A stretch of DNA of 64,000 nt. It comes from Candidatus Aminicenantes bacterium. GTDB lineage: Bacteria > Acidobacteriota > Aminicenantia > Aminicenantales > Aminicenantaceae. Positions 1 through 64,000 of this stretch are shown here, piece after piece. The notes under the pieces were generated by a model that saw nothing but the letters and a program-made list of their open reading frames with translations, had not been told where the DNA came from and did not search any database. Made by a program: the position numbers and the translations under genes. The stretch is from contig DRHQ01000083.1 in NCBI GenBank assembly GCA_011049545.1, forward strand, positions 29,766-93,765, given 5' to 3'. The first letter of the stretch is position 1. Each line of letters opens with the position of its first letter.

Positions 1-699
1 CGTATTGCTGAATTCTATGAGCGGGCAGGAAAAGTTATCTGCTTGGGCTCAGACAGGAGGCAAGGTGCCCTGAGTGTTATGGGTGCTGTTTCTCCTCCAG
101 GAGGAGATTTATCCGATCCAGTTGTTCAGGCTACACTCAAGGTAGTCAAAGTCTTCTGGGCATTGGATGATAAGCTGGCAAACACGCGGCACTTTCCCGC
201 CATTAACTGGCTTTTAAGCTATTCTCTGTATGTAGAGAACATAAAGAATTATATGAATAACAACGTAGCCGAAGAGTTTATCAGTCTCAGACAGGAAGCC
301 ATGGAGCTTCTTGAGGAGGAGTCGGAACTTCAAGAAATTGCCCGGCTTGTCGGCGTAGAATCCCTTTCAACCAAGGAAAGGCTTACCCTCGAGTCTACAA
401 GGTCGATCCGAGAAGACTTTCTCCATCAGAATGCCTTTCATCCGCAGGATACTTACACCTCCTTGAGGAAGCAGTATTTGATGCTTCGAACAATCCTGCA
501 TTTTCACAATTCAGGCCTTAAAGCTCTAGAGGAAGAAAAAAGCCTGGAAGAGATTTTAGCCCTTGGGGTCAGAGAGAAAATTTCAAAAATGAAATTCCTT
601 CCGGAAGGAGAATCTGATCTTCTCGAAGTTTATATCGAAATCGACAACGCCTTTAAAGAGCTGTTACAGAAGAAAGGAGTGAGTGAGGAAAATGTATAA
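1..699 (+). CDS. atpA: V-type ATP synthase catalytic subunit A, C-terminal portion (5' end lies outside window)
   Basis: ORF runs open from position 1 in frame 1. The translated C-terminal region (…NWLLSYSLY…, helical tail) looks like V/A-type ATPase A subunits. It is directly followed by the B and D subunit genes. Confidence 0.8.
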
Positions 700-2068
700 A
701 GAGTACCTGACTGTCTCCAATATTGTCGGACCTTTGGTTATTGTAGAGAAAATCAGGGATGTAAAGTTCGGCGAATTAGTAGAAATTGAAGCTGTGGGAG
801 GATCTTTACGCCGGGGCACGGTGCTTGATATTTCTACAGAAAGAGCAGTCGTTCAGGTTTTTGAAGGCACTATCGGCCTTGATGTGGCTAAATCTCGGGT
901 GAGGTTTTTAGGGCATTCCCAGCAGCTTGGCGTCTCAGAGGAGATTATCGGTCGAATTTTTGATGGTTCGGGAAGACCTAAAGACCACGGCCCTCAAATA
1001 ATTGCCAAAAAAATGATCGATATCAATGGGAATCCCATAAATCCTGATGCCCGGGACTACCCCTCTGAGTTCATCCAGACCGGAATATCTTCTATCGATG
1101 GAATGAATCCTCTGGTAAGGGGACAGAAACTTCCGTTGTTCTCAGGGAGCGGGCTGCCCCATGCCCGTATTGCTGCCCAGATTGCCCGACAGGCTACTGT
1201 GTTAGGGAAAGCAGAGAAATTTGCGGTAGTTTTTGGCGCAATGGGCATAACCTTTGAAGAGGCCAACTTTTTTATAGAAGATTTTCGTAACACAGGAGCA
1301 TTAGAGAGAGCGGTGCTTTTTCTCAATTTAGCTAACGAGCCTACGATCGAACGCATCGCCACACCACGTCTAGCTTTAACGTGTGCAGAGTATCTGGCAT
1401 TTGATCTGGATATGCACGTTCTGGTTATCTTAGTGGATATGACCTTCTATGCTGAGGCCCTTCGAGAAATCGCTGCGGCTCGAAAAGAAGTTCCAGGCCG
1501 AAGAGGATACCCGGGTTATCTCTATACAGACCTGGCTACTATGTATGAGAGAGCAGGAAGAATTAAAGACAAAAAGGGATCCATCACTCTGATCCCTATC
1601 CTCACGATGCCTGAGGATGATAAAACCCATCCTATTGCTGATTTGACGGGTTACATCACAGAAGGACAGATTATGATAAGTCGGGAGATTCATCGGAAGG
1701 GAATCTATCCTCCCATAGATGTGCTTCCCAGCCTTTCCCGGCTTAAGGATAAAGGGATTGGTGAAGGGAAAACACGGGAGGATCATGCCGATGTCCTCAA
1801 CCAGCTTTTTGCCTGTTATGCTCGAGGAAAAGAAGCCAGGGAGCTGGCGTTGATCCTGGGAGAGGCAGCCCTCAGTGATTTAGATAAGCTGTATTTAGAG
1901 TTTGCTGAGCATTACGAAGATGAGTTCGTTAGGCAGGGTGAGTTCGAATCTCGTTCTATCAACGACACCCTGGAACTGGGCTGGAAACTTCTCCATACAA
2001 TCCCGAGGGCAGAACTCAAGAGAATTCGTCCCGAATATCTAGAGAAATATTACCCTGAAAAGAAATGA
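683..2068 (+). CDS. atpB: V-type ATP synthase subunit B
   Basis: 461-aa ORF with regulatory-subunit nucleotide-binding fold motifs (…[11 protein letters not shown]…, …[14 protein letters not shown]…). GTG at 683 or ATG at 692 are both possible starts; the gene overlaps the end of subunit A. Confidence 0.9.
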
Positions 2069-2676
2069 GACTTTCTGTTAACCCTAATAGAATGGAGCTT
2101 ATGAAGCTCCGGAGACGTCTTGTTCTGGCTGAGAGAGGGCATAAACTTCTCAAGGGCAAGCTTGAAGAGATTATGCGCCGGTTTCTGCAGCTTATGAAAG
2201 AGCTTTATAATCTTCAAGAAATAGTGAGCTTGAAACTTAAAAAAGTCTTCCTTTCTTTTGTACTTGTCCGTTCCGGTAGCTCCCGTAAAGATCTGGAGAA
2301 GCTCATTCCGGAAGGGAAATTGATTTTAGCAACAAAGGAAGAAAAGATTCTCAATCTTACGATCCCTAGATTTGAGATAGAAGAAAAAGAAGTTTCTGAT
2401 TATGACTTTCTCAACACTGAAAGTGAGCTTGATGTCGGCCTAAAGAAAACACAGGAGTTACTCAAGGATTTGATGGAGATGTCCCGGCTCTGGAAGGCAG
2501 TGGAGCTTTTGTCCCACGAAATTGAGACCACACGCCGCCGAGTCAATGCTCTAGAGCATATTCTTATTCCCAGTATTAAAGAAACCATACGTTATATCTC
2601 CAGCCGTTTGGAAGAGATGGAGCGCTCCTATCAGGTCCAGCTCATGAGAGTTAAAGATATCGTCCGCCGCCATTAA
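2065..2676 (+). CDS. atpD: V-type ATP synthase subunit D
   Basis: 203-aa coiled-coil protein ([19 protein letters not shown]…) typical of V-type D subunits. Start overlaps the B stop (ATGA). Confidence 0.85.
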
Positions 2677-2759
2677 TCGGGACGTCCCTATCTGCACTAT
2701 CTATATTTTGTAACACTTTTTAAAATAACAACATTTCTGTATGCAGAGGTTTTTCTTAT

Positions 2760-3051
2760 GTAGGGGCTTGATTCATCAAGCCCACCTTATTTATATATGA
2801 ATTTACTTCTTGTCTGGATTTGGTTTTTCTTAAATGGTTTATTTCTTGTAGGGGCTTGATTCATCAAGCCCACCTTTTTGAATGTATAAATAAACTAAAG
2901 GGTTTTGTTTATCTTATGCAGGGGCATGATTCTTGTAGGGGCTTGATTCATCAAGCCCACCTTATTCATGTATGGATTTACTTCTTATCTGGATTTGGCT
3001 CTTCTGTAATGGTTTGCTTCTTGTAGGGGCTTGATTCATCAAGCCCACCTT
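2760..3051. repeat. Tandem array of 4 copies of a 29-bp hairpin repeat (GTAGGGGCTTGATTCATCAAGCCCACCTT; stem GGGCTTGA/TCAAGCCC) separated by ~59-bp spacers, two of which are ~80% identical to each other
   Basis: Copies at 2760-2788, 2848-2876, 2935-2963 and 3023-3051, with a degenerate copy at 2919-2933. The array lies between the convergent atpD and namZ-like genes. Confidence 0.85.
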
Positions 3052-3076
3052 TTAAAATCGATGAAATTATTTTTCC

Positions 3077-4366
3077 CTATTCATAGAGCAAATACTTCAG
3101 GCGCATCTGTCTGAATTGCTTTTCTTCTTCTTCCACTTGAGAAATTAATTTCTCATAGCTTATTTTTCCCTCAATATATTGGCTTAAAAGGTCATTTCCG
3201 AAGATCATGTTGAGGTAGCGCGGAGGGGCAGTGAATTTATATTGCTGTTGGTTTTTCAGGGCCTTAATGATTGCATACGAAAATCGAAGAGAGAAGAATT
3301 TTTCTTTTTGTAAGAACCGGACTCGTATTCCCTGGCACATTTTATTTTTATAAAGGGGATGAAGAGCTTTTCCGGGAAGAGAACGGGGAGTATAGTATAT
3401 AGCTTCAAGCTCAATCCCGAATTGTTCTCCTCCGTTTAATTCTTTAATCAGGGCTGAAGCGTCAAGCCAGGGTGCTCCGAATTGAAGAAAAGGGTAAGGT
3501 GTTCCCCTTCCTTCATTAAGTTTCAGGTTTCCTAGCAAGCTTGAGGCTGGATAAATGATGGCTGTTTCAGGCGATGGTATATTGGGGGAGGGGGCAATCC
3601 AGGGAAGACCTGTGTCTTCCCAGAAGTAGGCTCTCCTCCAGTTTTTCATTCTAACCACATGAAGGTCAACCTCTCTCGGGACCCATCCTTCGCCCTTCAT
3701 CATCATAGCCAGCTCGCCTGGAGTTAAACCATATCTCACAGGAATAGGTAATGCTCCGATGAAAGATTCGTATTCGGGACGCATAAGAGGACCCTCGATG
3801 ATATCGCCTCCGGTTGGATTGGGTCTGTCCAGAACATAGACCGGAATCTGAGCTTCCGCAGCTGCTTCGAGGACATATTTAAGGGTAGTGATGTAGGTGT
3901 AAAATCGGATTCCTACATCTTGGATATCATAAACAAAAGCATCAATTCCTTGAGTTTGCTCTGGTGTCGGCTTTTTGTTTTCTTCATAAAGGCTGTAAAT
4001 TATTATGTCTTTTAGCTGGCTGTCTTTTACTTCTGTTCCTGCTTCCACTGTTCCGGAGAACCCATGTTCCGGAGAAAAAATGGCTTGAATTTTTTGCCCT
4101 TTATCCAGAAGTGCCTGGACCAGAGACTTTCCTGGAGGGAGAACAGAGGAGTGATTGATAACAAGCCCCAGGGATTTTCCTTGAAGTTCGGATGAGAAGT
4201 TTTTAACGAACATTTCATTCCCGAGCTTCACTCTTCCTTTAGGTGCAAGAGAGATTTTTCTCGGGAAAGAACAAAAAAACAGGATTGCACTTATGAAAAA
4301 AATAGAAAGAACTCTTGCGGTATTTTTTCTCCTTTGCGCTTTTTTATTTTTATTGAGATGTAACAT
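3077..4366 (-). CDS. DUF1343 / NamZ-like exo-beta-N-acetylmuramidase family protein with N-terminal hydrophobic anchor or signal
   Basis: 429-aa ORF containing …GLVINHSSV…IFSPEHGFSG… (compared from memory with DUF1343 GLVTNQTG…FGPEHGF). The N-terminus is hydrophobic. Confidence 0.6.
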   Translation of the reverse strand: MLHLNKNKKAQRRKNTARVLSIFFISAILFFCSFPRKISLAPKGRVKLGNEMFVKNFSSELQGKSLGLVINHSSVLPPGKSLVQALLDKGQKIQAIFSPEHGFSGTVEAGTEVKDSQLKDIIIYSLYEENKKPTPEQTQGIDAFVYDIQDVGIRFYTYITTLKYVLEAAAEAQIPVYVLDRPNPTGGDIIEGPLMRPEYESFIGALPIPVRYGLTPGELAMMMKGEGWVPREVDLHVVRMKNWRRAYFWEDTGLPWIAPSPNIPSPETAIIYPASSLLGNLKLNEGRGTPYPFLQFGAPWLDASALIKELNGGEQFGIELEAIYYTPRSLPGKALHPLYKNKMCQGIRVRFLQKEKFFSLRFSYAIIKALKNQQQYKFTAPPRYLNMIFGNDLLSQYIEGKISYEKLISQVEEEEKQFRQMRLKYLLYE

Positions 4367-6518
4367 TTGAAAGATACTGGCTTAGTCCTGTTTCTTTTAC
4401 GATTTTTAAGGTCTTACTTCGTATGAGGCCTTTTTCTAGTCGAAAGGACTCAAGGATCCGAATAATAGAAAAGGCGACTTCTGCGGTCTGTCCCGACTCT
4501 TTCTTTTTGTTTTTGAGATAATTTATGGCATCAAACAAGACAGCGTTTGCTTCGCCGTAAGAAATTGGGTTTCGGATTCCATGAGGCCTTACCCATTGCG
4601 GATGCCTCAGGACGTCGTTGACATGGGATTGAATGAGGTATGTCGCCCGACCAATGAGCTTGAGATTACTGGGGCTGACGTTGGTCATTGTGTTTCCGAT
4701 GACCTTTCCCAGACGCGCCATGACCCCTGTTGAATGGGCGTTAAGCAGGATCTTGAGGGCAATCCGCTGATTGATGCCCAGTGGGTCGTTTGTCGTCCCG
4801 ATGTTCACAACGATAAAGGAGTTTTTCCCTTCAGCTGCGCCATCAGGTATTTTCCGGATGAGTCTTGATATTTTCCTCGAGGATTTGTCAGTTATAAGAA
4901 TAACGGCCACCCTCGCCCCCTTCTTCGAGAAGAGGTCGATGAATTTTCGGATATCAGAATTTTTCTTTCCAAGCTCAGCTTCTTCAGGACTGATAAGCAC
5001 TGCAACTCCCAGGTCTCCTTGTGTGGGTTCTCGATTCTTCAGGTTGAAATCAGCGAAAGAAAAATCGTACAGAAACTGCTGGTCATCTCCTGCGTTTTTA
5101 AGGCTTTCCAGGGCTGCTTTTTTTAAGTAGGCGTCATCTATTTCATCTTCAAATGGTTTTCTGTAGAATTCCGAGGAGAGTCCTCTGAATGGCCTTCCGA
5201 GAAATGCTTGCCAGGCATCCTGGAGATTGGCGGCGGGGGTCCAGACCTGAATCCAGCTTTTTCTTTTTGCTTGCTTGACTGTATCCAAGGGAAAAAGGCG
5301 AAACGTTGGGCTTCTTTCAGTGCTGTCGATAAAGACTGTGATCAAGCCTTTTTGGGCAAAATAGGTAGAGAAATTCCCTGTCTTATAAGTTTGGGCTTCA
5401 AGCTTTGTGAATTTGGCTATGGCCGAAAGGTTTTCTTTGACCTGTTTCAGAATATGAGAAAATTCCTTTAGTTTGTCTTCAAGATGAAGTTCACTTTTGA
5501 ATCCAAGGGCTGCCATTTCTTTTTTGGAGAGGAATTTTCTTAGAGAGCGATCAAGCGCTTGCTGTAGAATATTCCCCACGACAAAAGTTTCGATTGTTGT
5601 AGCCTGCATCCGGGTAGAGCCGGTTATCGACTGAGGTCCTGTTGTGAGATTTATTTTTGTGATTCCGGGTTCTTCAAGGACTCTTCGACTCCTATCGAAG
5701 GGGCGAAGTTTTTCGTCAGGGTTGTTGTAAATAAAATAGAGCTTCTTTTTTGTCTTTTCCGGGTCATAGGACTCGGCTGTTCTCCACTGGTCTAAAGCGG
5801 CTAAAATCGTTCCGATAACAGAAGAAGTTTCACCTCCTTCAGTCACGCAGATGACCACATCCCCTTTCTCGATTTTTCTGTCCTCAAGCTGGAGACGTCC
5901 TATAAGCAGCAGGTCTTCAAATCCTTCAAGAGAACTGATAAGGGCTCTGTCTCCGCCGGTCATCTCTCCGATGAGCTGATTCTCGACGTTATCCCCAAAA
6001 TGGAGCTGGATCTTTGACCAGATCTTTTTCTTTTTTCTGACTTTTTGCCAGAAAGGACGCCAGAAAGTGCTTTCCATCTGTTTGGCCAGACGGCCTGTGG
6101 CACCGCAGCCGTAGATGTATATTTTTTGCCCGGAGAAGAGGGCTTTTTCTATGGCCTGAACAGCTTGTTCCAGGGTATCTTTTTCTCCGGCCAGTGCTGT
6201 AAGTTTTCCCACAATATCTTCGTCTACAGAGAAAAGTAGACGAAGGCCGCTCTTGCAGTCCTTCTGTATTCTTTTGCTTAAATCCCAGGTTTTTGGATGA
6301 CGTTGTTCAGTAAGAAGCGTATGAAGCTGAAATTGAGTTTTATTATGGACATAATCTATGGATTCAGAAGAAGGGCTGATCCTCAGGAGATTAAGGATGC
6401 TGACCTTGGTTGTAGAGACTGCTTGCGTTTCCTGTTGGCCGATGGAAAAAACTTGAAACCCCAGTAGGAGAGATACCAGTACGAGGAAAAAGGTAAAGAA
6501 AATTAGGCGCGAGCTCAT
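4350..6518 (-). CDS. MurQ/GCKR-family SIS-domain protein (N-acetylmuramic acid 6-phosphate etherase-like), atypically long with a predicted signal peptide
   Basis: 722-aa ORF containing N-terminal LLTEQRHPKTWDL, mid GSTRMQATT and C-terminal STGVMARLGKVIGN, read here as MurQ/GCKR-family landmarks (etherase motifs recalled from memory), with large insertions. The N-terminus looks like a signal peptide. Its 3' end overlaps the namZ-like start. Confidence 0.55.
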   Translation of the reverse strand: MSSRLIFFTFFLVLVSLLLGFQVFSIGQQETQAVSTTKVSILNLLRISPSSESIDYVHNKTQFQLHTLLTEQRHPKTWDLSKRIQKDCKSGLRLLFSVDEDIVGKLTALAGEKDTLEQAVQAIEKALFSGQKIYIYGCGATGRLAKQMESTFWRPFWQKVRKKKKIWSKIQLHFGDNVENQLIGEMTGGDRALISSLEGFEDLLLIGRLQLEDRKIEKGDVVICVTEGGETSSVIGTILAALDQWRTAESYDPEKTKKKLYFIYNNPDEKLRPFDRSRRVLEEPGITKINLTTGPQSITGSTRMQATTIETFVVGNILQQALDRSLRKFLSKKEMAALGFKSELHLEDKLKEFSHILKQVKENLSAIAKFTKLEAQTYKTGNFSTYFAQKGLITVFIDSTERSPTFRLFPLDTVKQAKRKSWIQVWTPAANLQDAWQAFLGRPFRGLSSEFYRKPFEDEIDDAYLKKAALESLKNAGDDQQFLYDFSFADFNLKNREPTQGDLGVAVLISPEEAELGKKNSDIRKFIDLFSKKGARVAVILITDKSSRKISRLIRKIPDGAAEGKNSFIVVNIGTTNDPLGINQRIALKILLNAHSTGVMARLGKVIGNTMTNVSPSNLKLIGRATYLIQSHVNDVLRHPQWVRPHGIRNPISYGEANAVLFDAINYLKNKKKESGQTAEVAFSIIRILESFRLEKGLIRSKTLKIVKETGLSQYLSNVTSQ

Positions 6519-6583
6519 TTTAAATCCTCCGTATATATTCGAATATCATTCTGCAAATATCTGCAGAAGGGATTTAAATCATC

Positions 6584-7093
6584 TTAGCCATATTGGTGGC
6601 TATCATCGAGAATATCATTTTCCTGCCAATCCTTAGTCCAGTCGTTTAAATGGAACATTTTCATTTTACCATCTGCTGTAGAGCAGATTATACGGTTAAG
6701 GCCGGCATTTATAATCATTTTCTTGCAAATAAAACAGGGGAAAGCATCTATTGTTTCATTTTTTCCGAAAGCACTGCCGTAGATGTACATGTCGCCTCCC
6801 AGGAGGCTGACTCCAGCTCGGGCAGCATTGATGATAGCGTTTTGTTCTGCATGGACGCTCCGGCACAGCTCATAGCGCTGGCCGTGGGGTATTTTCAACT
6901 TATCCCTGAGGCAAAAGCCGTGTTCGAGGCTGCTCTTGGTTTTCCTCGGGGCACCCACGTATCCCGTGGAGATGATTTGGTCATCCCGGATGATGATGGC
7001 CCCTATGGATCGACGCCAGCAGGTGCTGCGCCGTCCAACTTCCTCTGCGATACCCAAATAGTACTCGTCTTTGGAAATTCTTTTCTTTTTCAT
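6584..7093 (-). CDS. dCMP/cytidine deaminase family zinc enzyme
   Basis: 169-aa ORF with the CRSVHAEQNAI (H-A-E) and PCFICKK (PCxxC) zinc-ligand motifs. Confidence 0.8.
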   Translation of the reverse strand: MKKKRISKDEYYLGIAEEVGRRSTCWRRSIGAIIIRDDQIISTGYVGAPRKTKSSLEHGFCLRDKLKIPHGQRYELCRSVHAEQNAIINAARAGVSLLGGDMYIYGSAFGKNETIDAFPCFICKKMIINAGLNRIICSTADGKMKMFHLNDWTKDWQENDILDDSHQYG

Positions 7094-7632
7094 AACAATC
7101 CCTCCAGCTTTCGGTACAAATCTTTGAAGGAACCATCATTGATCACGAGGAAATCTGCCATCTTCATGCAGTTATGAAGCTGCTGTCCTTTTTCGAGATC
7201 TGTCATCTCTTCTGCCTCTTTTTTGATGAATTCCTCAAGAGTTGAGGCTGACTCTGCTCTCCCTCTCTGTTTCGCTCTCTCATATCTTAAATCAACAGGC
7301 GCATCAACGGCCAGAAGGATAAAGTCTTTTTGCTTTCTCAAATATTCAATCTCTCCGGGGTTGCGAATGCTGTCAACTAAGGATTTGTCCTTGACCTTTT
7401 TCATAACAAGTTTAGCCAGGATATCATGGCCACCTTTTTCTCTCAACTCGTTTCCCATTTTTATCAAGTTGTCTCTGGTCGGGTCTTTTCCTATTTTTTG
7501 GAGTTCTTCGCGAATCAGGTCAGAGAGAGAGAAATAGGCGTAGCCCTTCTTGGCAAAGTAAGCAGCCACCTCTCCTTTTCCAGCGCAGTTTGTGCCTGTT
7601 AAACCTATAAGTCTCGTATCTTTTCTTTTCAT
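7090..7632 (-). CDS. P-loop nucleotide kinase family protein (CoaE / dNMP-kinase-like)
   Basis: 180-aa ORF with Walker A IGLTGTNCAGKGEV and a VDAP…RYERAKQRGR lid-like segment. Its stop overlaps the deaminase start. Confidence 0.5.
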   Translation of the reverse strand: MKRKDTRLIGLTGTNCAGKGEVAAYFAKKGYAYFSLSDLIREELQKIGKDPTRDNLIKMGNELREKGGHDILAKLVMKKVKDKSLVDSIRNPGEIEYLRKQKDFILLAVDAPVDLRYERAKQRGRAESASTLEEFIKKEAEEMTDLEKGQQLHNCMKMADFLVINDGSFKDLYRKLEGLL

Positions 7633-7637
7633 CCGGC

Positions 7638-8420
7638 CTACCCGGCTAAATCTTCTTCATCTTTTTTCTTTTTTTTCTTTCTCCTTTTTTCTGAAAAGAA
7701 GGCGATCAGAATACTCAAGCCGTAAAGGGCTAACATGGGGCCAGCGATGATACTTTGAGTTATCATGTCTGGAGTGGGAGTGATAATAGCAGCAATGATA
7801 AAAATAGCCAGGACTGCATACTTGAAGTTTTTTATCATCCATCTGGAGGTAATAAGTCCCATACGGGAGAGGAAGAAAACGAGAGTGGGTAACTCAAAAA
7901 CCAGAGCGATCCCCAGGAGCACCCGGAGAGCCAGACTGAAATATTGTTTGACGGTAATGACGGCCCGGAAGTCAGCTCCCATACCTATGAAAAATCGGCA
8001 GGCGAAGGGGAAGACCACAAGGTAGGCGAAAGCGCCTCCCAGGATGAAAAAGAACGTTGTTAAAAAAACAAAGGGAATAGCATATTTTTTTTCTTTCTTG
8101 TAGAGGCCGGGAGCAGTAAACAACCAGAATTGAAGAAAGATAAAGGGTGAAGTGGCAAAAATTGCAGTCAAAAACGAGACCTTGATGTAGAGCATAAAGG
8201 GTTCGGTCAGCGAGGTGAAAGCTAACATCTCCCCTTCAGGGAGGTACTGGATGACCGGGTGAGCTAAGAATCCGAAGATATCTTTACTGAAAAACCAGGC
8301 TGGGATGACAGCGAGGATGATGACAATGAAGGAGTAAAATATCCTTTTTCTGAGGTCATCGAGATGCTCGAGGAAGGTCATACGGTCAGGAGTCTTTTTT
8401 CCCTTCCTCATTTCCTTCAA
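7638..8420 (-). CDS. tatC: Twin-arginine translocase subunit TatC
   Basis: 260-aa polytopic membrane protein with a TatC-like N-terminus (…FLEHLDDLRKRI…). Confidence 0.9.
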   Translation of the reverse strand: MKEMRKGKKTPDRMTFLEHLDDLRKRIFYSFIVIILAVIPAWFFSKDIFGFLAHPVIQYLPEGEMLAFTSLTEPFMLYIKVSFLTAIFATSPFIFLQFWLFTAPGLYKKEKKYAIPFVFLTTFFFILGGAFAYLVVFPFACRFFIGMGADFRAVITVKQYFSLALRVLLGIALVFELPTLVFFLSRMGLITSRWMIKNFKYAVLAIFIIAAIITPTPDMITQSIIAGPMLALYGLSILIAFFSEKRRKKKKKKDEEDLAG

Positions 8421-8631
8421 TATCCTTTTTAAACTCTTCCTTTATGTCTTTAAACTCGTCAACTTGGATCTCTTCTTCAATCTTTTCTTTGATTTCGTCA
8501 GTTGTTCTTCTGAATTCTCGGAGGGCCTTACCAATAGACCTTCCTACCTCAGGGAGTTTTTTGGGCCCAAAGATGAGAAGAGCAACAGCGAGAATGATAA
8601 GTAATTCAGGGAATCCTATGTTTCCGAACAT
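8386..8631 (-). CDS. tatA: Twin-arginine translocase subunit TatA/E
   Basis: 81-aa ORF: MFGNIGFPELLIILAVALLIFGPKKLPEVGRSIGKALREF. Confidence 0.85.
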   Translation of the reverse strand: MFGNIGFPELLIILAVALLIFGPKKLPEVGRSIGKALREFRRTTDEIKEKIEEEIQVDEFKDIKEEFKKDIEGNEEGKKDS

Positions 8632-8723
8632 TTCTATCCTTTCTTTAGAGACCTGAAAGCGTATAGAAATATAGCCGTTCAGCCGGATTAAGTCAAGTTA
8701 ACATCTCCAAATCCATGATTGAG

Positions 8724-8748
8724 AAAAAATGGGGCCAGGCCCCATTTT
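8724..8748. repeat. Palindromic repeat family P1 (AAAATGGGGCCAGGCCCCATTTT)
   Basis: Perfect hairpin ATGGGGCC/GGCCCCAT. First of a pair flanking a 40-bp segment in the tatA/ctpA divergent region. Confidence 0.85.
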
Positions 8749-8788
8749 CTGCTGTTATGTCCTCAAGTTGAGAATGTCCTCTTTCTTA

Positions 8789-8814
8789 CAAAATGGGGCC
8801 TGGCCCCATTTTTT
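8789..8814. repeat. Palindromic repeat family P1
   Basis: aaatggggcctggccccatttttt. Confidence 0.85.
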
Positions 8815-8921
8815 CTTGAACAGAGCAACCAGTTATCACGGAAAAAAGAGGCGTCCCTAACTCATCAAGAACTTTACAAGAACAAGAGGCTCTGGTAAAA
8901 TTTGAGTGGACTGAAACAAGA

Positions 8922-10496
8922 ATGAAGAGAAAAATTTTCTTACTATTTACTTTGATTTTTGTGCTCATCCTTGTTCCTGCTCGGAATGAGGATACCTGGA
9001 GTTCATATTTTGATAAAGTATCCTCAATTGTTTTCCTCATAGAAGAAAACTATTTTCGGGATATTGACCAGGAGGAGCTTGCCTATTCCTCTATAAAAGG
9101 GATGCTTCAGACTTTGGATCCGCATTCTTATTTTCTTGATCCAAGTCATTTTTCTCGTTTGAGAGAAGAACACGTGGGGAAATATCACGGCCTGGGAATC
9201 ATAATCCAGAAGCAGGAACAGCGTTTGGTTGTGATCTCTCCTATAGAGGGAGGGCCTGCATACAGGCTGGGAATTCAGGCTGGAGATATTATTTCTCATA
9301 TCAACGGCGAGAGCACAAAGCCGATAACGAGTTACGAAGCAATGCTAAAGTTAAGGGGTATTAAGGGAACCAAGGTCAACATAACGGTCGTCCGCCATGG
9401 GATGGAAAAGCCTTTTGAGTTGACCATAGTGAGGGCGGAGATCCCTCTTTACAGTGTTCCCTATTCCTTTATGCTTCAAGACGAAATTGGATACATTTTC
9501 ATCCGAAATTTTGGTGGGACCACGACCAAGGAATTTGAAGAAAAAATGGAGTCGTTAATCAAGCAAGGAATGAAGGGCCTCATCCTTGATATGAGGTCGA
9601 ATGGTGGCGGCACTTTTGTTCAATCGATAGAGATTTCGGATGAATTTCTATCAAGAGGAACTCTTGTTGTTTCAGTGAAAGGGAAGAACAAGGAACTCAA
9701 TAGAGAATTCCGGGCTCTATACGACAATCAATATGAGGATATTCCCCTTGTAATACTGATAAATCGAGGAAGTGCCAGCGCTCCTGAAATCGTAAGCGGG
9801 GCCATAAAGGATAACGACAGAGGTTTTATCGTGGGCGAAACCTCCTTTGGAAAAGGGTTGGTCCAGACGGTTCATCCCCTTTCTATGAATACTGCGGTTG
9901 CCCTGACGACTGCAAAATATTTTACGCCGAGCGGCAGGTCAATCCAGCGAGATTATACTCGTCTTGAAGATTATAGGTTCACAAGAACAGTTCAAGGAGA
10001 AAGAGAAGTGAGGTATACTTCGGGAGGAAGAAAGGTCCTGGGCCAAGGAGGAATATCTCCCGATTATGAAGTGAAATTCTCTTTTAAGACTATTACGGCA
10101 AAACTGCTGATTAAGGGAGCATTTTTCTCCTATGCTCAAAAGTTCACAAACAAAAACACTCCTCTGTCGAAAAAAATCAGCTTTCCCCCTAAAAGCCAGA
10201 CGCAGGAAAAAGATTCTGGAAGAAAAAAAGTTGTTGGAAGAGATTTTATCGTTGGTTCTCTGGTAATGGAAGATTTCAAGGACTATCTTCGAGAAAGTAA
10301 AATTGATTATGATTCAGATCAATTTGAAAAGGCGAAAGAAGGAATAAAAAGAGAACTGGAAAGAGAGATATTTGGTTCACTCTGGGGTATTGAGGAAGGG
10401 GTAAAGGTTTACCGGAATAGCGATCCTGTTGTTTTAAAAGCTATAGAAGTTTTACCCGAAGCTTCAACCCTCATAGAAAAAGACGAAGCAAATTAA
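8922..10496 (+). CDS. S41 family carboxyl-terminal processing peptidase with PDZ domain
   Basis: 524-aa ORF with a signal peptide, a PDZ-like region and the S41 core (…GGGTFVQSIE…, …GSASAPEIVSGA…). Confidence 0.85.
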   Translation: MKRKIFLLFTLIFVLILVPARNEDTWSSYFDKVSSIVFLIEENYFRDIDQEELAYSSIKGMLQTLDPHSYFLDPSHFSRLREEHVGKYHGLGIIIQKQEQRLVVISPIEGGPAYRLGIQAGDIISHINGESTKPITSYEAMLKLRGIKGTKVNITVVRHGMEKPFELTIVRAEIPLYSVPYSFMLQDEIGYIFIRNFGGTTTKEFEEKMESLIKQGMKGLILDMRSNGGGTFVQSIEISDEFLSRGTLVVSVKGKNKELNREFRALYDNQYEDIPLVILINRGSASAPEIVSGAIKDNDRGFIVGETSFGKGLVQTVHPLSMNTAVALTTAKYFTPSGRSIQRDYTRLEDYRFTRTVQGEREVRYTSGGRKVLGQGGISPDYEVKFSFKTITAKLLIKGAFFSYAQKFTNKNTPLSKKISFPPKSQTQEKDSGRKKVVGRDFIVGSLVMEDFKDYLRESKIDYDSDQFEKAKEGIKRELEREIFGSLWGIEEGVKVYRNSDPVVLKAIEVLPEASTLIEKDEAN

Positions 10497-10518
10497 AATG
10501 GGGCCAGGCCCCAATTCC
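10495..10518. repeat. Palindromic repeat family P1
   Basis: aaaatggggccaggccccaatt immediately after the peptidase stop; a terminator-like hairpin. Confidence 0.8.
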
Positions 10519-10524
10519 CATCTT

Positions 10525-10553
10525 GTAGGGGCTTGATTCATCAAGCCCACCTT
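10525..10553. repeat. Hairpin repeat family P2 (GTAGGGGCTTGATTCATCAAGCCCACCTT)
   Basis: Identical to the 2760-3051 units, including the following …tttttgaat[ag]tat[ac]aataaact… flank. Confidence 0.85.
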
Positions 10554-10593
10554 TTTGAATATATCAATAAACTGTATGTCATTAAAATGGGGC

Positions 10594-10616
10594 CAGGCCC
10601 CATTTCCCAAAAAGTA
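10594..10616. repeat. Palindromic repeat family P1
   Basis: aaaatggggccaggccccattt. Confidence 0.8.
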
Positions 10617-10672
10617 AGCCATCTTAATGGGCACAACCCTCAATATTGATCTTTTTTTGTAGGCGTTTGATT

Positions 10673-10701
10673 GTAGGGGCTTGATTCATCAAGCCCACCT
10701 T
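10673..10701. repeat. Hairpin repeat family P2
   Basis: gtaggggcttgattcatcaagcccacctt, preceded by a degenerate half-copy (gtaggcgtttgat). Confidence 0.8.
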
Positions 10702-10795
10702 TTTAATATTAATAATTTATTTGTATTTTTGATAAATCAACCACCTTCACAAATAAAAGGAATCCAAACACCCATTGCCCTTCTACAAGACATTC

Positions 10796-10829
10796 TTGTG
10801 TTTAACACTCTTTAAAATATTGTTATAAT
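10796..10829 (+). promoter_or_regulatory. Candidate sigma70 promoter with extended -10 (TGtTATAAT) upstream of rpiB
   Basis: tgttataat at 10821-10829 with a weak -35 (tttaac or ttgtgt) 17-22 bp upstream, about 90 bp before the rpiB start. Confidence 0.4.
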
Positions 10830-10916
10830 GACAAATCAATAATTGCAGGAAAAAAGAATAAATCTTTCAGGAAGAATAAAGGGGATAGTCCCCATCCTTA
10901 ACAAGAGGAGGAATAG

Positions 10917-11381
10917 GTGAAAATTGCCACAGCCTCGGATCATGCAGGGTATGAGCTTAAAAAGGGAATCACAGCCTATCTTTCAGAGAAAGGTATAAAA
11001 TACGAGGATTTCGGCTGTGGTCCAGATGAAAAAGTTGATTATGTTGATTATGCGGAGAAGGCCGCAGAGAGGGTTTCTTCAGGTGAGTATGACCGGGCAA
11101 TCCTTGTTTGCGGGACAGGCCTTGGGATGGCTATCGTTGCCAACAAGCACAAAGGGATAAGAGCAACTTCCTGCCTGGATGATTATACGGCAGAAATGAG
11201 CCGCAAGCACAACGATTCAAACTGCCTTACTTTAGGAGCGAGGATCGTTCCCCTGGATGAGGGCCTCAACATTGTCCGGATATGGCTTGAAACAGAGTTT
11301 GAGGGTGAACGGCATCAAAAAAGAATCGATAAAATCTTCGATATAGAAGCGAGAAATTTTAAATCAGGCAGAGAGGAGTAA
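10917..11381 (+). CDS. rpiB: Ribose-5-phosphate isomerase B (RpiB/LacAB family)
   Basis: 154-aa ORF with MKIATASDHAGYELK…ILVCGTGLGMAIVANK. GTG start after an AGGAGG site. Confidence 0.85.
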   Translation: MKIATASDHAGYELKKGITAYLSEKGIKYEDFGCGPDEKVDYVDYAEKAAERVSSGEYDRAILVCGTGLGMAIVANKHKGIRATSCLDDYTAEMSRKHNDSNCLTLGARIVPLDEGLNIVRIWLETEFEGERHQKRIDKIFDIEARNFKSGREE

Positions 11382-11386
11382 GAACA

Positions 11387-12823
11387 ATGTCTTCATTTTA
11401 TGAAAAAATCCAAAATTTATCTCAAAAGATAATAGAGAATAATAACTGGAGGCAGCGGGAAACTTTCAACCTCATTCCCTCTGAAACGACTCCTTCTCCT
11501 CTGGTGAAGATGTGCGAGATATCTGATCCTTCCGGCCGTTATGCTGAACACAGGACTATGAAGGGAGAGGAAATCTATTTTTACCAGGGAATAGATTTCA
11601 TAAGGGATGTTGAAGAGGAAGCACGGCGCGAATTCCAGCGTTACTTTGATTGTACAGAAGTGGAATTAAGAACAATAAGCGGACAGATGGCCAACGAAGT
11701 TGTATTTAAAGGCTTGGTTCGTTTTCTCAATCGCGACCGCCCTCAGGGACAGCCGATGCGGAAGATGAAGCTGGTCATGAATAATGAACTTACCAAAGGA
11801 GGACATCTCAGCTCTCAGCCCATGGGATCCCTTTTCAACTTCGTGGAGGAAGATCCGGAAACAGGAAAGGAAAATGTCGTCAATTTTCCTGTTCTAAGCG
11901 AAAATCAGTACAAGCCTGACCTTGCCAGACTCGGAGAGCTTTTAGACCAGCACAAGCCTGAACTCATGGTGTTTGGCAAAAGCATGTTTCTCTACCAGGA
12001 GCCTGTCAAATTTGTTCATGATATTGTTAAAGACTGGGATGTGCCGCCCGTTATCATGGTTGATATGGCTCATGTTTTGGGGATATATGGCGCCTTTCAG
12101 ACACCCTTAAGCGAAGGAGCAAATGTTATAACCGGAAGCACCCATAAAACCTTTTTCGGTCCTCAACGTGGTGTAATAGCGGGCAACTTTCCCAAAGGGA
12201 GCCCGCTTCGGAAGTTATGGCTGGATATCAAAGGCCGTGCTTTTCCCGGTTCAACCAGCAACCATCATTTGGGAACCCTCCTCGCTCTCTTGATGGCTGC
12301 TTATGAAATGAATGAGTTTAAAGAAGAATACCAGAAACAGGTCAGAGCTAACGCCAAAGCTTTTGCCCGGGCTTTAAAGGACACGGGAATTCAGGTAGAG
12401 GGAGACGAAAAAGATGGATTTACAGAGACTCATCAAGTTCTTATCCGCATCAAAGCCCACGGCGACGGCCAGGAAATTGCCCGCCGTCTGGAAGAAAACA
12501 ATATTGTAACCAATTATCAGGCGCTGCCGGATGATGAGACCTTTCTCAAATCGAGTGGAATACGAATGGGCGCCCAGGAAATGACCCGCTTTGGGATGAA
12601 GGAGAAAGACTTTGAGAAGCTTTCAGGTTTCGTAGCAGATGTTATTGTCAGGAACAAAAATGTTAAGGAAGAGGTAAAAAAATATCGCGAAAACTTCCTC
12701 CAGATGAAATACTGCCTCTCTCCCCAGGAAGCACTCCCTATCGCAGCGAAAATAATTAAAAGCATCTTTCCCTACCCTGATTTTGCTGATTTGTTCATAG
12801 AGAACTTAGAGAAAAATATCTAA
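11387..12823 (+). CDS. glyA: Serine hydroxymethyltransferase family PLP enzyme (divergent GlyA-like)
   Basis: 478-aa ORF. Segments collinear with E. coli GlyA: NLIPSETTPSPLV/ELIASENYTSPRV, TKGGHLS/AHGGHLT, VDMAHVLG/VDMAHVAG, GSTHKTFFGPQRGVI/TTTHKTLAGPRGGLI, SGIRMG/SGIRVG. Confidence 0.7.
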   Translation: MSSFYEKIQNLSQKIIENNNWRQRETFNLIPSETTPSPLVKMCEISDPSGRYAEHRTMKGEEIYFYQGIDFIRDVEEEARREFQRYFDCTEVELRTISGQMANEVVFKGLVRFLNRDRPQGQPMRKMKLVMNNELTKGGHLSSQPMGSLFNFVEEDPETGKENVVNFPVLSENQYKPDLARLGELLDQHKPELMVFGKSMFLYQEPVKFVHDIVKDWDVPPVIMVDMAHVLGIYGAFQTPLSEGANVITGSTHKTFFGPQRGVIAGNFPKGSPLRKLWLDIKGRAFPGSTSNHHLGTLLALLMAAYEMNEFKEEYQKQVRANAKAFARALKDTGIQVEGDEKDGFTETHQVLIRIKAHGDGQEIARRLEENNIVTNYQALPDDETFLKSSGIRMGAQEMTRFGMKEKDFEKLSGFVADVIVRNKNVKEEVKKYRENFLQMKYCLSPQEALPIAAKIIKSIFPYPDFADLFIENLEKNI

Positions 12824-12830
12824 AACGGAG

Positions 12831-12919
12831 AAAAAGGGGACAGGCTACTTTTTCTGAAATAAAGAGGACAGTCGCTACTCGCGGAAAGAACATCAGGAAA
12901 AGTAGCCTGTCCCCTTTTT
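12831..12919. repeat. MITE-like inverted-repeat element (TIR AAAAAGGGGACAGGCTACTTTTTC … GAAAAGTAGCCTGTCCCCTTTTT) that also acts as a terminator-like hairpin after the SHMT-like gene
   Basis: ~24-bp perfect inverted arms around a 42-bp core. The same TIRs recur at 58331-58485. Confidence 0.8.
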
Positions 12920-12986
12920 CTCCTCTTTTATTGACGGATAGAGCCTTTTTTGTCAGAATGATTCAAAGAATAATGAGAGAGTCAAG

Positions 12987-14261
12987 ATGAAGATTTTAGT
13001 CATTGGTTCAGGCGGGAGAGAACATGCCCTTGCCTGGAAAATAGCTCAGAGCCCCCACCTTGAGAAACTTTTCTGCGTTCCGGGAAACCCAGGCACGATG
13101 AGCATCGCTGAAAATGTCGCCATCGATTCTTCTGATATAAAGGGACTAACTGATTTTGCCGCACAGGAGAAGATTGGTTTGACCGTCGTAGGCCCCGAGC
13201 TTCCTTTGACAATGGGCATAGTTGATGAGTTTGAGGAAAGAGGTTTAAAGATTTTCGGGCCAGATAAAAGAACAGCCGAGCTGGAAGGAAGCAAAGTATT
13301 TGCCAAGCAATTCATGGAACGCCACAAAATACCAACTGCCATATCCAAAATCGCAGAGTCTCCAGAGGAGGCAGCAGAAATCTTGAATTCAGGAAAATTT
13401 TCTTTTCCCCTGGTTGTAAAAGCAGACGGATTGGCTGCCGGCAAAGGAGTCATAATCTGTGAAAACCTGAAAGAAGCAGAGAAAGCTATCCACTTAATCA
13501 TGGTAGAGCGGAAATTCGGTGACGCAGGAAAAAGAGCTATTGTAGAAGAATGCTTGAGAGGAAAAGAGACTTCCTTCATAGTCCTATCAGATGGGAAAGA
13601 AGTAGTGCCGCTGGTCACGACCATGGACCATAAACCTGTCTATGAAGGCGATAAGGGCCCGAATACAGGAGGGATGGGAGCAATTTCCCCCTCTCCTTTT
13701 ATTGACGAAGAGCTGTTTTCAGAAATCATGAGTTCCATAGTGCTTCCGACAGTGACTCACATGCGTGAAGAGGGAAGAAAATATAAGGGTGTTCTTTATG
13801 TAGGATTGATGCTGACCGAGGAGGGGCCTAAGGTGCTCGAGTACAACTGCCGTTTTGGAGACCCGGAAACTCAACCCCAGATGTTAAGAATGGAGAGCGA
13901 CCTGGTGGATATTCTCCTGGCCATAATAGAAGAAGATGCGCAAGGAAAGGAAATACAATGGAGCCCTAAAGCTTCTGGCTGTGTGGTCCTGGCTTCAGGT
14001 GGTTATCCGCTCGCCTACGAGAAGGGAAAGCGGATAGAAGGCCTGAACCAGGCCTCAGAAACACCGGGCATTGCTATCTTCCACGCAGGCACAAAGTTCC
14101 AGGACGGAGAATATTACACAAACGGTGGCAGAGTGTTAGGGATCTGTGCCTCGGAGGAAAATCTAAGCGTTACTATGGAAAAGATATACAAAACCATCTC
14201 AGGAATATCTTTTGAGGGCATGCATTTCCGCAGGGATATCGGTGCTCTTAAGGAGGAATAA
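12987..14261 (+). CDS. purD: Phosphoribosylamine--glycine ligase
   Basis: 424-aa ORF: MKILVIGSGGREHALAWK…, ATP-grasp motifs. Confidence 0.9.
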   Translation: MKILVIGSGGREHALAWKIAQSPHLEKLFCVPGNPGTMSIAENVAIDSSDIKGLTDFAAQEKIGLTVVGPELPLTMGIVDEFEERGLKIFGPDKRTAELEGSKVFAKQFMERHKIPTAISKIAESPEEAAEILNSGKFSFPLVVKADGLAAGKGVIICENLKEAEKAIHLIMVERKFGDAGKRAIVEECLRGKETSFIVLSDGKEVVPLVTTMDHKPVYEGDKGPNTGGMGAISPSPFIDEELFSEIMSSIVLPTVTHMREEGRKYKGVLYVGLMLTEEGPKVLEYNCRFGDPETQPQMLRMESDLVDILLAIIEEDAQGKEIQWSPKASGCVVLASGGYPLAYEKGKRIEGLNQASETPGIAIFHAGTKFQDGEYYTNGGRVLGICASEENLSVTMEKIYKTISGISFEGMHFRRDIGALKEE

Positions 14262-14263
14262 GT

Positions 14264-14755
14264 ATGAAAGTTGCAATATTTATCGGGAGTGACTCGGATT
14301 ATGATGTTGTAAAGGATGCTCAGGCCATACTCAAAGAGTTTGAAGTCCCTTTCGCCCTGGAGGTTACATCAGCCCACCGTTCTCCTGCCAGAACCCTCAA
14401 ACTCATAAAGGATTATGAGGAGAAAGGAGTCGAGATTTTCATCGCTGTCGCAGGTAAAGCTGCTCATTTAGCGGGCATTGTGGCTGCGCACACCGTCAAG
14501 CCTGTGATCGGAGTTCCGGTAGAGAGTTCTTCTCTTGATGGTCTCGATGCTCTTCTCTCCACAGTTCAGATGCCCAAAGGAGTGCCAGTGGCAACTATGG
14601 GCCTGGGCAAATCCGGCGCTTCAAACTCGGCCCTCCTGGCCATCCAGATTTTAAGCCTCAATGACTCTTCCCTTGTAAGAAAATTGAAAGAATCCCGGGA
14701 GGAAATGGCCGCCCAGGTTGAAGCTAAGTCAAAAAAAATTCAGCAAAAATTATGA
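14264..14755 (+). CDS. purE: N5-carboxyaminoimidazole ribonucleotide mutase (PurE)
   Basis: 163-aa ORF: MKVAIFIGSDSDYDVV…GVPV…; immediately downstream of purD. Confidence 0.9.
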   Translation: MKVAIFIGSDSDYDVVKDAQAILKEFEVPFALEVTSAHRSPARTLKLIKDYEEKGVEIFIAVAGKAAHLAGIVAAHTVKPVIGVPVESSSLDGLDALLSTVQMPKGVPVATMGLGKSGASNSALLAIQILSLNDSSLVRKLKESREEMAAQVEAKSKKIQQKL

Positions 14756-16008
14756 CATCCTTTTCTATTCAAACCTTTGGCTGCCGTTCGAATCAAGCTG
14801 AGGCTTTTTTATGGGCAAATGAGTTTCAAAAGCATGGGCTGAAGTATGAAAAAGATTTTTCCCGAAGCGACTTAATCGTAGTAAACTCCTGTACACTTAC
14901 CGGACGAGCGGACAGCGATACAAGAAGCTTTATTAGAAGAGTTTCGCGCCTAAACCCAAAGGCAAGATTGATCGTTACCGGATGCTATGCCCAGCGTGCC
15001 CCTGAAGAATTAAAAAATATGCCCCAGGTCTCATGCCTTTTATCCAATACAGAAAAGAAAGATTTAGACGCAAAAATCCTCTCTTTTGCTGGTCCAGGGA
15101 AGGAAAGACAAATTTCACCTTTCCGTTCCCGTGCCTCTGTTAAAATTCAGGACGGGTGCAATTTTCAATGCACTTTTTGTATTATTCCCAGCGTCAGGGG
15201 GAAAAGTGTAAGCCTTGAAAAAAAAGAAATCCTCGCCCGAATAAAGGAGTTCATAAGCCAGGGTTCCAGGGAGATTGTTCTGACAGGAATTCATCTTTGT
15301 TCTTATGGCCTTGATCTTAACACTAAGAGCTCGCTGCTCGAGCTGCTCCAGGAAATAGAAAGCTTAAAAGAGCTCCGCAAATTGCGGTTGAGTTCTCTTG
15401 ACCCTCGATTTTTAAGCCCCTCCTTAATTGAGCACATCACAGCCAGCGGGAAAGTATGCCCTCATTTTCATCTTTCTTTACAGAGCGGATCCGATGATAT
15501 ACTGCATCGTATGGGGCGCAAGATACAAATTGAAGATTACACAAACATTCTCACTTTGTTGCGCGAGAAGTCTCCCCGGGCATCTTTGGGAGCGGACATT
15601 ATTGTGGGATTCCCTGGAGAAACCGGGGAAGATTTCAGCCAGACTTATAGCTTCCTGGAACAGTCACCGTTGACCTATCTTCATGTGTTCTCCTATTCTC
15701 CTCGCCCCGGGACCGCTGCTGCTTCCTGGCAGCAGGTAAACGGCAAGGTGAAGAAGGAGAGGGCGAGACTTTTGAGAGATTTGTCCAGCAGGAAGAATAC
15801 GAACTTTCGCCGGCTTTTTGTGGGGAAGGAATGCGAGGCAATTGTTATAAAAAAAGAAAAAGCAAGGACTGAAGTTTTGACGTCCAATTATTTTAAGGTT
15901 TTTATTCCTTCCTGTTCTCAAAATGAAGGAAAAGAAGTAAAAGTAAAAATCACGAAGGTGGATACTAAAAAAACAACAGGGCAAATAGTCAATTCATCCA
16001 GTTCTTAA
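14752..16008 (+). CDS. Radical-SAM methylthiotransferase, MiaB/RimO/MtaB family (MtaB-like) with C-terminal TRAM
   Basis: 418-aa ORF with an N-terminal MTTase domain (FGCRSNQAE), radical-SAM CxxxCxxC (CNFQCTFC) and a TRAM-like tail. Confidence 0.8.
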   Translation: MTSFSIQTFGCRSNQAEAFLWANEFQKHGLKYEKDFSRSDLIVVNSCTLTGRADSDTRSFIRRVSRLNPKARLIVTGCYAQRAPEELKNMPQVSCLLSNTEKKDLDAKILSFAGPGKERQISPFRSRASVKIQDGCNFQCTFCIIPSVRGKSVSLEKKEILARIKEFISQGSREIVLTGIHLCSYGLDLNTKSSLLELLQEIESLKELRKLRLSSLDPRFLSPSLIEHITASGKVCPHFHLSLQSGSDDILHRMGRKIQIEDYTNILTLLREKSPRASLGADIIVGFPGETGEDFSQTYSFLEQSPLTYLHVFSYSPRPGTAAASWQQVNGKVKKERARLLRDLSSRKNTNFRRLFVGKECEAIVIKKEKARTEVLTSNYFKVFIPSCSQNEGKEVKVKITKVDTKKTTGQIVNSSSS

Positions 16009-16011
16009 AAA

Positions 16012-16590
16012 ATGATACTCCCCGTTTCATTCTATTCCCGCTCAACGCTTAAAGTCTTGGTTGACCTGATTGGAAAGGTCTTGGTCAGGAAGTCAGAAGA
16101 TGGCTTGACTTCCGGAATTATCGTGGAAGCTGAGGCTTATTCAGGGGAAGATGACCCGGCTTCTTATGCCTTTAGTGGGAGAACGAAAAGAAGTGAAATA
16201 ATGTACGGGCCGCCGGGCAGGGCGTTCGTCCACTTTACCTACGGAATGCATCATATGCTTAATCTGGTAACAGAAAAAAAAGAGTTTCCGGCTGCAATTC
16301 TAATCCGGGCTCTCGAACCTCGTGATGGGATTTCGTTGATGAAGAAAAGGCGCCAGACTGAGGAGCCTTTTAATTTATGCTCAGGACCAGCCAAGATATG
16401 CCAGGCCTTTGCTATAGATCGGTCTCACAACGGTGTCTCGCTTTCCTCTTCAAACTCTCCAATTTTCATTAAAGAGGGAGAGAAAAGGAAAGAAGAGCTA
16501 ATCTGGACGTCAAGGATAGGAGTCAGTGAAGGAAAAGATAGGTTGTGGCGAGCCTATCTAAAGGGGAGTCCTTTCATCTCAGTTAAATAA
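16012..16590 (+). CDS. DNA-3-methyladenine glycosylase (AAG/Mpg family)
   Basis: 192-aa ORF: …IVEAEAYSGEDDPASYAFSGRTKRSEIMYGPPGRAFVHFTYGMHHMLNLV… — segments read here as typical of AAG/Mpg-family glycosylases. Confidence 0.8.
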   Translation: MILPVSFYSRSTLKVLVDLIGKVLVRKSEDGLTSGIIVEAEAYSGEDDPASYAFSGRTKRSEIMYGPPGRAFVHFTYGMHHMLNLVTEKKEFPAAILIRALEPRDGISLMKKRRQTEEPFNLCSGPAKICQAFAIDRSHNGVSLSSSNSPIFIKEGEKRKEELIWTSRIGVSEGKDRLWRAYLKGSPFISVK

Positions 16591-16732
16591 GAAGCCTTAT
16601 TATCTAGGTTGAACAACACAAGCATTGACAAGTGGTGTTAAATCAAGGTTTGCTTAATGATGAAGAGTTTATTTCTCCCCCTCCTTCGGCTTAAGCTCCA
16701 TGCCGAGTTGTTGCATTACCGCTGACTTCGAG

Positions 16733-16786
16733 AAAAAAGGGAATAATCCGTAACGTCCAGCTTCTGCTCGTTATTCCTTTTTTGGT
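16733..16786. terminator. Bidirectional Rho-independent terminator between convergent genes
   Basis: AAAAAAGGGAATAA…TTATTCCTTTTTTGG: a 14-bp stem flanked by A-run and T-run. Confidence 0.6.
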
Positions 16787-16797
16787 GGCGGAGGAGA

Positions 16798-17307
16798 CTA
16801 ATACAGGTCTGGTATGCGAGTGTCTATTGCGATGAGCCATGAGCCATCCTCTTGTTTTCGCAATATCTGTAAGAACTTCCCAGTGACTTGCGTGGGCTCC
16901 ATGGGCTCGGGTAAGCCTTCCGCTGTCATTGTGAGATAAGCCGTTCCTAGGACAAAGGCAAGGTTATCTCGCCCATCAATTTTCACGATTGTTTGGTTGA
17001 ATGCCGTGACGGTCGCAGATGCTTTACTGAGAGCCTTTCTTTCCTCCTTAAGTGCTTCTCGCCCCTGAATCATTGGCCCCCCTGCAACCACCATGATTGT
17101 ATCCTCGGTATAGAACTCTGTGGTTGCCTCCATACCGCCTTCCAGCGCAGCTTGCACATAAGCATCATTTGCTGTTTTAATTGCCGCCACATCCTCATCT
17201 GATAAACCTGCAATCCCAGCCTCCTCAGCTATCTCTTCACCCTGTTGGCAGCCAAAAGCAAAACAAAGCAGAATGACTAAAGGAATGACCATAAGTAGTT
17301 TATTCAT
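16798..17307 (-). CDS. Lipoprotein with NTF2-like/SnoaL-like (DUF4440-type) domain
   Basis: 169-aa ORF with a signal peptide and lipobox (…CFAFGCQQ). Paralogous to the adjacent upstream ORF. Confidence 0.5.
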   Translation of the reverse strand: MNKLLMVIPLVILLCFAFGCQQGEEIAEEAGIAGLSDEDVAAIKTANDAYVQAALEGGMEATTEFYTEDTIMVVAGGPMIQGREALKEERKALSKASATVTAFNQTIVKIDGRDNLAFVLGTAYLTMTAEGLPEPMEPTQVTGKFLQILRKQEDGSWLIAIDTRIPDLY

Positions 17308-17818
17308 TGTTCCTCCTTTTGTTTAGTTTTGCAAAAAGAGCAGAAATATGGACATGTCTGATTTTCCATTCGTCCTCTTCATAATTAAAGACCCATGTCC
17401 AAGCGTCTTTTCCCTCGAATGTATTATCTGATTTATCTTTCATCATATAGCTGTAAAATCCATAAAGAACTGCCACATCAGCCGAGAGTACATCCACTTC
17501 AATCTCACCCATTGTATATTTAAGCTCTACCATATTAGCCATCATCTCATGTGCAATCTTTTTGTGTTCCTCCCAAGAATAATCTATCATGCCATGTTCG
17601 ATGGTTATTGTGTTATCACTGAAATAGCTGAACATTCTATCTAGTTCATTATTGCTTCCCGCCTCGAAGGCTTCTTTGGTGATTTGTTTGATAGTCTCCG
17701 TTATTTCAGCTTTCTGTGATTCATCGAGTGTTACTTTCCTTTGTTGACAGCTGATACTAAAACATAGCAAGAAACAAAGAGAAATTACTAAGGATAATGG
17801 AGTGAGTAGTTTTTTCAT
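17300..17818 (-). CDS. Lipoprotein with NTF2-like/SnoaL-like domain (paralogue of 16798..17307)
   Basis: Start placed at the ATG (MKKLLTPL…) preceded by AAGGAGGG. The ORF-track TTG start at 17863 lacks an RBS. Lipobox FSISCQQ. Confidence 0.5.
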   Translation of the reverse strand: MKKLLTPLSLVISLCFLLCFSISCQQRKVTLDESQKAEITETIKQITKEAFEAGSNNELDRMFSYFSDNTITIEHGMIDYSWEEHKKIAHEMMANMVELKYTMGEIEVDVLSADVAVLYGFYSYMMKDKSDNTFEGKDAWTWVFNYEEDEWKIRHVHISALFAKLNKRRNNE

Positions 17819-18035
17819 TTTCCCTCCTTTTTTCTTATGAGAATGCCTATTTGCTTGTAACAATTAAACCTAACTTTACAATCCGTGTCAACTTGATTGT
17901 TGGTCATTCCATCTTATCTTATAATTGCCATTACGAGGAGGGAAGCGACGCGGCAATCTCAACCTGATTTTTTGAATTGACATCGCAAAATTTTTATCTG
18001 GTTATCAAATTAAAATAAGGATAAAATAATATCAG

Positions 18036-19757
18036 ATGAAAAAAATTATCGTTCTTCCGCCTGAAATATCCCTGAAAATTGCTGCGGGTGAAGTCATCGA
18101 GAGACCTTTTTCAGTTGTCAAGGAATTGGTGGAGAACTCTTTGGATGCCAGTGCTTCGGAGATAAAAGTCGAGCTTCTTTCCGGAGGAAAGAAACTGGTA
18201 AGAGTTACGGACAATGGCCATGGAATGAGACGAGAAGATGCCAATCTGTGTTTTGAAAGGCATTCAACCAGCAAGATTCGAAGTGTCGAAGACCTCAGCC
18301 TGATTGCAACCCTGGGTTTTAGAGGAGAGGCTCTGCCCAGTATCTCTGCTGTCTCCAGGGTTGTTTTAAAGACATCCGATGGCAAAGAGGAGAAAGGTAC
18401 TCTGATTGAAAAAGAAGGAGAGAAGATAATCCAAACTTCAGACGTCGCTTTTCCGCTGGGAACATCCGTTGAAGTCAGAGACCTATTCTTTAATTTACCT
18501 GCGAGGGAAAAATTTCTCCGCTCAGATAGATCTGAACTTAACCTGATTGTGAAATTCATGACTTTTGCTTCCATAGCTTACCCGGAAGTGAGGTTTTCTT
18601 TAATCCACGGTAAAAGGCAGGTCTTTGATTATCCACCTGTAAGCAGTCTCAAGGAAAGGATTTTTCAGGTTTTCGGGAAATCCATGTTAGAACGACTCCT
18701 GGAGATTGATTACAAGGAGGATGATAAGCAGCTTTATGGATATGCTTCTCTTCCGCCAGCAGGGCATCGAGATAGAACCCTCCAGCTCTTTTATGTGAAC
18801 AAAAGACCGGTAAGAGATCGAACTCTCCTGGCTGCCCTGAATCAAGCTTACAGAGGCTTTTTAGAAAAAGATAGATATGCCGAAGCTTTCCTTTTTCTCT
18901 CCTATCCCTATACTGAGGTCGACATAAATGTCCATCCAGCCAAAGCAGAAGTCAGGTTTAAAGATTCCCGCCCTGTTTTTCAGCTTGTATACCGGAGTAT
19001 CGAGCAGGCCATTCTCAGGGAGAAAGGAGTAAAAAAGATCTATCCTACTAAGGAAGAAGAAATGGGTTCCAGGATGGAGGAAAAAAGAAGCTTCGGCATA
19101 GGAGAGGAAAGAGATGGGCCTGCTGTTATGAGGATCGGGGAACGGAAGCGAGAATGGAAAGATTTGTTCACTCCCCTTGCCAAGCAGGAAGAGACATCCC
19201 CGCACCTCCTGGGGCAGTATCTGGATATATATATAGTTGCCTGTTCTGAAGAGGGCATACTTATCGTCGATCAGCACAATGCCCATGAGAGGATTCTTTT
19301 TGAAAAATATGAAGAAATAGATAAAGAAAAGAAATGGCCTCAAAAATTGGCTCTTCTTCCTATTCTTTTCGAGCTCTCTCCATCCCAGCTTTTGAGTTTT
19401 GAAAATAATCAAGCCATGCTGGAGGAGGCAGGATTCAGGGTGGAGGCCATGGGAGGGCAGAGCTTTGCCTTAAAAGAGTACCCTGATATATTTAAAGAGG
19501 AGGAAGCAAAGGATATATTTATCTCTCTTCTTGAAGAAAAGAAGGGAGAGCAAATCGAGGATAAAAAAAAGAGACTGTTAGCCACACTGGCCTGTAAGAC
19601 TGCTATAAAAGCAGGGCAGATTTTATCTTACGAAAAGATGAATTACCTGGTGGAAGAGCTTTTCAAAACATCAAATTCATCCCTCTGCCCTCATGGAAGG
19701 CCCATTATCGTCAAGATAGATAAGAAGGAAATAGAGCGGGGTTTAAAAAGGAGCTGA
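18036..19757 (+). CDS. mutL: DNA mismatch repair protein MutL
   Basis: 573-aa ORF. N-terminal GHKL ATPase motifs (…AAGEVIERPFSVVKELVENSLDA…) and a C-terminal dimerisation domain. Confidence 0.9.
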   Translation: MKKIIVLPPEISLKIAAGEVIERPFSVVKELVENSLDASASEIKVELLSGGKKLVRVTDNGHGMRREDANLCFERHSTSKIRSVEDLSLIATLGFRGEALPSISAVSRVVLKTSDGKEEKGTLIEKEGEKIIQTSDVAFPLGTSVEVRDLFFNLPAREKFLRSDRSELNLIVKFMTFASIAYPEVRFSLIHGKRQVFDYPPVSSLKERIFQVFGKSMLERLLEIDYKEDDKQLYGYASLPPAGHRDRTLQLFYVNKRPVRDRTLLAALNQAYRGFLEKDRYAEAFLFLSYPYTEVDINVHPAKAEVRFKDSRPVFQLVYRSIEQAILREKGVKKIYPTKEEEMGSRMEEKRSFGIGEERDGPAVMRIGERKREWKDLFTPLAKQEETSPHLLGQYLDIYIVACSEEGILIVDQHNAHERILFEKYEEIDKEKKWPQKLALLPILFELSPSQLLSFENNQAMLEEAGFRVEAMGGQSFALKEYPDIFKEEEAKDIFISLLEEKKGEQIEDKKKRLLATLACKTAIKAGQILSYEKMNYLVEELFKTSNSSLCPHGRPIIVKIDKKEIERGLKRS

Positions 19758-19759
19758 AA

Positions 19760-19788
19760 TTGACAACTTTTCCCTGTTTTGCTAAGAT
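19760..19788 (+). promoter_or_regulatory. Candidate sigma70 promoter for the tRNA-Pro/tRNA-Arg pair
   Basis: TTGACA(19760-19765)-N17-TAAGAT(19783-19788), about 80 bp upstream of tRNA-Pro. Confidence 0.4.
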
Positions 19789-19867
19789 TAACGGGGCCAA
19801 AAGCCAGGGCAAGAACGGGGACTGTTCCCTTTATCTCGCTTGGAATACACGCTCGTCTTACAAGTTT

Positions 19868-19942
19868 CGGGGAGTAGCGTAGCCTGGTTAGCGCGCCTGC
19901 TTTGGGAGCAGGAGGTCGTCGGTTCGAATCCGATCTCCCCGA
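19868..19942 (+). tRNA. tRNA-Pro (anticodon TGG)
   Basis: Manual fold: acceptor cggggag/ctccccg, D arm, anticodon stem cctgc/gcagg with loop ttTGGga, T arm gtcgg-ttcgaat-ccgat, discriminator A. No encoded CCA. Confidence 0.85.
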
Positions 19943-20011
19943 TTAAAACTTAAGACGGATAAAGGAACAATCGGATATAGAAGCCGATTGAGATAGAAAA
20001 ATATCAAGGAT

Positions 20012-20089
20012 GCGCCTGTAGCTCAGTCAGGATAGAGCAGCTGCCTTCTAAGCAGCGGGTCGGAGGTTCGAGTCCTTCCAGGCGTGCCA
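20012..20089 (+). tRNA. tRNA-Arg (anticodon TCT)
   Basis: Acceptor gcgcctg/caggcgt (G1·U72), anticodon stem gctgc/gcagc with loop ctTCTaa, T arm ggagg-ttcgagt-ccttc, encoded CCA. Confidence 0.8.
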
Positions 20090-20235
20090 CCCTTCCTCCT
20101 TATTTACCAATAGCTTTCCTTGGATTTTGATTTCATAGAGCCTATACTATTTTTAGTTTTTTTGACACAAAAATGTCAAAGGAGTGACAAATTCGACATC
20201 CCACTGTTACACGGGCTGATGTCTGGTTTTTTCTC

Positions 20236-20300
20236 ATTGACTTGAAACTTTTTCTTATGATATAAGTCAAAGAGTCACAGCTTAGGGACATCGTGAGCAA
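20236..20300 (+). promoter_or_regulatory. Repeated promoter + conserved leader module, copy 1 (TTGACt-N17-TGATATAAG-TCAAAGAGTCACAGCTTAGGGA)
   Basis: One of three near-identical modules (with 21192-21247 and 30104-30200), each ~120-150 bp after a tRNA or tRNA fragment and before an ORF. A possible 22-codon GTG-initiated leader ORF lies at 20293-20361. Confidence 0.45.
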
Positions 20301-20381
20301 CGCAAGAGGGAAGAACTTTTGCCTACATCATAAAGGCAGAATTCTATCTCCATATCTATAAACCAAAAAAGGAGGTATTTT

Positions 20382-20912
20382 ATGAAGAACAGAATTATCG
20401 TAGGAACAATTCTTTTTGCTTTTCTTCTTTCTGGAACTGTTTTTGCTCAAGAGAAAAAACAGAAAGTTGAAGCACCTCAATTAACAGTAGAGCAGAAATG
20501 GAAACGTGCTATGTCTAATCTGAATGCGATATTCATTGCAAGTATTGCCTATGCCAAATCTCAGGGAAAATCGCCATCACACTATGGTAAGTATATGGGA
20601 GAATTATTTGCGACAAGCTGGGAAGGAGTTAAAGGCGTAACAGATTTCATAGAGGCAATGCATTGGAATTGGCAAATGTGGGAAGATTTCCAGATTGAAG
20701 TCTTGGAAGAGTCTGAGAACTTTTATAAAGCGAAGATTAAAGGGATAGGCGAAAAATACATCACAGAAGGGTCGGAAGCAGGAGTCACATTAAACGAATA
20801 TTATGATTGCTGGGAACAACTTATGATGCCGATAACGAATTATTTAGGTCTGGAATACAAACAAAAAATAGAAGGAGATTGGATAGTATTTACAGTTAAA
20901 GAAAAGAAATAG
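20382..20912 (+). CDS. Hypothetical secreted protein (signal peptide)
   Basis: 176-aa ORF with a good RBS (AAAGGAGG). N-terminal signal MKNRIIVGTILFAFLLSGTVFAQ. No recognisable domain. Confidence 0.5.
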   Translation: MKNRIIVGTILFAFLLSGTVFAQEKKQKVEAPQLTVEQKWKRAMSNLNAIFIASIAYAKSQGKSPSHYGKYMGELFATSWEGVKGVTDFIEAMHWNWQMWEDFQIEVLEESENFYKAKIKGIGEKYITEGSEAGVTLNEYYDCWEQLMMPITNYLGLEYKQKIEGDWIVFTVKEKK

Positions 20913-21022
20913 ACACTCATAGCATACAAATCCAAGCCTTCCTGAGGTTGAGGATGCCAGGAAGAGGCTGGTTCCGTCCAGATCTTCTTATAAGCCCAAA
21001 GAAAAATAGGCTACGAAGGCCG

Positions 21023-21084
21023 AGCGGGTGGCTGTTAACCACTAGGTTGTAGGTTCGAGTCCTACCCGAGGAGCCATCTTTTTA
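21023..21084 (+). repeat. 3' fragment of a tRNA-Asn(GTT)-like gene (anticodon arm + T arm + acceptor 3' + CCA), direct repeat copy 1
   Basis: ggtgg-ctGTTaa-ccact…gtagg-ttcgagt-cctac-ccgagga-g-cca. No matching 5' acceptor or D arm upstream. ~95% identical to 29921-29982. Confidence 0.75.
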
Positions 21085-21191
21085 TGGGGTAAAAAGCTCT
21101 CGACTATTTAAGCAACCTTATCCGTAGTTAGGCAAGTTTAGGCATTTATTGACACACCACTGACACACAGGAATAGGTGTGTTTTTCTTGT

Positions 21192-21247
21192 TTGAATCTA
21201 ATTTTCCATTGTGAAATAAGTCAAAGAGTCACGGCTAGGGGAGCATA
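21192..21247 (+). promoter_or_regulatory. Repeated promoter + leader module, copy 2
   Basis: ttgaat-N16-gtgaaataag-tcaaagagtcacggctagggga, then the ATG of the 21248 ORF. Confidence 0.45.
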
Positions 21248-21691
21248 ATGAACCCAGCAAAGGAAGGAATCATGTTTGCCGCCCTTTACACTAAAAAGTG
21301 TATAAAGGAACAGGCACAAGATGAGCTTCAATATTTTCGTATGTATCCCACTGAAAGAGATGAAAGTGGGCGCACCATGTTGCTACCATTTGCATTCAAA
21401 GAGAGAGACTATTTCAATTGTCCAGAAAGAATGAAAGACGATGAGGTAAAAGTCGTAAAGGAGTATTCACCCCATCATGTATACACTTCTGACCCAAGAG
21501 AGTCATATCTAATTGACGAATGTAAATGGATTCCAACAGCAGACCAACTTAGGAAAGGTCTAGAAAGGATAGGTTATTCTATTGGAGATACTTCATATAT
21601 GAATGAAGAGCAAATACTTGATTTAATAATGAGAGAACGAAAAAAGATGAGGTGGAGTAGAGAAAAAGAAAACTGGGTAAAGGTTTTGTAG
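21248..21691 (+). CDS. Hypothetical protein
   Basis: 147-aa ORF with RBS AGGGGA. No recognisable domain. Confidence 0.5.
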   Translation: MNPAKEGIMFAALYTKKCIKEQAQDELQYFRMYPTERDESGRTMLLPFAFKERDYFNCPERMKDDEVKVVKEYSPHHVYTSDPRESYLIDECKWIPTADQLRKGLERIGYSIGDTSYMNEEQILDLIMRERKKMRWSREKENWVKVL

Positions 21692-21839
21692 AAGAGACTA
21701 TAATATACACCTACAATCGTAAACCCGTCGCTCCAGCGCACAATCTCACGACAAAACGACCTTCCTTGACTTCACGGATACCTGAGCATAAAATCATTTC
21801 GAGATTGTCAGTAATCAAAAGACTTAATGAGAAGGGGAG

Positions 21840-22280
21840 GTGAAAAAAATGGAACAACCCCTTTTAATATTACTTGGAGCATTATTAGCAATAGGAGGAG
21901 GTTTTATTAGCCAACACAACCAAAGCCGTCTTGATCAAAGGAGACAAGATAGAGAGTTTTTCCATCAGGCAGAAGAGATTTTAATTGAGATGCAGCCTTA
22001 TTTGGAAGAGGTCATGACTCCTCCTAGTAAAGAATTACATGAGTTAAGTAAAAAACTTCTTTATGCTGCTATGAGAATCAAAACAAAAGGCTATCTTGAC
22101 TTAGCATTAAAATTAGTTGAATTTGCTAGAATGGATGCCAAAAAGACTAAGGATGAAGCAATTAGTCTCATCCAGGAGGTTGCTGCGACAAGTAAAAGTG
22201 CGCTCGATATGCATCACAGAAAACGAAATGAAATTGTCAAAAAAGCCTGGGAAGAGCTAAAAAAGATTGGAAGGGGATAG
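21840..22280 (+). CDS. Hypothetical protein with N-terminal transmembrane helix
   Basis: 146-aa ORF with RBS GGGGAGG. TM segment LLILLGALLAIGGGFI, then a helical/charged region. Confidence 0.5.
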   Translation: MKKMEQPLLILLGALLAIGGGFISQHNQSRLDQRRQDREFFHQAEEILIEMQPYLEEVMTPPSKELHELSKKLLYAAMRIKTKGYLDLALKLVEFARMDAKKTKDEAISLIQEVAATSKSALDMHHRKRNEIVKKAWEELKKIGRG

Positions 22281-22474
22281 CGAAGAGAAGCATTGATTAA
22301 TACACTCCTAAAATTTAATAAATCTTTTGATCTCGATTTTTACTCCCTGCCTTTCAATACTCCCAATCTCGACTGGCGATCTGTGTCGCACGATGGGTAT
22401 TATGTAAACTTGCTACCTTGTAAAATGACCTTGAGAGCGGGAGAATAGATTATTGAGGGAAAAGGAGGGGGACA

Positions 22475-22620
22475 TGAAAAAACTTTGCATGATTATTCCT
22501 CTGATCCTGGTTCTATGTTTTATCGTCAGCTGTCAAAATCAGGAAGCAATGGCAGAGCTTGAAGAGATGAAGGCCCAGGCAGAGGTTGAGGAGCAGAATA
22601 AGGAAGTAATCGAAATTTAG
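22475..22620 (+). CDS. Possible small lipoprotein (48 aa), not in the ORF track
   Basis: ATG after AAGGAGGGGGA. MKKLCMIIPLILVLCFIVSCQNQ… has signal and lipobox features. Short and unverified. Confidence 0.3.
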
Positions 22621-22626
22621 TAAGAA

Positions 22627-24114
22627 ATGAGCGATATATATAGAAAGTTAGACAAAGTTTTCTTAGAACTAACTCAAGCCCTTTCTATCTATAGTAAATC
22701 AAAATTCTTGCAAGATTATTTTATAACTTCCTACATTTCATTTATATATGCAAATATTATTAAAAATTTTTTTATTAATTTGACAAGAGAGACTATAAAA
22801 AAATTAAATTTACCTAAAAGCCAAATAGGTGAAATCAAAAAAAAATATAAAGAAATACAGAAAGAAATAAATTTAGCAATATCTATTTCATTGAAGGGTA
22901 AAAAAATAGATGAAAAATATTACAGTAAATTTAAATCTAATATTAAAAAAGATTTCCCTGAATTTATAAAAATATTATCTACAGTTGAAAAAGAGATTAA
23001 AATTGCGAGGCTAAAGAAATTTATTAACAAAAAGAAAATAGAGATAAAAAGGGTAGGTCAAGATGAAGCAGATCTTCATAAAGATTTATTAACAAAAGCA
23101 TTAGAAGCGTATATTCAGGAAAAAAAAGAAATTCCGAGTATGATAAAAGTAAAAAACCTTATTAATACTATTGGAAGAGAAATCTTACCAAAATTTTCAG
23201 AAGCTTTAACGGCAGATCTTATTAAGGATAGACACGCGTTTTTATCAGATCAAAGAAAACTCCAAAAGGGATTTGAGACTCGATTATATGAAAGGTGGAA
23301 GGATCCTTTAGACCTCTTTGAATGCTTAATTCAAATTTCTTTAGAATCTGGAGAAAAACGTAAAAAAAAGTTAAATAATAAGAAAAATAATAAAAATAAT
23401 TCTAAATATGACGCGCTAATTAAACTTCATGCCAGAGCCTTACATATTTCTAACGAAATAGCTATTTTGCTGAAATCGGGTTATGCAGATGGTGCAAACG
23501 CCAGATGGAGGAGCCTCCATGAATTAGCTGTTATTTCTTTTTTCCTATGTGAAAATAATAATGATGCTTCAAAAAGATATTTAGAGCATAGCGTTATAAG
23601 AGCACTAAAAGAGGCAAAGGATTATAGAACCTATTATAAAAAATTGGGATATCCTCCTATAAAAAGAAAAGAGCTTCTGATGTTAGAAAAGGAAGCAGAG
23701 AGGCTATGCAAAAAGTATAGTGATAGATTTCAAGATGATTATGGTTGGATTCCCAGCTCCATATTAAAAGAAAGAAATTTTAAAGCTCTAGCACAATCTG
23801 TTAAGCTTGATAAATTACGTCCATACTATAACCTTGCTTGCGATTCTTCCCATGGAGGTTCAAAGGGGTTTTATAGACTTGGTTTAATGGATGATTCTCA
23901 AGACAAAATATTTCTTGTTGGTTCAAGTAATTATGGACTTGCTAGTCCTCTCCAAAATTCTGCTATTTCTTTATTACACGTTTCCTCTTGCTTATTAACT
24001 TTGGAGCCTGACTTTGAAAGCATTATACAAATATATGTGATGGGTAATTTTATGAACGAAATTTGTGATAAAGCAGTTGAAGTTCAAAGTAAGATTGAAA
24101 AGGAAACAGATTAA
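22627..24114 (+). CDS. Large Lys/Ile-rich hypothetical protein with a C-terminal HEPN-like R-x4-H motif (Abi-like candidate)
   Basis: 495-aa ORF in very AT-rich DNA. The C-terminal region has …GANARWRSLHELAV… (R-x4-H) inside a predicted helical domain. No other recognisable motif. Confidence 0.55.
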   Translation: MSDIYRKLDKVFLELTQALSIYSKSKFLQDYFITSYISFIYANIIKNFFINLTRETIKKLNLPKSQIGEIKKKYKEIQKEINLAISISLKGKKIDEKYYSKFKSNIKKDFPEFIKILSTVEKEIKIARLKKFINKKKIEIKRVGQDEADLHKDLLTKALEAYIQEKKEIPSMIKVKNLINTIGREILPKFSEALTADLIKDRHAFLSDQRKLQKGFETRLYERWKDPLDLFECLIQISLESGEKRKKKLNNKKNNKNNSKYDALIKLHARALHISNEIAILLKSGYADGANARWRSLHELAVISFFLCENNNDASKRYLEHSVIRALKEAKDYRTYYKKLGYPPIKRKELLMLEKEAERLCKKYSDRFQDDYGWIPSSILKERNFKALAQSVKLDKLRPYYNLACDSSHGGSKGFYRLGLMDDSQDKIFLVGSSNYGLASPLQNSAISLLHVSSCLLTLEPDFESIIQIYVMGNFMNEICDKAVEVQSKIEKETD

Positions 24115-24192
24115 TAGTAATTCTGCTTCTTTAATAATCATTATGTTAACTCGCTCCGTATGAAATGACCTTTATATATTTTAGGAGTAGAC

Positions 24193-24645
24193 ATGAGCAC
24201 AACTCAATTAATATTTCCTTGGTACCATAGGATAAGACATGTAGATTTAAAGAAAATAAAACACCCTACATCTTTGTTGGATTTTCAAGAATTATCATAT
24301 ACAGAAAGATATGATTCTCGATATTTTAAATATCTTAACTTGTCAAATAAGAAATTGTCTACAAACTGGCTAGACTCGTGGGAATCAATATTTGTAGTCG
24401 GTCCATTTATAGAAAGAAAACAGAAATATAATAAAATTCCGTTCATTGTCTTTATAACAGAGGGAAGCATTTATAGCCAATTGGTGGTTTTAAGCAGAAG
24501 ACTTGAGCTGCCTTATTATGAGTTCGGGATAATGCCAGATTTATATATATATCCTTCTAAGCTTCACAAATATTTCACTATGAAAAAGGATAAGCTTTGG
24601 CTTAGAACTGAAGCCGTTTCTATTAGACTTAAGAAAGGAGGATGA
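24193..24645 (+). CDS. Hypothetical protein, translationally coupled upstream partner of the HEPN-like ORF
   Basis: 150-aa ORF whose stop is 1 nt before the next ATG. No canonical nucleotidyltransferase G[SG]…D.D motif found. Confidence 0.5.
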   Translation: MSTTQLIFPWYHRIRHVDLKKIKHPTSLLDFQELSYTERYDSRYFKYLNLSNKKLSTNWLDSWESIFVVGPFIERKQKYNKIPFIVFITEGSIYSQLVVLSRRLELPYYEFGIMPDLYIYPSKLHKYFTMKKDKLWLRTEAVSIRLKKGG

Positions 24646-24646
24646 A

Positions 24647-25042
24647 ATGCCCAATCCAAACCAGTACAAAAAAATATCAGATAGATATCTAAATGCTTCG
24701 GATTTATTGGTTGATGATGTTCATGAGGCAGCAGGATTTTCTTTATATCATGCCTTTGAATCCATGGGAGCTGCATGGATAAGAACGAATGCTAGAGTTG
24801 TGCCTCATAGACATGAAAGCAAAATTAATATGTTCGTATCTTTAACGAGAGAAACTGGGCACAGAACTGGTATTGGGCTGGTAGGTATTTTATTAAACTC
24901 ATTGAGAAATAAGATGCTTTATCCAATTCCTGAAATTCCGTCAGGTTTTTCGATACCTCACATTAAATTCTCAGTCTCAGAAATAAAAAATTTGAGCCGA
25001 AGGGTAAAAGGTATTTTAAATATAATAAGACCTCTAATCTAA
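24647..25042 (+). CDS. HEPN-domain-like small protein
   Basis: 131-aa ORF. ASDLLVDDVHEAAGFSLYHAFESMGAAWIRTNARVVPHRHESKINMF follows the helical HEPN pattern (…A.DL…A..y.a.E…KA…p..H…L.). Confidence 0.45.
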   Translation: MPNPNQYKKISDRYLNASDLLVDDVHEAAGFSLYHAFESMGAAWIRTNARVVPHRHESKINMFVSLTRETGHRTGIGLVGILLNSLRNKMLYPIPEIPSGFSIPHIKFSVSEIKNLSRRVKGILNIIRPLI

Positions 25043-25059
25043 TTACTCAAGAATATTGT

Positions 25060-25560
25060 ATGGATAAAGATAGATTTCTTCGTGTTTTCAAGGAATCATT
25101 GGAAGTAATAACAGAAAAACGCTTCTTCTCATCTGAGCTAGGTTATCAAGGACAACTTGTATCTGAGCTAAATAAAAGATTAATAATGGAGTTGGTTTTT
25201 TCAAACAGGGCAGTCGTTGAGCAAGAATACCAAAAAAGATTGAAGGACCATGGTATCAGAATAAGGCCGGACATAATTATTCATGTCCCATACTCAGAAG
25301 GAATTCATTCCTCAAGGAAAGAAGATAATTACGTGGTTATCCAGCTAAAAAAGAACTCATCAAAAAAAGATGCTTTAGATGATTTAAAAAAAATTGACTT
25401 ATTATTTCAGAATTTAGATTATCCACTTGGTGTTTTTCTGAATATAGGTTCTGAGAAAAATTTTTATAGTTATTATTTAGGAGAATATAGAGATCGAATT
25501 CATTGTTTTGCAGTTCTATTGTCAGCAGAAGACAAGGTAATCATACACAAATCACCATAA
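25060..25560 (+). CDS. Hypothetical protein, possible PD-(D/E)xK nuclease-like fold
   Basis: 166-aa ORF 17 bp after the HEPN-like gene. Contains …E…RPDIIIH…VVIQLKK…, a weak E/PD/QxK arrangement. Confidence 0.45.
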   Translation: MDKDRFLRVFKESLEVITEKRFFSSELGYQGQLVSELNKRLIMELVFSNRAVVEQEYQKRLKDHGIRIRPDIIIHVPYSEGIHSSRKEDNYVVIQLKKNSSKKDALDDLKKIDLLFQNLDYPLGVFLNIGSEKNFYSYYLGEYRDRIHCFAVLLSAEDKVIIHKSP

Positions 25561-25647
25561 AACTTATTTGTCTAAGAGCTAATACCTCTAATGCTTTGCT
25601 ACCTTCTAAGATAAAGAGCCTAAAATAAAGATGGAAGTTTAGACAAG

Positions 25648-25700
25648 TGGAAGTCAAAAACCCTAAAGCCCTAGCTTCCCCGATTTCTGAAAAAGACAGT
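25648..25700 (+). repeat. Island hairpin motif family P5, copy A (GGAAG[CT]CAAA-N-CCTAAAGCC-YTRGCTTCCC-N-GAT[TT]GAAAAAG)
   Basis: Imperfect inverted repeat GGAAGCCAA/TTGGCTTCC followed by GATTGAAAAAG. Four copies, each 60-130 bp upstream of an ORF (25780, 28174, 31890, 32334). Confidence 0.7.
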
Positions 25701-25779
25701 AGAGCGAATTTAAAGCTAATTTCTCTTTCCCGGGAAGATTGTGCCGCACAATCGATATTATGTAAACTTATAAAAACCT

Positions 25780-26688
25780 ATGTCGAATCATAAAAAACAA
25801 CATTCTGTTCCCAAATGTTATCTCAGGGAATTTATTGACCCAGAAACTCCAGGTGGATATGAGCCTTTTATTTGGATTTTTGATAAAAACGGCAAGAACA
25901 AAAGAAAGAAGGCACCTAAAAATGTATTAACAAGTAACAATCTATACACTATTGAAGTCGAAGGGAAGGCTAGGGATTATTCTATTGAAAAAAGCCTCTC
26001 TTCTATTGAGAACGATTTTGCAATTTTGTTCAGACAGAAAATCAAAAATCTATTGCCATTATCAGAGGAGGAGCACATATCTTTGTGCATTTTTATAGCC
26101 ACTATGCTCCAGAGAACTGTTAGCCAGAAAGCTAATCTAGAACATTTCCTTGATGAGCTAATTTCACATGGCGAAAAATTAGCAGCACATCATGGAATTA
26201 AGTCGAGGACTGTTGAGAGCCTAAAAAACTACAAAAGAGATGCTCATAAACTCAATATTTTGAAGATGTTTCCAGAAGTGACTCAAATTTTATTAAATAT
26301 GAGCTTGGCATTCGTAATAGTGGGGAGAAGCAAATCTCGGTTTATTACCTCCGATGACCCATGCACCCTTTTTAATCCAAAATTAAGAGAGCAACGCCTT
26401 ATGGGTCCAGGATTGGGTCAGAAGGAAGTTGAATTGACTATTCCATTATCTCCTGAGATTGCACTCTGTTTGAGCTGGAGTAATTTTCGGGGATTTATTG
26501 AAATTGGAAAACGACAGATTGAAGAATTAAATAGAACAACGCGAGCCCATTGCTATGAACTCTTTATTTCCTCTAGTTCCCATAAAAAATTTAGATGGTT
26601 TTTAAAATACCCTTTGAGCCTAATTTTTGTCATGAAAGTTATCAGACAGAAGTTTAATTATAGAATTCATAGAAATTTTCACTCATGA
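25780..26688 (+). CDS. DUF4238-like protein
   Basis: 302-aa ORF whose N-terminus (HSVPKCYLREF) fits, to my recollection, the family signature H-x-V/I-P-x-x-YL-R/K-x-F. Preceded by a repeated tattatgtaaactt -10-like element. Confidence 0.55.
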   Translation: MSNHKKQHSVPKCYLREFIDPETPGGYEPFIWIFDKNGKNKRKKAPKNVLTSNNLYTIEVEGKARDYSIEKSLSSIENDFAILFRQKIKNLLPLSEEEHISLCIFIATMLQRTVSQKANLEHFLDELISHGEKLAAHHGIKSRTVESLKNYKRDAHKLNILKMFPEVTQILLNMSLAFVIVGRSKSRFITSDDPCTLFNPKLREQRLMGPGLGQKEVELTIPLSPEIALCLSWSNFRGFIEIGKRQIEELNRTTRAHCYELFISSSSHKKFRWFLKYPLSLIFVMKVIRQKFNYRIHRNFHS

Positions 26689-26697
26689 ATTCAAGTT

Positions 26698-27564
26698 ATG
26701 GCAAAAGAAGATAGATATTCACTCGCGTTATATTTAGCCTCTAAAGGCCAACTGGACAAAGCCTCATTCCTTCTGTGGAAGATAGTTGAGAAAACAAATA
26801 GTGCAGAGTTAATGCTGAACTCCATATTGGCTTTGGTTACTATGTTGGGGCGAAAAGAAAACAACGAAAAAATTATAAATCTATGTGATAAGGGAATTGA
26901 ACTCTCTTATAGACTCAATAATGAGAATGCCAAAGCATTTCTAATGGCGACTAAAGCTCTAAGCATAATAATTGAAGTCGAATTCAATCTACACAAGAAG
27001 AAGAATCTTGTTTTAGCACCGGGGTGGAAGGAATTTGCCTTGGAATCCATAAAGGAGGAGTTCACAGTCCTTACAAGAAAGATTGAGCAAAACCGGAGTG
27101 AATCACAACAATTGATAACTGAATCCTTCAAAGGAATCAGTTCAAGTCAAATTAGTGAAACACTAGCAGACGTTTTAATGATAAAAGGTGAATATCATTT
27201 TGATGAATACCTGAATTACAAAATAGAAAATATCAAAACTACAAAATTTAGACTGTTTCTAAAGAACGTCAGTAACATTGACTCTTTTCTTTATAATCAG
27301 AGTAGCCAAAAAACTACAAAAAGAATTTTAAAGGACTCAAAGAAGTGCATCATTGATGCAGCACAGATTTATAAGAATCTAGGAGATGAAATAAATCAAG
27401 CAAATGCTTATTTAAACTTAGCAAATCAAGCGATTTCGATAAATCGTAAAAAGGAAGCGAGGAAATATCTAAAAAAAGCAATTACTGAAGTTCAAAACAA
27501 TAAAAATTTGGAAATATTGAACAGAATTAGAAATTTGGAAGAACGATTAATGAAACATGATTAG
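26698..27564 (+). CDS. Hypothetical alpha-helical (TPR-like) protein, probably co-transcribed with the DUF4238-like gene
   Basis: 288-aa ORF 9 bp downstream of the previous stop. Repetitive helical hairpin pattern (…AYLNLANQAISINRKKEARKYLKKA…). Confidence 0.5.
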   Translation: MAKEDRYSLALYLASKGQLDKASFLLWKIVEKTNSAELMLNSILALVTMLGRKENNEKIINLCDKGIELSYRLNNENAKAFLMATKALSIIIEVEFNLHKKKNLVLAPGWKEFALESIKEEFTVLTRKIEQNRSESQQLITESFKGISSSQISETLADVLMIKGEYHFDEYLNYKIENIKTTKFRLFLKNVSNIDSFLYNQSSQKTTKRILKDSKKCIIDAAQIYKNLGDEINQANAYLNLANQAISINRKKEARKYLKKAITEVQNNKNLEILNRIRNLEERLMKHD

Positions 27565-28065
27565 TAGTATTGGAAATAGCACTTAGGAATATAACTCCCC
27601 GTTGGGGAATGTCATTTACAATGATTTAAGCGAAATGGAGACTCAACCATTTTGAAGTAGGTCCCCAATAAAGAAGCTTCAGTCCTTCGGTGTTTGGATG
27701 TTCAGATTGAGCTAAACATAGTAAAGAACACAAACTACTATACAAAGGTCACATATTAAAAGAAAAGCAATACTTCAGTTAGATCCATGCCCCATAATCA
27801 TATTCATCCCTGGATACTCCATTCTAATCTTCAGTTCTGAATATCCCTTCAACTTGTGATATAATATCCTCAAAAGTCCTTCATTCGGTTTGAAGGCGGC
27901 CTGAATAAGGCTCACTTCCGGTGAAGCCTTGGTGGCACATTTAAATAGCTGGTCCATTGTCCTCCAGGAACTTCTTACTTAATTCGTTTTTTTTGTACTA
28001 CAATTATGGCATTTTTTCAACATGGGGGATTTCCAAATTCTATACTAAAAAAATTTTAGGTAGAG

Positions 28066-28115
28066 CTTAAGCCAAATACCCTAAAGCCCTGGCTTCCCTA
28101 GATTGAAAAAGATAT
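28066..28115 (+). repeat. Island hairpin motif family P5, copy B
   Basis: aagccaaataccctaaagccctggcttccctagattgaaaaag. Confidence 0.7.
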
Positions 28116-28173
28116 CATTAAGGGTGGAAATTACCCTCAAGAACATAGACTGATTTTATAGGGGGACATTCTC

Positions 28174-29187
28174 GTGTTACTTTTTGATGACGGTTTATTT
28201 TCTCTTGATAGTCCGAAAGAGAGTTTTGCGGATGAAAGCTGGTCTGGAAATCTTTGGTATCGGACTAATGTAATTGCTCCTATAGAATCCCCTAAGGATT
28301 TAAGCTGGCTTTTTGAAATTGAACAAGAAGCAAGAAAGCTAGGTTATCTTGGAGAAGTAAAATCATATTTTGCTTATCAAATTATTATCCATTTAGATGT
28401 CAAAAGAAGAAATAGAATTTGGAGATTAATTCAAGATGTTCCTATTCTTATAATTGACCCAAAATATTATTTAAGAGAATTCGGAATAAAAATTATAAAT
28501 CAATACAGTTATTCATTTGAAATATATGGAGTAAAATTCCAAATAAATCGGTCAGACCAGATGTTTAAAAAATATGAAGAACTTCTTCAAGAATTATTAT
28601 CCCAGAGAGTACTCATTGATTCTCTTTTACCTGATTTAGAAAATGCCATAAGAAATATTTCAGCTCGCTATGATGTGTTTCCAGGCATATATGACTTCGA
28701 ACCGAAAAGAATATTGAAACAATTAAATTTCAAGAAACCAAAAAAGCAAATAATAAATGTTGTCAAACTCTCATCAAGGCTTCATAGCGCTTTTATTGAA
28801 CTGGGTGATAGAGATTCAATAAATTCTGCAATGGACGGATTATCATATTTTAAAATGGATTTACTGTTCCCATTATCTCACTTTTATAGGGATTTATTGA
28901 TTAAATCTATATCAAGAAACTGCTATTTTGATGAAGGTGACACGAAGTCCATTGAATTTATTAGAGGATTAATCAATAAAGTTAAGACTGGTTTAACTCA
29001 TGATATTTTTGGAAAATATTCGGCCATTCCAGAAGCAAAAATTGAAGAAATCAAATCTGAAGAAGATATAAGAATGCGCGCTTCAGATGTAATATCTGGG
29101 ATTGCCAGAATGATTTATGATTCTGAGGGGATAAGAGGTTTAAAGAACAAATTTTCTTATATATTTTTTAATGGTCGCAGAATATAG
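28174..29187 (+). CDS. Hypothetical protein
   Basis: 337-aa ORF with GTG start after AGGGGGAC. AT-rich, no recognisable domain. Confidence 0.5.
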   Translation: MLLFDDGLFSLDSPKESFADESWSGNLWYRTNVIAPIESPKDLSWLFEIEQEARKLGYLGEVKSYFAYQIIIHLDVKRRNRIWRLIQDVPILIIDPKYYLREFGIKIINQYSYSFEIYGVKFQINRSDQMFKKYEELLQELLSQRVLIDSLLPDLENAIRNISARYDVFPGIYDFEPKRILKQLNFKKPKKQIINVVKLSSRLHSAFIELGDRDSINSAMDGLSYFKMDLLFPLSHFYRDLLIKSISRNCYFDEGDTKSIEFIRGLINKVKTGLTHDIFGKYSAIPEAKIEEIKSEEDIRMRASDVISGIARMIYDSEGIRGLKNKFSYIFFNGRRI

Positions 29188-29484
29188 AATAAAGAAAATA
29201 TTTGGAAGGTATACACTTTACCCCAAGTATTTTGTTTGCCTTCTTTCCAGTTAATTGCACTCGTTCACTTTCTCATTCTATGTTTCTCGTTTGGGCAATA
29301 AAGCCAATCCTCAAGCCTTGAACATCAATCCACCCTGTCCCCAGGCGAAGGATTGCGTCGCATATCTATTATTATGTATACTACTATAACTCACATAATA
29401 TCAGTAAGTTGCGATGATTTAGATTTGAAATATTATCCCATTTTGGGCCAAAAAAAGGGGGTAAATTCCCGTTTTTCAAATAGG

Positions 29485-29575
29485 GGTGGCGTCTGACTGC
29501 GAATCAGAAGGTCGTCGGTTCGAATTCGATCTCCCCGATTAAAGCTTAAGACGGATAAAGGAACAATCGGATATA
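29485..29575 (+). repeat. tRNA 3'-fragment direct repeat (copy of tRNA-Pro T arm, acceptor 3' end and 37 bp of downstream flank)
   Basis: 29510-29575 matches 19914-19979 at 64/66 positions (…ggtcgtcggttcgaat[ct]cgatctccccgattaaa[ag]cttaagacggataaaggaacaatcggatata). It is preceded by an unrelated anticodon-arm-like hairpin and has no 5' tRNA half. Confidence 0.8.
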
Positions 29576-29659
29576 AAAATAAGTTCTTCCTGTCTTCTCA
29601 CCTTCAGCCAGATTTAGAGGGGTCTAAATGAATCTGATATTACCAAGCTCTGTAAGCCA

Positions 29660-29860
29660 TTACGGAATTACATCTTTAAACTTCTCTGAAGCAGGTTCTC
29701 CACCAATTCCCCAGTGTGATTTTTGGATTTCATGAATAATCACTTCTACAGCCTGAGTGGGAATCCCTAAATCTACAAAGACCTTAGTTATATTTTGGAT
29801 TGTGATTTTTGCTTTTTCCTGTCCGAAACCTTCCCAGACATTTACATGGATAACGGGCAT
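29660..29860 (-). CDS. Tautomerase family protein (4-oxalocrotonate tautomerase-like)
   Basis: 66-aa ORF starting MPVIHVNVWEG… with catalytic Pro1 after Met, at the typical tautomerase-family length. Confidence 0.6.
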   Translation of the reverse strand: MPVIHVNVWEGFGQEKAKITIQNITKVFVDLGIPTQAVEVIIHEIQKSHWGIGGEPASEKFKDVIP

Positions 29861-29920
29861 TTATTACCTCCAAAGTTTTGTTGATAATAATACTCTACTA
29901 TCTGGATTCTGAAAAATCAA

Positions 29921-29982
29921 AGCGGGTGGCTGTTAACCACTAGGTTGTAGGTTCGAGTCCTGCCCGAGGAGCCATCTTTTTA
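29921..29982 (+). repeat. 3' fragment of a tRNA-Asn(GTT)-like gene, direct repeat copy 2
   Basis: Same as 21023-21084 with one T-stem substitution (cctgc vs cctac). No 5' half present. Confidence 0.75.
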
Positions 29983-30103
29983 GGGGCCAGAGACAACCTC
30001 TCATTTACTCACCATTAGGCAATAGCGAGCAATTGTAGTCATTTTGTGTCATGCGGACGTCACCGGTCTATCACATGGCAGAAAACAGGTCATTATTACG
30101 TGG

Positions 30104-30200
30104 GCTTGACATTTGTCTTCCAACAATTGACCTCATTTTTTCCCTGTGATATAAGCCATAGAGAGTGTTAGCTTCAGCTAGTTGGTGGGATCGTTAATTC
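30104..30200 (+). promoter_or_regulatory. Repeated promoter + leader module, copy 3
   Basis: ttgacc-N17-tgatataag-ccatagagagtgttagcttcagctag, upstream of the 30276 ORF. Confidence 0.4.
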
Positions 30201-30275
30201 TGCTCCTGCTATTTTCATTAGGCTGATTTCACGAAAAATTAAATCTAGCTCAAAGATTAGGAGGGATAACCAGTA

Positions 30276-31760
30276 ATGAAGAAAAACTGGATGGCAGAAC
30301 TCACCTATCATTATGAAAAAACTCGGCGCCGATATCCTCAAGATCGGCTGATGATTCTTTTTGATATCGACGGTACAATTCTAGATATGCGCTATATGGT
30401 ATTTCATGTCCTGAAAGCCTTTGATAAAAAGCATGACACCCATTTTTTTCGAAAGCTTAATGTCTCTGATATTACTGTACACGAGAATCAAGTGGATAGT
30501 TTTTTAGCAGAGTTACGAATTCCATCAGAGGAACAGAGAGAGATCATAAAGTGGTATAATCAGCATCGCTGGTCTTCGGAGTATATCCTTCAGTCCCACC
30601 ATCCATTTTCTGGAGTGCTTGAGGTTATTCGATGGTTCCAACTCCAGCCAAATACCTTTGTTGGCTTGAATACTGGCCGGCCTGAATCAATTCTAAGCGA
30701 CACCTTGAGATCCCTGAATAAATTAGGTAAAGAGTATAAAGTTCAATTTAGTGATGAACTGTTGCGTATGAATCCTGGGGGCTGGGAACAAGAAGTAGAA
30801 AATTCGAAGGTTGCTGGAGTGCGCTATTTTCAAAAAAAAGGGTATCACATCTTCGCCTTTGTAGACAACGAGCCCAATAATTTGAAGGTGGTTTCCAATA
30901 TTGATCCAGATCAAGAAATTCTCCTACTTCATGCGAATACTATCTTCGAATCTAAAAGGACCAGATTACCTTCCCGTACGGTCAAAGGTAAAGCATACGA
31001 CATAACTGAACTAATTCCCGAGAAAGAACTGCCCCAGCATATTCAATTTGTTTGGCATGGTATAAACGACGAAGTGAACTTACGTCAATTTCTAGCTTCT
31101 GAGATTACTTGGGGGGAATGTGATGTTCGTATGGATCCCATAGCCAATGAGTTGATTCTTCGTCACGATTCCTTTGTAGAACTCCCTCTGGATGTAGACG
31201 AAGATTGGTTTAGTTTGGATCGTCTGCTCCATCGCTTGTTAAAAACAGGCAAGTCAATTAAGCTCGATTTAAAGTCAGGCGGTATTTTGGTAGATAAGGC
31301 TTTGAAATTCATTGAATCTTCCAGCTTTGATGAATCTCGCCTGTGGTTTAACGGCAATGTGGAAAGACTGCAAGAGCAAGGGTTCAGAAAATTAGCCAGT
31401 GCCCACCCCGATGCTATTTTGCAATGCCCTGTTGATTTTTTAGCTCCTCTGATTAGCAGTGCCCCAGAAAAAGCTCAGGAAATACTCGATATGTTTATAA
31501 AATGGGGTATCAACCGCTTTTCCATTAATTGGAAAACTCAGAACATGCGCAATTTCTTTGATCAGATGGATAAATGGGGATTTGAAGTCAATATTTACAA
31601 CGTTCCTGATTTAGAGTCATTCCTGGAGATGGTGCTTCTCATGCCGCGATCTATCACGTCCGATTTCAATTTTCCTAAATGGCATTATTATGGCAGAGGC
31701 TCAGGAGAAGATGGTAGCCATTATGAATATTCTATACGAAAGACGAAAGGAAGAAAGTAG
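30276..31760 (+). CDS. Fusion protein: N-terminal HAD-superfamily phosphatase domain + C-terminal GDPD/PLC-like phosphodiesterase (TIM-barrel) domain
   Basis: 494-aa ORF. Carries HAD motif I ILFDIDGTILD. The C-terminal half (FVWHGINDEVN…ECDVRMDPIANELILRHDSF) parallels the GDPD pattern H-R-G…E-N…E-x-D-V…H-D. Confidence 0.55.
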   Translation: MKKNWMAELTYHYEKTRRRYPQDRLMILFDIDGTILDMRYMVFHVLKAFDKKHDTHFFRKLNVSDITVHENQVDSFLAELRIPSEEQREIIKWYNQHRWSSEYILQSHHPFSGVLEVIRWFQLQPNTFVGLNTGRPESILSDTLRSLNKLGKEYKVQFSDELLRMNPGGWEQEVENSKVAGVRYFQKKGYHIFAFVDNEPNNLKVVSNIDPDQEILLLHANTIFESKRTRLPSRTVKGKAYDITELIPEKELPQHIQFVWHGINDEVNLRQFLASEITWGECDVRMDPIANELILRHDSFVELPLDVDEDWFSLDRLLHRLLKTGKSIKLDLKSGGILVDKALKFIESSSFDESRLWFNGNVERLQEQGFRKLASAHPDAILQCPVDFLAPLISSAPEKAQEILDMFIKWGINRFSINWKTQNMRNFFDQMDKWGFEVNIYNVPDLESFLEMVLLMPRSITSDFNFPKWHYYGRGSGEDGSHYEYSIRKTKGRK

Positions 31761-31802
31761 GTGCAACTAGAAGTTTACACACCATGAAAAATTATCCAGA
31801 GC

Positions 31803-31850
31803 AGGAAGCCAAAGACATTAAAGCCTTGGCTTCCCTGGATTGAAAAAGGA
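31803..31850 (+). repeat. Island hairpin motif family P5, copy C
   Basis: ggaagccaaagacattaaagccttggcttccctggattgaaaaag (best palindrome of the family). Confidence 0.7.
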
Positions 31851-31889
31851 CGCTGATCGAGTTAGAATTCTTATAAGGGAGTAAAAAAT

Positions 31890-32243
31890 ATGAAAGTTTT
31901 ACTCATTATTAACGATGCACCGTATGGGACAGAAAAAGCCTACAATGCTATGCGGCTAGCGATGATGATTCAAAAAGAACACGCTGATGCAGAGGTTCGT
32001 ATTTTCCTGCTGGCAGATGCAGTAACATGTGCGGTCCCAAAACAGTCAACTCCAGAGGGATACTACAATCTAGAACGGATGTTTAAATCGGTCATAAAAA
32101 AGGGTGGAGTAGTGAAGGCTTGTGGTACGTGTGCCAACGCTCGCGGAATCAAAGGAATAAACCTGATAGATGGTATTGAAATAAGCACAATGAGCCAATT
32201 GAGCCAATGGACAGTAAGTTCAGACAAAGTTTTAACCTTCTGA
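31890..32243 (+). CDS. DsrE/DsrF-like (TusD-like sulfur-relay fold) family protein
   Basis: 117-aa ORF: MKVLLIINDAPYGTEKAYNAMRLA…KACGTCANARGI… — length and motifs recalled as DsrE/DsrF-family-like. Confidence 0.55.
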   Translation: MKVLLIINDAPYGTEKAYNAMRLAMMIQKEHADAEVRIFLLADAVTCAVPKQSTPEGYYNLERMFKSVIKKGGVVKACGTCANARGIKGINLIDGIEISTMSQLSQWTVSSDKVLTF

Positions 32244-32296
32244 AGCTACAATATTAAAGTTATATAATCCTGAATTTTCATATCTTTTGAGGCGAG

Positions 32297-32330
32297 TGGA
32301 AGCCAAATCTCCTAAAGCCTTCGACTTCCC
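32297..32330 (+). repeat. Island hairpin motif family P5, copy D (degenerate)
   Basis: ggaagccaaatctcctaaagccttcgacttccc. Confidence 0.55.
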
Positions 32331-32333
32331 ATT

Positions 32334-32555
32334 ATGCAGGAGGTGGTTGAGAAGCACCCCGATTATAGCAATCCGAAGAATGGATTTGCGCAAATCTGGT
32401 ATTCGGAGCATTGTACGGAAGAGCTTTTATCCTTGGTAGCGCTGCGGAAGCCTAACTGCAAGGATCAGATGCGGTCTATTTGTTGCCTGCATCCGCTTGT
32501 TGGGCAGTCAGTGCGACGTAGATCACCGATGGAGTTTTCGAATCGTCTCGTTTGA
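32334..32555 (+). CDS. Possible small hypothetical ORF (73 aa) overlapping the 3' end of the convergent NYN gene
   Basis: ATG directly after P5 copy D with an AGGAGG-like site. Overlaps the opposite-strand gene by ~80 bp; may be spurious. Confidence 0.25.
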   Translation: MQEVVEKHPDYSNPKNGFAQIWYSEHCTEELLSLVALRKPNCKDQMRSICCLHPLVGQSVRRRSPMEFSNRLV

Positions 32556-33225
32556 GTGTAAATGTTTTGCGGCAATCCTTAATGAGCGACAGGAGACCTT
32601 TGTGACCAAATGTCCGGGGATCAAATGCCGGGTCCAATCGACGAAGAACAGACCCCATTGTCGACAGATTAATCCATTCTTCTTCCCTCGCAACCATCTC
32701 GAACGCTTTAAGAAGAAGAGGCTCAGGGTCAGACAGATCAGACTTCTCTTCCTTTTTCGTTATTTTGTTCGTTTCCTTTGTTTCAGTAAGGTTCTCGCAA
32801 TAGATAAATTGATTGCATGCGTTGGTGAAGGCTTCTGGAGTTTTCTTCTCCCCGACTCCAATGACAAAAAGCCCTTCCTCTCTTATTCTTGTTGCTAGTC
32901 GTGTGTAATCGCTATCACTGGAAACAATGCAAAAGCCGCCAACATCGTTGCTGTGGAGTAGATCCATCGCATCGATTATCATCGCGCTATCTGTTGCATT
33001 CTTGCCGACCGTATACCTGAACTGCTGAATCGGTTGAATAGCATGTTTGTGGAGTAATTTTTTCCAGCTATTCATGCTTGTAGTGGTCCAGTCTCCATAT
33101 ATCCGCTTGACTGTGATCATGCCGAATTTGCTAATTTCTGCCAAGATCTGAGGAAGAAGTGACGCTTGCGCATTGTCTCCATCAATGAGTACGGCAAACT
33201 TTTCTTGCTTAGATTGTTCATCCAT
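32476..33225 (-). CDS. NYN (LabA-like) nuclease domain protein with C-terminal OST-HTH/LOTUS domain
   Basis: Start chosen at the ATG preceded by GGAGGG (MDEQSKQEKFAVLIDGDNA…). Carries NYN acidic residues (D-x-D-N, …SSDSDY…) and a C-terminal LOTUS-like helix-turn-helix. Confidence 0.65.
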   Translation of the reverse strand: MDEQSKQEKFAVLIDGDNAQASLLPQILAEISKFGMITVKRIYGDWTTTSMNSWKKLLHKHAIQPIQQFRYTVGKNATDSAMIIDAMDLLHSNDVGGFCIVSSDSDYTRLATRIREEGLFVIGVGEKKTPEAFTNACNQFIYCENLTETKETNKITKKEEKSDLSDPEPLLLKAFEMVAREEEWINLSTMGSVLRRLDPAFDPRTFGHKGLLSLIKDCRKTFTLKRDDSKTPSVIYVALTAQQADAGNK

Positions 33226-33409
33226 TTTGTAGCCCTCCACTGGTCGATTTAGGCCCAACAATTACTATACCGCATGCAATAAAATGTGAAAACTGAAGCT
33301 CAAATAACATCTTGAATTAATGAACCCATGCATCATAGCAATGAAAACACAGTAATATTCTATCAATATCCTTGTTATGCTACAAGCCTCATATCTATTA
33401 TTATGTTAA

Positions 33410-33460
33410 CCTGTGATTTCAAAGTTATTGATTATCAAAAAATCAGAAAAATAATGAAAT
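33410..33460 (+). repeat. ~50-bp direct repeat (CCTGTGA[CT]TTCAAAGTTATTGATTATCAA…AATAATGAAA), left copy
   Basis: Matches 35026-35075 at ~85%. The two copies bracket the Zn-ribbon and membrane-protein genes. Confidence 0.7.
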
Positions 33461-33537
33461 TTGAAATCCGGAATTTGGGGCTGGAATTCAGGAATGCTCT
33501 CTCATCCTTCAGCAATTATTCTATGGAAATTGATCCG

Positions 33538-33559
33538 TAAATGGGGCCTGTCCCCATTT
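33538..33559. repeat. Palindromic repeat family P1 (variant aaatggggcctgtccccattt)
   Basis: Lies inside the ORF-track ORF 33461..33934, which argues that ORF's 5' part is non-coding. Confidence 0.75.
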
Positions 33560-33643
33560 CTCTACCCTGCTAGCGTAATCCTTACCTTGACTTCATGGCC
33601 CCCTGCGAATAAAATCTTCCCTCAATCAAAATGGAGATGGAAG

Positions 33644-33934
33644 ATGAGATGTAAACATTGTCTTAAAGATGTGACGCAATATGATCCTCTTGGCTACTGT
33701 GTTCAGTGTGGCGTATGGTACAAAGCCGAAGGCGAAGAAATAAAGGGTGTATACATGCGCTGTTCTACAAGAGACGACAATCCAGAAAAGTGCAATCTGG
33801 TAGTTCAAAGCCAGTTCAGAGGGGCTGAAGAATTGCCAGAAAGTAGAGAAAAACCTATTGCTACAGCAAGAATGCCCAACATTCGTAAAGCTGATAAGAT
33901 CTGTGCTTCTTGTGCGGATAAACACTTTGTTTAG
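33644..33934 (+). CDS. Small zinc-ribbon protein (two CxxC pairs)
   Basis: 96-aa ORF from the ATG after GGAG: MRCKHCLKDV…CVQCG…CASCADKHFV. The upstream part of the track ORF contains a palindromic repeat. Confidence 0.5.
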   Translation: MRCKHCLKDVTQYDPLGYCVQCGVWYKAEGEEIKGVYMRCSTRDDNPEKCNLVVQSQFRGAEELPESREKPIATARMPNIRKADKICASCADKHFV

Positions 33935-33957
33935 TAGTTTTTTAATTAGACCTTAGA

Positions 33958-33985
33958 GCGGTCAGATTCGTGGCCGTTTTTTTTT
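33958..33985 (+). terminator. Rho-independent terminator after the Zn-ribbon gene (part of a repeated 'agagcggtYagattYgYggccgTTTTTTT' module)
   Basis: Stem cggtca/tggccg followed by T9. A similar module recurs at 35262-35297. Confidence 0.55.
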
Positions 33986-34017
33986 ATCCGGAGAAAACCA
34001 TATCCTTTCACGGGTCC

Positions 34018-34040
34018 GAAAATGGGGCCAGGCCCCATTT
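34018..34040. repeat. Palindromic repeat family P1
   Basis: aaatggggccaggccccattt. Confidence 0.8.
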
Positions 34041-34090
34041 CTCTAACGATTATTGAGGAAGGATAAATGAATTATGTTTCCTATTGAGTC

Positions 34091-34885
34091 ATGATCGATA
34101 CGTTCATTATTAAGTTGGTCCTTTCCTTCATTGTGGGCGGTGCTTGGGTCACAATCGCGACTTTGATCGCTGATAAATATGGAACAAAATTAGGCGGTAT
34201 TATCATAGGTCTTCCCTCCACTCTGCTCGTGTCTCTGTTTTTCATCGGTTGGACGCAGTCTCCTGGTGTGGCAGTTGAAGCGACAACGATTGTGCCGATC
34301 ATCGGAGCTGTCAACGCGTTGTTTCTGGTTGCGTATATCGCCCTGGTCAGAGTGAACTTTTGGATGGCGTTATCTGGCTCGGCACTTTTTTGGGCTTTGT
34401 GTTCGTTTAGTTTGTTAGTTTTTAAGTTCAGCAATTTTTATCTTTCATTAATGATCTATGTCATCGTGGTGTTCATTTCGTATTTCATAATTGAAAAGGG
34501 AATTAGAGTAAAATCAAAGTCCGCCCGAGAGATAACGCACACTGTCGGCACTTTACTGTTCCGGGGACTCTTAAGCGGAACGATAATTGCTCTCGCAGTG
34601 GCGATGGGAAAGATCGGGGGCCCGCTGTTGGGCGGCATATTCGCCATGTTTCCAGCCATGTTCCTGAGCACTGTATTGATCACTTATTTTTCTCAGGGAC
34701 CGCTGTTTTCCTCTGCGGTGATGAAAGTTGCACTTTTCAGTGCAGTGAGCGTGGTTTTGTATGGAGTGCTTGTGAGGTCCACGTATATCCCGCTTGGGTT
34801 GGGGTGGGGGACTCTTGTATCGATCATCATTTCTTTTTCCACTGCGTTTTTTATTCATGTCCTTGTCATCAAGAGAATATCCTGA
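34091..34885 (+). CDS. Polytopic integral membrane protein (≥6 TM helices), unknown function
   Basis: 264-aa ORF that is hydrophobic throughout. The two halves look internally similar (…GGIIIGLPSTLLVS… / …GGIFAMFPAMFLST…). Confidence 0.6.
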   Translation: MIDTFIIKLVLSFIVGGAWVTIATLIADKYGTKLGGIIIGLPSTLLVSLFFIGWTQSPGVAVEATTIVPIIGAVNALFLVAYIALVRVNFWMALSGSALFWALCSFSLLVFKFSNFYLSLMIYVIVVFISYFIIEKGIRVKSKSAREITHTVGTLLFRGLLSGTIIALAVAMGKIGGPLLGGIFAMFPAMFLSTVLITYFSQGPLFSSAVMKVALFSAVSVVLYGVLVRSTYIPLGLGWGTLVSIIISFSTAFFIHVLVIKRIS

Positions 34886-35025
34886 TAACTCCGGGGAAAG
34901 AGATAAGGACAGGTATTTATGCTCAGTAATTAGGTAACATTTTTGCTCTATCTGTCGAAGAAAAAAGTGTCATTGCGGGCGTAATACTAAAAAATCGATG
35001 AGGAATATAATATAAATTATGTCTA

Positions 35026-35075
35026 CCTGTGACTTCAAAGTTATTGATTATCAAGAAGTCTATAAATAATGAAAG
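35026..35075 (+). repeat. ~50-bp direct repeat, right copy (pairs with 33410-33460)
   Basis: cctgtgacttcaaagttattgattatcaagaagtctataaataatgaaag. Confidence 0.7.
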
Positions 35076-35238
35076 ACGGGATAGTTTGACAATTTATGTT
35101 TAAAATTCGGTCCATCTTTAGGTGAAGATAGATTTTATTTTTCGGGAAGCACAAACTCATAATCAATGAAATATTTATATTTGTTCGTATGATAGTAAAC
35201 AAGATCTGGATTCATAGAGCCGACGCATAAAAGGCGTA

Positions 35239-35260
35239 AATGGGGCCTGGCCCCATTTCT
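35239..35260. repeat. Palindromic repeat family P1
   Basis: aaatggggcctggccccattt; a half copy also sits at 35296-35320. Confidence 0.8.
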
Positions 35261-35676
35261 CATAGAGCGGTTAGATTTGCGGCCGGTTTTTTTAAAAGCA
35301 GCCTGGCCCCATTTCCCAACACCTCATTTCCCAACATCTCCCAGTCTGTAGGGTGATTTTGGCTTGTATGTATCCTCGACTGCGGTGAACTTTTTAGCCT
35401 TTTCAGGTGAGGGAATGAATGCAAAATTCATCTTTCATATCCTCTCTACTGATGATTGACAGTATGAGAGCACTCTGCAACCATATGAGCTTGCTGTTAA
35501 TAACCTGTGGAGACTATTTGAAGAAACTGTTTTTGGGAAGAAGAGAAAAATAACCTGCAGTGACCGTCTATTATTTATGAATTATTTGAGAGCTGTTTCA
35601 AGAAAGACAAACTTGATAGGAGTTGACAAATATTGTCAAATTGTTTATTTTTAAAGGAACCTTTTGAGGATCAATA

Positions 35677-37431
35677 ATGGGATCAAACCTTGGCGAACTT
35701 CTTGTCCGTGAAAAAGTCATAAATAAAGACCAACTGAAGACTGCTTTTGATTATGAAAAGAAGAATAAAGTTTCTATCGGAAGTGCTCTAGTAACCTTAG
35801 GTCATGTTTCAGAAGAAGAAATGGCCCAGGCATTGAGCCGCCAGCTGGGCTATCCTTATATTGACCTCAGTCAATTCGAAGTCTACCCCGATGTCATCAA
35901 TCTTATCCCCGTCGACATTGCCAAAAAACACATGATTATGCCTATTCATAGAATTCGGTCTTTTTTAACAATGGCCATGGTCGACCCAACAGATTTGGAT
36001 GTCATCGAAAATGTCAGGTTTCGTACGAGCTTGAGCATCCAGCCTGTTATTGCCTCAGAGTCCGGGATTAATGATGCCATAAACAAATATTACGGCTCTA
36101 CTGATTCCGACCGTGTTAAAGAAATAATAGATGAAATCGCGCATGCTGATGACGGAGCAGTAGACGTCATTGAGGAAGAAGGGGAAGAGTATAGTATGGA
36201 GGAGCTGGTTCATTCCACAGAAGAAGCTCCTGTCATCACTCTTGTGAACACGATATTTATGGATGCCATAAGAAAAGGAGCCAGTGATGTCCATTTTGAG
36301 CCGTATGAGCGCTCCTTCCGAGTGAGATACCGCATTGACGGCATTCTTCATGAAATGATGGATCTAGCCATGAAGTTCAAAAATCCGGTGCTATCACGGG
36401 TAAAGATCCTCGCTACAATGGATATAGCAGAAAAGAGGCTGCCTCAGGACGGGCGGATAAAAATGAGAGTAAAATGGGGGGAGAACAATCGCAAAGAAGT
36501 TGATATGAGAGTATCTTGCATCCCAACGATTTTTGGGGAGAAAATTGTTTCCCGTATTCTTGACCGTGAAATGTTGCAGTTAGACCTTACGAAATTAGGT
36601 TTTGAGCGAGAATCTCTTGACGTTTTTGAGAAAGCTATCGTCAGGCCCTGGGGAATTATTCTGGTCACTGGACCTACAGGAAGCGGGAAGACAAATACTT
36701 TGTATTCCGCTATTTCCAATTTAAACGCCAAGGAAAAAAACATCATGACGGCTGAAGATCCTGTAGAGTTTTATATGCCTGGAATAAACCAGGTTAATAT
36801 AAAGGACGAGATTGGTTTAAATTTTGCTACTTCTCTTAGATCTTTCTTAAGACAGGATCCGGATATCATGCTCGTCGGTGAGATGAGGGATTATGAGACT
36901 GTTGATATTGCTATTAAAGCTGCGCTAACTGGCCATCTGGTCTTCTCCACTGTTCATACCAACGATGCAGCAGGCACAATTATGAGGCTGGTGAACATGG
37001 ATGTCGAACCCTTTTTGATCGCAGACTCTCTTGCTCTAATCGTAGCCCAAAGGCTTGTGAGACGCCTGTGCAAAAAATGCCGTGAAGAACAAAAACTTGC
37101 TCCTGAAGCCCTTGTTGACATTGGCTTTTCTCCAGAAGAAGCAGGGAAAGTGAAAGCCTTTAAAACCAAGGGTTGTTCTGCTTGCAATGACACAGGCTAC
37201 AAAGGAAGGACCGGTCTTTTTGAAGTCATGGAAATAACTGATCGTATAAGAGAGATTATTTTGAGTAAGGGGCAACCCAGGGAAATAAAAGCGGTAGCTA
37301 TCAAGAACGGAATGATCAGCTTGCGTCAAAGCGGGTTGACTAAGATAAAAGACGGAGTTACAACCATCGAGGAAGTTTTAAGAGAAACTGTAAAGGACGC
37401 GGAGACAAAAAATGACACAAACAATGCATGA
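35677..37431 (+). CDS. pilB: Type IV pilus assembly ATPase PilB (GspE family)
   Basis: 584-aa ORF with an N-terminal GSPII-type domain, Walker A GPTGSGKT, Asp/His boxes and a tetracysteine motif (CKKC…CSAC). Confidence 0.9.
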   Translation: MGSNLGELLVREKVINKDQLKTAFDYEKKNKVSIGSALVTLGHVSEEEMAQALSRQLGYPYIDLSQFEVYPDVINLIPVDIAKKHMIMPIHRIRSFLTMAMVDPTDLDVIENVRFRTSLSIQPVIASESGINDAINKYYGSTDSDRVKEIIDEIAHADDGAVDVIEEEGEEYSMEELVHSTEEAPVITLVNTIFMDAIRKGASDVHFEPYERSFRVRYRIDGILHEMMDLAMKFKNPVLSRVKILATMDIAEKRLPQDGRIKMRVKWGENNRKEVDMRVSCIPTIFGEKIVSRILDREMLQLDLTKLGFERESLDVFEKAIVRPWGIILVTGPTGSGKTNTLYSAISNLNAKEKNIMTAEDPVEFYMPGINQVNIKDEIGLNFATSLRSFLRQDPDIMLVGEMRDYETVDIAIKAALTGHLVFSTVHTNDAAGTIMRLVNMDVEPFLIADSLALIVAQRLVRRLCKKCREEQKLAPEALVDIGFSPEEAGKVKAFKTKGCSACNDTGYKGRTGLFEVMEITDRIREIILSKGQPREIKAVAIKNGMISLRQSGLTKIKDGVTTIEEVLRETVKDAETKNDTNNA

Positions 37432-38530
37432 AATGCTTAAAGTTGCATGTGATAGGAATGCAAGTGATTTACATATAACAACCAACATCCCACCACGGAT
37501 CCGAGTGGATGGCAGATTGATCTCGCTCGACCACCCACCTTTAACTGCGGTTGAAACCAAGAATCTTATCTATAGTTTATTAACAGATAAGCAGAAGAAA
37601 ACGTTTGAACAGAAATTGGAGCTTGATTTCTCTTTTGGCATAAAAGAGATGGGACGCTTTCGGGGGAATGTCTTCATGCAGAGAGGATCAGTTGCAGGAG
37701 CCTTTCGGAGATTTCTTAGCCAGATGTGGAGCTTTTCTAAGTTGGGCGTTCCGCCAAGAGTTGCCCAGCTTTGCGCTCTGCCCCGGGGATTGGTCTTGGT
37801 GACAGGGTCAACAGGCTGTGGGAAGTCAACAACTCTAGCTTGCATGATTGAACATATCAATGCAGAAAGAGGAGTTCATATAGTAACCATAGAAGATCCT
37901 ATTGAATATTTTTTCTCTGCTGGTAAGGCCATGATAAACCAAAGGGAACTCGGTTCTGACACATTGTCTTACCCCAACGCGCTTCGTTCTGTTTTAAGAG
38001 AAGATCCAGATGTTGTTTTTGTCGGGGAAATGAGAGATTTGGAGACCGTGGAAGCCACCTTGCACGTGGCCGAAACCGGGCATCTTACTCTCTCAACCCT
38101 TCATACTAATTCAGCATCTGAGACGGTTTCAAGGATTGTCGATATTTTCCCTGCTCAGTACCAGGCTCAAGTAAGAATCACACTTTCCATGTGCTTGGAA
38201 GCGGTGTTGACTCAGGCCCTCTTGCCTCGAGCGGACGGAAACGGAAGAGTTCTGGCTATGGAGATCCTCATCCCTAATGCAGCGATCAGGAATCTCATAA
38301 GAGAAAATAAACTCCACCAAATATACTCCGCCATGCAGATGGGCCAAGAGAAATATGGGATGATGACTTTTAACCAATCTTTGGCCAGCCTTTATACCAG
38401 AGGGCAAATCACCCTCGAGACCGCCATGAGAGTATCCTACAGACCGGAAGAATTGACAGAGATAATTGAAAGAGGAGGAGTCGGCAAAATGGCAACTGAA
38501 GGCTTTTCTCGATCTAATATGAGAAAATAA
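37412..38530 (+). CDS. pilT: Twitching motility ATPase PilT
   Basis: 372-aa ORF: GSTGCGKSTTLA… plus PilT family His box. Overlaps the pilB end. Confidence 0.9.
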   Translation: MTQTMHEMLKVACDRNASDLHITTNIPPRIRVDGRLISLDHPPLTAVETKNLIYSLLTDKQKKTFEQKLELDFSFGIKEMGRFRGNVFMQRGSVAGAFRRFLSQMWSFSKLGVPPRVAQLCALPRGLVLVTGSTGCGKSTTLACMIEHINAERGVHIVTIEDPIEYFFSAGKAMINQRELGSDTLSYPNALRSVLREDPDVVFVGEMRDLETVEATLHVAETGHLTLSTLHTNSASETVSRIVDIFPAQYQAQVRITLSMCLEAVLTQALLPRADGNGRVLAMEILIPNAAIRNLIRENKLHQIYSAMQMGQEKYGMMTFNQSLASLYTRGQITLETAMRVSYRPEELTEIIERGGVGKMATEGFSRSNMRK

Positions 38531-38543
38531 AAGGAGGAATGAG

Positions 38544-39746
38544 ATGGCTGTTTTTGTCTGGAAAGGTAAAAATCGTTATGGAGATGTTGTCAATGGAGAG
38601 CGTGTTGCTAAGTCCATAGCAGACTTGACAAGAACTCTGAAGAGAGAGCAGATAACCGTCTTTGATGTCTCAAAGAAAAGAGTTGAGATAAAGATCCCCT
38701 TTCTTAAAAGAGAAAAAGTCAATCTCAAAGAATTATCGATCTACAGCAGGCAAATTTCTGTTTTGGTAGACGCAGATCTTCCTTTGATTCAAAGCTTGAC
38801 CATGCTGGCCGATCAGACAAAGAACGTTTATTTTAAAACTGTAATTCAAACCATTAGGAAAGATGTTGAGTCTGGTTCCACTTTAAATGAGGCCAAAAGG
38901 AAATTTCCCAAGGTCTTTGATAACCTCTACTGCAATCTTGTGGCCTCAGGAGAGCAGAGCGGTTCGCTTGATGTTATGCTGCAGCGCTTAGCCGAGTATT
39001 TGGAAAGTATTGTCAAGTTAAAGGCCCAGATCAAACAGGCAATGACATACCCTGTGGCTGTTTTGATTTTTTCTATTGTAATTACGATTTTCATGATGTG
39101 GAAGGTTGTTCCGGTCTTTTCTAATATTTTTATCGAGTTGGGAGCAGATATGCCCCTCCTTACGTTGGTGGTTATGGTTATCAGTCAGTTTGTCGAGAAA
39201 TATATATTGTTCATCTTTCTCGGGTTTATAGGCGGTATTTTTCTTTTCAGGTATTTTAAGAAAACAAAGGTAGGAAGAAGGATCATTGATATATCGATGC
39301 TTAAAATGCCTCTTTTTGGACAATTGTTCCGGAAGGTTGCCTTCTCTCGAATCACGCGAACTTTAGCCACACTCCTTTCTGGAGGTGTGCCCATGCTGGA
39401 AAGTCTTAAAATCACCTCCACTACGGCTGGAAATGTTGTCTTAGAAGAGCGTATTGTTGCGGCCCGAACCATGGTCTCCGAGGGAGGAAATCTTACAGAT
39501 GCCCTTAGAGAAAAAGCTATGTTTCCCATAATGGTAACACAGATGGTAAGTGTGGGTGAAGCCACGGGAAATCTGGATTCAATGTTGGGGAAGGTAGCCG
39601 ATTTTTATGATGATGAGGTTGAAACTGCAGTGGGGTCCCTTCTTTCTATATTGGAGCCCATTCTTCTTATCTGCATCGGAGGATTAATCGGATCGATCGT
39701 TATTTCCATGTACCTGCCTGTCTTCAGTCTGATGCAGCAGTTTTAA
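38544..39746 (+). CDS. pilC: Type IV pilus platform protein PilC (GspF family)
   Basis: 400-aa ORF with two GspF repeats and 3 TM segments. Confidence 0.85.
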   Translation: MAVFVWKGKNRYGDVVNGERVAKSIADLTRTLKREQITVFDVSKKRVEIKIPFLKREKVNLKELSIYSRQISVLVDADLPLIQSLTMLADQTKNVYFKTVIQTIRKDVESGSTLNEAKRKFPKVFDNLYCNLVASGEQSGSLDVMLQRLAEYLESIVKLKAQIKQAMTYPVAVLIFSIVITIFMMWKVVPVFSNIFIELGADMPLLTLVVMVISQFVEKYILFIFLGFIGGIFLFRYFKKTKVGRRIIDISMLKMPLFGQLFRKVAFSRITRTLATLLSGGVPMLESLKITSTTAGNVVLEERIVAARTMVSEGGNLTDALREKAMFPIMVTQMVSVGEATGNLDSMLGKVADFYDDEVETAVGSLLSILEPILLICIGGLIGSIVISMYLPVFSLMQQF

Positions 39747-39820
39747 GGAGTAGATAGACAGAAGACAAAGATAATTTTCGCAAGACAGGGGGTCGAAAAG
39801 AATCAAGAAGAACATCCAAA

Positions 39821-41149
39821 ATGCAAAAAAGACGGGAAACTGAGGAGATAGATACAAAAAAAAAAGATATCTTATGGCTAATTCTCCTTCGTTTAATCAT
39901 AGTAACGTCTCTTGTAGTTTCAGCCGTTATAATTCAATACAGCACATCAGTTTTTCTCCCGCTTAATTCCTTTTACTACTTAATCCTCTTATTCTACGTT
40001 CTCTCAGTCATCTATTTTATTTTTTATATCTGGGGAAAATATCTTATCCCTCAGGCTTACTTACAAATATTCTTCGACCTCCTTTTGATTACAGCCCTTG
40101 TCTATATTTCTGGAGGATTACAAGGGTCTTTTTACTTCCTTTATATTTTAGGAATAATTGCAGCAAGCATCGTTCTCTCCAAGCGGGCTGCCTATCTGAC
40201 TGCGGCCCTCTCTGCCATCTTTTTTGGTTATCTTGTGGTTTTGATGTATCGGAGAATCATTCCTTCTTTTGCTCCCGAGGAAATTCCGGAAATTTCTCTG
40301 GGTCTTGTTATAAACAATATTTTTATTGCCTGGAGTGCCTTTTTCCTCGTGGCCTTTTTAATGAATTACCTGACCGGGAGTTTACAGAAAACGAGGGACG
40401 AGCTTCGCCTGATTCAAAAAGAGCTTGAAATAAAAAATCGGCTGGCAGTGGCTGGAGAGGTCTCAGCCCAACTGGCTCATGAAATCCGGAATCCCCTGGC
40501 AGCAATCTCAGGCTCTGTTCAGGTTCTGAAAGACGAATTAAACCTGCACGAAGAGCAAAAAGATCTGATGAATATCATTGTTAAAGAATCAGGGAGAGTT
40601 TCTCGATCCATTGAGCAATTCCTGAATTTAGCTTCCCCGGTCAAGCAAGCCTTTTCCTCTATCGACCTCTCAGCTATTTTAGAAGAAACCGTGGTCTTGC
40701 TTCAAAGCGGCGGCGAGCTAAACGGGAACTTTCGGGTTGAGGGGAATTTCAAATCAGTCCATGTTCGATATTTTGGAAGCGGCAGCCAGTTCAAGCAGTT
40801 GTTCTGGAATATCATTAAGAATTCGCTCAGAGCAATGCCCGATGGCGGGACGTTGACTGTTGATTTCAACCAGGAGAAAAAGGATGAAATCCAATTAAGG
40901 ATGGCCGATACCGGAAAGGGCATGACCGAAGAAGAAAAAGAAAGGATTTTTGAACCTTTCTATTCTGGTTTTGAGGGTGGGCAGGGAATTGGGATGGCTG
41001 TTGTTCACCGGATTGTGGGCGACTATAAAGGGGAAATCAAGATTGACTCTGAGCTTGATAAAGGAACAGAGATCGTCATAACTCTTCCCCTGAGGGGACC
41101 TGGAAATCCAAGAATACTGAAAAGTGTAAAGAAAAAGAAAGATGGATAA
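39821..41149 (+). CDS. Membrane sensor histidine kinase (PilS-like)
   Basis: 442-aa ORF with a multi-TM N-terminus, HisKA H-box (LAHEIRNPLAAISGS) and HATPase_c G-boxes. Confidence 0.85.
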   Translation: MQKRRETEEIDTKKKDILWLILLRLIIVTSLVVSAVIIQYSTSVFLPLNSFYYLILLFYVLSVIYFIFYIWGKYLIPQAYLQIFFDLLLITALVYISGGLQGSFYFLYILGIIAASIVLSKRAAYLTAALSAIFFGYLVVLMYRRIIPSFAPEEIPEISLGLVINNIFIAWSAFFLVAFLMNYLTGSLQKTRDELRLIQKELEIKNRLAVAGEVSAQLAHEIRNPLAAISGSVQVLKDELNLHEEQKDLMNIIVKESGRVSRSIEQFLNLASPVKQAFSSIDLSAILEETVVLLQSGGELNGNFRVEGNFKSVHVRYFGSGSQFKQLFWNIIKNSLRAMPDGGTLTVDFNQEKKDEIQLRMADTGKGMTEEEKERIFEPFYSGFEGGQGIGMAVVHRIVGDYKGEIKIDSELDKGTEIVITLPLRGPGNPRILKSVKKKKDG

Positions 41150-42509
41150 AATACTCATAATAGACGATGAAAAGAGCGTTCTCGATATGCTCAACGTAAT
41201 CTTTAAAAAGGAAGGCTACAGAGTAAAGAAATCCCTTTCTGCCCAAAAAGCCCTTGAATTGATAGATGAAGAAGACTTTGACCTTATTCTCTCCGATATA
41301 AGGCTCCCGCAGATAAGCGGAATGGAGCTTCTCCGCAAGGTCAAGGAGAAAAAGCCCGGGATTCCTGTCATCATGATAACAGCTTACGGGACAATCAAAC
41401 AGGCGGTGGAGGCTTTTAAAGCAGGGGCCATAGATTATGTGGTGAAGCCTTTTGACGTGGAAGAGCTGAAAATCATTGTTTCTCAAGGGCTGGAAAAGAT
41501 AAAGCTTAAAGAAGAGAATATTTTTCTTAAAAAAGAACTCAAGGAGAAATATAGTTTCAAGAACATGGTGGGCAAAAGTAAGAAAATGAAGGAGATCTAC
41601 AGCTTGATTGAAAAGCTTGCGGCAACAGATTCCACCGTACTTATAACTGGAGAAAGCGGTACGGGAAAAGAGATGGCTGCCAGAGCGGTTCATCTTCTCA
41701 GCCAGCGCTGGGATAATCGGTTTGTCTCCATAAACTGCGGCGCTCTTCCCGAAAATCTGCTGGAGAGCGAGCTTTTTGGCCATGTGAAGGGGTCTTTTAC
41801 AGGCGCAGTGGTTAATAAAAAAGGCATGTTCGAAGTGGCAGAGAAAGGAGTTTTATTTTTAGACGAGGTGGGAGAGATGTCTCCCTGGACTCAGGTGAAG
41901 CTCCTTGGGGCTATCCAGGATAAGAAGGTAAGAAGAGTGGGTGGGACTGAGGAAATTCCGGTTGATGTCCGGATCATCGCCGCTACCAATCAAAATTTAA
42001 AGAAGAAAATCGAGGAAGAGAAATTCAGGGAAGACCTCTTTTACCGCCTGAATGTCATTTCTTTTGAAATGCCCCCTTTAAGAGAGAAAAAAGAAGACCT
42101 GCCTCTCCTTGTCTCTCATTTCCTCAAGAAATACTGCAAAAAGATGGGAAAAAAGATGAAAAGAATTGTTCCCGAAGTGATGAATATCTTCGAATCCTAC
42201 CCTTGGCCAGGGAATGTCAGGGAGCTCGAGAATCTGATAGAAAGAATCGTCGCCATCGAGGATAGGGGGACAATAACAGAAGACAGCCTTCCTGAAGAAC
42301 TTTTAAAACCCCATAAAAAGCCGGAAACCAACCTCCTTTTTCAGCAGGGTTTTAACCTCAATTCACATCTTGATGAAATTGCCCAAAATTATATCAAAGA
42401 GGCTCGCCAGGCTGCCAACGGTAACCTCAAGGAAACAGCTTCTCACCTTGGCGTCAGCTACCGCACATTGCGGTACCTCATCGATAAATACGGTTTAAAA
42501 TCTTCCTGA
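41142..42509 (+). CDS. Sigma-54-dependent response regulator (NtrC family, PilR-like)
   Basis: 455-aa ORF with a receiver domain (DD…D…K), AAA+ sigma54-activator core (GESGTGKE, GAFTGA motif) and a C-terminal Fis-type HTH. Confidence 0.9.
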   Translation: MDKILIIDDEKSVLDMLNVIFKKEGYRVKKSLSAQKALELIDEEDFDLILSDIRLPQISGMELLRKVKEKKPGIPVIMITAYGTIKQAVEAFKAGAIDYVVKPFDVEELKIIVSQGLEKIKLKEENIFLKKELKEKYSFKNMVGKSKKMKEIYSLIEKLAATDSTVLITGESGTGKEMAARAVHLLSQRWDNRFVSINCGALPENLLESELFGHVKGSFTGAVVNKKGMFEVAEKGVLFLDEVGEMSPWTQVKLLGAIQDKKVRRVGGTEEIPVDVRIIAATNQNLKKKIEEEKFREDLFYRLNVISFEMPPLREKKEDLPLLVSHFLKKYCKKMGKKMKRIVPEVMNIFESYPWPGNVRELENLIERIVAIEDRGTITEDSLPEELLKPHKKPETNLLFQQGFNLNSHLDEIAQNYIKEARQAANGNLKETASHLGVSYRTLRYLIDKYGLKSS

Positions 42510-42670
42510 AAAACTCCATAAGAAGAAAAAGTAAAGGAGATAATAGAATTTTGCCTGATAAGTGACATATTTTGTCAAATGAGAGACAAAAGATGTCATT
42601 TTGGAGTAAGGAAATTGAGATCTTAAAATATAACCTATTTATTTTCAATAAGTTAATATTTTTTTTAATT

Positions 42671-42686
42671 TGGCACAGAAATTGCT
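42671..42686 (+). promoter_or_regulatory. Sigma-54 (-24/-12) promoter TGGCAC-N5-TTGCT upstream of the first pilin
   Basis: Exact GG-N10-GC consensus spacing, ~95 bp before the pilin start. The PilR-like activator gene is adjacent. Confidence 0.7.
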
Positions 42687-42781
42687 AAATAAAGATTGCA
42701 CATTAAATTTTAATAATGTCAAATTTAACATTCTCTGGCGGACTAGAACAATAAAGTCACCAGAGCCAAGGAGGTTTTTAA

Positions 42782-43318
42782 ATGTTAAAAAAAGTAAGAG
42801 GTTTTACACTGATTGAGCTGCTTATCGTTGTTGCTATCTTAGGAATTCTTGCCGCTCTTCTCATCCCCAACGCTATTACCGCCATTCAGAAAGCGAAGCA
42901 GAAAAGCACCATGAAAGATATCGTTGTCATTTCCACAGCTGTCACAGATTATGTTACTGATAACGGAGTCACTCCCACTCAAGATGGTACTTACACAGCC
43001 ACATCTGCCTTCTATACCGGGCTTTCCCCCTTCTACGTCAAAGTCCTTCCCCTTACCGACCAGTGGGGTACTTTTTATAATGCTTACTGTGGTACTGATG
43101 TAGACGGAAATTATGGAATTAGTGGAGCAGCTGGAGATGATTTCGTAATTGCTTCCTATGGACGTGCTGGAATATTAGAAAGTTTTACCTTCAGTCCTAC
43201 CAATCCAGAAGCGGGGTTGTTTGTGGTAAGCCAGTCAGCCCATTTCAACAATGATTTAGTAATGTGGAATGGTTCCTGGATTCGTGCGCCAAGGACTTCT
43301 GCTGCAGCCGGCACCTAA
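42782..43318 (+). CDS. pilA: Type IV pilin (prepilin-type N-terminal methylation motif)
   Basis: MLKKVRG|FTLIELLIVVAILGILAAL: class III leader with G-1/F+1/E+5. Confidence 0.85.
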   Translation: MLKKVRGFTLIELLIVVAILGILAALLIPNAITAIQKAKQKSTMKDIVVISTAVTDYVTDNGVTPTQDGTYTATSAFYTGLSPFYVKVLPLTDQWGTFYNAYCGTDVDGNYGISGAAGDDFVIASYGRAGILESFTFSPTNPEAGLFVVSQSAHFNNDLVMWNGSWIRAPRTSAAAGT

Positions 43319-43358
43319 TTTCAAGCTGGTACTCGCTAAAGTACTTTCCAAACTTGTA

Positions 43359-43398
43359 AGAGGGCGATACATCAAGCAGTGTATCGCCCTCTTCTTTT
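43359..43398 (+). terminator. Rho-independent terminator after pilA
   Basis: AGAGGGCGATAC-loop-GTATCGCCCTCT followed by TCTTTT. Confidence 0.7.
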
Positions 43399-43579
43399 AT
43401 CTAACGCAATATATATTTTTACAATGTAATTGCGAGCCCTGAAAGGGCGTGGCAATCTCATCCTATAAAGACGAGATCGCCACGTCGCTTCGCTCCTCGC
43501 GATGACACTGGAATAATTGCGTTTGTATTAGTAACAAAATATAGTATAATTTTTTCTCTGGAGCTGCTTTAAAAAGAGA

Positions 43580-44143
43580 ATGCAAATGTTGAAAAAAGCA
43601 AGGGGTTTCACATTGGTTGAATTAATCATCGTTGTTGCTATCGTCGGGATCCTCTCGGCGCTTGTAATCCCCAATGCCGTAGTCGCCATACAGAAAGCTA
43701 AACAAAAAGAAACGATGAAGCAAATTACACACCTGGCCACCGCCATTGCAGATTATGTAACTACGGTTGGATACGCTCCTGATGCTGGAAATCAATCAGG
43801 TGCTATTCAATCCAGCGGCAATTTCCTAAGTTCTATTTCCCCTATGTTTTTAAGAGTTTGTCCTATAAATGATCAATGGGGGAATCCTTTTCTAGTTTAT
43901 ACAGGCACAGCCGTAACCTCGGTTTACGATATTCCTGCAGAAGATATATATGATGATGACTTTTTAATTGTTTCCTTAGGACGAGACGGAGAGGACGGCG
44001 GAGATGATAGCTTTACTTATAATACCGCTAATCCTTTTGCCGGCATGTATCAGATAGAGTCTATTGCGGATTTCAATAATGATTTGATCAATTTGGATGG
44101 AGCTTGGCTTCATGCTCCTCGAATAATGTTAAGTGGTTCATGA
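43580..44143 (+). CDS. Second type IV pilin paralogue
   Basis: …MLKKARG|FTLVELIIVVAIVGIL… The true start may be the third codon (43586), giving the same 7-aa leader as pilA. Confidence 0.8.
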   Translation: MQMLKKARGFTLVELIIVVAIVGILSALVIPNAVVAIQKAKQKETMKQITHLATAIADYVTTVGYAPDAGNQSGAIQSSGNFLSSISPMFLRVCPINDQWGNPFLVYTGTAVTSVYDIPAEDIYDDDFLIVSLGRDGEDGGDDSFTYNTANPFAGMYQIESIADFNNDLINLDGAWLHAPRIMLSGS

Positions 44144-44167
44144 TTTAAATAATTTTTAGCTATGTCG

Positions 44168-44279
44168 CCTGGGGTCAGGCCTCCATAACTTCTATAACTT
44201 TGAGGTCAGGCCTTGCCATTGGGAAGAGATATTTTCCCGCATTCTTGCCCTTATGGCATCCCCTGGGATAAGACCCCAG
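44168..44279. repeat. MITE-like element with terminal inverted repeat CTGGGGTC…GACCCCAG and an internal GGTCAGGCC duplication
   Basis: Core …ggtcaggccttgccat[tc]g[ga]gaa[ga]agatattttcc[c]gca[tc]tcttg[ct]cc… is shared with 58374-58461. Confidence 0.65.
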
Positions 44280-44354
44280 ATAATGACCCCATACCTGACT
44301 GATCCCCGCTCTCCTTTTATTCAAGGACTTATGTTATAATCTCAGCAACAAGGA

Positions 44355-45050
44355 ATGCGAACAATTGTCCTTTTGATTACATATGCTCTTCTGACGATTC
44401 TTCTCATTCCTATTCTTCTTTTCTGCTCCCCGCTAAAGTTTGCTCAGCCTATTATCTTGGTCACCAGGTGGGCTTTGTGGGTTGGGCAGAAAATATTGGG
44501 GATTCGCCTTGATGCTTCCGGAATCGAGAGAATAAATAAAAGAGTGCCCTATGTTTTCATGGCTAACCATCAGAGTTTAATCGACGGTCCTTTGCTTTAT
44601 CTGATCATTCCTCAATTTGTTAGAGTTCTCCTGAAAAAAGAAGCTTTCAGGATCCCTGTTATCGGCCAGGCTATGAGACAGGTGGGTTTTGTTTCTGTTG
44701 ATAGAAAAGGTTTAAGGGGAGGAAAAAAGAGCATAGATCGAGCCACTTGCATGATAAAAGAGAAGGGCATTTCCTTCCTGATATTTTCCGAAGGCACGAG
44801 GAGTCGAGACGGGAAACTTCAGCCATTCAAGCGGGGAGGATTCTTCCTGGCGGTCAACAGCCAGGTTCCCATCTTTCCTGTGAGCATAAAGGGAAGCTAC
44901 GCACTCCTACCCAAAGGTTCTTTTTTTGCTAAAAAAGGAAAAGTGGGCGTGATATTTCATCCGCCCGTTTCTGTCCAGGGATTTGACAGGAACAACCTCT
45001 CCCAGCTCATGGGTAAAGTCAGAAGCGTCATACAGAGTGGATTAGATTGA
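44355..45050 (+). CDS. plsC: 1-acyl-sn-glycerol-3-phosphate acyltransferase (PlsC family)
   Basis: 231-aa ORF with the HxxxxD motif (ANHQSLIDG) and FSEGTRS box. Confidence 0.8.
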   Translation: MRTIVLLITYALLTILLIPILLFCSPLKFAQPIILVTRWALWVGQKILGIRLDASGIERINKRVPYVFMANHQSLIDGPLLYLIIPQFVRVLLKKEAFRIPVIGQAMRQVGFVSVDRKGLRGGKKSIDRATCMIKEKGISFLIFSEGTRSRDGKLQPFKRGGFFLAVNSQVPIFPVSIKGSYALLPKGSFFAKKGKVGVIFHPPVSVQGFDRNNLSQLMGKVRSVIQSGLD

Positions 45051-45088
45051 AAATTTTCAAGAAACTTTATTATTAGCCAGGAGGGAAG

Positions 45089-45649
45089 ATGGATTATCAA
45101 AATGTTATCGAGGAATGGAGACAAATTGCCGGGGATTTTTTTGCAGCCAGGAGTGATCTTTTCGAAAAAGTGGTGAGCCTTTTGGTCGAAAAGCTAAGAG
45201 CCGGGCATAAGATTCTGATTTTTGGTAACGGCGGAAGCGCTGCCCAGGCTCAACATTTTGCTGCAGAGCTTGTGAATAAATTTCTAAAGGAGAGGGCTCC
45301 TATTCGAGCAATCTCCTTAACCACAGACACATCTACCCTCACGTCTATCGCTAATGATATATCTTACGACTATGTCTTCAGCCGCCAGACAGAAGCCCTT
45401 GGGGACAAAGGGGATGTTGTCCTTGGCCTTTCCACAAGCGGAAACTCACCCAACGTAATGGAAGCCATGAAAGTTGCCAAAGAGAGAGGATTGCTAACCG
45501 TGGCCTTCACCGGAAAGGGAGGAGGAAAGCTCAGCTCTCTCGTTGATTATCTCCTTGATGTGCCTTCAGAGAGCACTCCCAGGATTCAGGAGGTTCATCT
45601 TCTCCTGCTTCATCTTTTAGCTCAGGAGATAGAGAAAAGGTTGGAATAA
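45089..45649 (+). CDS. gmhA: SIS-domain phosphoheptose isomerase (GmhA/DiaA family)
   Basis: 186-aa ORF: ILIFGNGGSAAQAQHFAAEL…GLSTSGNSPNV…. Confidence 0.8.
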   Translation: MDYQNVIEEWRQIAGDFFAARSDLFEKVVSLLVEKLRAGHKILIFGNGGSAAQAQHFAAELVNKFLKERAPIRAISLTTDTSTLTSIANDISYDYVFSRQTEALGDKGDVVLGLSTSGNSPNVMEAMKVAKERGLLTVAFTGKGGGKLSSLVDYLLDVPSESTPRIQEVHLLLLHLLAQEIEKRLE

Positions 45650-45853
45650 AACTCTTTACCTTGACCGCCAGAACCTCTCCCTGTGCGGTCTGGATTTGGA
45701 TTCCCTGAACGTGAGGGGCTTTTCCTCCGCAACTGGGCTTTCAGGCCCGGGTGAAAAACCGGCAGAGCAGAGTATCATTGAAGCTTAAGACTTGGTGGAA
45801 TCGGATTTTTATCCGAAAGGCTTCTTTTTTATGCCTTTTGCCCCTCGGTCATG

Positions 45854-47515
45854 TTATCCTTTTGATAGCCTTTTTGGTCCGGCATCAATCACTATTTGCG
45901 AGCAACCACTTTTGAAGAGTTTAAAATTCTCAATAAACCGTGCCGCTAATGCATCATATTTTTTCCAATACTCGTCTTTTTCACCCCAAGAATTGGATGG
46001 TTCAAGAACATCATCGGGAACATCCGGGCAAACAATAGGAACTTCAAAGCCAAACAGCTTATCCTTACGGTATTCTACATCATTCAGCTTGCCTTCCAGG
46101 GTTGCATTAAGGAGGTTACGTGTGTGGCGAATACTAATGCGTTTACCAACACCGAATCGTCCCCCCACCCAGCCGGTATTAACCAGCCAGCATTGAGAAT
46201 CGTGTTTAAGCATTCGTTGTTTAAGCATCTCGGCGTATTCAAACGGAGGCCGTACCATGAACGGGGCGCCAAAACATGCACTGAAAGTGATCTGTGGTTC
46301 AATACCAAGTCCGATTTCGGTTCCTGCTATTTTGGAAGTGTAACCGCTGATAAAATGATACTGGGCCTGTTCTGGGGTAAGTCGGGCTATTGGCGGCATA
46401 ACACCGGATGCATCACATGTTAGAAAAATAATGTTCTTAGGATGAGAATTTACCATTTTCTCGGGTACTACATTGGGAATAAACTCAAGCGGATATGAAG
46501 CACGTGTGTTTTCAGTAATTATGTCATCGTCCAGGTCAATCCTGCGAGTAACTGAATCATAAACTACATTTTCTAGAATGGTGCCAAAACTTCTGGTGCA
46601 AGCATAAATTTGTGGTTCATGTTCAGCGGAAAGACGAATAACTTTGGCATAACAACCGCCTTCAAAATTAAACACACCGTTTGAACTCCAGCCATGCTCG
46701 TCATCACCAATGAGCCTTCTTTTAGGATCTGCAGAAAGGGAGGTTTTTCCTGTTCCGCTGAGTCCGAAAAAAAGAGCCACATCCCCAGCCTTCCCTACAT
46801 TGGCGGAACAGTGCATAGGAAGCACATTATCGAATGTCAAAAGGAAATTCAAAACAGTAAAGAGCGATTTTTTGATTTCGCCACCATATAGGGAATTTGC
46901 TATTATAGCCATCCGTTCCGCGAAATTAATTACGATTGCCGTGTTGGTTCTTGTGCCGTCTATTTTGGGGTCCAATTTAAAGCCAGGTACGGAAATTATG
47001 GTAAACTCTGGAATAAAATGTTTAAGCTTGTCTTGATTATTTGTAGTAATAAACATATTGCGGGCGAACAAACTATGCCACGCTTTCTCTGTAATAATTC
47101 TCACCTGTATACGGTATTCGGGATCAGCCCCGGCGTAGCAATCCTGAACAAATAATTCTTTGTCCTGTGCAAAGGCCTGCACCCGTGTTAACAGTGCATT
47201 GAATTTTTCAACACTGATGGGACGGTTGTATTCACCCCACCAAATTTTGTCTTCGGTGGTTTCTTCCCTTACAACAAATTTATCTGCAGCCGCACGTGCT
47301 GTGTGTTTTCCGGTATTTACCAGTAAGGGTCCAGCATGAGCGATATGTCCTTCATTCCGAAAAACAATTTCCTCATAAAGAGCGGATTCAGGCAGATTCC
47401 AGTAAACTCTCTCAAGATGAACCAGTCCGTGATTCTTAAGACTGTAGTCCGAAGCCAGTTCCTTGGCCTCTTTAATGGCGGGTGTATTGAATTCAAGGTA
47501 TTTGCTCATGTCCAA
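45854..47515 (-). CDS. pckA: Phosphoenolpyruvate carboxykinase (ATP)
   Basis: 553-aa ORF with kinase-1a P-loop (GLSGTGKTSLS) and PEPCK-ATP N-terminal motifs. Confidence 0.9.
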   Translation of the reverse strand: MDMSKYLEFNTPAIKEAKELASDYSLKNHGLVHLERVYWNLPESALYEEIVFRNEGHIAHAGPLLVNTGKHTARAAADKFVVREETTEDKIWWGEYNRPISVEKFNALLTRVQAFAQDKELFVQDCYAGADPEYRIQVRIITEKAWHSLFARNMFITTNNQDKLKHFIPEFTIISVPGFKLDPKIDGTRTNTAIVINFAERMAIIANSLYGGEIKKSLFTVLNFLLTFDNVLPMHCSANVGKAGDVALFFGLSGTGKTSLSADPKRRLIGDDEHGWSSNGVFNFEGGCYAKVIRLSAEHEPQIYACTRSFGTILENVVYDSVTRRIDLDDDIITENTRASYPLEFIPNVVPEKMVNSHPKNIIFLTCDASGVMPPIARLTPEQAQYHFISGYTSKIAGTEIGLGIEPQITFSACFGAPFMVRPPFEYAEMLKQRMLKHDSQCWLVNTGWVGGRFGVGKRISIRHTRNLLNATLEGKLNDVEYRKDKLFGFEVPIVCPDVPDDVLEPSNSWGEKDEYWKKYDALAARFIENFKLFKSGCSQIVIDAGPKRLSKG

Positions 47516-48723
47516 TCCCTCACTAATTTGCGGTCACCGATATAAAGTTCGTTTGGAGAATTCGGATCTAATGCCCATTTCATACGTTCGACGCCTTCAG
47601 TGATGTCTTTTATTGAACCGCAGAAGCTCATTCTCAGATAACCTTCCATACCAAACTCAACTCCAGGCACGGCTAATACCAGAACCTTATTAATTAAAAA
47701 TTCTGAAATTTTAGTTGATTCTTTTCCATAAACGCTAAAATCTGCAAAACAATAGAAAGCACCATCGGGTTTTGTGACTTTAATTCCCTCAAATGAATTC
47801 AGATTTTCTATCATAACATTACGATTGTTCTCTAAGGTTACCCGAAGGTTCTCTACACTGGATTGTATTCCATTAATAGCCCCGACTGCAGCTTTTTGAA
47901 GTACTACCGAAGGGCCCCCAGTTTGATGTCCTTGAATATTGGTCATGACCTCTATAAGCTTTTTATTTGCTACTGCCCAGCCGATTCTGAAACCGGTCAT
48001 TGCATACTGCTTAGAAATCCCATTGATTACAATTAGCTTTGAATTCTCTGATAAATCTTTGGCGTATTCATAGCAGTTAATCGGTCTTCTGTTATCAAAA
48101 ATCAGCCGGTGGTAAATGTCATCCATTATTAGATATAAATCCCGTTTTTCACATAAGTCCACTACATCGGCGATGAACTCTTTCGAATACATTGCTCCTG
48201 TTGGATTATTGGGGCTGTTAATTAGGATTGCTTTTGTATAAGATCCCACCTTTTGTTCTATATCCTGAATTCTGGGATAAAAAGTGCCATCTTCGGGCAG
48301 AACGGGCACTCCAATAGCTCCGCATAACTTAGCCATCTCAGGATAACTTACCCAATATGGTGCAGGATAAATGACTTCCTCTTGAGGATTAAGAATAGCC
48401 TGCAATGCTACCATGATCGCCTGCTTAGCACCTCCGGAGGCCATAACATTTTCAGGCTCCACAAGACGATTATAATGCTCTTCTGTATAATGGATTATGG
48501 CCTTTTTCAACGCGGGAACACCATCAGCAGGCGCATATCTGATTTCCCCGGTGTTCAGATGTGCTGCTGCCGCCATAATGGCATCCATGGGTGCTTTGCT
48601 CTTTGGTTCGCCGGCGCCCAGATGAATGACAGGTTCTCCTTTTTCACGAAGGATAGCCGCTTTTTCGTTTAGCGTGAGGGTGGGTGATGCACTAATTGTT
48701 CTGGCAATTTGACTTATGCTCAT
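47506..48723 (-). CDS. Class I/II pyridoxal-phosphate aminotransferase (aspartate aminotransferase-like)
   Basis: 405-aa ORF: …NSPNNPTGAMY…, Lys in …NGISKQYAMTG… Overlaps the pckA start, suggesting an operon. Confidence 0.85.
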   Translation of the reverse strand: MSISQIARTISASPTLTLNEKAAILREKGEPVIHLGAGEPKSKAPMDAIMAAAAHLNTGEIRYAPADGVPALKKAIIHYTEEHYNRLVEPENVMASGGAKQAIMVALQAILNPQEEVIYPAPYWVSYPEMAKLCGAIGVPVLPEDGTFYPRIQDIEQKVGSYTKAILINSPNNPTGAMYSKEFIADVVDLCEKRDLYLIMDDIYHRLIFDNRRPINCYEYAKDLSENSKLIVINGISKQYAMTGFRIGWAVANKKLIEVMTNIQGHQTGGPSVVLQKAAVGAINGIQSSVENLRVTLENNRNVMIENLNSFEGIKVTKPDGAFYCFADFSVYGKESTKISEFLINKVLVLAVPGVEFGMEGYLRMSFCGSIKDITEGVERMKWALDPNSPNELYIGDRKLVRDWT

Positions 48724-48955
48724 TTCTAATCCTTAGATTAAATAACCAATTTTTTGCAAAAATGAAAGATTGCCTATCAATCCTTTTTTATCCTAATTGA
48801 ATTTTAAAGCAATACATTGTTATTTGTCAAAGGGATAAGAATTTGGCTTTTATCGGGATGGCATAAAATGCATCTCTGTCCCGATTTTCCCTTCCAATCA
48901 TAATGGGGAATTATAAATTTGGCCTCAAAAGATGTCAAGGACCTGGCTCTGTTAC

Positions 48956-48981
48956 AAAAATTGGGGCCAGGCACCAATTTT
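48956..48981. repeat. Palindromic repeat family P1 variant (aaaaattggggccaggcaccaatttt)
   Basis: Same GGGCC core with TT/AA variant arms. Confidence 0.6.
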
Positions 48982-49164
48982 CGTAACTCAAAACCCATAC
49001 TTTGTACGTGGGACTCAAGTCTCAATATTTAACATATCCTCCATTCTTTTAAAATTGATAATTAGTGCTTTCCTCCTGATAAATATGTCAAATGTTGCTT
49101 TCGTTGATACCTGTCTCCTTGATTAAACTTCGCTAAGTAAAATTTGTGCCTGATAATAGGGGGG

Positions 49165-50109
49165 CTATCTTTTCTTAATGTCCAGTTTTTCTCTAAAGTA
49201 GGCGATGGTTTTGAGCAGTCCCTCCTCTAGACCTATTTTTGGCTGCCAGCCGAGTTTTTCTTTGGCTAATGAGATATCCGGACATCGTCGCACAGGGTCA
49301 TCCGAGGGCAGAGGCTTGCGGATGATCTTGGAAGAGCTTTTGGTGAGCGTGATTATTTTTTCGGCTAATTCAAGGATAGTGGATTCTGCTGGATTTCCCA
49401 GGTTCACAGGCTGTGTAAAACCTTCTTTATCCATCGTCAATATGAAAGCATCAATGAGGTCTGAGACATAGCAAAAGGAGCGTGTTTGAGTTCCGTCTCC
49501 GTAAACGGTGACTGGTTCTCCTCTTAGTGCCTGAACGATAAAGTTGCTGACAACCCTTCCGTCATTTATGGCCATCCGCGGCCCGTAGGTGTTAAATATA
49601 CGGACTATTCTGGTGTCAACGTTGTTCTGACGGTGGTAGTCCATCATCAGCGTTTCAGCCACTCTTTTTCCTTCGTCATAGCAGCTTCGGACACCGACAG
49701 GATTAACGTTTCCCCAGTAACTTTCTTTTTGAGGGTGAACTGCCGGATTCCCGTAAACTTCAGATGTGGAAGCGAGGAGGATGCGGGCTTTTATCCTCTT
49801 GGCCATGCCCAGCATATTTATGGTCCCCATGACGCTGGTCTTTACCGTTTTTATCGCATTGTTCTGGTAGTAGAGTGGTGAGGCAGGGCAAGCGAGATTA
49901 TAAATTTTATCAACCTCTAAAAAGAGAGGATGGATAATGTCGTGGCGGATCAGTTCGAAATAAGAGTGGGAAAAGAGATGCCGGATATTATCTTTGTAGC
50001 CTGAGAAAAAATTGTCGACACAGACCACATCCGCCCCCCTTTCTAAAAGAGCGTCGCAAAGATGGCTGCCTAAAAAACCGGCTCCTCCTGTTATAAGGAT
50101 TCGATTCAT
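49165..50109 (-). CDS. NAD-dependent UDP-glucuronate decarboxylase (UDP-xylose synthase-like SDR)
   Basis: 314-aa ORF with Rossmann [10 protein letters not shown] and catalytic YxxxK, similar to UXS1 family. Confidence 0.8.
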
Positions 50110-50124
50110 ATTTTTTTCTCCTTT

Positions 50125-50868
50125 TTACATGTAAGCCATGAAGAGAATGCTCTTTTTTTTGAGGGCGTCCTTCTGAACTTGGGCTATTTCTTTTATTCCT
50201 TTATAGGCTAAGTTTAAAAGAGTGCTCAGTTCTTTTCTTGAAAATGGATTTTTCTCTGCTGTTGCCTGTAATTCCACGAGCTGCTCCTTCTCTGTACCGA
50301 CAACATTCATGTCAATTTCTGCATTTGAATCCTCGGAGTAATCGAGGTCAAGGAGGACTTCTCGTTCCACAATGCCCACACTGATGCCGCTGACAAGGTA
50401 TTTGAGGGGCATCCGGTCGATGATCTTTTCGTCCATCATCTTTTTCAAGGCGAGGGCTAAGGCAAGGCAGGCGGCTGTTACCGAAGCTGTTCTTGTCCCC
50501 CCGTCAGCCTGGAGGACGTCACAGTCAAGGATGATAGTCCTCTCTCCAAGGACGCTAAGATCTGTCACGGCACGAAGTGAGCGTCCTATGAGGCGCTGAA
50601 TTTCCTGACTTCGGCCCGAAATACGAGCATGTGTTCTTTCTCTAATATTTCTTTTTTTAGTGGAGCGGGGAAGCATGGAGTATTCGGCCGTGATCCAGCC
50701 AGTTCCGCTTTTCTTAAGGAAGGGCGGAACCTTCTCTTCAATTGTAGCTGCAGCAACGATCCTGGTTTTGCCGATCTCTATGAAAGCAGAACCGTCAGCA
50801 AAATCCAGATAATCTAGCTTGATTTTTATCGGCCTTAATTCATCGAAAGATCTCTTATTGGCTCTCAT
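50125..50868 (-). CDS. rph: Ribonuclease PH
   Basis: 247-aa ORF: …[13 protein letters not shown]…[12 protein letters not shown]…[12 protein letters not shown]…. Confidence 0.9.
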
Positions 50869-50968
50869 TTTCCCGTTTCCTTTAGAATCCTCGCATCCAC
50901 TCGGATATGCTTGTTGAAATTTTAGTTTTTCTTTCCTTATATATCAAGGATTTGACCATTTTCAAAAT

Positions 50969-51868
50969 TCAAGCCTCCTCTTCCTCTGGTCTCGTTTTCC
51001 ACCTATTGTGGAACCAAAGCCAATAATCTGGATTCTTCCGTATCTGATTTTCTATAATCTTAGTGCATATTTGGGTAATTTTCAATACATCCTGGTTGTA
51101 ATTTCCTTCCAAGGTGATGCTTAGAGGGCTGAATATTTTAATGTGATAGGCATGGGATGATGTAGGATAGCAAAATACCGGGATTAGAGGTGATTTTGTC
51201 TTGAGGGAAAAAGATGCCAGGCTTGGGGTTGTGGCTGCTTTCTTGCCAAAAAAATCGACAAAGACAGCTTGTCTTCTGAGAACATTCTGATCTATCAAAA
51301 AGGCAACCATTTCTCCTGCCTGCAGAGATCGAAGAATCTTTTTTGCTGCCTGATGTTTGTAGATGATGCGGGATCCATGGCTTGTTCTGAGCTTGAGGAG
51401 CTCTTTCTCCAGGAGCTTGTTATCCAAGGCGCGGGCAACGCCACTTAGTTTTCCCTTTGTGGTGAAAAAACTCATAGCGATTTCCCAGCTTCCATAATGA
51501 GCAGAAAAGGGGAGCACTCCTTTTTTTTCTCGAAGAGCTTTAAGCAGATTTTCTTCGCCTTCGACATTTATCAGGGTATTTATTTTCTCTTCTTTAAGTT
51601 GAGGAAGCTTTATGATATCCATGAGGGTCTTTCCGAAATGCATAAAGGAGTTGCGGGCTATTCTTTTAAGCTCAGAAGAGGGCAATTCCTTTCCAAAAGC
51701 GATTTTCAGGTTGGCTAAGGCAATCAGGCGATGCTTTTTATCCAGGTAATAAAAGGCTAACCCTAAGGTTTGTCCCAAAGCGAGACACAGTTTCCGGGAA
51801 AGAATGGACAAAGGAGCTTTGGCTATTTTAAAGAGTGAAAATTCAAATAATTCTTTTAAACTTGCCAT
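50969..51868 (-). CDS. Lipid A biosynthesis acyltransferase (LpxL/HtrB family)
   Basis: 299-aa ORF with a Lip_A_acyltrans-like layout and HxxxxD-type motif (SAHYGSWE). Confidence 0.75.
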   Translation of the reverse strand: MASLKELFEFSLFKIAKAPLSILSRKLCLALGQTLGLAFYYLDKKHRLIALANLKIAFGKELPSSELKRIARNSFMHFGKTLMDIIKLPQLKEEKINTLINVEGEENLLKALREKKGVLPFSAHYGSWEIAMSFFTTKGKLSGVARALDNKLLEKELLKLRTSHGSRIIYKHQAAKKILRSLQAGEMVAFLIDQNVLRRQAVFVDFFGKKAATTPSLASFSLKTKSPLIPVFCYPTSSHAYHIKIFSPLSITLEGNYNQDVLKITQICTKIIENQIRKNPDYWLWFHNRWKTRPEEEEA

Positions 51869-51877
51869 TTTAGAATA

Positions 51878-52870
51878 TTATACCCAATTTTGGAGTAGAT
51901 TTGATATTCTAGCGTAAAATTTATCCTCCACTTCGAGGTCGATCTTTAAATAAAAAACAGGGATTTTTTTAAGGCTGTTGCTGTGAATAATCTTCAAGGC
52001 ATCTTTCTCAGTAGTGATGATTGCTTCAGCGTTGATTTCTTTGTATTTTTTTGTGATTTTTTCTAGGGAAGATTTGGGATAGGGATGATGATCAGGAAAT
52101 TTAAAGAAAAACGATGGCTTTATGCCTTCCTCATGCAGGGTGGATAAGAATCTTTCAGGCCGGGCTATTCCGCAAAAAGCGAGAACTTTTTTTCTTTTAA
52201 GCTTTTCACCCGGCTCTCTCTCTTTCTCTGCTAACTTGAAGAAACCCCTATTTTTAACAGAGTATTCAAAGACGGTTGATTCAGGAAAGCGTTCCCTTAT
52301 TCTTTTTTTTCTCTGAGGATCGACTCCTTTCTTCATCAAAAGAATGTTGGCTCTTTTAAGGGAAGAGATAGGTTCGCGAAATGCAATTTTCTCTGCCGGA
52401 GTGTAAAGAACAATGTCCAAATCTCTGTGGAGGCGGCGATGCTGGAAGCCGTCATCCAGCACAGCAAGCTCGAAACCCAGGCTCTTTGCTTTTTGGCAAG
52501 AGAGAAGACGATTTTTACCGATGAAAACTCCAGCCTGAGGAATGCTTTGGGCGACCATAAATGGCTCATCACCGGAATCCTCCCAGGCAGCCTGAATGCT
52601 TTTTCCGTCAGAGAGAATGCCTCCGCTCTTTTCCCATCTCCCTTTATATCCACGGGAGATCAGGGCAGGTTTGAAGCCGTGTTTAATGAGATAGGTTATC
52701 AGATTTATGACTAATGGTGTTTTTTCTGTCCCCCCAAAGGCGATGCTTCCCACGCTGATAACGGACAAAGGCGCTTTTTTTGGTGTTGATATTTTCTTTT
52801 TGTAAAACCAATTTTTAATCTGGCATCCTGAGCGGTTGAAAAGAGAAAGAAGGAATATGAGGAATTTCAT
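51878..52870 (-). CDS. lpxK: Tetraacyldisaccharide 4'-kinase
   Basis: 330-aa ORF with P-loop SVGSIAFGGTEKTP and the LpxK fold. Confidence 0.85.
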   Translation of the reverse strand: MKFLIFLLSLFNRSGCQIKNWFYKKKISTPKKAPLSVISVGSIAFGGTEKTPLVINLITYLIKHGFKPALISRGYKGRWEKSGGILSDGKSIQAAWEDSGDEPFMVAQSIPQAGVFIGKNRLLSCQKAKSLGFELAVLDDGFQHRRLHRDLDIVLYTPAEKIAFREPISSLKRANILLMKKGVDPQRKKRIRERFPESTVFEYSVKNRGFFKLAEKEREPGEKLKRKKVLAFCGIARPERFLSTLHEEGIKPSFFFKFPDHHPYPKSSLEKITKKYKEINAEAIITTEKDALKIIHSNSLKKIPVFYLKIDLEVEDKFYARISNLLQNWV

Positions 52871-53292
52871 CCTCTGGGGAATATACTATATTCGATTTCC
52901 TCTTTCAAGAAGTCATTAATGAGCGTGCCCCTTGAAAGCATCTCCAAATCCTTTATTGCTTAATAAGAGTATTTGGGAATGGTCTCGCTCCCAAAAGATT
53001 TTTAACGCCATTCAAATTCCGCTCTTCTCGGTGGCTGCGTAACTCACCCATAAATGGGTTCAGACATACTTGCCAGTCCACTGCGTGGACTCCCCTCGAA
53101 GAACGGAATTTGAAGGCTAAATCTTTTAAGGTCGCCTCACCCATCCCCAAATACTCTTACCTTATGAATGACTATTTATTCATCGCGGAAATGGAGATGC
53201 TTACCCGGTCCCCATTTTTGCTTTGACTTTTTTCTTTGGCTTATGGTAGTTTTTGCTTTCCATTCAAAACATAAGATGAGTATTTTGGCATA

Positions 53293-56200
53293 ATGCTCGT
53301 TCATCACAAGGATAAAGGAGGATATGATATGAAAAAAAGAATATTTTCGTCCAGGGTTCTATTGGTTCTGTGTCTGGGATTAGCCGTAAGCCTTTTCCTC
53401 GGTGCGAAAAAAGCAAAGAAAGAACCTGAACCTCTTATAAAGGAATCAATCCTTGACGGGATGAAATGGAGATGTATCGGCCCATCCAATATGGGAGGAC
53501 GGATTGATGATTTTGCTGTTGTGGAAAGCAATCCTAAAATCATTTATGCAGGGACTGCCTCAGGGGGAGTGTGGAAGACCACCAATAATGGCGTAACCTG
53601 GGAATCCATTTTCGACGACCAGATTACTAGCTCCATCGGCGATGTGACCGTGGCGCCTTCCAATCCGGGTATAATCTGGGTTGGCACTGGAGAACCGAAC
53701 AATCGTCAGAGTTCTTCCTGGGGAGACGGGGTTTATAAATCTACTGACAGCGGCAGGACATGGAAAAATATGGGACTTCGTGATACCCATCATATTGGTC
53801 GCATTGTCATCCATCCCACCAATCCGGATATAGTTTATGTTGCAGCCTTGGGGCATCTTTGGGGTCCGAACAAAGAAAGGGGCCTGTTTCGAACCATGGA
53901 CGGCGGAAAAACCTGGACCAATACCAAGTTTATTGATAAGAATACAGGTTTTGTGGATGTTGCTATAGACTTTGAGAATCCCAATGTTTTATATGCAGCA
54001 GCTTACCAGAGGCGCCGCCGCGGCTGGGGTTTTAATGGGGGAGGACTTGGCAGTGGTCTTTACAGGACGACCGATAGCGGAGAAACATGGGCCCGTCTGA
54101 CAAATGGACTGCCTTCGGGTAACATAGGACGTATCGGAATCGATATTTACCAAAGAAACTCCAGCATTGTCTATGCCGTTATTGAACACAAACAGGGAGG
54201 ATTTTTTCGTTCTGAAAATAAAGGCTTAACCTGGAAAAAGATGTCAAGCACCAATCCCCGGCCCATGTATTACAGCAAAATACGCATCGACCCGAACAAT
54301 GAGCAGAAGATCTGGGTTCTCGGAGGTTCTATGTATGTATCTGAGGACGGAGGGAAGACTTTCCGCACGGATATTGTAAGGGGGGAGGTCCATGAAGACC
54401 ATCATGCCCTGTGGATTGATCCTTCTGATTCCGATCACATGGTTCTCGGCTCAGATGGAGGGATTTATTTTTCCTATGATTGCGGCAAATCATGGGATTT
54501 TGTCAATACTCTCCCTCTTGGACAGTTTTACGAAATAGGCTTTGACATGCGCAAACCTTATTATGTCTATGGAGGCTTGCAGGATAACGGAAGCTGGGGA
54601 GGGCCGAGTGCAACCTGGCATATGGGGGGAATCACCAACGAAGATTGGATCTTAATCGGGTGGGGAGATGGCTTTTACGCTAAAGTCGATCCAACGGACT
54701 ACAACACCATTTATGCCGAAATGCAGAATGGCAACCTCTTTCGGTTTGATTTAAGGTCAGGAGAGACCAAGTCAATAAGACCTGATCCTGAGGATGAGAA
54801 AGAGGTTTATAGGTTCAACTGGAACTCTCCGATTTTAATATCTCCCCATGATCCCAAGACAATCTATTATGGGGGTAACAAACTATTTAAATCTAAAAAC
54901 AGAGGAGAGACTTGGGAAGCCTCGATTGATCTGACCACTCAGCAGGACAGAGAAAAGCTTCCGCTTATGGGAGTGCTTCTAGGCAAAGACACCCTTTCCC
55001 GACATGACGGCATTTCCTATTACGGCGATATCACAACAGTTTCTGAGTCCCCTCTTAAAGAAGGCCTCATCTATGCAGGCACAGATGACGGTAACCTACA
55101 GGTCTCCCGCGATGGCGGGAAGAATTGGAAGAATGTGATCAGCAAAGTTCCTCGGGTGCCCAAGTATACCTATGTCACCAGGGTTGTAGCTTCCCGCTTT
55201 AAAGAAGGGACAGCCTATGCCACATTTGACGGCCACCGCAATAATGATTTCAAAGCCTATGTCTTTATGACAACCGATTATGGTGAAAGCTGGAAGAGTA
55301 TCTCTTTCAATCTGCCTCAAGGCGGAATTGTCAATGTTATAAGAGAGCATCACCGGAACCCCAATCTTCTTTTTATCGGAACAGAACGAGGCGCCTACTT
55401 CTCTATTGACAGGGGAAAGAAGTGGGTGAAATTTAAGAGCAACTTCCCTACCGTTCCCGTTGATGACATTGCCATTCATCCTCGAGAGAATGACCTGATT
55501 TTCGCCACCCATGGCCGGAGTGTATGGATTTTAGATGACATCACACCTTTAGAACAGCTTACGAAAAATACCCTGGCCTCTCCTGCATCTCTTTTTGACA
55601 TACGCCAAGCGACAATCTTTAATCCTTACCGCCACAGGGAGAGTCTTGGTCACAAATTATTTGTCGCTCCAAATCCGCCTTTTGGGGCTATGATAAGTTA
55701 CTACCTGAAAGAAGAAGCAAAAGAAGATGTAAAGATAATCATTCAGGATAGCACAAGTGGAGCAATAAGGGAGCTCGAGGGTTCGAAGAGTGCTGGAATC
55801 AATCGCATTACTTGGGATTTGAGGTATGGGCTTCCAGAGGTCCCTGGAGAGCAAAGGGCAGGTCGTAGATTCAGAGTTCGAGCCCCTTTTGTTCTTCCCG
55901 GAGAGTATCAGGTGAAATTGAAAGCGGCAGGTCAGGAGATGACAAAGGCTGTTCAGGTTGAAGGAGATCCAAGGATTGATATTTCCTTCGAAGACAGGAA
56001 AACTCAGCATGATGCCCTCTTAAGTATTTATAAGCTCTCCCCGTCTCTTTCAGCAGCGAGCCGTGCTTCAGATAGTATAAGAAAGGAGATAAAAAAGCAG
56101 GAAGGCGCTCTAAAAAAGATACCTAGCGCCCCCGAGTCAATTCATGAATCACTTAAGGCTATTTCCAAAGAGATCGATGACATTCGGCTTAAATTGTTAG

Positions 56201-56460
56201 GGAATCCGGAATTAGGTCGGAGGGGGATGCGCTTTTCAGTCAGGGGACGACTCCTCGGTCTAGGGAGGTCTATCGGAGGATATACAGGTGCTCCTTCTGA
56301 ACGTCAGGTTCAGCAGATAAGCAAGGATTCTGAAGTATTAAAGACACTTATTGAGAGGATAAACAAGATAATAGAAGTGGATATTCCCAAACTGAATGAG
56401 TTGATGAACAAAAACAGCATCCCCCGTATATTTGCTGGAAAAAAAATAAGAATTAACTAG
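53293..56460 (+). CDS. Large secreted BNR/Asp-box repeat protein (sortilin/VPS10- or GH74-like beta-propeller tandem)
   Basis: 1055-aa ORF with a signal peptide and at least 11 S-x-D-x-G-x-T-W Asp-box motifs (STDSGRTWKN, TMDGGKTWTN, SRDGGKNWKN, …). Confidence 0.75.
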   Translation: MLVHHKDKGGYDMKKRIFSSRVLLVLCLGLAVSLFLGAKKAKKEPEPLIKESILDGMKWRCIGPSNMGGRIDDFAVVESNPKIIYAGTASGGVWKTTNNGVTWESIFDDQITSSIGDVTVAPSNPGIIWVGTGEPNNRQSSSWGDGVYKSTDSGRTWKNMGLRDTHHIGRIVIHPTNPDIVYVAALGHLWGPNKERGLFRTMDGGKTWTNTKFIDKNTGFVDVAIDFENPNVLYAAAYQRRRRGWGFNGGGLGSGLYRTTDSGETWARLTNGLPSGNIGRIGIDIYQRNSSIVYAVIEHKQGGFFRSENKGLTWKKMSSTNPRPMYYSKIRIDPNNEQKIWVLGGSMYVSEDGGKTFRTDIVRGEVHEDHHALWIDPSDSDHMVLGSDGGIYFSYDCGKSWDFVNTLPLGQFYEIGFDMRKPYYVYGGLQDNGSWGGPSATWHMGGITNEDWILIGWGDGFYAKVDPTDYNTIYAEMQNGNLFRFDLRSGETKSIRPDPEDEKEVYRFNWNSPILISPHDPKTIYYGGNKLFKSKNRGETWEASIDLTTQQDREKLPLMGVLLGKDTLSRHDGISYYGDITTVSESPLKEGLIYAGTDDGNLQVSRDGGKNWKNVISKVPRVPKYTYVTRVVASRFKEGTAYATFDGHRNNDFKAYVFMTTDYGESWKSISFNLPQGGIVNVIREHHRNPNLLFIGTERGAYFSIDRGKKWVKFKSNFPTVPVDDIAIHPRENDLIFATHGRSVWILDDITPLEQLTKNTLASPASLFDIRQATIFNPYRHRESLGHKLFVAPNPPFGAMISYYLKEEAKEDVKIIIQDSTSGAIRELEGSKSAGINRITWDLRYGLPEVPGEQRAGRRFRVRAPFVLPGEYQVKLKAAGQEMTKAVQVEGDPRIDISFEDRKTQHDALLSIYKLSPSLSAASRASDSIRKEIKKQEGALKKIPSAPESIHESLKAISKEIDDIRLKLLGNPELGRRGMRFSVRGRLLGLGRSIGGYTGAPSERQVQQISKDSEVLKTLIERINKIIEVDIPKLNELMNKNSIPRIFAGKKIRIN

Positions 56461-56469
56461 AGTTGCAGG

Positions 56470-57366
56470 ATGGCAAGCCTGGATTATTCACGGATCGAGA
56501 TTATAAGGAAGGTAGCAGGAATCTTTCTAGTTGTGCAGATAGCATTTGTCTCTTTCAGCTGCAAGAAGCAGACGCAGATCAGGGGGGTCGAACTCGAGGT
56601 GAGCTTTTCTGAAGCGACTTTATCAGATGACCTGATTACTGATATCCAGTATAGATGGAAGACGAAGAAGGACTTTGTAGGGATAAAAGAAGACTACAAT
56701 GCTTATGTGCATTTTTGGCATAGATATAACCTTATTTTCTATGATAATCATTCCCCCGAAATTCCAACATCTCAATGGGAGCCGGAAAAAGAATACACTT
56801 ATTCACGAAGAATATATATTCCCGCCTTTATTGATAAGTCTGGCCCTGTGTTCAAGGGAGAAGATATTTTAAGATTGTCTATCGGATTGAACTCTCCTTA
56901 TGACAGGTCCGGGAAACTACCAGAGCCTCTTCTTGAAAAAAGATTAAAGTTTTCGCCTGCTCCTCCCGATATTCCCAAAATCAGCTACGAGGACGGATGG
57001 TATGATTTAGAAATAAGCCCGGGGACTTCTCTTAAAAGGTGGAGATGGACAGCCAATGAAGCCAGATGCAAAATTGATAATCCCCGTCAGGATGCACTGC
57101 TGTTTATAAAAGGGGGGGTGAATCTGGGAGTATTGAATAATCAAAAAGTTGTCTTCAAAGTCAACGATTCGATTATAGATGAATTCATCCCAGAAGAAAG
57201 TCAATTCGAGAAATCATACAGGATAAAAAAAGAAATACTTGGCGAGGCGGATAAATTTTATCTCGTTATCTCTACAGATAAAACGTTTATCCCGAAGCAG
57301 GTTATACTTCGTTCTAAGGATGAGAGAGAGTTAGGGATCCAGATTTCTTTTATTTATTTTAGATAG
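56470..57366 (+). CDS. Hypothetical protein (N-terminal TM/lipoprotein-like), possibly co-transcribed with the BNR protein
   Basis: 298-aa ORF 10 bp after the BNR gene stop. …VSFSCKKQ… is lipobox-like. Confidence 0.5.
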   Translation: MASLDYSRIEIIRKVAGIFLVVQIAFVSFSCKKQTQIRGVELEVSFSEATLSDDLITDIQYRWKTKKDFVGIKEDYNAYVHFWHRYNLIFYDNHSPEIPTSQWEPEKEYTYSRRIYIPAFIDKSGPVFKGEDILRLSIGLNSPYDRSGKLPEPLLEKRLKFSPAPPDIPKISYEDGWYDLEISPGTSLKRWRWTANEARCKIDNPRQDALLFIKGGVNLGVLNNQKVVFKVNDSIIDEFIPEESQFEKSYRIKKEILGEADKFYLVISTDKTFIPKQVILRSKDERELGIQISFIYFR

Positions 57367-57442
57367 GTAAACGCAAATAAAGGAGAGCGGAACACCTTAG
57401 AGAACTTTCTCTTTCCCCTTATTCTTGATTTTCTTGTTAGGG

Positions 57443-58012
57443 CTATCTTCTCTTTCTGGCTCCGGTCCTTGCCTTCTGATATTCTTTCCTGGCCTTGGCT
57501 TCCTCTTCTTTAGCTTTCTGAAGTCTCAGAGAAGTTTCGCTTATATTTCTCTGAATGTTTTCTCTGGAACTCATGTCATCCATGCTGTAAAATTCTTGCC
57601 ATAGACCGTTCACTCTCGTGGTGAATAAACCTACTTGCTCTCTCGCGCTCTTCCATTTCTGCTCGAGTTCATCTGGTGTATTTTCTTGAGGCTTCGCTCT
57701 GTCCTGGCTTCTAGCCACTGATGATCTTGCTCTGGCTCTTGATGGCTCCGCTTTATCTTGTGCAGACATCTCAGATGAAGATCCTGCCGTTGCGCTTCCT
57801 TCGGAGTAGTCTGCTTGTCTTGAAATGGTAAGAGCCGGCCCTCTTTTAATATTTGACAGATCAGCATTGGTAACAACTGTCTTTTCTTGATTCTTTAGTT
57901 TTTCTCTTCTTTCTTTTTCCTTTTTGGCTAAATCAACCAAACTTTGGGAAGAAAGGACACAGGTAAGGAATAAAGGGAGAGAAATTGCTACGATAATTTT
58001 TTTAAAACTCAT
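57443..58012 (-). CDS. Hypothetical secreted low-complexity (Arg/Ser/Glu/Lys-rich) protein
   Basis: 189-aa ORF with a signal peptide, then charged coiled-coil-like sequence. Confidence 0.45.
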   Translation of the reverse strand: MSFKKIIVAISLPLFLTCVLSSQSLVDLAKKEKERREKLKNQEKTVVTNADLSNIKRGPALTISRQADYSEGSATAGSSSEMSAQDKAEPSRARARSSVARSQDRAKPQENTPDELEQKWKSAREQVGLFTTRVNGLWQEFYSMDDMSSRENIQRNISETSLRLQKAKEEEAKARKEYQKARTGARKRR

Positions 58013-58330
58013 TTTTCCTTCTCTTTAAAATTTATTTTATACATCAGAACTTTTTATGTCAATCAAACGAATAACTAACGCTCGCCAAGAATTACTGGCT
58101 CTTTCACACCTCTATTTGGCAATAAATACCGTCGGAGATTCATTATTGCCGCAAACATAATGTAATAAAAACCCTGATATAAGTAAATACCCCTTTGAGG
58201 TGATTTGGGGAATGATTTTGTTTCTTTTTTTCCTCACCTAAAAAGATGACCTACCCTCACCATTTCAGTTTACCTGATTTATTCATAAATTATGCCGACA
58301 CCAATATTCATTTTCATTGATATCTGGTAA

Positions 58331-58624
58331 AAAAAGGGGACAGGCTACTTTTTCTATAAGAAACAGGACAGCTCTGGGGTCAGGCCTTGCCATCGAGAAA
58401 AGATATTTTCCGCACTCTTGTCCCTGCAGCATTCCCTCGGACAAGGTCTGGCCCCAAAAGGCCCATCAGAAAAAGTAGCCTGTTGTACTAGCTCAATAAT
58501 TCGGTAACACTTTTTAGATGTCATTGCCACACTCCCTTCGGTCGCTCGCAATGACACTTCTGTCTTCAATATCATTACAGAAAGTGTTACCTAATTACTG
58601 AGCATAAACACCTGTCCCCTTTTA
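58331..58624. repeat. Composite nested MITE-like element: outer TIRs AAAAAGGGGACAGGCTACTTTTTC / GAAAAAGTAGCCTGT (family of 12831-12919) enclosing a CTGGGGTC…GGTCTGGCCCC unit (family of 44168-44279) and a GGTAACACTTT…AAAGTGTTACC / GTCATTGC…GCAATGAC hairpin
   Basis: Direct comparison of the arms against 12831-12919 and 44168-44279. A terminal CACCTGTCCCCTTTT (58610-58624) again complements the left arm. Confidence 0.7.
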
Positions 58625-58632
58625 TTTGTTTT

Positions 58633-61002
58633 CTACTGAGCTGTCCGAATAAAAATTGTCCGCCCATCTGAGGAGACTTCTACGGCTCCATGAACATCGG
58701 TGCGGAAGACTTTGGCTCCTATTTTTTTGTACCTTCCTAAAATTTCTTGATCTGGAAAGCCGTACCTGTTGCCCGCGCCCAGGGAGATCACAACGATTTC
58801 AGGAGATATCCTGAGGAGAAACGCTTCGGTGCTTGAAGATAGGCTTCCGTGGTGAGGAGATTTGAGCACCTGGCTTTTGATTTGCCCGGGGCTTTCTAAA
58901 ATCTTTTTTTCAGCATCCATGCCGATATCACCTGAGAGAAGAAATGAAATTTGATTATAGGAGAGTCTGAGTACAAGAGAGTGGTCATTGCTTATAGTGT
59001 AAACATAAGGCTCTCCTTTATCAGGATGAAGAACTTCGATTCTCACCTTTCTTTCATGATGGGAGTAGCCACGGAAAAGCCTTTTGCGAGAGACAGATGA
59101 AGAGAGCGATCTTGTGAATTCCGTGTATGGATCACTTTCCAAGGGACTGAAAGCTTCCCAGTATTCACCTATTTTAAAATTTCTGGCAACTGCTAGTAAG
59201 CCGTTTAGATGATCGGGATGTGCATGGGTTAAAACAAGGTAATCAATTTTTTTTATTCCTTTCTCCCAAAGGAAAGGAGAAACTACATGTTCGCCTATAT
59301 CAAAAGTTCCCCCTGGATGACCGCCTCCATCGATAAGCATTTTTTTACGGCCTGGAAATTCAACCAATATAGACTCTCCCTGTCCGACATCGATAAAAGT
59401 GAGCTTAAGGTTTTTGGAAAAAGAGGGAAAAGGATAGGATATCAGAACAGTAAAGAAGACAAGAAAAAGGAAGATAAAGACCAATTTTTGTCTCCTTATT
59501 TTGGAAGGAAGGAGCAAGAGAAGCAAAAAAAGGAAATAGCCGATTATGGTGAGGAGATGGGGTGTGGGTATTCGGTAGGAAATGAAAGAGACTTTTTCAA
59601 AGAGATGTGAACAACTGATAAGAAGGTTTATGAAAGATTCCATGCCTTTGGCAAGAAATTGGGACAGGAAAGAGCTTGCGAAGGAAAGGGGGAAGAATAT
59701 ATAACCGCCGGCCATGATCAGCCCTACCAGAGGTAACGCGACATAGTTAAGGATAAGAGAGGAGAAAGTCACCCTGTTAAAAGAGCTGGCAATAAAAGGG
59801 AGAACTCCGAGTTGGGCTGTAAGGGAGAGAACAAGGATCTCGCTGATTCTGAAGGGAAGGCGGGGGAAGTATTTAATGATCCTGGGAAAAAAGAGAATGA
59901 TGGAAAAGGTGGCAGCAAAAGTAAGCTGGAAACCTACATTAAACAGACTAAAGGGATTGAAAACAAGAAGGATAACGGCGCTGATGGAGATCGTGTTGAT
60001 GAGGTTGACATTCCTCCAGATGAGTTTCCCCAGGAGAAATGCCACAGCCATTATTGTAGCCCTCATTACAGATGGCCTGCCTTCCACCAAAAAGGCATAA
60101 AAAACAAGAAAGAAAATCACGAACAGATAAGAGAGGCGTGTGGGCACTCTCGAAAGCTTCAAAAGAGAGAAAAGAAAGAAGGAAATAATTGCAATATGAG
60201 CTCCAGAAATAGCAAAAAGATGATAAATTCCCGCCTTTTGGAGAGACTGGGTGATAGAAGGATCCATTCTTGATCTTTCACCCAAGAGGAGCGCTTCAAG
60301 AACAGCTCCCTGAGAAGAAAGTGCGCTTGTTTCAGAGGAAAAGTAATTTTCGATTTTTTGCTGTAATTTTTGGCGAATAACAGATACTAAATGTAAGGGA
60401 GAGTACTTTTTTCCGGATTCTAATCTTTCTACAAGAAGCGCGCTTTTGGAAAAAGCCCTGTTGTGTATGTTCTGGCTCTTGAGATATGCATTCATGGAAG
60501 ATGCTTTAAAGTTTCTAAAACCTCTGGAAGAAAGAAGACGGGCAGAAACCTTGATTTTATCATGGATAAAAAGGTTGAGAGAGGAGGAAGACTCTGAGGA
60601 ATGAGGCACTGTGATCCTCAGATTCCCTCTGATTTTTTCCTCCTTATTCTCGTAAAAAACTTTTTTTACTTTTATGAAGAGAACGTCCCTGTCAAGTCCA
60701 CGAGAGGGAGATTTGTATAAAGTGCCGTAAAAATCGGCATAATTTGAGAGCTTTAGCCTCTGAAGAGAATTTTCTTCGAAATTTCTGTTGGAGAGAGAAT
60801 AGAGACTTGCACCGAAAAGAAAAGTAGAGAGGAGAATTACAAGGAAAGAGTGTCTTTCTTTTCTGATGATAAAGAAGAGCCAGGCACAAGCGAGAGATGT
60901 TACCAAGGATAAGATCCAGGTTAGCAAGGAGAAGGAGAGAAAAGAAGATAGTAAAATTCCTGATGCCAGCGATAAAGCCAGGAAGAGGAACGGAAAAAGC
61001 AT
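58633..61002 (-). CDS. comEC: DNA internalisation competence protein ComEC/Rec2
   Basis: 789-aa ORF with a polytopic Competence domain plus C-terminal metallo-beta-lactamase motif (LVLTHAHPDHLNGL). Confidence 0.85.
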   Translation of the reverse strand: MLFPFLFLALSLASGILLSSFLSFSLLTWILSLVTSLACAWLFFIIRKERHSFLVILLSTFLFGASLYSLSNRNFEENSLQRLKLSNYADFYGTLYKSPSRGLDRDVLFIKVKKVFYENKEEKIRGNLRITVPHSSESSSSLNLFIHDKIKVSARLLSSRGFRNFKASSMNAYLKSQNIHNRAFSKSALLVERLESGKKYSPLHLVSVIRQKLQQKIENYFSSETSALSSQGAVLEALLLGERSRMDPSITQSLQKAGIYHLFAISGAHIAIISFFLFSLLKLSRVPTRLSYLFVIFFLVFYAFLVEGRPSVMRATIMAVAFLLGKLIWRNVNLINTISISAVILLVFNPFSLFNVGFQLTFAATFSIILFFPRIIKYFPRLPFRISEILVLSLTAQLGVLPFIASSFNRVTFSSLILNYVALPLVGLIMAGGYIFFPLSFASSFLSQFLAKGMESFINLLISCSHLFEKVSFISYRIPTPHLLTIIGYFLFLLLLLLPSKIRRQKLVFIFLFLVFFTVLISYPFPSFSKNLKLTFIDVGQGESILVEFPGRKKMLIDGGGHPGGTFDIGEHVVSPFLWEKGIKKIDYLVLTHAHPDHLNGLLAVARNFKIGEYWEAFSPLESDPYTEFTRSLSSSVSRKRLFRGYSHHERKVRIEVLHPDKGEPYVYTISNDHSLVLRLSYNQISFLLSGDIGMDAEKKILESPGQIKSQVLKSPHHGSLSSSTEAFLLRISPEIVVISLGAGNRYGFPDQEILGRYKKIGAKVFRTDVHGAVEVSSDGRTIFIRTAQ

Positions 61003-61016
61003 CGGTTTAATGAAGA

Positions 61017-62321
61017 CTAAGGTGAATATGATTCAAGATGGCCCTGACGCTCAAGACAATCCAAGAGAAGGTGGCACATAATTTTGATGCCCAGGGTTAT
61101 GCTTCCTTCATCAGGATTAAAATAAGGATTGTGAAGCGGAGCCACGGTTTCTTGTCCGGGGTTTTTAACACCCAAGAAAAAATAGAAACCTGGAATTTCC
61201 TGGCAGTAATACGAGAAATCCTCAGCTACCATCTGCGGAGCTAGCTCTTTGACGTGCTCTTCTCCCAGGACTTTCAAAAGAGTGGGGAGCATGATTTTTG
61301 CCAATTCTGGATGGTTGTATAGAGATGGGGCGCCTTTTCTATAGTTAAAAGTGTAGTCTGCTCCGAACGAATGAGTGATTCCTTTTACTATATTTTCCAT
61401 CAATTGTGGAATTTTTTCCCTGTTCCTTTCACTCAGAGTCCTAACCGTTCCCTCAAGAATAACTTTTTGAGCAATAATATTAGATCTTGTTCCTCCATTG
61501 ATCTTTCCGATAGTCAACACAGCAGGGTCAGTGGGATTGGTTGTGCGGCTGATAACAGATTGGAGACTCATCACTATATTAGAAGCCAGGGCAATGGAAT
61601 CAACTCCCTTGTGAGGCTGGGCTCCATGAGAGCTTTTTCCTTTGATGACGATTTGAAACCAGTCTGAGCTTGCCATCATATGGCCTGGGATAAAGTATGC
61701 TTTTCCTAGATCTTCAGGCCAAACGTGAAGCCCAAAAATCGCTCCAACAGAAGGCTCTTGCAGAACGCCTTCTTTTATCATCAGACTCGCCCCGCCCTCC
61801 TCGCCGGGAGGGGGCCCCTCTTCGGCAGGCTGGAAGATAAATTTGATGTTGCCTTTGATTTTGTCTCTCAGCCCAGTCAGGACCATGGCTGTGCCTAGAG
61901 CAATGGAGGTATGGATATCGTGACCGCAGGCGTGCATGACTCCTGGATTTAGCGATTTAAAAGGAACGTCCGTCAATTCCTGGATGGGTAAAGCATCCAT
62001 ATCTGCTCTTATGCCCACTGTGGCTCCTTGCTGAGAGCCGCGGAGCAAAGCCACCACACCAGTTTTAGCGATTCCTTTTTTGACTTCCAGGCCTAAGGAT
62101 ATGAGCTTAGCACCCACGAGTTTAGCCGTCTCATACTCACGATTGCTTAGTTCTGGGTTCATGTGTAAGAAGCGTCGCATTTTTATGATTTCAAGGTTAT
62201 GTTTTTGGATTTCTTTTTCTATCCGAAGTGCTGTGGTTTTATCAACTGTGATGCCTTTTAGGGGAAAAAGAAGCAGGGCAAATGAGAGCAATAAAATTTT
62301 ATACCTGAGATTCCCTTGCAT
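61017..62321 (-). CDS. M20D family amidohydrolase/peptidase (signal peptide)
   Basis: 434-aa ORF with metal ligands …HACGHD…; read here as aminoacylase/hippurate-hydrolase-like. Carries an N-terminal signal. Confidence 0.75.
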   Translation of the reverse strand: MQGNLRYKILLLSFALLLFPLKGITVDKTTALRIEKEIQKHNLEIIKMRRFLHMNPELSNREYETAKLVGAKLISLGLEVKKGIAKTGVVALLRGSQQGATVGIRADMDALPIQELTDVPFKSLNPGVMHACGHDIHTSIALGTAMVLTGLRDKIKGNIKFIFQPAEEGPPPGEEGGASLMIKEGVLQEPSVGAIFGLHVWPEDLGKAYFIPGHMMASSDWFQIVIKGKSSHGAQPHKGVDSIALASNIVMSLQSVISRTTNPTDPAVLTIGKINGGTRSNIIAQKVILEGTVRTLSERNREKIPQLMENIVKGITHSFGADYTFNYRKGAPSLYNHPELAKIMLPTLLKVLGEEHVKELAPQMVAEDFSYYCQEIPGFYFFLGVKNPGQETVAPLHNPYFNPDEGSITLGIKIMCHLLLDCLERQGHLESYSP

Positions 62322-62374
62322 GGATTTATCTTAGATTTGCTGCAGGATAAAGTCAAGAAATCATATAAGATGGC

Positions 62375-63982
62375 TCAGATGGCGATTGTTTCCTTAAAAG
62401 TGCCGTAAGCATCTTTGAGGACGGAAGATATTTCCCCGAGAGTGGCCATTGCTTTTACAGCATTCATTATATAAGGAAAAAGGTTCTTTTCAGCCTCAAG
62501 CGCCTCTCTTAATGCCTGCAACTGCTTTTTCACATGTTCTGCTGACCTTTTATCTTTTAAGAGATTGAGTTTTTTTATTTGAGCCTTTTCTAACTTTTTT
62601 GGAGGATAATAGAGCCTAAAGCGAATTTTTTCTTCCTTATTTTTGTACTCGTTAAGACCAACGATAATCTGTTCTTTGCTTTCAATTTGTTTTTGATATT
62701 TATAGGCACTTTCTTGAATTTCCTTCTGAATAAATCCTTTTTCAATAGCGGCGAGCATTCCTCCCCATTCTTCTATTTTCTGGAGATATTCCATTACTTT
62801 TTCCTCAATCTGGTTAGTCAAGCTCTCTATAAAATAAGAGGATCCTAAAGGATCTACTGTATTAGCCACTCCACTTTCGTGGGCAATGATTTGTTGTGTC
62901 CGGAGCGCTATTTGGACCGATTCCTCGCTGGGGAGAGCCAGGGCCTCGTCCCTGGAGTTTGTGTGAAGAGATTGTGTGCCTCCCAAGATTGCGGCTAGAG
63001 CTTGAAGGGTGATCCTGATGACGTTGTTTTCAGGCTGTTGGGCTAAAAGAGCCACTCCGCTTGTCTGAGTGTGGAACCTGAATTTCCAGGAGAGAGGATT
63101 TTTCGCCTTATACTTTTCTCTCATGAGCTTGGCCCATATTCGCCTTGCAGCGCGAAACTTGGCAATCTCTTCAAAGAAGTTATTATGGGATGCCAGAAAA
63201 AAAGAAAGGCGAGGGGCGAAGGTGTCCACCTCAAGGCCTGCTTTTCGAGCAGCCTCGACATAGGTGATAGCATTAGCCAAGGTGAAAGCCAGTTCCTGAA
63301 CAGCCGTAGCTCCCGCTTCTCTGATATGGTAGCCGCTGATGCTCATCGTGTTCCATTGAGGAACATTTTTTTGGCAGAAGGCAAGAATGTCTGTGATGAT
63401 TTTAAGAGAAGCATGAGGAGGGTATATATAGGTTCCTCGCGCGATATATTCTTTGAGAATATCGTTTTGGATTGTCCCTGAGAGCTTGCTCCATTCAATC
63501 CCTTTTTTTTCTGCTAAGGCCAAGTACATGGCGAGAATAATGGCTGCTGTGGAGTTGATTGTCATGGAAACGCTGACTTTATCGAGGGGAATGTGGTTGA
63601 AAAGTATTTCCATATCATCGAGGGAGTCGATAGCCACTCCTACTTTGCCCACTTCCCCACTGGCAAGAGGATGGTCCGAATCAAAACCAAGCTGGGTTGG
63701 AAGATCAAAAGCCACACTTAGTCCTGTCTGGCCTTGGGAGAGGAGAAAGCGGTATCTTCTGTTGGACTCTTCCGCTGTTCCAAAACCAGCATACTGGCGC
63801 ATAGTCCACAGCTTTCCCCTGTACATAGTTGGATAAATGCCCCGGGTAAAAGGATATTTACCGGGATCACCCAGATCCTGAGAGAAGTTGAAGTTCGTTA
63901 GATCTTTTTCGCTGTAGATATTTTTAATTTCAATCCGGGAAGGAGTTGAAAATTTATCTTTTCTTTCTTTATCTGAGGCCAT
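62375..63982 (-). CDS. Methylmalonyl-CoA mutase family large subunit (catalytic TIM-barrel domain only; B12-binding domain not in this ORF)
   Basis: 535-aa ORF: …[37 protein letters not shown]…; looks like acyl-CoA mutase N-terminal domains. The start lies 18 bp from the window edge. Confidence 0.8.
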
Positions 63983-64000
63983 AATCCGCTCAGACTTCTA

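Follow-up and report, generated by a model that had tools for sequence, protein, structure and literature searches.

Orphan tRNA-Asn fragments in an Aminicenantes genome as probable attachment sites of small integrative elements

Two 3' fragments of tRNA-Asn(GTT) in a Candidatus Aminicenantes bacterium are probably (at roughly 75%) core att sites of small integrative elements, which occur in bacteria of sediments, probably Aminicenantes, with the 3' part of tRNA genes as their target. The biology of tRNA islands is already known in kind; a lineage and form such as this was not found described in the literature. The fragments lie in a stretch of 64,000 nt (GCA_011049545.1 DRHQ01000083.1:29766-93765), called the window here. 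The reading draws on the tRNA-Asn identity of the fragments, conserved arms at fixed spacing, the order of integrase and then fragment in relatives, bounded replacement of cargo, and the lack of an integrase in the window.

Sequence and extent of the fragments

The fragments form a direct repeat on the same strand (21023-21088 and 29921-29986) with 64 of 66 nt in common. This is 97% identity, so that the ~95% given in a preliminary description, which had recognized a near-identical repeat, was a little low. Their assignment there as orphan tRNA-Asn(GTT) 3' fragments is borne out by comparison with the canonical 76-nt tRNA-Asn(GTT), present in seven genomes, of which 55 and 54 nt are matched.

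21022-21092, plus strand: tRNA-Asn(GTT) fragment 1; tRNA positions 22-76 at 21022-21076, then TCTTTTTATGGGG (repeat, Rfam, and canonical-tRNA comparison)
29921-29986, plus strand: tRNA-Asn(GTT) fragment 2; tRNA positions 23-76 at 29921-29974, then TCTTTTTAGGGG (repeat, Rfam, and strain comparison)

Fragment 1 matches the canonical tRNA exactly and comprises the D-stem 3' strand GAGC, the anticodon arm with the loop CTGTTAA, the variable loop, the T arm, the acceptor 3' strand, the discriminator G, and CCA. Fragment 2 differs by a single base in the T-stem 3' strand, where 29962 has G in place of A. Beyond CCA both copies run on into TCTTTTTA(T)GGGG, and a T-run lies 3' of each.

Both fragments lack the 5' half, as had been described: the missing part, TCCTCGGTAGCTCAATCGGCAG, has no copy in the window with up to three mismatches allowed. 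ARAGORN and Rfam likewise find no intact tRNA-Asn in the 64 kb. Across the whole window ARAGORN calls only tRNA-Pro(TGG) and tRNA-Arg(TCT), passing over the Asn fragments, so the full tRNA-Asn fold that would have spoken against orphan fragments was not recovered. The Rfam tRNA matches to the Asn fragments are partial, one at 21009-21065 (29.5 bits, model positions 9-63) and the other at 29908-29963 (27.2 bits), with scores at or under threshold. An intact tRNA-Asn was not located for this organism, and presumably lies elsewhere in the genome.

A 34-nt core is identical letter for letter between 21030-21063 and 29928-29961, and has exactly two copies in the window against none expected from 100 shuffles, which disposes of random matching, the other objection foreseen in the preliminary description. 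That the fragments arose by chance, or by segmental duplication without mobile DNA, has next to no probability; the other short repeats in the region are all that favors it, and it is refuted by the shuffle counts and the extent of the repeat. On the left, identity breaks off exactly at tRNA position 22/23; on the right it continues for no more than about 12 nt beyond the tRNA segment. Because it stops at both fragment edges, there is no larger duplicated block. Among species-representative genomes the core has 119 matches, 112 of them within intact tRNA-Asn genes; in the remaining seven a contig end cuts the gene or an N is present. Orphan Asn copies are therefore not a general feature of genomes.

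Organization of the locus

The order previously proposed, an intact tRNA-Pro, an Asn fragment, cargo, a Pro fragment, and a second Asn fragment, is right as far as it goes, but it omitted an intact tRNA-Arg(TCT) and a 176-aa ORF between tRNA-Pro and fragment 1, and strain comparison shows the supposed Pro fragment to be a heterologous Arg(ACG)/Pro hybrid. From left to right the remaining features are:

19867-19943, plus strand: intact tRNA-Pro(TGG), left copy of the "Pro" repeat (ARAGORN; Rfam, 66.8 bits)
20012-20089, plus strand: intact tRNA-Arg(TCT), kept in all related strains (ARAGORN, Rfam)
20150-20381, plus strand: degenerate element arm and expression unit with TGACAC-type repeats (repeat and locus comparison)
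20382-20912, plus strand: cassette E0, a lone 176-aa ORF with a signal peptide and no Pfam family
20939-21021, plus strand: left (P-type) arm of fragment 1, with hairpin 20939-20971, tail ggctggttccgtccagatcttcttataagcccaaagaaaaatag, and 11 nt
21093-21247, plus strand: right (P'-type) arm, with spacer, 20-nt motif, TGACACA repeat/hairpin, promoter-like unit, and leader
21248-29332, plus strand: cargo E1 (ORF calls, Pfam, GC)
29333-29482, plus strand: right-end arm of the variable region, common to L011 (99% from 29333) despite different cargo
29483-29578, plus strand: hybrid tRNA-like fragment (Rfam, 26.3 bits; strain comparison)
29660-29860, minus strand: 4-oxalocrotonate tautomerase-family gene, 66 aa (Pfam Tautomerase; on 22 contigs read)
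29903-29920, plus strand: left context of fragment 2, ctggattctgaaaaatca, the same or nearly so in all strains
30276-31760, plus strand: 494-aa HAD-like flanking gene, where the flank kept in strains without insertion at fragment 2 starts

The "Pro" repeat block (19893-19982) takes in 40 nt beyond the tRNA-Pro 3' end. The degenerate arm contains a terminator-like hairpin (20212-20225), a conserved leader with a 22-codon uORF (20293-20361), and a promoter-like pair, TTGACT (20237-20242) and, after 17 nt, TG-ATATAA (20258-20265), which was read by eye and was not called by a consensus scan. This arm forms a 72% repeat with 21182-21242 and has 77-82% identity to the arm/leader of L163, L175, L147, and L158 and 78% to L193. 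The E0 ORF is present in the window's haplotype only.

The arms of fragment 1 recur more widely. Its left hairpin has 91-97% identity in L139, L179, L186, and L146. The tail ggctggttccgtccagatcttcttataagcccaaagaaaaatag reads SSYKPKEK-stop, and the variant LSYIPKEK-stop occurs directly 5' of Asn fragments in L154, L170, and L158 and 5' of arm motifs in L163 and L171. The right arm has the 20-nt motif TAGTTAGGCAAGTTTAGGCA (21125-21144), TGACACA-N4-TGACACA (21150-21167), which forms a terminator-like hairpin (21162-21183), a promoter-like TTGAAT (21192-21197) with TGTGAAATAAG, and then the leader ATAAGTCAAAGAGTCAC. More than 20 metagenome loci align to this arm with 80-89% identity over stretches of as much as 175 nt, and it is the sole match in the window to an nhmmer arm profile (E = 1e-19). 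Instead of binding an integrase, the arm repeats could act as promoter, operator, or terminator elements; the terminator-like hairpin inside the arm makes the last of these conceivable. The left context of fragment 2, ctggattctgaaaaatca, resembles the motif CCTGGATTGAAAAAGAC found 5' of fragments elsewhere (e.g. L152).

Cargo E1 opens with two small ORFs whose GC is host-like; the next 7 kb or so, at 31-35% GC, encode DUF5677 (22627-24114), PD-Lambda-3_A-like (25060-25560), DUF4238 (25780-26688), TPR (26698-27564), and 337-aa (28174-29187) proteins. This cargo, which varies between strains, looks like defence genes. A tblastn search with four family integrases gave nothing below E = 1 for an integrase or remnant in the window, and Pfam gave no integrase among the cargo and flanking ORFs and no relaxase- or conjugation-type match among the cargo ORFs; no replication module (primase/helicase) is seen in the window cargo.

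The hybrid fragment joins an Arg(ACG)-type anticodon arm, its loop mutated to GCG in the window, to the T arm and acceptor 3' strand of tRNA-Pro and 40 nt of post-Pro flank.

Related elements in metagenomes

The motif TAGTTAGGCAAGTTTAGGCA was found by a motif scan on 50 sediment-metagenome contigs, usually at a set distance 3' of a tRNA or tRNA 3' fragment. It is 47-48 nt 3' of an intact tRNA-Lys(CTT) or tRNA-Arg(CCT) in L155, L161, and L167, and on most other contigs it stands at a matching distance after 3' fragments, typically starting (A)GAGC. Of 52 occurrences, 28 have 63-66 nt between T loop and motif, and five have 30 nt. At least eight tRNA identities were read beside the motif: Asn, Arg (ACG, CCT, TCG, CCG), Thr(CGT), Lys(CTT), and possibly Ser(GCT). 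Across several identities, most fragments read in the family start near tRNA position 22/23. Because the window's Asn fragments start at this family-typical core position and are flanked by element arms, their 5' ends are better read as attP-type boundaries than as deletion scars.

A tyrosine integrase is found in the relatives L175 and L187-L193. The 3.7-kb element L175 has an Asn copy cut by the contig end, an arm, a promoter and leader as in window 21216-21260, three small genes, a 406-aa tyrosine integrase (Pfam, 1.7e-23), 17 nt, and an Asn fragment; besides the integrase and the three small genes it has no replication module (primase/helicase). Integrase homologues in L187/188, L189-191, and L192 stop 8-25 nt 5' of an Asn fragment, with host genes after it. 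The Asn fragment beside these integrases (L175, L187-L192) is identical to the window's. In the closed Aminicenantes genome CP070825.1 (L193), an integrase occurs with a variant of the arm, a leader that is 78% identical to window 20255-20375, an ORF of 192 aa, and a fragment resembling tRNA-Asn. Among the relatives read, none was seen with a fully intact tRNA-Asn together with element and fragment: the left copy of L175 ends at the contig end, and L180 has a full-length but degenerate Asn copy.

Variation among strains

The strain-variable region starts 100-300 nt 3' of tRNA-Arg(TCT), with BLAST breakpoints at 20193 (L011) and 20387 (L009), and the cargo from there to the right-hand fragments is strain-specific inside fixed borders. 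L009 has AbiE pairs and an NYN-domain gene, while L011 has an AIPR gene; the exchange between window and L011 cargo is bounded by common arms at 20193 and 29333. The L014/L016 variable region stops exactly at 29489, the start of the tRNA-like core of the hybrid, and the Arg/Pro junction of the hybrid has two different positions among strains.

Fragment 2 and the tautomerase gene are a fixed pair in every related strain. The 5' side of fragment 2 is alike in all strains; the 3' side is host flank in the window, L009-L012, L015, and L016, and arm plus cassettes in L017, L158, L013, and L014, where divergence starts right past the core. Sequence comparison thus gives alternative occupants of one site in different strains. 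In L158, single-gene cassettes of about 0.9 kb are set apart by units of tail, Asn fragment, and arm. Strain variants of fragment 2 fall in clustered patches, and in two the T-stem pairing is broken (GCAGG/CCTAC in L009, CCAGG/CCTTC in L014).

These comparisons bear on two alternatives. An intact tRNA-Asn may once have stood at the locus as an island target and later lost its 5' part, leaving passive pseudogene remnants. This is consistent with the absence of both intact tRNA-Asn and integrase from the window, with a visibly rearranged locus (hybrid fragment, nested repeats), and with a left junction of fragment 2 that is the same in all strains and therefore old. Such decay is nevertheless unlikely: both Asn copies start at about position 22/23, like most family fragments of several tRNA identities, the sequence before each is a conserved element arm and not random, and fragment 1 is an undecayed, exact copy of the canonical tRNA. 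Fragment 2 has clustered patches and different cassettes in four strains, which argues for continued exchange rather than passive decay. The preliminary suggestion of serial integration followed by loss of the original tRNA-Asn therefore stands in part: tandem cassettes here and in L158 support accretion, but there is no sign that an intact tRNA-Asn was ever at the locus.

Even less probable is that the fragments are conserved as transcribed tRNA-like elements, acting as 3' processing or stabilizing signals or as terminators of cassette mRNAs. Although the sequence is perfectly tRNA-like, fragment 1 is 110 nt 3' of the 176-aa ORF on the same strand, and T-runs follow both copies, no tRNA fold can form without the acceptor 5' strand and D arm (ARAGORN gives none and Rfam a partial match). 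Fragment 2 is upstream of a divergently transcribed gene rather than at an mRNA 3' end, T-stem pairing is lost in the L009 and L014 variants, and the link to integrase genes already accounts for conservation.

Proposed mechanism

The other possibility raised beforehand, a mobile-element family with a tRNA-Asn-derived attP, is directly supported by the recurring arm, the integrases beside Asn fragments, and the insertions at fragment 2. In the att-site reading, the right end of an autonomous member would encode a tyrosine integrase that in most cases has an HTH_17 domain at its N terminus, as judged from the anatomy of these members. The attP would start near tRNA position 22, run to CCA and some 12 nt beyond, and lie between conserved arms. 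Integration into a tRNA gene would rebuild the gene and leave the displaced 3' fragment downstream of the integrase.

The window would then be a tandem array of cassettes that have lost their integrases, in the order tRNA-Pro, tRNA-Arg(TCT), E0, Asn fragment 1, E1, Arg(ACG)/Pro hybrid, tautomerase, Asn fragment 2, and host flank. E0 would consist of promoter, leader, and the 176-aa gene, and E1 of arm, promoter, and 8 kb of low-GC defence-like cargo. By its sequence context, fragment 1, with arms on both sides, appears to be an attP-like E0/E1 cassette junction, and fragment 2 an old attR-type scar beside host-like flank, fixed in the population and a landing pad in other strains. A family integrase acting in trans would catalyze recombination.

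Several features do not fit this reading well. The array is at tRNA-Pro/tRNA-Arg rather than tRNA-Asn, and its cores are of Asn, Arg(ACG), and Pro type, a mixture that plain serial integration into a single tRNA does not yield. To the left of E1 is an Asn site; to its right come the hybrid Arg/Pro site and then another Asn site. The mix of sites may have come from exchange between tRNA-like cores or from homologous recombination between arms with 80-89% identity.

In the extreme case homologous recombination would be the only process: RecA-dependent exchange between arms (150-300 nt, 80-89% identical) would have brought fragment, arm, and cargo blocks from a true tRNA-Asn island to the tRNA-Pro/Arg island, and the cores would no longer be used by an integrase. 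The length and similarity of the arms suffice for this, tRNA identities are mixed in the arrays, the two Arg/Pro junction positions among strains fit it better than a fixed crossover point, and window and L011 cargo are replaced within the common arms at 20193 and 29333. As the sole explanation it is improbable, since the border between L014/L016 and window cargo lies exactly at the tRNA-like core start (29489), L017, L158, L013, and L014 diverge right past the fragment 2 core, and the family's intact integrases directly adjoin such cores. It is compatible with the att-site reading, and both processes may operate together.

Comparison with known systems

The Islander signature consists of a tDNA, an island with an integrase, and a displaced tDNA fragment, with tyrosine integrases in tRNA/tmRNA genes (PMC4383910). 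As in such islands, the window has 3' end fragments that include CCA and share the strand of the tRNAs (plus, for both Asn copies), and an attP-type copy would restore the gene; its relatives have a tyrosine integrase adjoining the fragment. A core that starts immediately 5' of the anticodon stem agrees with the anticodon-centered attP class (PMC4383910). Unlike Islander-type islands, the window lacks both an integrase and, across the island, a cognate intact tRNA-Asn; its left tRNAs are Pro and Arg(TCT), and its cores have three tRNA identities. The classical signature of tRNA, island, integrase, and fragment is thus incomplete, as the cognate tRNA-Asn is not found in the window, and Islander filters, which require an integrase and a cognate tDNA, would reject the array because both are absent.

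CIMEs, as reviewed in PMC5704250 (on Pavlovic 2004 and Bellanger 2011), have lost integration genes, keep flanking att sites, and accrete in tandem at att sites; they are defined relative to ICEs or IMEs of Firmicutes and move by conjugation. Because the window has no integrase, its cassettes resemble such integrase-less remnants, integration and transfer genes both being absent from them; autonomous relatives exist in metagenomes (L175, L187). As to matching attL and attR sites, Asn cores flank 21077-29920, a span that contains the hybrid core and the tautomerase gene, and E0 lies between tRNA-Arg(TCT) and an Asn core. The window differs in that no conjugation or mobilization genes are seen, and in cassettes that are much smaller, down to about 0.9 kb and one gene, with a conserved promoter and leader.

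Tycheposons of Prochlorococcus have a tyrosine-recombinase family, use many tRNA genes, and carry adaptive or defensive cargo; in their islands a partial tRNA parts each integration from the next, and degenerate remnants and further partial tRNAs are dispersed throughout (bioRxiv 10.1101/2020.12.28.424599). Integration at tRNA genes, flanking partial tRNAs, arrays in tandem, and remnants within the islands are shared by the window, but phylum and habitat are different, the family integrase is an HTH_17 fusion, and neither the window nor L175 has a visible primase/helicase replication module. The conserved unit of arm motif, promoter, and leader has not been described for tycheposons.

Repeated site-specific insertion at one small RNA gene, ssrA, has reportedly produced arrays in Dehalococcoides that are bounded by direct repeats of its 3' end, with each island said to keep its own integrase and ssrA as the single target. 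The window array is likewise delimited by direct repeats of an RNA gene's 3' end, but it has no integrases and mixes several tRNA-type cores.

Integron cassette arrays are similar in having small, often single-gene units parted by a conserved recombination site, with the tyrosine recombinase encoded elsewhere. The sites here are tRNA-derived rather than attC, the cassettes have promoter-like elements of their own, and the window has no IntI/attI/Pc platform; in the autonomous relatives the integrase is at the distal end, beside attR.

tRNA-Asn fragments

The preliminary description of this DNA held that the window contains two tRNA-Asn(GTT) 3' fragments without a 5' half and no intact tRNA-Asn, and the analysis bears this out through a repeat, its match to tRNA-Asn, and the lack of both an intact gene and a 5' part. 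The features concerned are as follows.

19867-19943, tRNA-Pro(TGG)
20012-20089, tRNA-Arg(TCT)
21022-21076, + strand, tRNA-Asn(GTT) 3' piece (fragment 1)
21248-29332, cargo to the right of fragment 1
29483-29578, hybrid fragment, second member of the Pro repeat, 88% identical to 19893-19982
29921-29974, + strand, tRNA-Asn(GTT) 3' piece (fragment 2)

A 66-nt direct repeat (21023-21088 and 29921-29986) is 97% identical, and its 34-nt core, which does not differ between the copies, has exactly two occurrences in the window where shuffled sequence predicts none, a count that speaks against the alternative of random matches raised earlier. When the core was scanned across species-representative genomes, at least 119 loci from many phyla were found; among the matches listed, 112 of 119 lie within intact tRNA-Asn(GTT) genes and the other seven are cut by a contig end or contain N. 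The commonest full genes among the matches listed are two variants one T-stem pair apart: fragment 1 is exactly positions 22-76 of one of them (TCCTCGGTAGCTCAATCGGCAGAGCGGG…GAGGAGCCA; 7 genomes), and fragment 2 departs from the same variant by a single change, A to G at 29962.

ARAGORN, the tRNA-finder with which a full tRNA-Asn fold was sought, calls only the tRNA-Pro and tRNA-Arg genes in the whole window, and Rfam, in both gathering and E-value modes, gives no more than partial tRNA matches at the two Asn sites. With three mismatches allowed, the window still contains no copy of the missing 22-nt 5' part. A hidden intact gene was rejected on the negative ARAGORN and Rfam results, and a split or permuted gene was rejected because the 5' half is not in the window. 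The tRNA-Asn locus of the source organism is not among the at least 119 listed core matches, and tblastn with all window ORFs found no neighbourhood common to the window and these loci. Candidate integrases at 39758-42506, which had matches near tRNA-Asn, are PilS/PilR two-component genes and were discarded.

Conserved arms and the element family

The 20-nt motif TAGTTAGGCAAGTTTAGGCA at window 21125-21144 is found in 50 metagenome contigs and has no match in viral contigs. It lies 47-48 nt past an intact tRNA-Lys(CTT) or tRNA-Arg(CCT) in contigs L155, L161, and L167, and at a matching distance past a tRNA 3' fragment, typically starting (A)GAGC, in most of the others. Of 52 occurrences, 28 have 63-66 nt between T loop and motif, and five, of a shorter type, have 30 nt. 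The cores before the motif have Asn, Arg(ACG), Arg(CCT), Arg(TCG), Arg(CCG), Thr(CGT), Lys(CTT), and possibly Ser(GCT) identity. Window 21086-21260 as a whole matches more than 20 motif loci at 80-89% identity, with unrelated adjacent genes; it comprises a spacer, the motif, TGACACA-N4-TGACACA, and a terminator-like hairpin, followed by promoter-like elements and a leader ending ATG AAC CCA. The promoter-like elements were recognized by eye and a consensus promoter scan calls none of them; promoters, uORF, and arm-binding sites are all read from sequence only.

To the left of fragment 1 there is a hairpin (20939-20971) and a tail reading …KPKEK*; in L154, L158, L163, L170, and L171 this stretch immediately precedes an Asn fragment or an arm motif. 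Since conserved arms lie on both sides, fragment 1 resembles an attP or a junction of two tandem elements. The array in contig L158 runs tautomerase, fragment, arm, promoter, uORF, SnoaL gene, and then tail, fragment, arm, next gene, in units of about 0.9 kb without an integrase. Pure local decay of a former tRNA-Asn, by which the fragments would be nothing but its remains, is very unlikely.

The cassettes have conserved short leader ORFs, of two types, that lie after the promoter and ahead of the cargo gene. The first, after tRNA-Arg in the window (20293-20361), reads VSNARGKNFCLHHKGRILSPYL* and resembles MCNARGKNLCFYRKGIVLSPYL… of a closed Aminicenantes genome (L193 11751-11843); the second reads MNPARREEFMLKS… or MNSVRREDFLLKSKEQASISMSIN*, and the window cargo gene (21248 onward) begins MNPAKEG. 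Leader ORFs are also present at L158 553-627 and from L175 232 onward, both reverse-complemented. What the cassettes have in common here may be a leader peptide with a regulatory role or an element of the 5' UTR.

In one sub-type (L165, L013 3876-3911, L153, L160, L171, L178), the tRNA-like core ends with the T arm; CTCACTCAG…GTATCCA follows, and after it the motif (in L165 the site is about 30 nt ahead of the motif). L165 has an otherwise complete tRNA-Arg(TCG) with the 3' acceptor strand replaced by this sequence, so insertion would inactivate that tRNA copy. Reversed tRNA pieces or whole tRNAs occur just upstream of arm motifs at L011 7085-7130 (a tRNA-Met 5' part), L193 11470-11540, and in L141, L149, and L170 (intact tRNA-Arg(CCT) on the opposite strand), a sign that arrays may have undergone inversions or received insertions in either orientation.

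Integrases

When ORFs from the motif contigs were clustered, a 406-aa protein recurred; it has Phage_integrase and N-terminal integrase domains. L175 is a 3.7-kb element in which an Asn copy at the contig start is followed by the arm, by the promoter and leader that the window also has, and by three small genes and the integrase, with an Asn fragment 17 nt past the integrase stop codon. A database search returned 79 homologues, of which most are 470-490 aa long and have HTH_17 as an extra domain; those few named by organism are mostly from Aminicenantes or Acidobacteriota MAGs. In L187/188, L189-191, and L192, an Asn fragment begins 8-25 nt past the end of the integrase, and ordinary host genes come next; L189-191 are from an estuary that also yielded some window-type contigs, and their integrase is truncated beside an rve transposase gene. 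In the closed genome, CP070825.1, there are an integrase and an arm variant, together with a 192-aa ORF, an Asn-like fragment, and a leader 78% identical to window 20255-20375. The window pilins have 45-52% matches to an Aminicenantes contig, and the probable phylum is drawn from these matches, the names of the integrase homologues, and the similarity to the closed genome.

The family integrases have no tblastn match in the window. An integrase pseudogene left of fragment 1 was rejected both on this result and because the tail …KPKEK* is unlike the …FSVN* C-termini. A phage origin was rejected as well, since viral contigs contain neither the arm motif nor close relatives of P0004, one of the family integrases. 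An apparently intact tRNA-Asn in L175 is an artefact of ARAGORN's circular topology, the linear topology finding none, and the gene called in L180 is degenerate, with two mismatches in the acceptor stem.

The Asn fragments are best read as att cores of this element family, with a probability of roughly three in four, and by their sequence organization the window elements are tandem cassettes without an integrase.

The locus among related strains

Related contigs, identified by exact-protein look-up, derive from marine and estuarine sediment metagenomes and MAG GCA_011050515.1. All strains reaching far enough share a left border of mutL, tRNA-Pro, and tRNA-Arg(TCT) and a right border of tautomerase (-), Asn fragment, and a 494-aa gene. 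Between these lie the 176-aa ORF, fragment 1, and 8 kb at 31-35% GC with DUF5677, DUF4238, and PD-Lambda-3-like genes in the window type; two AbiE pairs, an NYN-domain gene, and SnoaL genes in strain contig L009; and an AIPR abortive-infection gene in strain contig L011. None of these three cargos contains an integrase. Left breakpoints are at 20193 or 20387. Right breakpoints are at 29333, 29489, or 29579-29583, the last two coinciding exactly with the start and the end, respectively, of the hybrid fragment.

The left side of fragment 2 has the same sequence in every strain, so this junction is old. The right side is one common flank (GGGGCCAGAGAC…) in the window, L009-L012, L015, and L016, and in L017, L158, L013, and L014 it is the sequence type found after window fragment 1; fragment 2 is therefore an insertion point, occupied in some strains. 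Variation within fragment 2 is in clustered patches, with L009 and the window 90% identical inside it versus 96% in the flanks, and T-stem alleles are mismatched (GTAGG/CCTGC in the window, GCAGG/CCTAC in L009, CCAGG/CCTTC in L014), as would result if differing Asn-like cores had exchanged sequence.

The hybrid fragment was previously called a Pro fragment, which holds for the T arm, acceptor, and 40 nt of post-Pro flank; the anticodon arm is unlike tRNA-Pro, has compensated stem changes, and is of Arg(ACG) type. The loop in other strains is CTACGAA, and the 5' part there, GAGCGTCTGACTACGAATCAGAAGGTCG…, is read as tRNA-Arg(ACG) because a matching acceptor strand and CCA complete it in L145, L146, and L150. 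The switch from Arg to Pro falls before the T stem in the window type versus inside the T loop in L014/L016, so exchange between heterologous tRNA-like sites occurred more than once. The anticodon in the window is mutated from ACG to GCG (compare L013-L016). No single parsimonious history was derived for the hybrid and the 40-nt post-Pro duplication. Further exchange near the T loop is indicated by the chimeric T stems together with the Arg/Pro hybrid.

Possible mechanisms

Asn cores could have reached the Pro/Arg locus by two routes, and the data are compatible with both. A trans-acting integrase would put cassettes into leftover fragments, for which the insertion at fragment 2 is a parallel; or homologous recombination would join different tRNA loci through their long, similar arms. 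Shuffling through arm homology alone would make use of those same arms, has to be considered together with the integrases that end beside Asn fragments, and has little chance of being the whole explanation.

A broader proposal, by analogy and on balance doubtful, is that the unit of tail, fragment, arm, promoter, and leader (about 330 nt) might be the recombination and expression module of an integron-like, tRNA-site-based cassette platform served in trans. HTH-fused tyrosine integrases acting in trans would insert, excise, and shuffle cassettes that have one or several genes but no integrase; one tRNA-like core could stand in for another, the same arms being found with at least eight identities; and in Aminicenantes-like sediment bacteria any tRNA gene, or any fragment left over from one, could become the site of a growing array, supplying much of the strain-level variation in defence genes. 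If this proposal is true, it would be a second, tRNA-based way to build gene-cassette arrays.

Relation to known systems

An anticodon-centred class of tRNA attP sites has been catalogued, and the core, which starts just 5' of the anticodon stem, fits it (PMC4383910). The window lacks two defining features of an Islander-type island, the cognate intact tRNA and the integrase (PMC4383910), and has the lost integrase of a CIME, as described with accretion (PMC5704250). Tycheposons use many tRNAs, form stacks separated by partial tRNAs, and leave remnants, and the element family is alike in all three respects (10.1101/2020.12.28.424599). The window array is not an integron. Four known systems are thus close to it: the classical tRNA-island signature, CIMEs with accretion, tycheposons, and the tandem ssrA islands of Dehalococcoides. 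A limited, targeted literature search found no prior description of this lineage, the promoter/leader arms, the one-gene cassettes, or the mixed tRNA identities.

These results account for a hotspot that varies between strains and is rich in defence genes, in a sediment lineage that is uncultured. Insertion points are marked by leftover tRNA fragments as well as by intact tRNA genes, and island finders that need a cognate tRNA and an integrase would miss such loci; tRNA 3' fragments and the 20-nt arm motif provide sequence handles for islands in fragmented metagenome assemblies.

Cargo genes and associated repeats

The cargo at 22000-29300 (31-35% GC) has defence-like genes: the DUF4238 protein matches PADLOC DUF4238-Pers, and a PD-Lambda-3_A-like protein sits alongside the DUF5677 and DUF4238 genes. 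A 337-aa cargo protein has a 30% identical homologue adjoining the arm motif in L144. A motif of about 30 nt (TGTGYCGCAC…TATTATGTAAACT) has copies at 22382-22411 and 25740-25769, each upstream of a gene start, and at 29354-29383, about 130 nt upstream of the hybrid fragment; these may be cargo-internal promoters. A hairpin-containing element, AAGCC…GGCTTCCCTGGATTGAAAAAG, occurs at 25651-25693, 28069-28111, and 31806-31848, and directly before tRNA fragments or arm spacers in L152, L159, L160, L168, and L177; its 3' part is similar to the 18 nt that adjoin fragment 2 on the left (ctggattctgaaaaatca). SnoaL/DUF4440-type lipoprotein genes are repeated cassette cargo in L009, L013, L158, L163, and L147/L175, and such genes also occur at window 16798-17863 (-), directly upstream of mutL, where they are 27-30% identical to the cassette copies.

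What the first reader, a model, noticed from the sequence alone, without database searches (positions are those of the whole stretch)
22627..29187. AT-rich cargo block of uncharacterised genes with defence/TA-like hallmarks (candidate novel defence island)
Seven consecutive same-strand ORFs sit in DNA that is by eye much more AT-rich than the flanks, with Lys/Asn/Ile-rich proteins. They are the 495-aa R-x4-H protein, a coupled 150-aa/131-aa HEPN-like pair, a 166-aa possible PD-(D/E)xK protein, a DUF4238-like protein with a TPR-like partner, and a 337-aa orphan. None has housekeeping similarity. The compositional contrast, tRNA adjacency and the HEPN and nuclease-like motifs fit horizontally acquired anti-phage or toxin-antitoxin functions, and the operon arrangement does not match any system I can name.
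Basis: inference. Interest (0 to 1): 0.8.

Follow-up and report, generated by a model that had tools for sequence, protein, structure and literature searches.

The report
Mosaic defence-type island beside tRNA genes
A 6.6-kb AT-rich stretch next to two tRNA genes in an uncultured marine-sediment bacterium (Candidatus Aminicenantes) is a horizontally acquired patchwork of at least five independent small gene cassettes of the toxin/anti-phage type, not one new seven-gene system; its most unusual piece is a HEPN protein paired with an uncharacterised partner.

Summary
Seven same-strand ORFs lie at the stated coordinates in DNA of 32% GC, against 43% elsewhere in the window (z -3 to -5).

The window is from a Ca. 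Aminicenantes genome (Loki's Castle sediment). In three relatives with 87-93% identical MutL, similarity stops just after tRNA-Arg and none of the seven genes is present. The block is also bracketed by tRNA-fragment direct repeats. It is therefore a variable, acquired hotspot. The closest relative carries AbiEi/AbiEii at the same site.

It is not one system. The genes travel separately:
- O1 is a DUF5677 protein, a solitary accessory gene on plasmids and in an E. coli prophage.
- O4 belongs to a widespread, unannotated family with a PD-(D/E)xK motif, found alone in defence-rich neighbourhoods.
- O5+O6 are DUF4238 (a validated anti-T7 gene family) with a lineage-specific TPR-like partner.
- O7 remains an orphan.

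A defence or toxin-antitoxin function is inferred, not shown. Interest is moderate.

The parts
19867..20089 (+). Intact tRNA-Pro(TGG) and tRNA-Arg(TCT). They mark the conserved left edge of the variable hotspot.
   Evidence: ARAGORN and Rfam at 66-67 bits. DNA similarity to relatives L013-L015 ends at about 20120-20190.
20382..22620 (+). Four small unannotated ORFs: 176 aa with a signal peptide, 147 aa, 146 aa with an N-terminal TM segment, and a 48-aa lipoprotein-like ORF at 22474-22620. GC is intermediate (0.385). They belong to the variable region and are absent from relatives.
21009..21088 (+). Partial tRNA with a GTT anticodon loop, lacking the 5' acceptor strand. It is a 97%-identical direct repeat of 29921-29986 and a candidate att-type boundary.
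   Evidence: the repeat finder family D1, sequence and a partial Rfam tRNA match at 29.5 bits. ARAGORN does not call it.
22627..24114 (+). O1, 495 aa. The C-terminal part is a DUF5677 domain with the invariant motif G-x-AD-x-A-x-ARWR-x-L-(H/Y)-E (R293...H298). The N-terminal ~150 aa are a unique Lys/Ile-rich extension encoded by 19-23% GC DNA.
   Evidence: Pfam PF18928 at E 2e-29 and phrog_27456 at E 3.5e-54. Stand-alone homologues of about 330 aa occur on plasmids and in an E. coli lambdoid prophage. Alignment A7.
24193..24645 (+). O2, 150 aa. It is the obligate upstream partner of the HEPN gene and has no family, PDB or nucleotidyltransferase-motif match.
   Evidence: It is always adjacent to O3 relatives. 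A 29%-identical homologue (E 2e-25) sits before a 43%-identical O3 relative. There are no Pfam, PADLOC, PHROG or PDB hits and no G[SGA]...[DE]x[DE] motif. One natural O2-O3 fusion exists, P0286.
24647..25042 (+). O3, 131 aa. It is a divergent HEPN-fold protein of the UPF0332/PF05168 class. Family-invariant residues are H35, E38, R87 and Y92, giving R-N-x3-Y where catalytic HEPNs have R-x4-H.
25060..25560 (+). O4, 166 aa. It belongs to a widespread family with no Pfam model that carries the motif set E26...E56-Y-x-K59...R69-P-D71...(E/Q)95-L-K97, i.e. a PD-(D/E)xK nuclease-type motif. O4 itself has Q95.
   Evidence: More than 142 homologues in bacteria and archaea. Alignment A1. No conserved neighbour. 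Neighbours are rich in TIR, caspase, Schlafen, HerA, ResIII and GmrSD domains. The PD-Lambda-3_A hit is weak and partial.
25780..26688 (+). O5, 302 aa, a DUF4238 protein.
   Evidence: Pfam PF14022 at E 2e-37, 129.6 bits. PADLOC DUF4238-Pers at E 3e-11. A family member was validated against T7 (PMC9122126).
26698..27564 (+). O6, 288 aa. It is a TPR-like helical-repeat partner of O5, starting 9 nt after it, and is restricted to this lineage.
   Evidence: TPR hits are sub-threshold only. Only 7 relatives exist at 71-100% identity. In three other contexts it always follows a DUF4238 gene directly. The cassette spans 25757/25776 to 27565/27591 at the DNA level.
28174..29187 (+). O7, 337 aa, GTG start, an orphan in its own transcription unit after a 609-nt gap.
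   Evidence: No hit in Pfam, PADLOC, NCBIfam or PHROGs, plasmids, phages, viral contigs (50) or PDB. Only cluster mates at 90% identity or more are known.
25649..25693 (+). Copy of a ~45-nt conserved intergenic element (core GGAAGCCA-N15-TGGCTTCC, then CTGGATTGAAAAAG), upstream of O5. A second copy lies at 28067-28111 upstream of O7, and a weaker one at about 31812-31856 upstream of DsrE.
   Evidence: alignment A8. It also occurs upstream of other cargo genes in L013, L007/L008 and L101.
29483..29578 (+). Partial copy of the tRNA-Pro 3' half plus about 40 nt of its downstream spacer. It is 88% identical to 19893-19982 and has a different anticodon loop. It is a remnant att-type repeat at the right side of the block.
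   Evidence: the repeat finder family D2, sequence, a partial Rfam tRNA match, and a match to the tRNA-Pro region of relatives.
29908..29986 (+). Second copy of the partial GTT-loop tRNA, 97% identical to 21023-21088.

Best explanation
The block is the cargo of a variable, horizontally acquired hotspot downstream of mutL, tRNA-Pro and tRNA-Arg in a Ca. Aminicenantes chromosome. tRNA-targeted insertions left partial tRNA copies at the borders, and the integrase has since been lost. The cargo is a mosaic of at least five independently mobile cassettes of the defence or toxin-antitoxin type, not a single system.

1. O1 is a solitary DUF5677 protein of the kind carried as an accessory gene by plasmids and prophages.
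2. O2-O3 is a two-gene module. O3 is a small HEPN-fold effector of the UPF0332/PF05168 class, most likely an RNA- or nucleotide-binding toxin-like protein. Its obligate, translationally coupled upstream partner O2 controls it, probably by direct binding and not by the AMPylation that MNT antitoxins use.
3. O4 is a solitary small nuclease-type protein with a PD-(D/E)xK motif.
4. O5-O6 is a DUF4238 defence-family protein with a lineage-specific TPR-like partner that plausibly acts as sensor or regulator.
5. O7 is an orphan.

Shown: the acquisition, the hotspot, the mosaicism, the pairings, the HEPN fold, and the DUF4238 and DUF5677 domains. Inferred: the anti-phage or toxin function, which protein is toxin and which regulator, and every biochemical activity.
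For: Composition: GC is 0.323 against 0.429, with 1-kb windows at z -3.1 to -4.8.

Hotspot: relatives with 87-93% identical MutL share DNA only up to about 20120-20190 and lack every island gene. At the same site L013 carries AbiEi_2 + AbiEii, while L015 carries an esterase and MacB/FtsX.

Boundaries: tRNA-fragment direct repeats of 97% over 66 nt and 88% over 90 nt.

Modularity:
- O2-O3 occur with the same 1-nt spacing in at least five different neighbourhoods, with or without O4.
- DNA similarity to those contigs starts 20-24 nt before O2 and ends 10 nt after O3.
- O2-type and O3-type genes co-diverge, at 29% and 43% identity.
- O4 relatives in 80 loci have no conserved neighbour; 215 of 251 neighbour clusters are singletons. 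Their neighbours include TIR, caspase, Schlafen, HerA, ResIII, GmrSD and integrase domains.
- O6 relatives always follow a DUF4238 gene. Three DUF4238 genes inspected on annotated plasmids have no TPR partner.
- DUF5677 homologues are solitary genes near AbiEii and HigBA, and sit in a lambdoid prophage moron position. The gene is present in 73 of 5426 E. coli genomes.

O3 as HEPN.

DUF4238 defence activity: PMC9122126.
Against: There is no experimental evidence for any gene here.
- No integrase or recombinase lies between 20100 and 30275.
- Six of the seven window proteins fail to give a convincing PADLOC hit. Only O5 does, and O4's hit is weak and partial.
- The one DUF5677 ORF tested for defence in another study was not among the protective ones (bioRxiv 10.1101/2025.10.07.681051).
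- O3 lacks the catalytic His of R-x4-6-H, having an invariant Tyr instead, so RNase activity is uncertain.
- O2 and O3 are both basic (pI 9.7 and 10.1), which is unlike the usual acidic antitoxin with basic toxin.
- The O4 neighbour census has no background control.
- L015 shows that the hotspot can also carry ordinary genes.
- O7 was not searched against the large protein database.
Confidence: 0.6

Rival explanations
1. The seven genes form one co-operating multi-gene defence system or operon of a new type. This is the reading implied by 'the operon arrangement does not match any system I can name'.
For: All seven genes are on the same strand and share the same low GC. Several intergenic gaps are short: 78, 1, 17 and 9 nt. 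The identical arrangement appears on five metagenome contigs, but these carry identical proteins and so represent the same strain.
Against: - Relatives of O2-O3 occur without O1, O5, O6 and O7, and sometimes without O4.
- O5-O6 relatives occur without the others.
- O4 relatives in 80 loci co-occur with O2-O3 only in the window's own lineage, and with a DUF4238 gene once.
- DUF5677 genes elsewhere are solitary.
- Gaps of 219 and 609 nt carrying a repeated upstream element separate at least three transcription units.
Confidence: 0.04
2. The cassettes are addiction or toxin-antitoxin and selfish modules that merely stabilise themselves or a decayed integrative element. They have no role against phages.
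For: - The HEPN-plus-partner architecture is classic for toxin-antitoxin modules (established knowledge of HEPN-MNT/HepT-MntA; fold match).
- The island lies between att-like tRNA remnants with no integrase, which suggests a degraded mobile element.
- DUF4238 and DUF5677 genes are frequent on plasmids beside partition, replication and TA genes.
- Neither the O3 nor the O4 family was detected on viral contigs.
Against: - A DUF4238 protein gave strong T7 resistance as a single gene (PMC9122126).
- The same hotspot in the closest relative holds AbiE.
- O4-family neighbourhoods are rich in bona fide defence domains.
- TA and abortive-infection roles are not mutually exclusive.
Confidence: 0.25
3. 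The block is AT-rich junk: decaying or non-functional ORFans with no current function.
For: O7 has no known relatives beyond 90% identity. The O3 relative in L010-L012 is truncated to 102 aa. There is no integrase. Synonymous and non-synonymous codon differences between close O2 and O3 variants are similar in number (13 syn/13 non for O2 and 8/20 for O3 against L006).
Against: - Long intact ORFs of 131-495 codons in 32% GC DNA are very unlikely by chance.
- The O3 family (129 clusters) and the O4 family (over 142 members) keep invariant motif residues across deep divergence.
- O2 retains 29% identity with conserved motifs and its coupled position in a distant pair.
- O5 and O6 are conserved as a pair at 83% and 71-80% identity.
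Confidence: 0.08

Closest known systems
HEPN-MNT (HepT-MntA, type VII) toxin-antitoxin modules, e.g. Shewanella SO_3166/SO_3165 and the UPF0332/PF05168 HEPN proteins AF0298, TT1696 and ST0689
   Different: The upstream partner O2 is not a recognisable MNT. It has no Pfam or PDB hit and no G-S...D-x-D nucleotidyltransferase motif, and the same holds for three further partners of the family. The His of R-x4-6-H is replaced by an invariant Tyr, and H35 and E38 are additional invariant residues. Both proteins are basic.
AbiV (Lactococcus HEPN RNase with an RNA antitoxin, a type III-like abortive infection system)
   Same: Both are HEPN effectors in a two-component arrangement. 24 of 101 O3-family members hit Pfam HEPN_AbiV and 7 of 101 hit the PADLOC AbiV model. 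AbiV structures appear among the fold hits.
Single-gene DUF4238 defence from the P2 prophage hotspot (Rousset et al. 2022; PADLOC 'DUF4238-Pers')
   Same: O5 has a full-length PF14022 domain (129.6 bits) and hits the PADLOC model at E 3e-11. Like the validated gene, it sits in a variable accessory hotspot.
   Different: The validated system is one gene, and three DUF4238 genes inspected on annotated plasmids have no TPR partner. In this lineage O5 is always followed within 9-36 nt by a 288-aa TPR-like protein. Identity to plasmid DUF4238 proteins is only 23-29%, and the PADLOC match covers only residues 161-271.
tRNA-adjacent genomic or defence islands, and prophage or satellite defence hotspots
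   Same: The shared features are low GC, a location just downstream of tRNA genes, direct repeats derived from tRNA 3' parts, different cargo in close relatives (including AbiE in L013), and small unrelated defence or TA-type cassettes side by side.
   Different: No integrase, recombinase or other mobility gene remains. The two repeat pairs are interleaved and not nested. Cassettes in this lineage are often preceded by a conserved ~45-nt element of unknown role.
PD-lambda-3 (E. coli abortive-infection system) and small stand-alone PD-(D/E)xK proteins such as the HsdR N-terminal-type domain
   Same: O4 has a weak hit to PD-Lambda-3_A at E 7.6e-6. The family has a conserved E...PD...(E/Q)xK motif. 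UniRef's automatic name is 'Type I restriction enzyme R protein N-terminal domain-containing protein'.
   Different: The PADLOC hit covers only 52 residues and is seen in 6 of 43 family members. No Pfam model matches at E <= 1, and no PDB sequence matches. O4 has Gln at the position of the motif's acidic residue. The family has no conserved partner.

Membership tests
HEPN superfamily (O3) | Compact four-to-five-helix up-down bundle fold | tested here: met
HEPN superfamily (O3) | Sequence-profile membership (Pfam PF05168 or a related HEPN model) | tested here: inconclusive
   The window's O3 has no Pfam hit at E <= 1. However, 62 of 101 members of its HMMER-defined family hit PF05168 (best E 4.8e-14) and 24 hit HEPN_AbiV. 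The family profile hits PDB HEPN entries at E 6.8e-5. Membership is therefore transitive.
HEPN superfamily (O3) | Catalytic R-x4-6-H motif | tested here: not met
   The family has invariant R87 and Y92 (LRNxxLYP), i.e. R-x4-Y and no His. The same R-N-x3-Y pattern is seen in the aligned solved HEPN protein 9xbd. O3 is thus a HEPN-fold member, but RNase chemistry cannot be assumed.
HEPN-MNT / HepT-MntA type VII toxin-antitoxin (O2-O3) | Cognate partner is a minimal nucleotidyltransferase with a G-S...D-x-D motif | tested here: not met
   O2 and three further partners of the family have no Pfam, PADLOC or PDB match and no G[SGA]x7-16[DE]x[DE] motif.
HEPN-MNT / HepT-MntA type VII toxin-antitoxin (O2-O3) | Conserved two-gene operon with the partner upstream, tightly coupled to the HEPN gene | tested here: met
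   The pair has 1-nt spacing in the window. The same pairing occurs in L006-L012, L104 and L105-L107 (a 14-nt overlap), and analogous 141-aa partners occur in L109-L112.
HEPN-MNT / HepT-MntA type VII toxin-antitoxin (O2-O3) | Toxicity of the HEPN protein, neutralised by AMPylation of a Tyr | not testable with these tools
   This needs expression and toxicity assays plus mass spectrometry. An invariant Tyr (Y92) exists next to R87, but no transferase is evident.
DUF4238 anti-phage defence (O5) | Full-length PF14022 domain above the gathering threshold | tested here: met
   E 2e-37, 129.6 bits against a cut-off of 27, covering residues 6-267 of 302. The PADLOC DUF4238-Pers hit is E 3.3e-11 and partial.
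DUF4238 anti-phage defence (O5) | Single-gene system | tested here: not met
   O5 and its 83-85% identical relatives are always followed at 9-36 nt by the TPR-like O6 family. The validated system is a single protein (PMC9122126).
DUF4238 anti-phage defence (O5) | Protection against phage | not testable with these tools
   This needs heterologous expression and phage challenge.
PD-(D/E)xK nuclease superfamily (O4) | Conserved E...(P)D...(D/E)xK motif | tested here: inconclusive
   Across the family, E26, R69-P70-D71 and L96-K97 are invariant or nearly so, and the consensus is ELK. O4 and its closest relatives have Q95-L-K97, so the motif's second acidic residue is replaced. The fold was not predicted, and no Pfam or PDB match was found.
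PD-Lambda-3 system (O4 as PD-Lambda-3_A) | Full-length match to the PADLOC model, together with the system's other gene | tested here: not met
   The match covers only residues 82-133 (profile positions 98-149 of 159) at E 7.6e-6 and occurs in 6 of 43 family members. No PD-Lambda-3 partner hit was found among the neighbours.
DUF5677 (O1), with the proposed HEPN relationship | PF18928 domain, and homology to HEPN through the R-x4-H motif | tested here: inconclusive
   The PF18928 domain is met: 103.2 bits against a cut-off of 27.1. The motif ARWRxL(H/Y)E is conserved in four sequences. hhalign against the O3 HEPN family gives probability 0.2%, and there is no HEPN Pfam or PDB hit. The alignment is shallow (Neff 2), so the test has low power.
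tRNA-associated genomic island | Deviant composition, flanking direct repeats derived from a tRNA, and absence from close relatives | tested here: met
   GC; repeats; absence in L013-L015.
tRNA-associated genomic island | Integrase or recombinase gene at one end | tested here: not met
   No integrase-like ORF or Pfam hit was found among the ORFs between 20100 and 30275. Intergenic DNA was not searched for integrase pseudogenes.

The most novel reading that the evidence does not exclude
O2-O3 may represent an undescribed, fairly widespread class of HEPN two-component modules (about 129 clusters at 50% identity). In this class a UPF0332-like HEPN protein with an invariant H35/E38/R87/Y92 constellation (R-x4-Y and no R-x4-H) would be governed by a fast-evolving protein partner of 141-154 aa that is not a nucleotidyltransferase. 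That would be a new toxin-antitoxin or abortive-infection type with a neutralisation mechanism different from MNT AMPylation and from AbiV's RNA antitoxin.

A second possibility is that the ~45-nt GGAAGCCA-N15-TGGCTTCC element preceding many cargo cassettes in these Aminicenantes genomes is a cassette-associated regulatory or recombination site.
Probability: 0.3. Interest if true: 0.55.

Novelty: new variant of a known kind. Interest (0 to 1): 0.4.

Why it matters
Aminicenantes (OP8) are abundant, uncultured sediment bacteria whose mobile elements and immunity are almost unknown. This locus shows that they have tRNA-adjacent variable hotspots that exchange small defence or TA-type cassettes, as in model bacteria.

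It also yields four concrete, clonable candidates:
1. A HEPN protein with a partner that is not an MNT.
2. A DUF4238 gene with a dedicated TPR-like partner, which could help reveal how DUF4238, whose mechanism is unknown, senses infection.
3. A widespread PD-(D/E)xK-type family with no Pfam model that keeps company with TIR, caspase and Schlafen genes.
4. A DUF5677 variant with an N-terminal extension.

None of this overturns current understanding. The value lies in new family definitions and testable variants, not in a new principle.

Tried and rejected
1. One seven-gene system. Rejected by the context analysis.
2. O1 as a HEPN protein. No support from Pfam, PDB or hhalign. It remains untested structurally.
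3. O2 as an MNT antitoxin. No family, PDB or motif support.
4. O4 as a member of PD-Lambda-3. The match is partial and weak.
5. O7 as DUF3800, an idea from its termini. BLASTP against a Shinella DUF3800 protein gives E 47, and there is no Pfam hit.
6. The 338-aa gene in L101 as an O7 relative. tblastn found no match.
7. Phage origin. O1, O2, O6 and O7 as single proteins, and the O3 and O4 profiles, found nothing in IMG/VR. That method needs exact peptide words. Only DUF5677 has phage or prophage relatives: phrog_27456, Bacillus phage SPR and an E. coli prophage.
8. Known RNAs in the island. Rfam found only the tRNAs and tRNA fragments.
9. The first AF2 run for O3, with 9 close sequences, failed (pLDDT 45). 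It succeeded only after the exhaustive HMMER search deepened the alignment.
10. The A5 profile was too diverse for the search for related loci.
11. The promoter scan was uninformative: 35 sites found against 37.8 expected.
12. The ~45-nt element as an RNA hairpin. There is no clean covariation in eight copies.
13. An integron-like reading was considered. There is no IntI, and the repeat lies upstream of the genes. attC structure was not formally tested.

Full report
OBSERVATION

They are called identically on independent metagenome assemblies of the same locus. The block 22627-29187 has 0.323 GC against 0.429 for the rest of the window and is the lowest-GC stretch of its length. Its 1-kb windows lie 3.1-4.8 sd below the others. 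Third-codon-position GC is 0.21-0.33 against 0.44, and Lys+Asn+Ile is 0.21-0.31 against 0.19 in 20 other genes. tRNA-Pro and tRNA-Arg lie 2.5 kb upstream.

ORIGIN AND SETTING

The proteins are deposited as hypothetical proteins LCGC14_04474xx-04475xx of the Loki's Castle marine-sediment metagenome and as 'Candidatus Aminicenantes bacterium'. The flanks are housekeeping genes: purD, a radical-SAM enzyme, methylpurine glycosylase and MutL upstream, and a HAD-like protein, DsrE and a NYN protein downstream.

A scan of species-representative genomes with MutL found three MAGs with 87-93% identical MutL, two labelled Ca. Aminicenantes. All three keep mutL, tRNA-Pro and tRNA-Arg. DNA similarity to the window stops at about 20120-20190, immediately after tRNA-Arg, and none of the island genes is present downstream. 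At this site the closest relative carries unknown genes plus an AbiEi_2/AbiEii pair. Another relative carries an esterase and a MacB/FtsX transporter.

- 29489-29578 repeats the 3' half of tRNA-Pro plus about 40 nt of its spacer (88% identity).
- 21023-21088 and 29921-29986 are 97%-identical copies of a tRNA with a GTT anticodon loop that lacks its 5' acceptor strand.
- Rfam scores all three as partial tRNAs.

No integrase is present. I read this as the scar of tRNA-targeted insertions whose mobility genes were lost. This is an inference.

THE BLOCK IS A MOSAIC, NOT A SYSTEM

O2-O3. The word-indexed search found only 8 relatives of O3. In their contigs a 150-aa gene precedes the O3 relative with the same 1-nt spacing wherever the upstream DNA is present, but the surroundings differ. 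One contig has an Xre/ParS-type HTH and an AAA protein, another has glycosyltransferases, and the 166-aa O4 gene is present in some and absent in others. At the DNA level similarity starts 20-24 nt before O2 and ends 10 nt after O3, or at the end of O4.

O4. This gene belongs to a large family of more than 142 members in bacteria and archaea, none with a Pfam domain. In 80 metagenome loci it has no conserved neighbour: 215 of 251 neighbour clusters are singletons. It co-occurs with O2-O3 only in the window's own lineage.

O6. It has only 7 relatives (71-100% identity), and each of the three looked up directly follows a DUF4238 gene in an otherwise different context. The shared DNA runs from about 25757-25776 to 27565-27591. 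Three DUF4238 genes inspected on annotated plasmids have no such partner.

O1. Residues 150-490 match stand-alone DUF5677 proteins of about 330 aa on plasmids of bacteria and haloarchaea, next to HigBA, AbiEii, IS elements and reverse transcriptases. They also match a gene in a lambdoid prophage of E. coli 55989, lying between the replication genes and hokD/rem/rusA/Q. That gene is present in 73 of 5426 complete E. coli genomes.

The island therefore holds at least five independent units: [O1], [O2-O3], [O4], [O5-O6] and [O7].

WHAT THE PROTEINS ARE

O3 is thus a HEPN-fold protein of the UPF0332/PF05168 class. Its invariant residues are H35, E38, R87 and Y92. The motif is R-N-x3-Y, not R-x4-6-H, so RNase activity cannot be assumed.

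O2. It has no match anywhere. A 29%-identical homologue (E 2e-25) overlaps the start of a 43%-identical O3 relative. A truncated ORF before a 56%-identical relative ends with the same WLRTEAVSI sequence. More distant HEPN relatives (31-33% identity) have coupled 141-aa partners that BLASTP cannot link to O2. None of these partners has a G-S...D-x-D nucleotidyltransferase motif or a PDB match. One metagenomic variant is an in-frame O2-O3 fusion. This is a single observation and could be an artefact.

O4. The family alignment shows invariant E26, E56, Y57, K59, H64, R69-P70-D71, H75 and N90, and near-invariant L96-K97, with consensus ELK. This is a PD-(D/E)xK signature. O4 and its closest relatives have Q95 in place of the motif's acidic residue. 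The PADLOC PD-Lambda-3_A hit is short and occurs in only 6 of 43 members. PD-lambda-3 is an abortive-infection system (PMC13190303). Neighbours of the family include TIR_2, caspase, trypsin-like, Schlafen/AlbA_2, HerA, ResIII, GmrSD, DUF4238 and integrase domains. This is suggestive of defence islands, but the census has no background control.

O5. It is a full-length DUF4238 protein. A DUF4238 protein from the P2 hotspot gives strong T7 resistance as a single gene, by an unknown mechanism (PMC9122126).

O6. It shows only sub-threshold TPR matches.

O1. It is DUF5677 with an invariant ARWRxL(H/Y)E motif. A link to HEPN was not detected. DUF5677 was enriched near defence-associated serine recombinases, but the tested ORF was not among those reported as protective.

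O7. It has no match in any library searched, and a DUF3800 idea was rejected. It was not searched against the large protein database because the caps had been reached.

MECHANISM (INFERRED)

The most likely reading is an accessory island of defence or toxin-antitoxin cassettes. For O2-O3 I propose a HEPN effector held in check by its co-translated partner through direct binding. This is analogous in logic to HepT-MntA, but without AMPylation chemistry, and unlike AbiV, whose antitoxin is an RNA. For O5-O6 I propose a DUF4238 effector with a TPR-type sensor or regulator. O4 would be a solitary nuclease-type effector. These functional assignments carry perhaps 50-60% confidence. The structural and genomic statements are much firmer.

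COMPARISON AND NOVELTY

Defence islands at tRNA-adjacent hotspots are a known kind. The components here are variants of known kinds: HEPN with a non-MNT protein partner and R-x4-Y, and DUF4238 with a dedicated TPR partner. There are also unannotated families (O4, O2) and an orphan (O7). Nothing here requires a new principle. Interest is moderate (0.4). The most novel reading not excluded is that O2-O3 defines a new HEPN two-component type (probability about 0.3).

Noticed in passing
window 25649-25693, 28067-28111, ~31812-31856; L013 ~16330-16376 and 17545-17591; L007 7364-7407 and 2098-2148; L101 1487-1529: A conserved ~45-nt intergenic element lies 100-230 nt upstream of unrelated cargo genes (O5, O7, DsrE, AbiEi, O2 and others) in several Aminicenantes-related contigs. 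Its core is GGAAGCCAAAGACCCTAAAGCCCTGGCTTCC, an 8-bp inverted repeat around a 15-nt loop, followed by CTGGATTGAAAAAG. In the 64-kb window it occurs only inside the variable region. The stem shows no clean covariation. Its role is unknown: operator, promoter element or recombination site.
   Followed up: partly
window 22382-22411, 25740-25769, 29354-29383 (weaker 33399-33412): A second repeated motif, TGTGyCGCAC...TATTATGTAAACTT, contains a small palindrome. It lies upstream of the O1 unit, 10 nt before the O5 start codon, and after O7 just before the tRNA-Pro remnant. A related copy is in L013 at 17663-17707. The window has four matches against 0.65 expected by chance.
   Followed up: partly
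window 21009-21088 and 29908-29986; 29483-29578: Three partial tRNA copies are present. Two are 97% identical, have a GTT anticodon loop and lack the 5' acceptor strand. The third copies the 3' half of tRNA-Pro plus its spacer but has a different anticodon loop (CTGCGAA). The two repeat pairs are interleaved (A..B..A'..B'), not nested. No intact tRNA with a GTT anticodon is in the window.
   Followed up: partly
P0286 (one Logan contig of 1920 nt): This is a 282-aa natural in-frame fusion of the O2 and O3 homologues (…RLKKADE-MPNPTQYKK…). It is either a real Rosetta-stone fusion or a sequencing or assembly error at the 1-nt junction.
   Followed up: no
window 22627-23200 (O1 residues 1-~190): The N-terminal extension of O1 is encoded by DNA of only 19-23% GC, the most extreme composition in the window. 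It is Lys/Ile/Glu-rich and absent from the ~330-aa DUF5677 proteins of E. coli and Caulobacter. The Spirosoma homologue has a different N-terminal extension.
   Followed up: partly
L013 18003-19869: The closest relative (MutL 93% identical, and mislabelled 'uncultured Eubacteriales') carries an overlapping AbiEi_2/AbiEii pair in the same tRNA-Arg hotspot. It lies downstream of copies of the ~45-nt element.
   Followed up: partly
window 20228-20288 and 21182-21242: A 61-nt direct repeat (72% identical, ending AAGTCAAAGAGTCACrGCT.AGGGGA) lies just upstream of two small unannotated ORFs, 20382-20912 (a signal-peptide protein) and 21248-21691. These ORFs are also absent from relatives, so the variable region starts right after tRNA-Arg, not at 22627.
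   Followed up: no
window 27775-27957 (- strand) and 27723-27922: A 60-aa minus-strand ORF with no family hit lies in the 609-nt gap between O6 and O7. Part of this stretch is 74% identical to DNA downstream of the O6 relative in L102, so it may belong to the O5-O6 cassette or be a conserved non-coding tail.
   Followed up: no
L111 2295-4758 and L112 2603-5072: A distant HEPN-plus-141-aa-partner pair of the O3 family sits directly downstream of a phage-type tyrosine integrase. It is next to two large unannotated genes of 701 and 559 aa, which is further evidence that the module rides on mobile elements.
   Followed up: no
L071 1096-2513: In one of the 80 O4-family loci the O4 homologue is immediately followed by a DUF4238 gene (Pfam E 5e-35), the same adjacency as O4-O5 in the window. 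It is a single recurrence and could be chance within defence-rich regions.
   Followed up: partly

Follow-up and report, generated by a model that had tools for sequence, protein, structure and literature searches.

A conserved two-gene unit of a divergent HEPN-like protein and a predicted degenerate MNT-fold partner, with an independent nuclease-like neighbour, in Candidatus Aminicenantes

Characterised members of the HEPN/MNT (MNT, minimal nucleotidyltransferase; type VII) family are neutralised through enzymatic AMPylation. MntA carries out this reaction on the tyrosine in the RX4HXY motif of its toxin (PMC11586414). In MNT-HEPN dyads the MNT gene lies 5' of the HEPN gene, to which it is translationally coupled; in the AF0298-like group the motif arginine is kept, the histidine is lost, and a second conserved histidine is found N-terminal to the motif (PMC3710099). 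A HEPN protein partnered by a dead MNT fold was not described in the literature that we searched, which was a limited collection. Here we examine a locus in a stretch of 64,000 nucleotides (the window) from a Candidatus Aminicenantes assembly. The original prediction saw in it a tightly coupled cassette of three genes, designated A, B and C below: a protein of 150 aa without assigned family, a HEPN-like protein of 131 aa and a nuclease-like protein of 166 aa. The genes were taken from the list of open reading frames and the raw sequence, the Shine-Dalgarno sites from direct reading of the sequence, and the flanking repeats from a repeat search:

21023 to 21088, plus strand: left 66-nt direct repeat (family D1), a tRNA-Asn-like 3' fragment with a partial Rfam tRNA match
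24183 to 24187, plus strand: Shine-Dalgarno-like AGGAG of gene A, 5 nt before its ATG
24193 to 24645, plus strand: gene A, 150 aa, ATG start, TGA stop (24643-24645)
24636 to 24641, plus strand: Shine-Dalgarno AGGAGG of gene B, within the 3' end of gene A
24647 to 25042, plus strand: gene B, 131 aa, ATG start, TAA stop
25060 to 25560, plus strand: gene C, 166 aa, ATG start
29921 to 29986, plus strand: right 66-nt direct repeat, a tRNA fragment 97% identical to the left copy

The spacing originally reported for the three reading frames is confirmed: exactly 1 nt (24646) separates the stop of A from the start of B, and exactly 17 nt (25043-25059) separate the stop of B from the start of C. Translational coupling of A and B is implied by the AGGAGG inside the end of A together with the stop codon 1 nt from the ATG of B. 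Gene C has no obvious Shine-Dalgarno sequence on direct reading. No terminator was found in the gap between B and C, which, given its length of 17 nt, allows co-transcription of C with the upstream pair. Promoter-like sites in the promoter and terminator scan did not exceed chance expectation, and the scan therefore gives no claim on operon boundaries. Homologues of A, B and C are each present in other assemblies, and comparison with close relatives puts dN/dS at 0.18-0.27 in A, 0.55-0.69 in B and 0.19 in C; the homologues and values of about 0.2-0.7 mark all three as genes rather than chance reading frames. That dN/dS is higher in B than in A is not what a toxin usually shows, and relaxed constraint may be the reason. 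Database entries with exactly these three proteins are HEB35711-13 / KKN68817-19 (Candidatus Aminicenantes MAG; marine sediment metagenome). The three genes lie in a low-GC island (GC 0.32-0.35 inside, 0.41-0.47 outside) bounded by the two tRNA-fragment repeats. Next to the A-B pair lie two genes, one of DUF5677 and one of DUF4238, the latter with a match to the PADLOC model DUF4238-Pers.

A and B are conserved together as a unit of two genes. All B homologues found, which range from 28 to 92% identity and come from at least nine phyla, are directly preceded by an A-like gene; this covers all B loci with upstream sequence (numbered L001-L005 and L007-L021). In homologous pairs the two genes share 4-14 nt or are spaced by 0-4 nt. 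The search from A representatives gave the same arrangement, with B following at a gap of 0 nt in L027 and with a 4-nt overlap in L028. Homology to A extends to the most distant upstream partners (L010-L014; probability 96% and E 4.8e-9 by hhalign), and in one assembly (P0178) A and B are fused in frame. The layout is that of a two-gene operon with an MNT-like gene 5' of a HEPN gene, the two being kept as a pair. Pairs occur in Aminicenantes, Gemmatimonadota, Dehalococcoidia, Latescibacterota, Brocadia, Thiotrichaceae, Acidimicrobiia, Cyanobium and Shewanella, a patchy distribution that crosses phyla. In tblastn searches the plasmid collection gave no match for window B, the distant B of L011 or C, and the phage collection gave none for window B.

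Gene C does not share this conservation. The gene 3' of B is a different one everywhere save in near-identical relatives, and C is an independent neighbour of A-B, not a part of the module. The original reading of a three-gene cassette with an added nuclease is not supported on this point: C follows A-B only in L002-L005 and L016, which represent virtually the same sequence from about five contigs or assemblies, and stands alone elsewhere. Other genes occupy its place in L001, L006, L007-L013, L015, L017, L020 and L028. We consider it very improbable that A, B and C constitute one three-component system in which a HEPN RNase and a PD-(D/E)xK nuclease act jointly under A. The tight spacing of 1 and 17 nt, the lack of a terminator-like site between B and C, the repetition of the gene order and the 17-nt spacer in L002-L005 and L016, and the location of all three genes within one island would fit such a system. 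Against it, C is missing after pairs whose B is as much as 85% (L001), 79% (L015) or 56% (L006) identical, every distant A-B pair is followed by a different gene each time, and C has no obvious ribosome-binding site of its own. The C family is also far larger, with at least 142 clusters, compared with 8 clusters for B (word-index search) and 26 representatives for A (50% clustering), and its homologues occur with neither A nor B nearby (L022-L026); their neighbourhoods include Hachiman genes, an ArdC/type ISP region and housekeeping genes.

C is one member of a broad family that lacks annotation and has a predicted PD-(D/E)xK fold. The AF2 model (pLDDT 90.5) has a restriction-endonuclease-like alpha/beta core, and its top Foldseek matches in the PDB are NucC, the DdmD nuclease domain, Cas4, PaqCI, Can2, PspGI and BbvCI, at weak E-values of 1e-3 upward. 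The candidate active-site motifs comprise E26 and E56-Y-Q-K59 and two further elements:

25264 to 25284, plus strand: gene C, segment with R69-P-D71
25339 to 25353, plus strand: gene C, segment with Q95-L-K97, which is E-L-K in most relatives

The family shows no variation at E26, E56, P70 or D71 and little at K97 (conserved in at least 90%). Position 95, the first acid of (D/E)xK, is E in 39 of 51 sequences and Q in 9, namely window C and its 8 closest relatives. Modelled fold and motif alignment agree with the PD-(D/E)xK-like character first proposed for this protein. The family has no Pfam match, and its profile search of PDB sequences stayed at chance level. A weak local match to PADLOC PD-Lambda-3_A (residues 82-133, E 7.6e-6) is found in 8 of the 51 members; none of the neighbour genes scanned matched a PD-lambda-3 partner model, so that neither a full-length PD-Lambda-3_A protein nor the other component of that system is seen here. 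For annotation, C is best treated as a separate candidate family of single-gene defence or mobile-element nucleases.

The HEPN-like assignment of the 131-aa protein holds through its relatives and not through the protein itself. Window B has no Pfam match at E<=1 and none in NCBIfam, PADLOC or PHROGs, whereas PF05168 (HEPN) is matched by 8 of 16 B-family members, so membership comes by transitive homology. The best score, 28.9 bits (E 1.4e-6, profile positions 5-116 of 117), belongs to the B of L011 and exceeds the curated cut-off (GA) of 22 bits; the other matching members score 14-19 bits, and most members, window B included, fall below the cut-off. The name given in UniRef to the exact B protein, 'HEPN domain-containing protein', agrees with this placement. 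Relatives of B also match HEPN_AbiV weakly, around the R-N..LYP region, and a profile search of PDB sequences with the B family detected no relative, only chance-level matches. Three segments carry the conserved pattern:

24746 to 24763, plus strand: gene B, motif Y34-HAFES39
24794 to 24814, plus strand: gene B, R50-x5-H56, of which H56 is invariant
24905 to 24922, plus strand: gene B, R87-NKML-Y92

Over 16 sequences, with identity down to 28%, the invariant residues are E27, F31, Y34, H35, A36, F37, E38, S39, G41, A43, H56, K59, F63, R87, L91, Y92, P93 and R119. The R-x4-6-H endoRNase motif expected where the third core helix ends is absent: B has R87-N88-x-x-L91-Y92-P93, with tyrosine instead of histidine at the canonical position in all 16 sequences. 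The earlier HEPN call was probably based on the R50-x5-H56 string, and this basis fails, as only H56 of the R/K-x4-5-H56 string is invariant and its arginine is not conserved; the canonical position is R87-x4-Y92. A motif with R and no H combined with a conserved upstream histidine matches the alternative site of the AF0298/AbiV type, which supports the assignment of B as a HEPN protein. Judged from these sequence features, B is a predicted divergent member of the classical, PF05168-type HEPN proteins. It lacks the canonical catalytic histidine and could therefore be non-catalytic.

Gene A was described originally as lacking the G[SG]...DxD motif of nucleotidyltransferases, which is correct, and the module as possibly variant or new; the results below support A as a non-canonical stand-in for the MNT antitoxin. 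Sequence profiles are silent about it. Window A has no family match at E<=1 in Pfam, NCBIfam, PADLOC or PHROGs; NTP_transf_2 and related Pfam and NCBIfam profiles gave none at E<=1 in 15 A-family members, and the family profile found only chance-level matches among PDB sequences. The AF2 model (pLDDT 90.8, pTM 0.86, with the alignment built from representative-search matches) has a Pol-beta-type nucleotidyltransferase fold. Its best Foldseek matches in the PDB include HI0073 (1no5), the MNT of L. pneumophila (8xeh_E, 8xeo), MntA (6m6u, 6m6v, 7bxo), SO_3166 (5yep, 7aer) and AadA/AAD(9), and its best viral structural match is a Pol-beta NTase. The probabilities are 0.9-1.0 at modest E-values (3e-3 to 5e-2) and TM scores of 0.4-0.6, and ribosomal protein S3 is also among the matches. 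The order of secondary structure elements corresponds one-to-one to MNT in our own mapping from the AF2 model: b1 (63-69) followed by G70, b2 (81-88), a helix (93-111), b3 (114-121, with D116), helices and b4 (143-146). We place the fold core at about residues 39-146; it is preceded by an extra N-terminal stretch of about 38 residues with a conserved PW..RL...HP signature. Three segments bear on catalysis:

24397 to 24408, plus strand: gene A, motif VGPF, including G70-P71-F72
24436 to 24459, plus strand: gene A, strand 82-89 (IPFIVFIT), in place of the DxD strand
24532 to 24552, plus strand: gene A, D116 in MPDLYIY

A regular-expression scan for GS...DxD found no canonical MNT gene in 270 kb of DNA with which to make a profile-profile comparison, and the DxD strand was therefore assigned from model topology and motif spacing rather than from residue-level superposition. 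With this assignment, the catalytic motif hG[GS] ... [DE]h[DE]h (GSX10DXD) is absent from A. Positions 81-88, which lie 11-18 residues after G70, carry an acidic residue in none of the 27 sequences, and the positions of the Mg-site aspartates are hydrophobic in all 27. G70 is kept throughout, and proline replaces the Ser/Gly that should follow it in 26 of 27. With an MNT fold and no acid in the DxD strand, A is, on its model, best described as a predicted catalytically dead MNT, a degenerate relative and not a member of an unrelated family. The variant HEPN-associated module first proposed is supported for A-B, with a degenerate MNT as predicted partner, and does not extend to C as a third component.

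Could A still be an enzyme that modifies B in a type VII-like manner, or some other target, with E110 and D116 replacing DxD? D116 (20 of 27 sequences) and E110 (21 of 27, with Asp in 2 more) are fairly conserved close to where the third carboxylate would lie, and G70 is invariant. Yet it is both Mg-binding aspartates that define the Pol-beta NTases, and these are the residues replaced by hydrophobic ones in every sequence; the distant subfamily A8 has lost both D116 and G70; B offers no tyrosine in register with the RX4HXY acceptor of MntA (PMC11586414); and the NTase profiles remained without a match in the 15 members scanned. We hold an active A to be a poor prospect, and the reading of A as a dead MNT is retained.

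We think it reasonably probable that the two genes A and B descend from the HEPN-MNT family and make up a toxin-antitoxin or abortive-infection-type module. HEPN proteins have an all-alpha fold, a four-helix up-down bundle that forms dimers. Like other HEPN toxins, B would dimerise and cut RNA, with an active site that may consist of the invariant Arg87/Asn88 of the degenerate R-x4-Y motif and of His56, likewise invariant, in the loop that precedes helix 3. A would be translated first, from the same transcript. Lacking both metal-binding aspartates and the serine of G[SG], it should be unable to AMPylate B. On the evidence of the model, A probably neutralises B through binding and not AMPylation, most likely stoichiometrically in the manner of type II systems, and its degradation or displacement, for example when a phage infects or the island is lost, would release B. 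The toxicity of B, the physical binding of A to B, the neutralisation and the release are all predicted steps.

The opposite outcome, a domesticated and non-toxic remnant in which both proteins are non-catalytic and their complex serves as an RNA- or nucleotide-binding regulator, appears unlikely. It would accommodate the missing histidine of R-x4-6-H in B and the missing DxD in A, the relatively high dN/dS of B, the L008 pair, which lies between housekeeping genes, and the frequent role of motif-less HEPN domains as non-catalytic binders (PMC3710099). It sits poorly with the polar residues of B that stay invariant down to 28% identity (E27, H35, E38, S39, H56, K59, R87 and R119), a pattern equal to that of alternative-His HEPN families predicted to be active (PMC3710099), and with the patchy cross-phylum distribution and island location of the pair. 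The repeated disruption of B beside an intact A also speaks against it and is indirect evidence for a toxin-antitoxin pair. Such disruption is seen in four lineages: an in-frame TGA in L008/L018/L019, truncation in L014 and L021, and a C-terminal frameshift in L012. Assembly errors are possible for some of these, which stem from MAGs or short contigs. A selenocysteine reading of the TGA in the Dehalococcoidia B homologues was considered, and no convincing hairpin follows the codon; L017 has TGC (Cys) at this codon, and a nonsense mutation is likelier than selenocysteine.

The toxin-antitoxin reading can be carried one step further. An unannotated, cross-phylum HEPN family may have turned its AMPylating MNT into a dead pseudoenzyme, leaving binding alone to control a non-canonical HEPN RNase built on R87 and H56; we give this extended version slightly less than an even chance. 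If true, neutralisation would have gone back from an enzymatic to a stoichiometric mode, and the dead MNT could possibly be the sensor that releases the toxin upon infection. The A-B lineage would then be a natural experiment in which the MNT fold is kept, every catalytic carboxylate is lost and the catalytic histidine of HEPN is swapped. It could show how an enzymatic antitoxin changes into a binding-only one and which MNT surfaces suffice to restrain a HEPN protein. Family A, unmatched in Pfam, NCBIfam, PADLOC and PHROGs, would gain its first annotation.

Among described systems, C is comparable to NucC, the CBASS effector, and to PD-lambda-3 protein A of E. coli abortive infection, both in predicted fold and E...PD...(E/Q)xK motif and in setting, as C homologues occur in defence-island neighbourhoods. 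Unlike these, C has neither a cyclic-nucleotide system nor a conserved partner gene nearby; its match to PD-Lambda-3_A is local only (82-133), and the clade of window C has glutamine for the first acid of (D/E)xK. AbiV, the HEPN RNase of lactococcal abortive infection, is like B a small HEPN protein linked to defence, but has about 200 aa, the motif 91-RNHKSKH-97 and an RNA antitoxin (type III), whereas B has a strictly conserved protein partner. HepT/MntA type VII systems (SO_3166/SO_3165 of Shewanella, the Legionella HEPN-MNT pair, HI0073/HI0074 of H. influenzae) share with A-B two small coupled genes, the MNT-fold gene being 5', and a patchy, mobile distribution; their MNT structures are the best matches of the A model. 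They differ from A-B in four respects. A lacks GSX10DXD, with proline for serine and no acid in the DxD strand, and on these residues AMPylation appears excluded. B falls in the PF05168 branch and not in DUF86/PF01934. Its motif is R-x4-Y and not RX4HXY, with neither the catalytic histidine nor the acceptor tyrosine in register. A carries an additional N-terminus of about 38 residues. The reaction that defines type VII, AMPylation of the RX4HXY tyrosine of the toxin by its antitoxin, is thus not expected of A-B, as judged by sequence alone. Classical HEPN (PF05168, 'HEPN-T')/MNT dyads resemble the pair in that B-family members match PF05168 over its full length; they differ in that most B members score below the Pfam cut-off and have no PDB relative by sequence, and in that their MNT is active where A is a predicted dead one. 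The AF0298-like alternative-His group (PMC3710099) shares with B the kept arginine, the lost motif histidine and the conserved histidine upstream.

The low-GC island of the window holds three adjacent open reading frames on the same strand, and the ORF calls and raw sequence bear out their originally predicted positions and spacing:

24193-24645, gene A, 150 aa, MNT-like (minimal nucleotidyltransferase)
24647-25042, gene B, 131 aa, HEPN-like
25060-25560, gene C, 166 aa, PD-(D/E)xK-like

A and B are separated by 1 nt, B and C by 17 nt. AGGAG lies 5' of A and AGGAGG 5' of B, within the 3' end of A; no obvious ribosome-binding site is seen in the sequence upstream of C. All three are real genes, since proteins identical to them have been recorded from a marine sediment metagenome and from a MAG of Candidatus Aminicenantes, each has homologues elsewhere, and comparison with close relatives gives dN/dS of 0.18-0.27 (A), 0.55-0.69 (B) and 0.19 (C).

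B has a small family, for which a word-index search gives 8 clusters. Scanning genome and metagenome collections by pattern adds relatives at 29-45% identity, which belong to Gemmatimonadota, Dehalococcoidia, Latescibacterota, Brocadia, Thiotrichaceae, Acidimicrobiia, Cyanobium and Shewanella. Every homologous locus with upstream sequence (loci from other assemblies are numbered L001-L028) has a gene of 130-170 aa immediately 5' of B, overlapping it by 4-14 nt or lying 0-4 nt apart. The A-family HMM recognises this partner in L001-L005, L007-L010 and L014-L021, and profile-profile comparison shows the most divergent partners (L010-L014) to be homologous to A (probability 96%, E 4.8e-9). In the reverse direction, an exhaustive HMMER search yields 26 A representatives at 50% clustering, and B homologues come after A in their loci. 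The gene following B is variable:

L001, membrane protein
L006, UvrD-like helicase
L008, housekeeping genes
L010, PIN-type toxin-antitoxin pair
L013, AAA ATPase
L028, 1365-2891, gene for a 508-aa protein weakly matching HEPN_AbiV in Pfam, which would be a second HEPN-like gene adjoining the pair

C directly follows B only in L002-L005 and L016, essentially one sequence. Its family is far larger: Bacteroidota, Acidobacteriota, archaea and other groups contribute at least 142 clusters. The members stand alone, and their surroundings are Hachiman genes, an ArdC/type ISP restriction region or ordinary genes; no A or B gene was found near C in the C-family loci inspected, including by A-family HMM scan. 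The constant position of A, the variable gene 3' of B and the occurrence of C without either identify the A-B pair as the conserved unit and C as a neighbour, and the three-gene cassette with an added nuclease, as first proposed, is not supported. Two departures from the simple pair were seen. The Thiotrichaceae locus L011 carries two tandem overlapping A-like genes (5039-5569 and 5547-5993) before a single B gene, and one Logan contig of 1920 nt (P0178) joins A and B in frame (282 aa, ...SIRLKKADE-MPNPTQYK...), a fusion that is either natural or the product of a 1-nt error of assembly at the A/B junction, itself 1 nt long.

The identification of C as a putative PD-(D/E)xK protein is upheld by its model (pLDDT 90.5), which best matches NucC, the DdmD nuclease domain, Cas4, PaqCI, Can2, PspGI and BbvCI, with weak E-values; the motif reads E/PD/(E/Q)-x-K. 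In the family alignment E26, E56-Y57, K59, R69-P70-D71, H75 and N90 are invariant, and K97, within an (E/Q)-L-K97 motif, is conserved in at least 90%. At the (D/E) position of (D/E)xK, 39 of 51 members have Glu and nine, the window's clade, have Gln, so catalytic competence in that clade is uncertain. In UniRef, C bears the name 'Type I restriction enzyme R protein N-terminal domain-containing'. PD-lambda-3, which acts by abortive infection, is reported with a PD-(D/E)xK domain (PMC13190303; PMC10952713); we rejected membership of C, whose PADLOC match to PD-Lambda-3_A (E 7.6e-6) is local and seen in 8 of 51 members. As a candidate stand-alone nuclease, C would belong to defence islands and mobile elements.

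A and its relatives have no match in Pfam, NCBIfam, PADLOC, PHROGs or PDB sequences, so that profile searches for a degenerate nucleotidyltransferase fold came back empty at the sequence level, but the structure model best matches MNT antitoxins. The confident AlphaFold2 model (27 family sequences; pLDDT 90.8, pTM 0.86) finds HI0073 (1no5), Legionella MNT (8xeh_E, 8xeo), MntA (6m6u, 6m6v, 7bxo), SO_3166 (5yep, 7aer) and the aminoglycoside adenylyltransferases AadA and AAD(9); its top viral match is a Pol-beta nucleotidyltransferase. The fold match is statistically modest (probabilities 0.9-1.0, E only 3e-3 to 5e-2, TM 0.4-0.6). The order of modelled elements appears to map one-to-one onto the MNT core:

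63-69, strand ending at invariant G70, the hG[GS] position
81-88, the DxD strand, at 11-18 residues from G70, in keeping with GSX10DXD
93-111, helices
114-121, strand carrying D116, the third carboxylate
two further helices, then the last strand, 143-146

Strand 81-88 lacks Asp or Glu in all 27 sequences and the residue after G70 is Pro in 26, in line with the noted absence of a G[SG]...DxD motif; D116 is retained in 20, and a distant subfamily has also lost G70 and D116. Given the MNT-like model, the non-acidic DxD strand and the G70-Pro step, A is best described as a putative catalytically dead MNT (pseudoenzyme) with an extra N-terminal segment.

The HEPN-like nature of B stands through its relatives, whereas window B itself matches nothing in Pfam, NCBIfam, PADLOC or PDB sequences. 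Pfam HEPN (PF05168) is matched by 8 of 16 family members, among which L011 B covers the full profile and scores 28.9 bits, above the 22-bit cut-off. Three members also touch HEPN_AbiV, and UniRef labels the exact protein 'HEPN domain-containing'. Down to 28% identity E27, F31, Y34-H-A-F-E-S39, G41, A43, H56, K59, F63, R87, L91-Y-P93 and R119 are invariant, and N88 nearly so. The canonical R-x4-6-H position reads R87-N-x-x-L-Y92, with Tyr in place of His. R50-VVPHR-H56 is a literal R-x5-H fit in the window; this Arg is R or K in most relatives and not kept in several, and H56 alone is invariant. Retention of the Arg, loss of the motif His and presence of another conserved His were described for the AF0298-like HEPN-T family and AbiV (Anantharaman et al., PMC3710099), and B shows this pattern. 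Transitive homology places B in the classical PF05168 branch as a putative alternative-His variant; we infer its fold and the geometry of the R87/N88/H56 site. Against L001, L002 and L015, B evolves faster than A or C, with changes concentrated in residues 47-86 and residues 1-46 almost invariant.

The pair lies within an 8.8-kb island (GC 0.32-0.35 versus 0.41-0.47 outside) that begins roughly 1 kb downstream of the genes for tRNA-Pro and tRNA-Arg and also holds DUF5677 and DUF4238 genes. Repeats and motifs are as follows:

21023-21088 and 29921-29986, truncated tRNA-Asn-like fragments, 66 nt, 97% identical, flanking the island (about 21.1-29.9 kb)
19893-19982 and 29489-29578, second repeat pair, 90 nt, 88% identical, a copy of the tRNA-Pro 3' half and downstream spacer
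22382-22411, 25740-25769 and 29354-29383, 30-nt intergenic motif just upstream of gene blocks
25651-25680 and 28069-28098, another such 30-nt motif

The repeats look like remains of repeated tRNA-targeted integrations; no integrase was matched among island ORFs scanned against Pfam. The two motifs recur within the island and may serve as common promoter/operator elements or mark module boundaries. Within one of them, TGTGyCGCACrAT..TATTATGTAAACTT, is a small palindrome; this motif also overlaps a terminator-like hairpin (25737-25753). Upstream of A, a 495-aa protein (22627-24114) carries a DUF5677 domain (E 2e-29), listed in a 2025 preprint among domains enriched near defence-associated recombinases; an R-x4-H string within it, RWRSLH (residues 293-298; 23503-23520), recalls the HEPN motif. 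Downstream of C, a DUF4238 protein (25780-26688; Pfam E 2e-37, PADLOC DUF4238-Pers E 3e-11) is followed after 9 nt by a TPR protein (26698-27564), probably a separate candidate defence pair. Just beyond the island lies an RNase with an NYN domain and, fused to it, an OST-HTH/LOTUS domain (32476-33261, minus strand).

Where HEPN-MNT systems have been characterised, the product of the 5' MNT gene is an antitoxin that AMPylates a Tyr in RX4HXY of the HEPN RNase (PMC7641770; PMC11586414). Both halves of this chemistry are missing here: A lacks the metal-binding aspartates, and B lacks the motif His and an in-register acceptor Tyr, while gene order, translational coupling and the MNT fold are retained, as is a dense set of polar residues in B. 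On these grounds we lean, with some reserve, towards the joint proposal that B would be an RNase toxin with an alternative active site of R87/N88 plus H56 and that A would neutralise it through binding, in a type II-like manner; B could instead be non-catalytic. The higher dN/dS of B compared with A and the modest fold match of A also call for caution. The toxin-and-binder proposal draws indirect support from the decay of B beside an intact A (L008/L018/L019, L014, L021, L012), the P0178 fusion, the patchy distribution of the pair across phyla and its location, which fits a mobile or defence element. B is truncated in Shewanella waksmanii (L014) and L021 and has a C-terminal frameshift in L012. 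Three independent Dehalococcoidia assemblies of one population carry an in-frame TGA at codon 42 (L008 and L018, 6124-6126; L019, 1843-1845), inside the invariant motif (YHAFESIG*AWIR). A nonsense mutation that inactivates the toxin would be the likelier reading, a selenocysteine codon the less likely one. The equivalent codon is TGC (Cys) in L017 and encodes Ala or Gly in other B proteins, and no convincing hairpin lies downstream in the Dehalococcoidia loci.

As a variant or new HEPN module the pair endures, conserved and with a non-canonical MNT partner, but without the independent third gene. A belongs to a family unrecognised by Pfam, NCBIfam, PADLOC and PHROGs and, by its model, structurally MNT. 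Our literature search found no description of a dead-MNT partner of HEPN, which does not prove that none exists. By its sequence features the pair is not classed as HepT/MntA, since the defining type VII catalytic features are absent; we propose, by analogy, that it works like the HEPN-MNT toxin-antitoxin family and descends from it.
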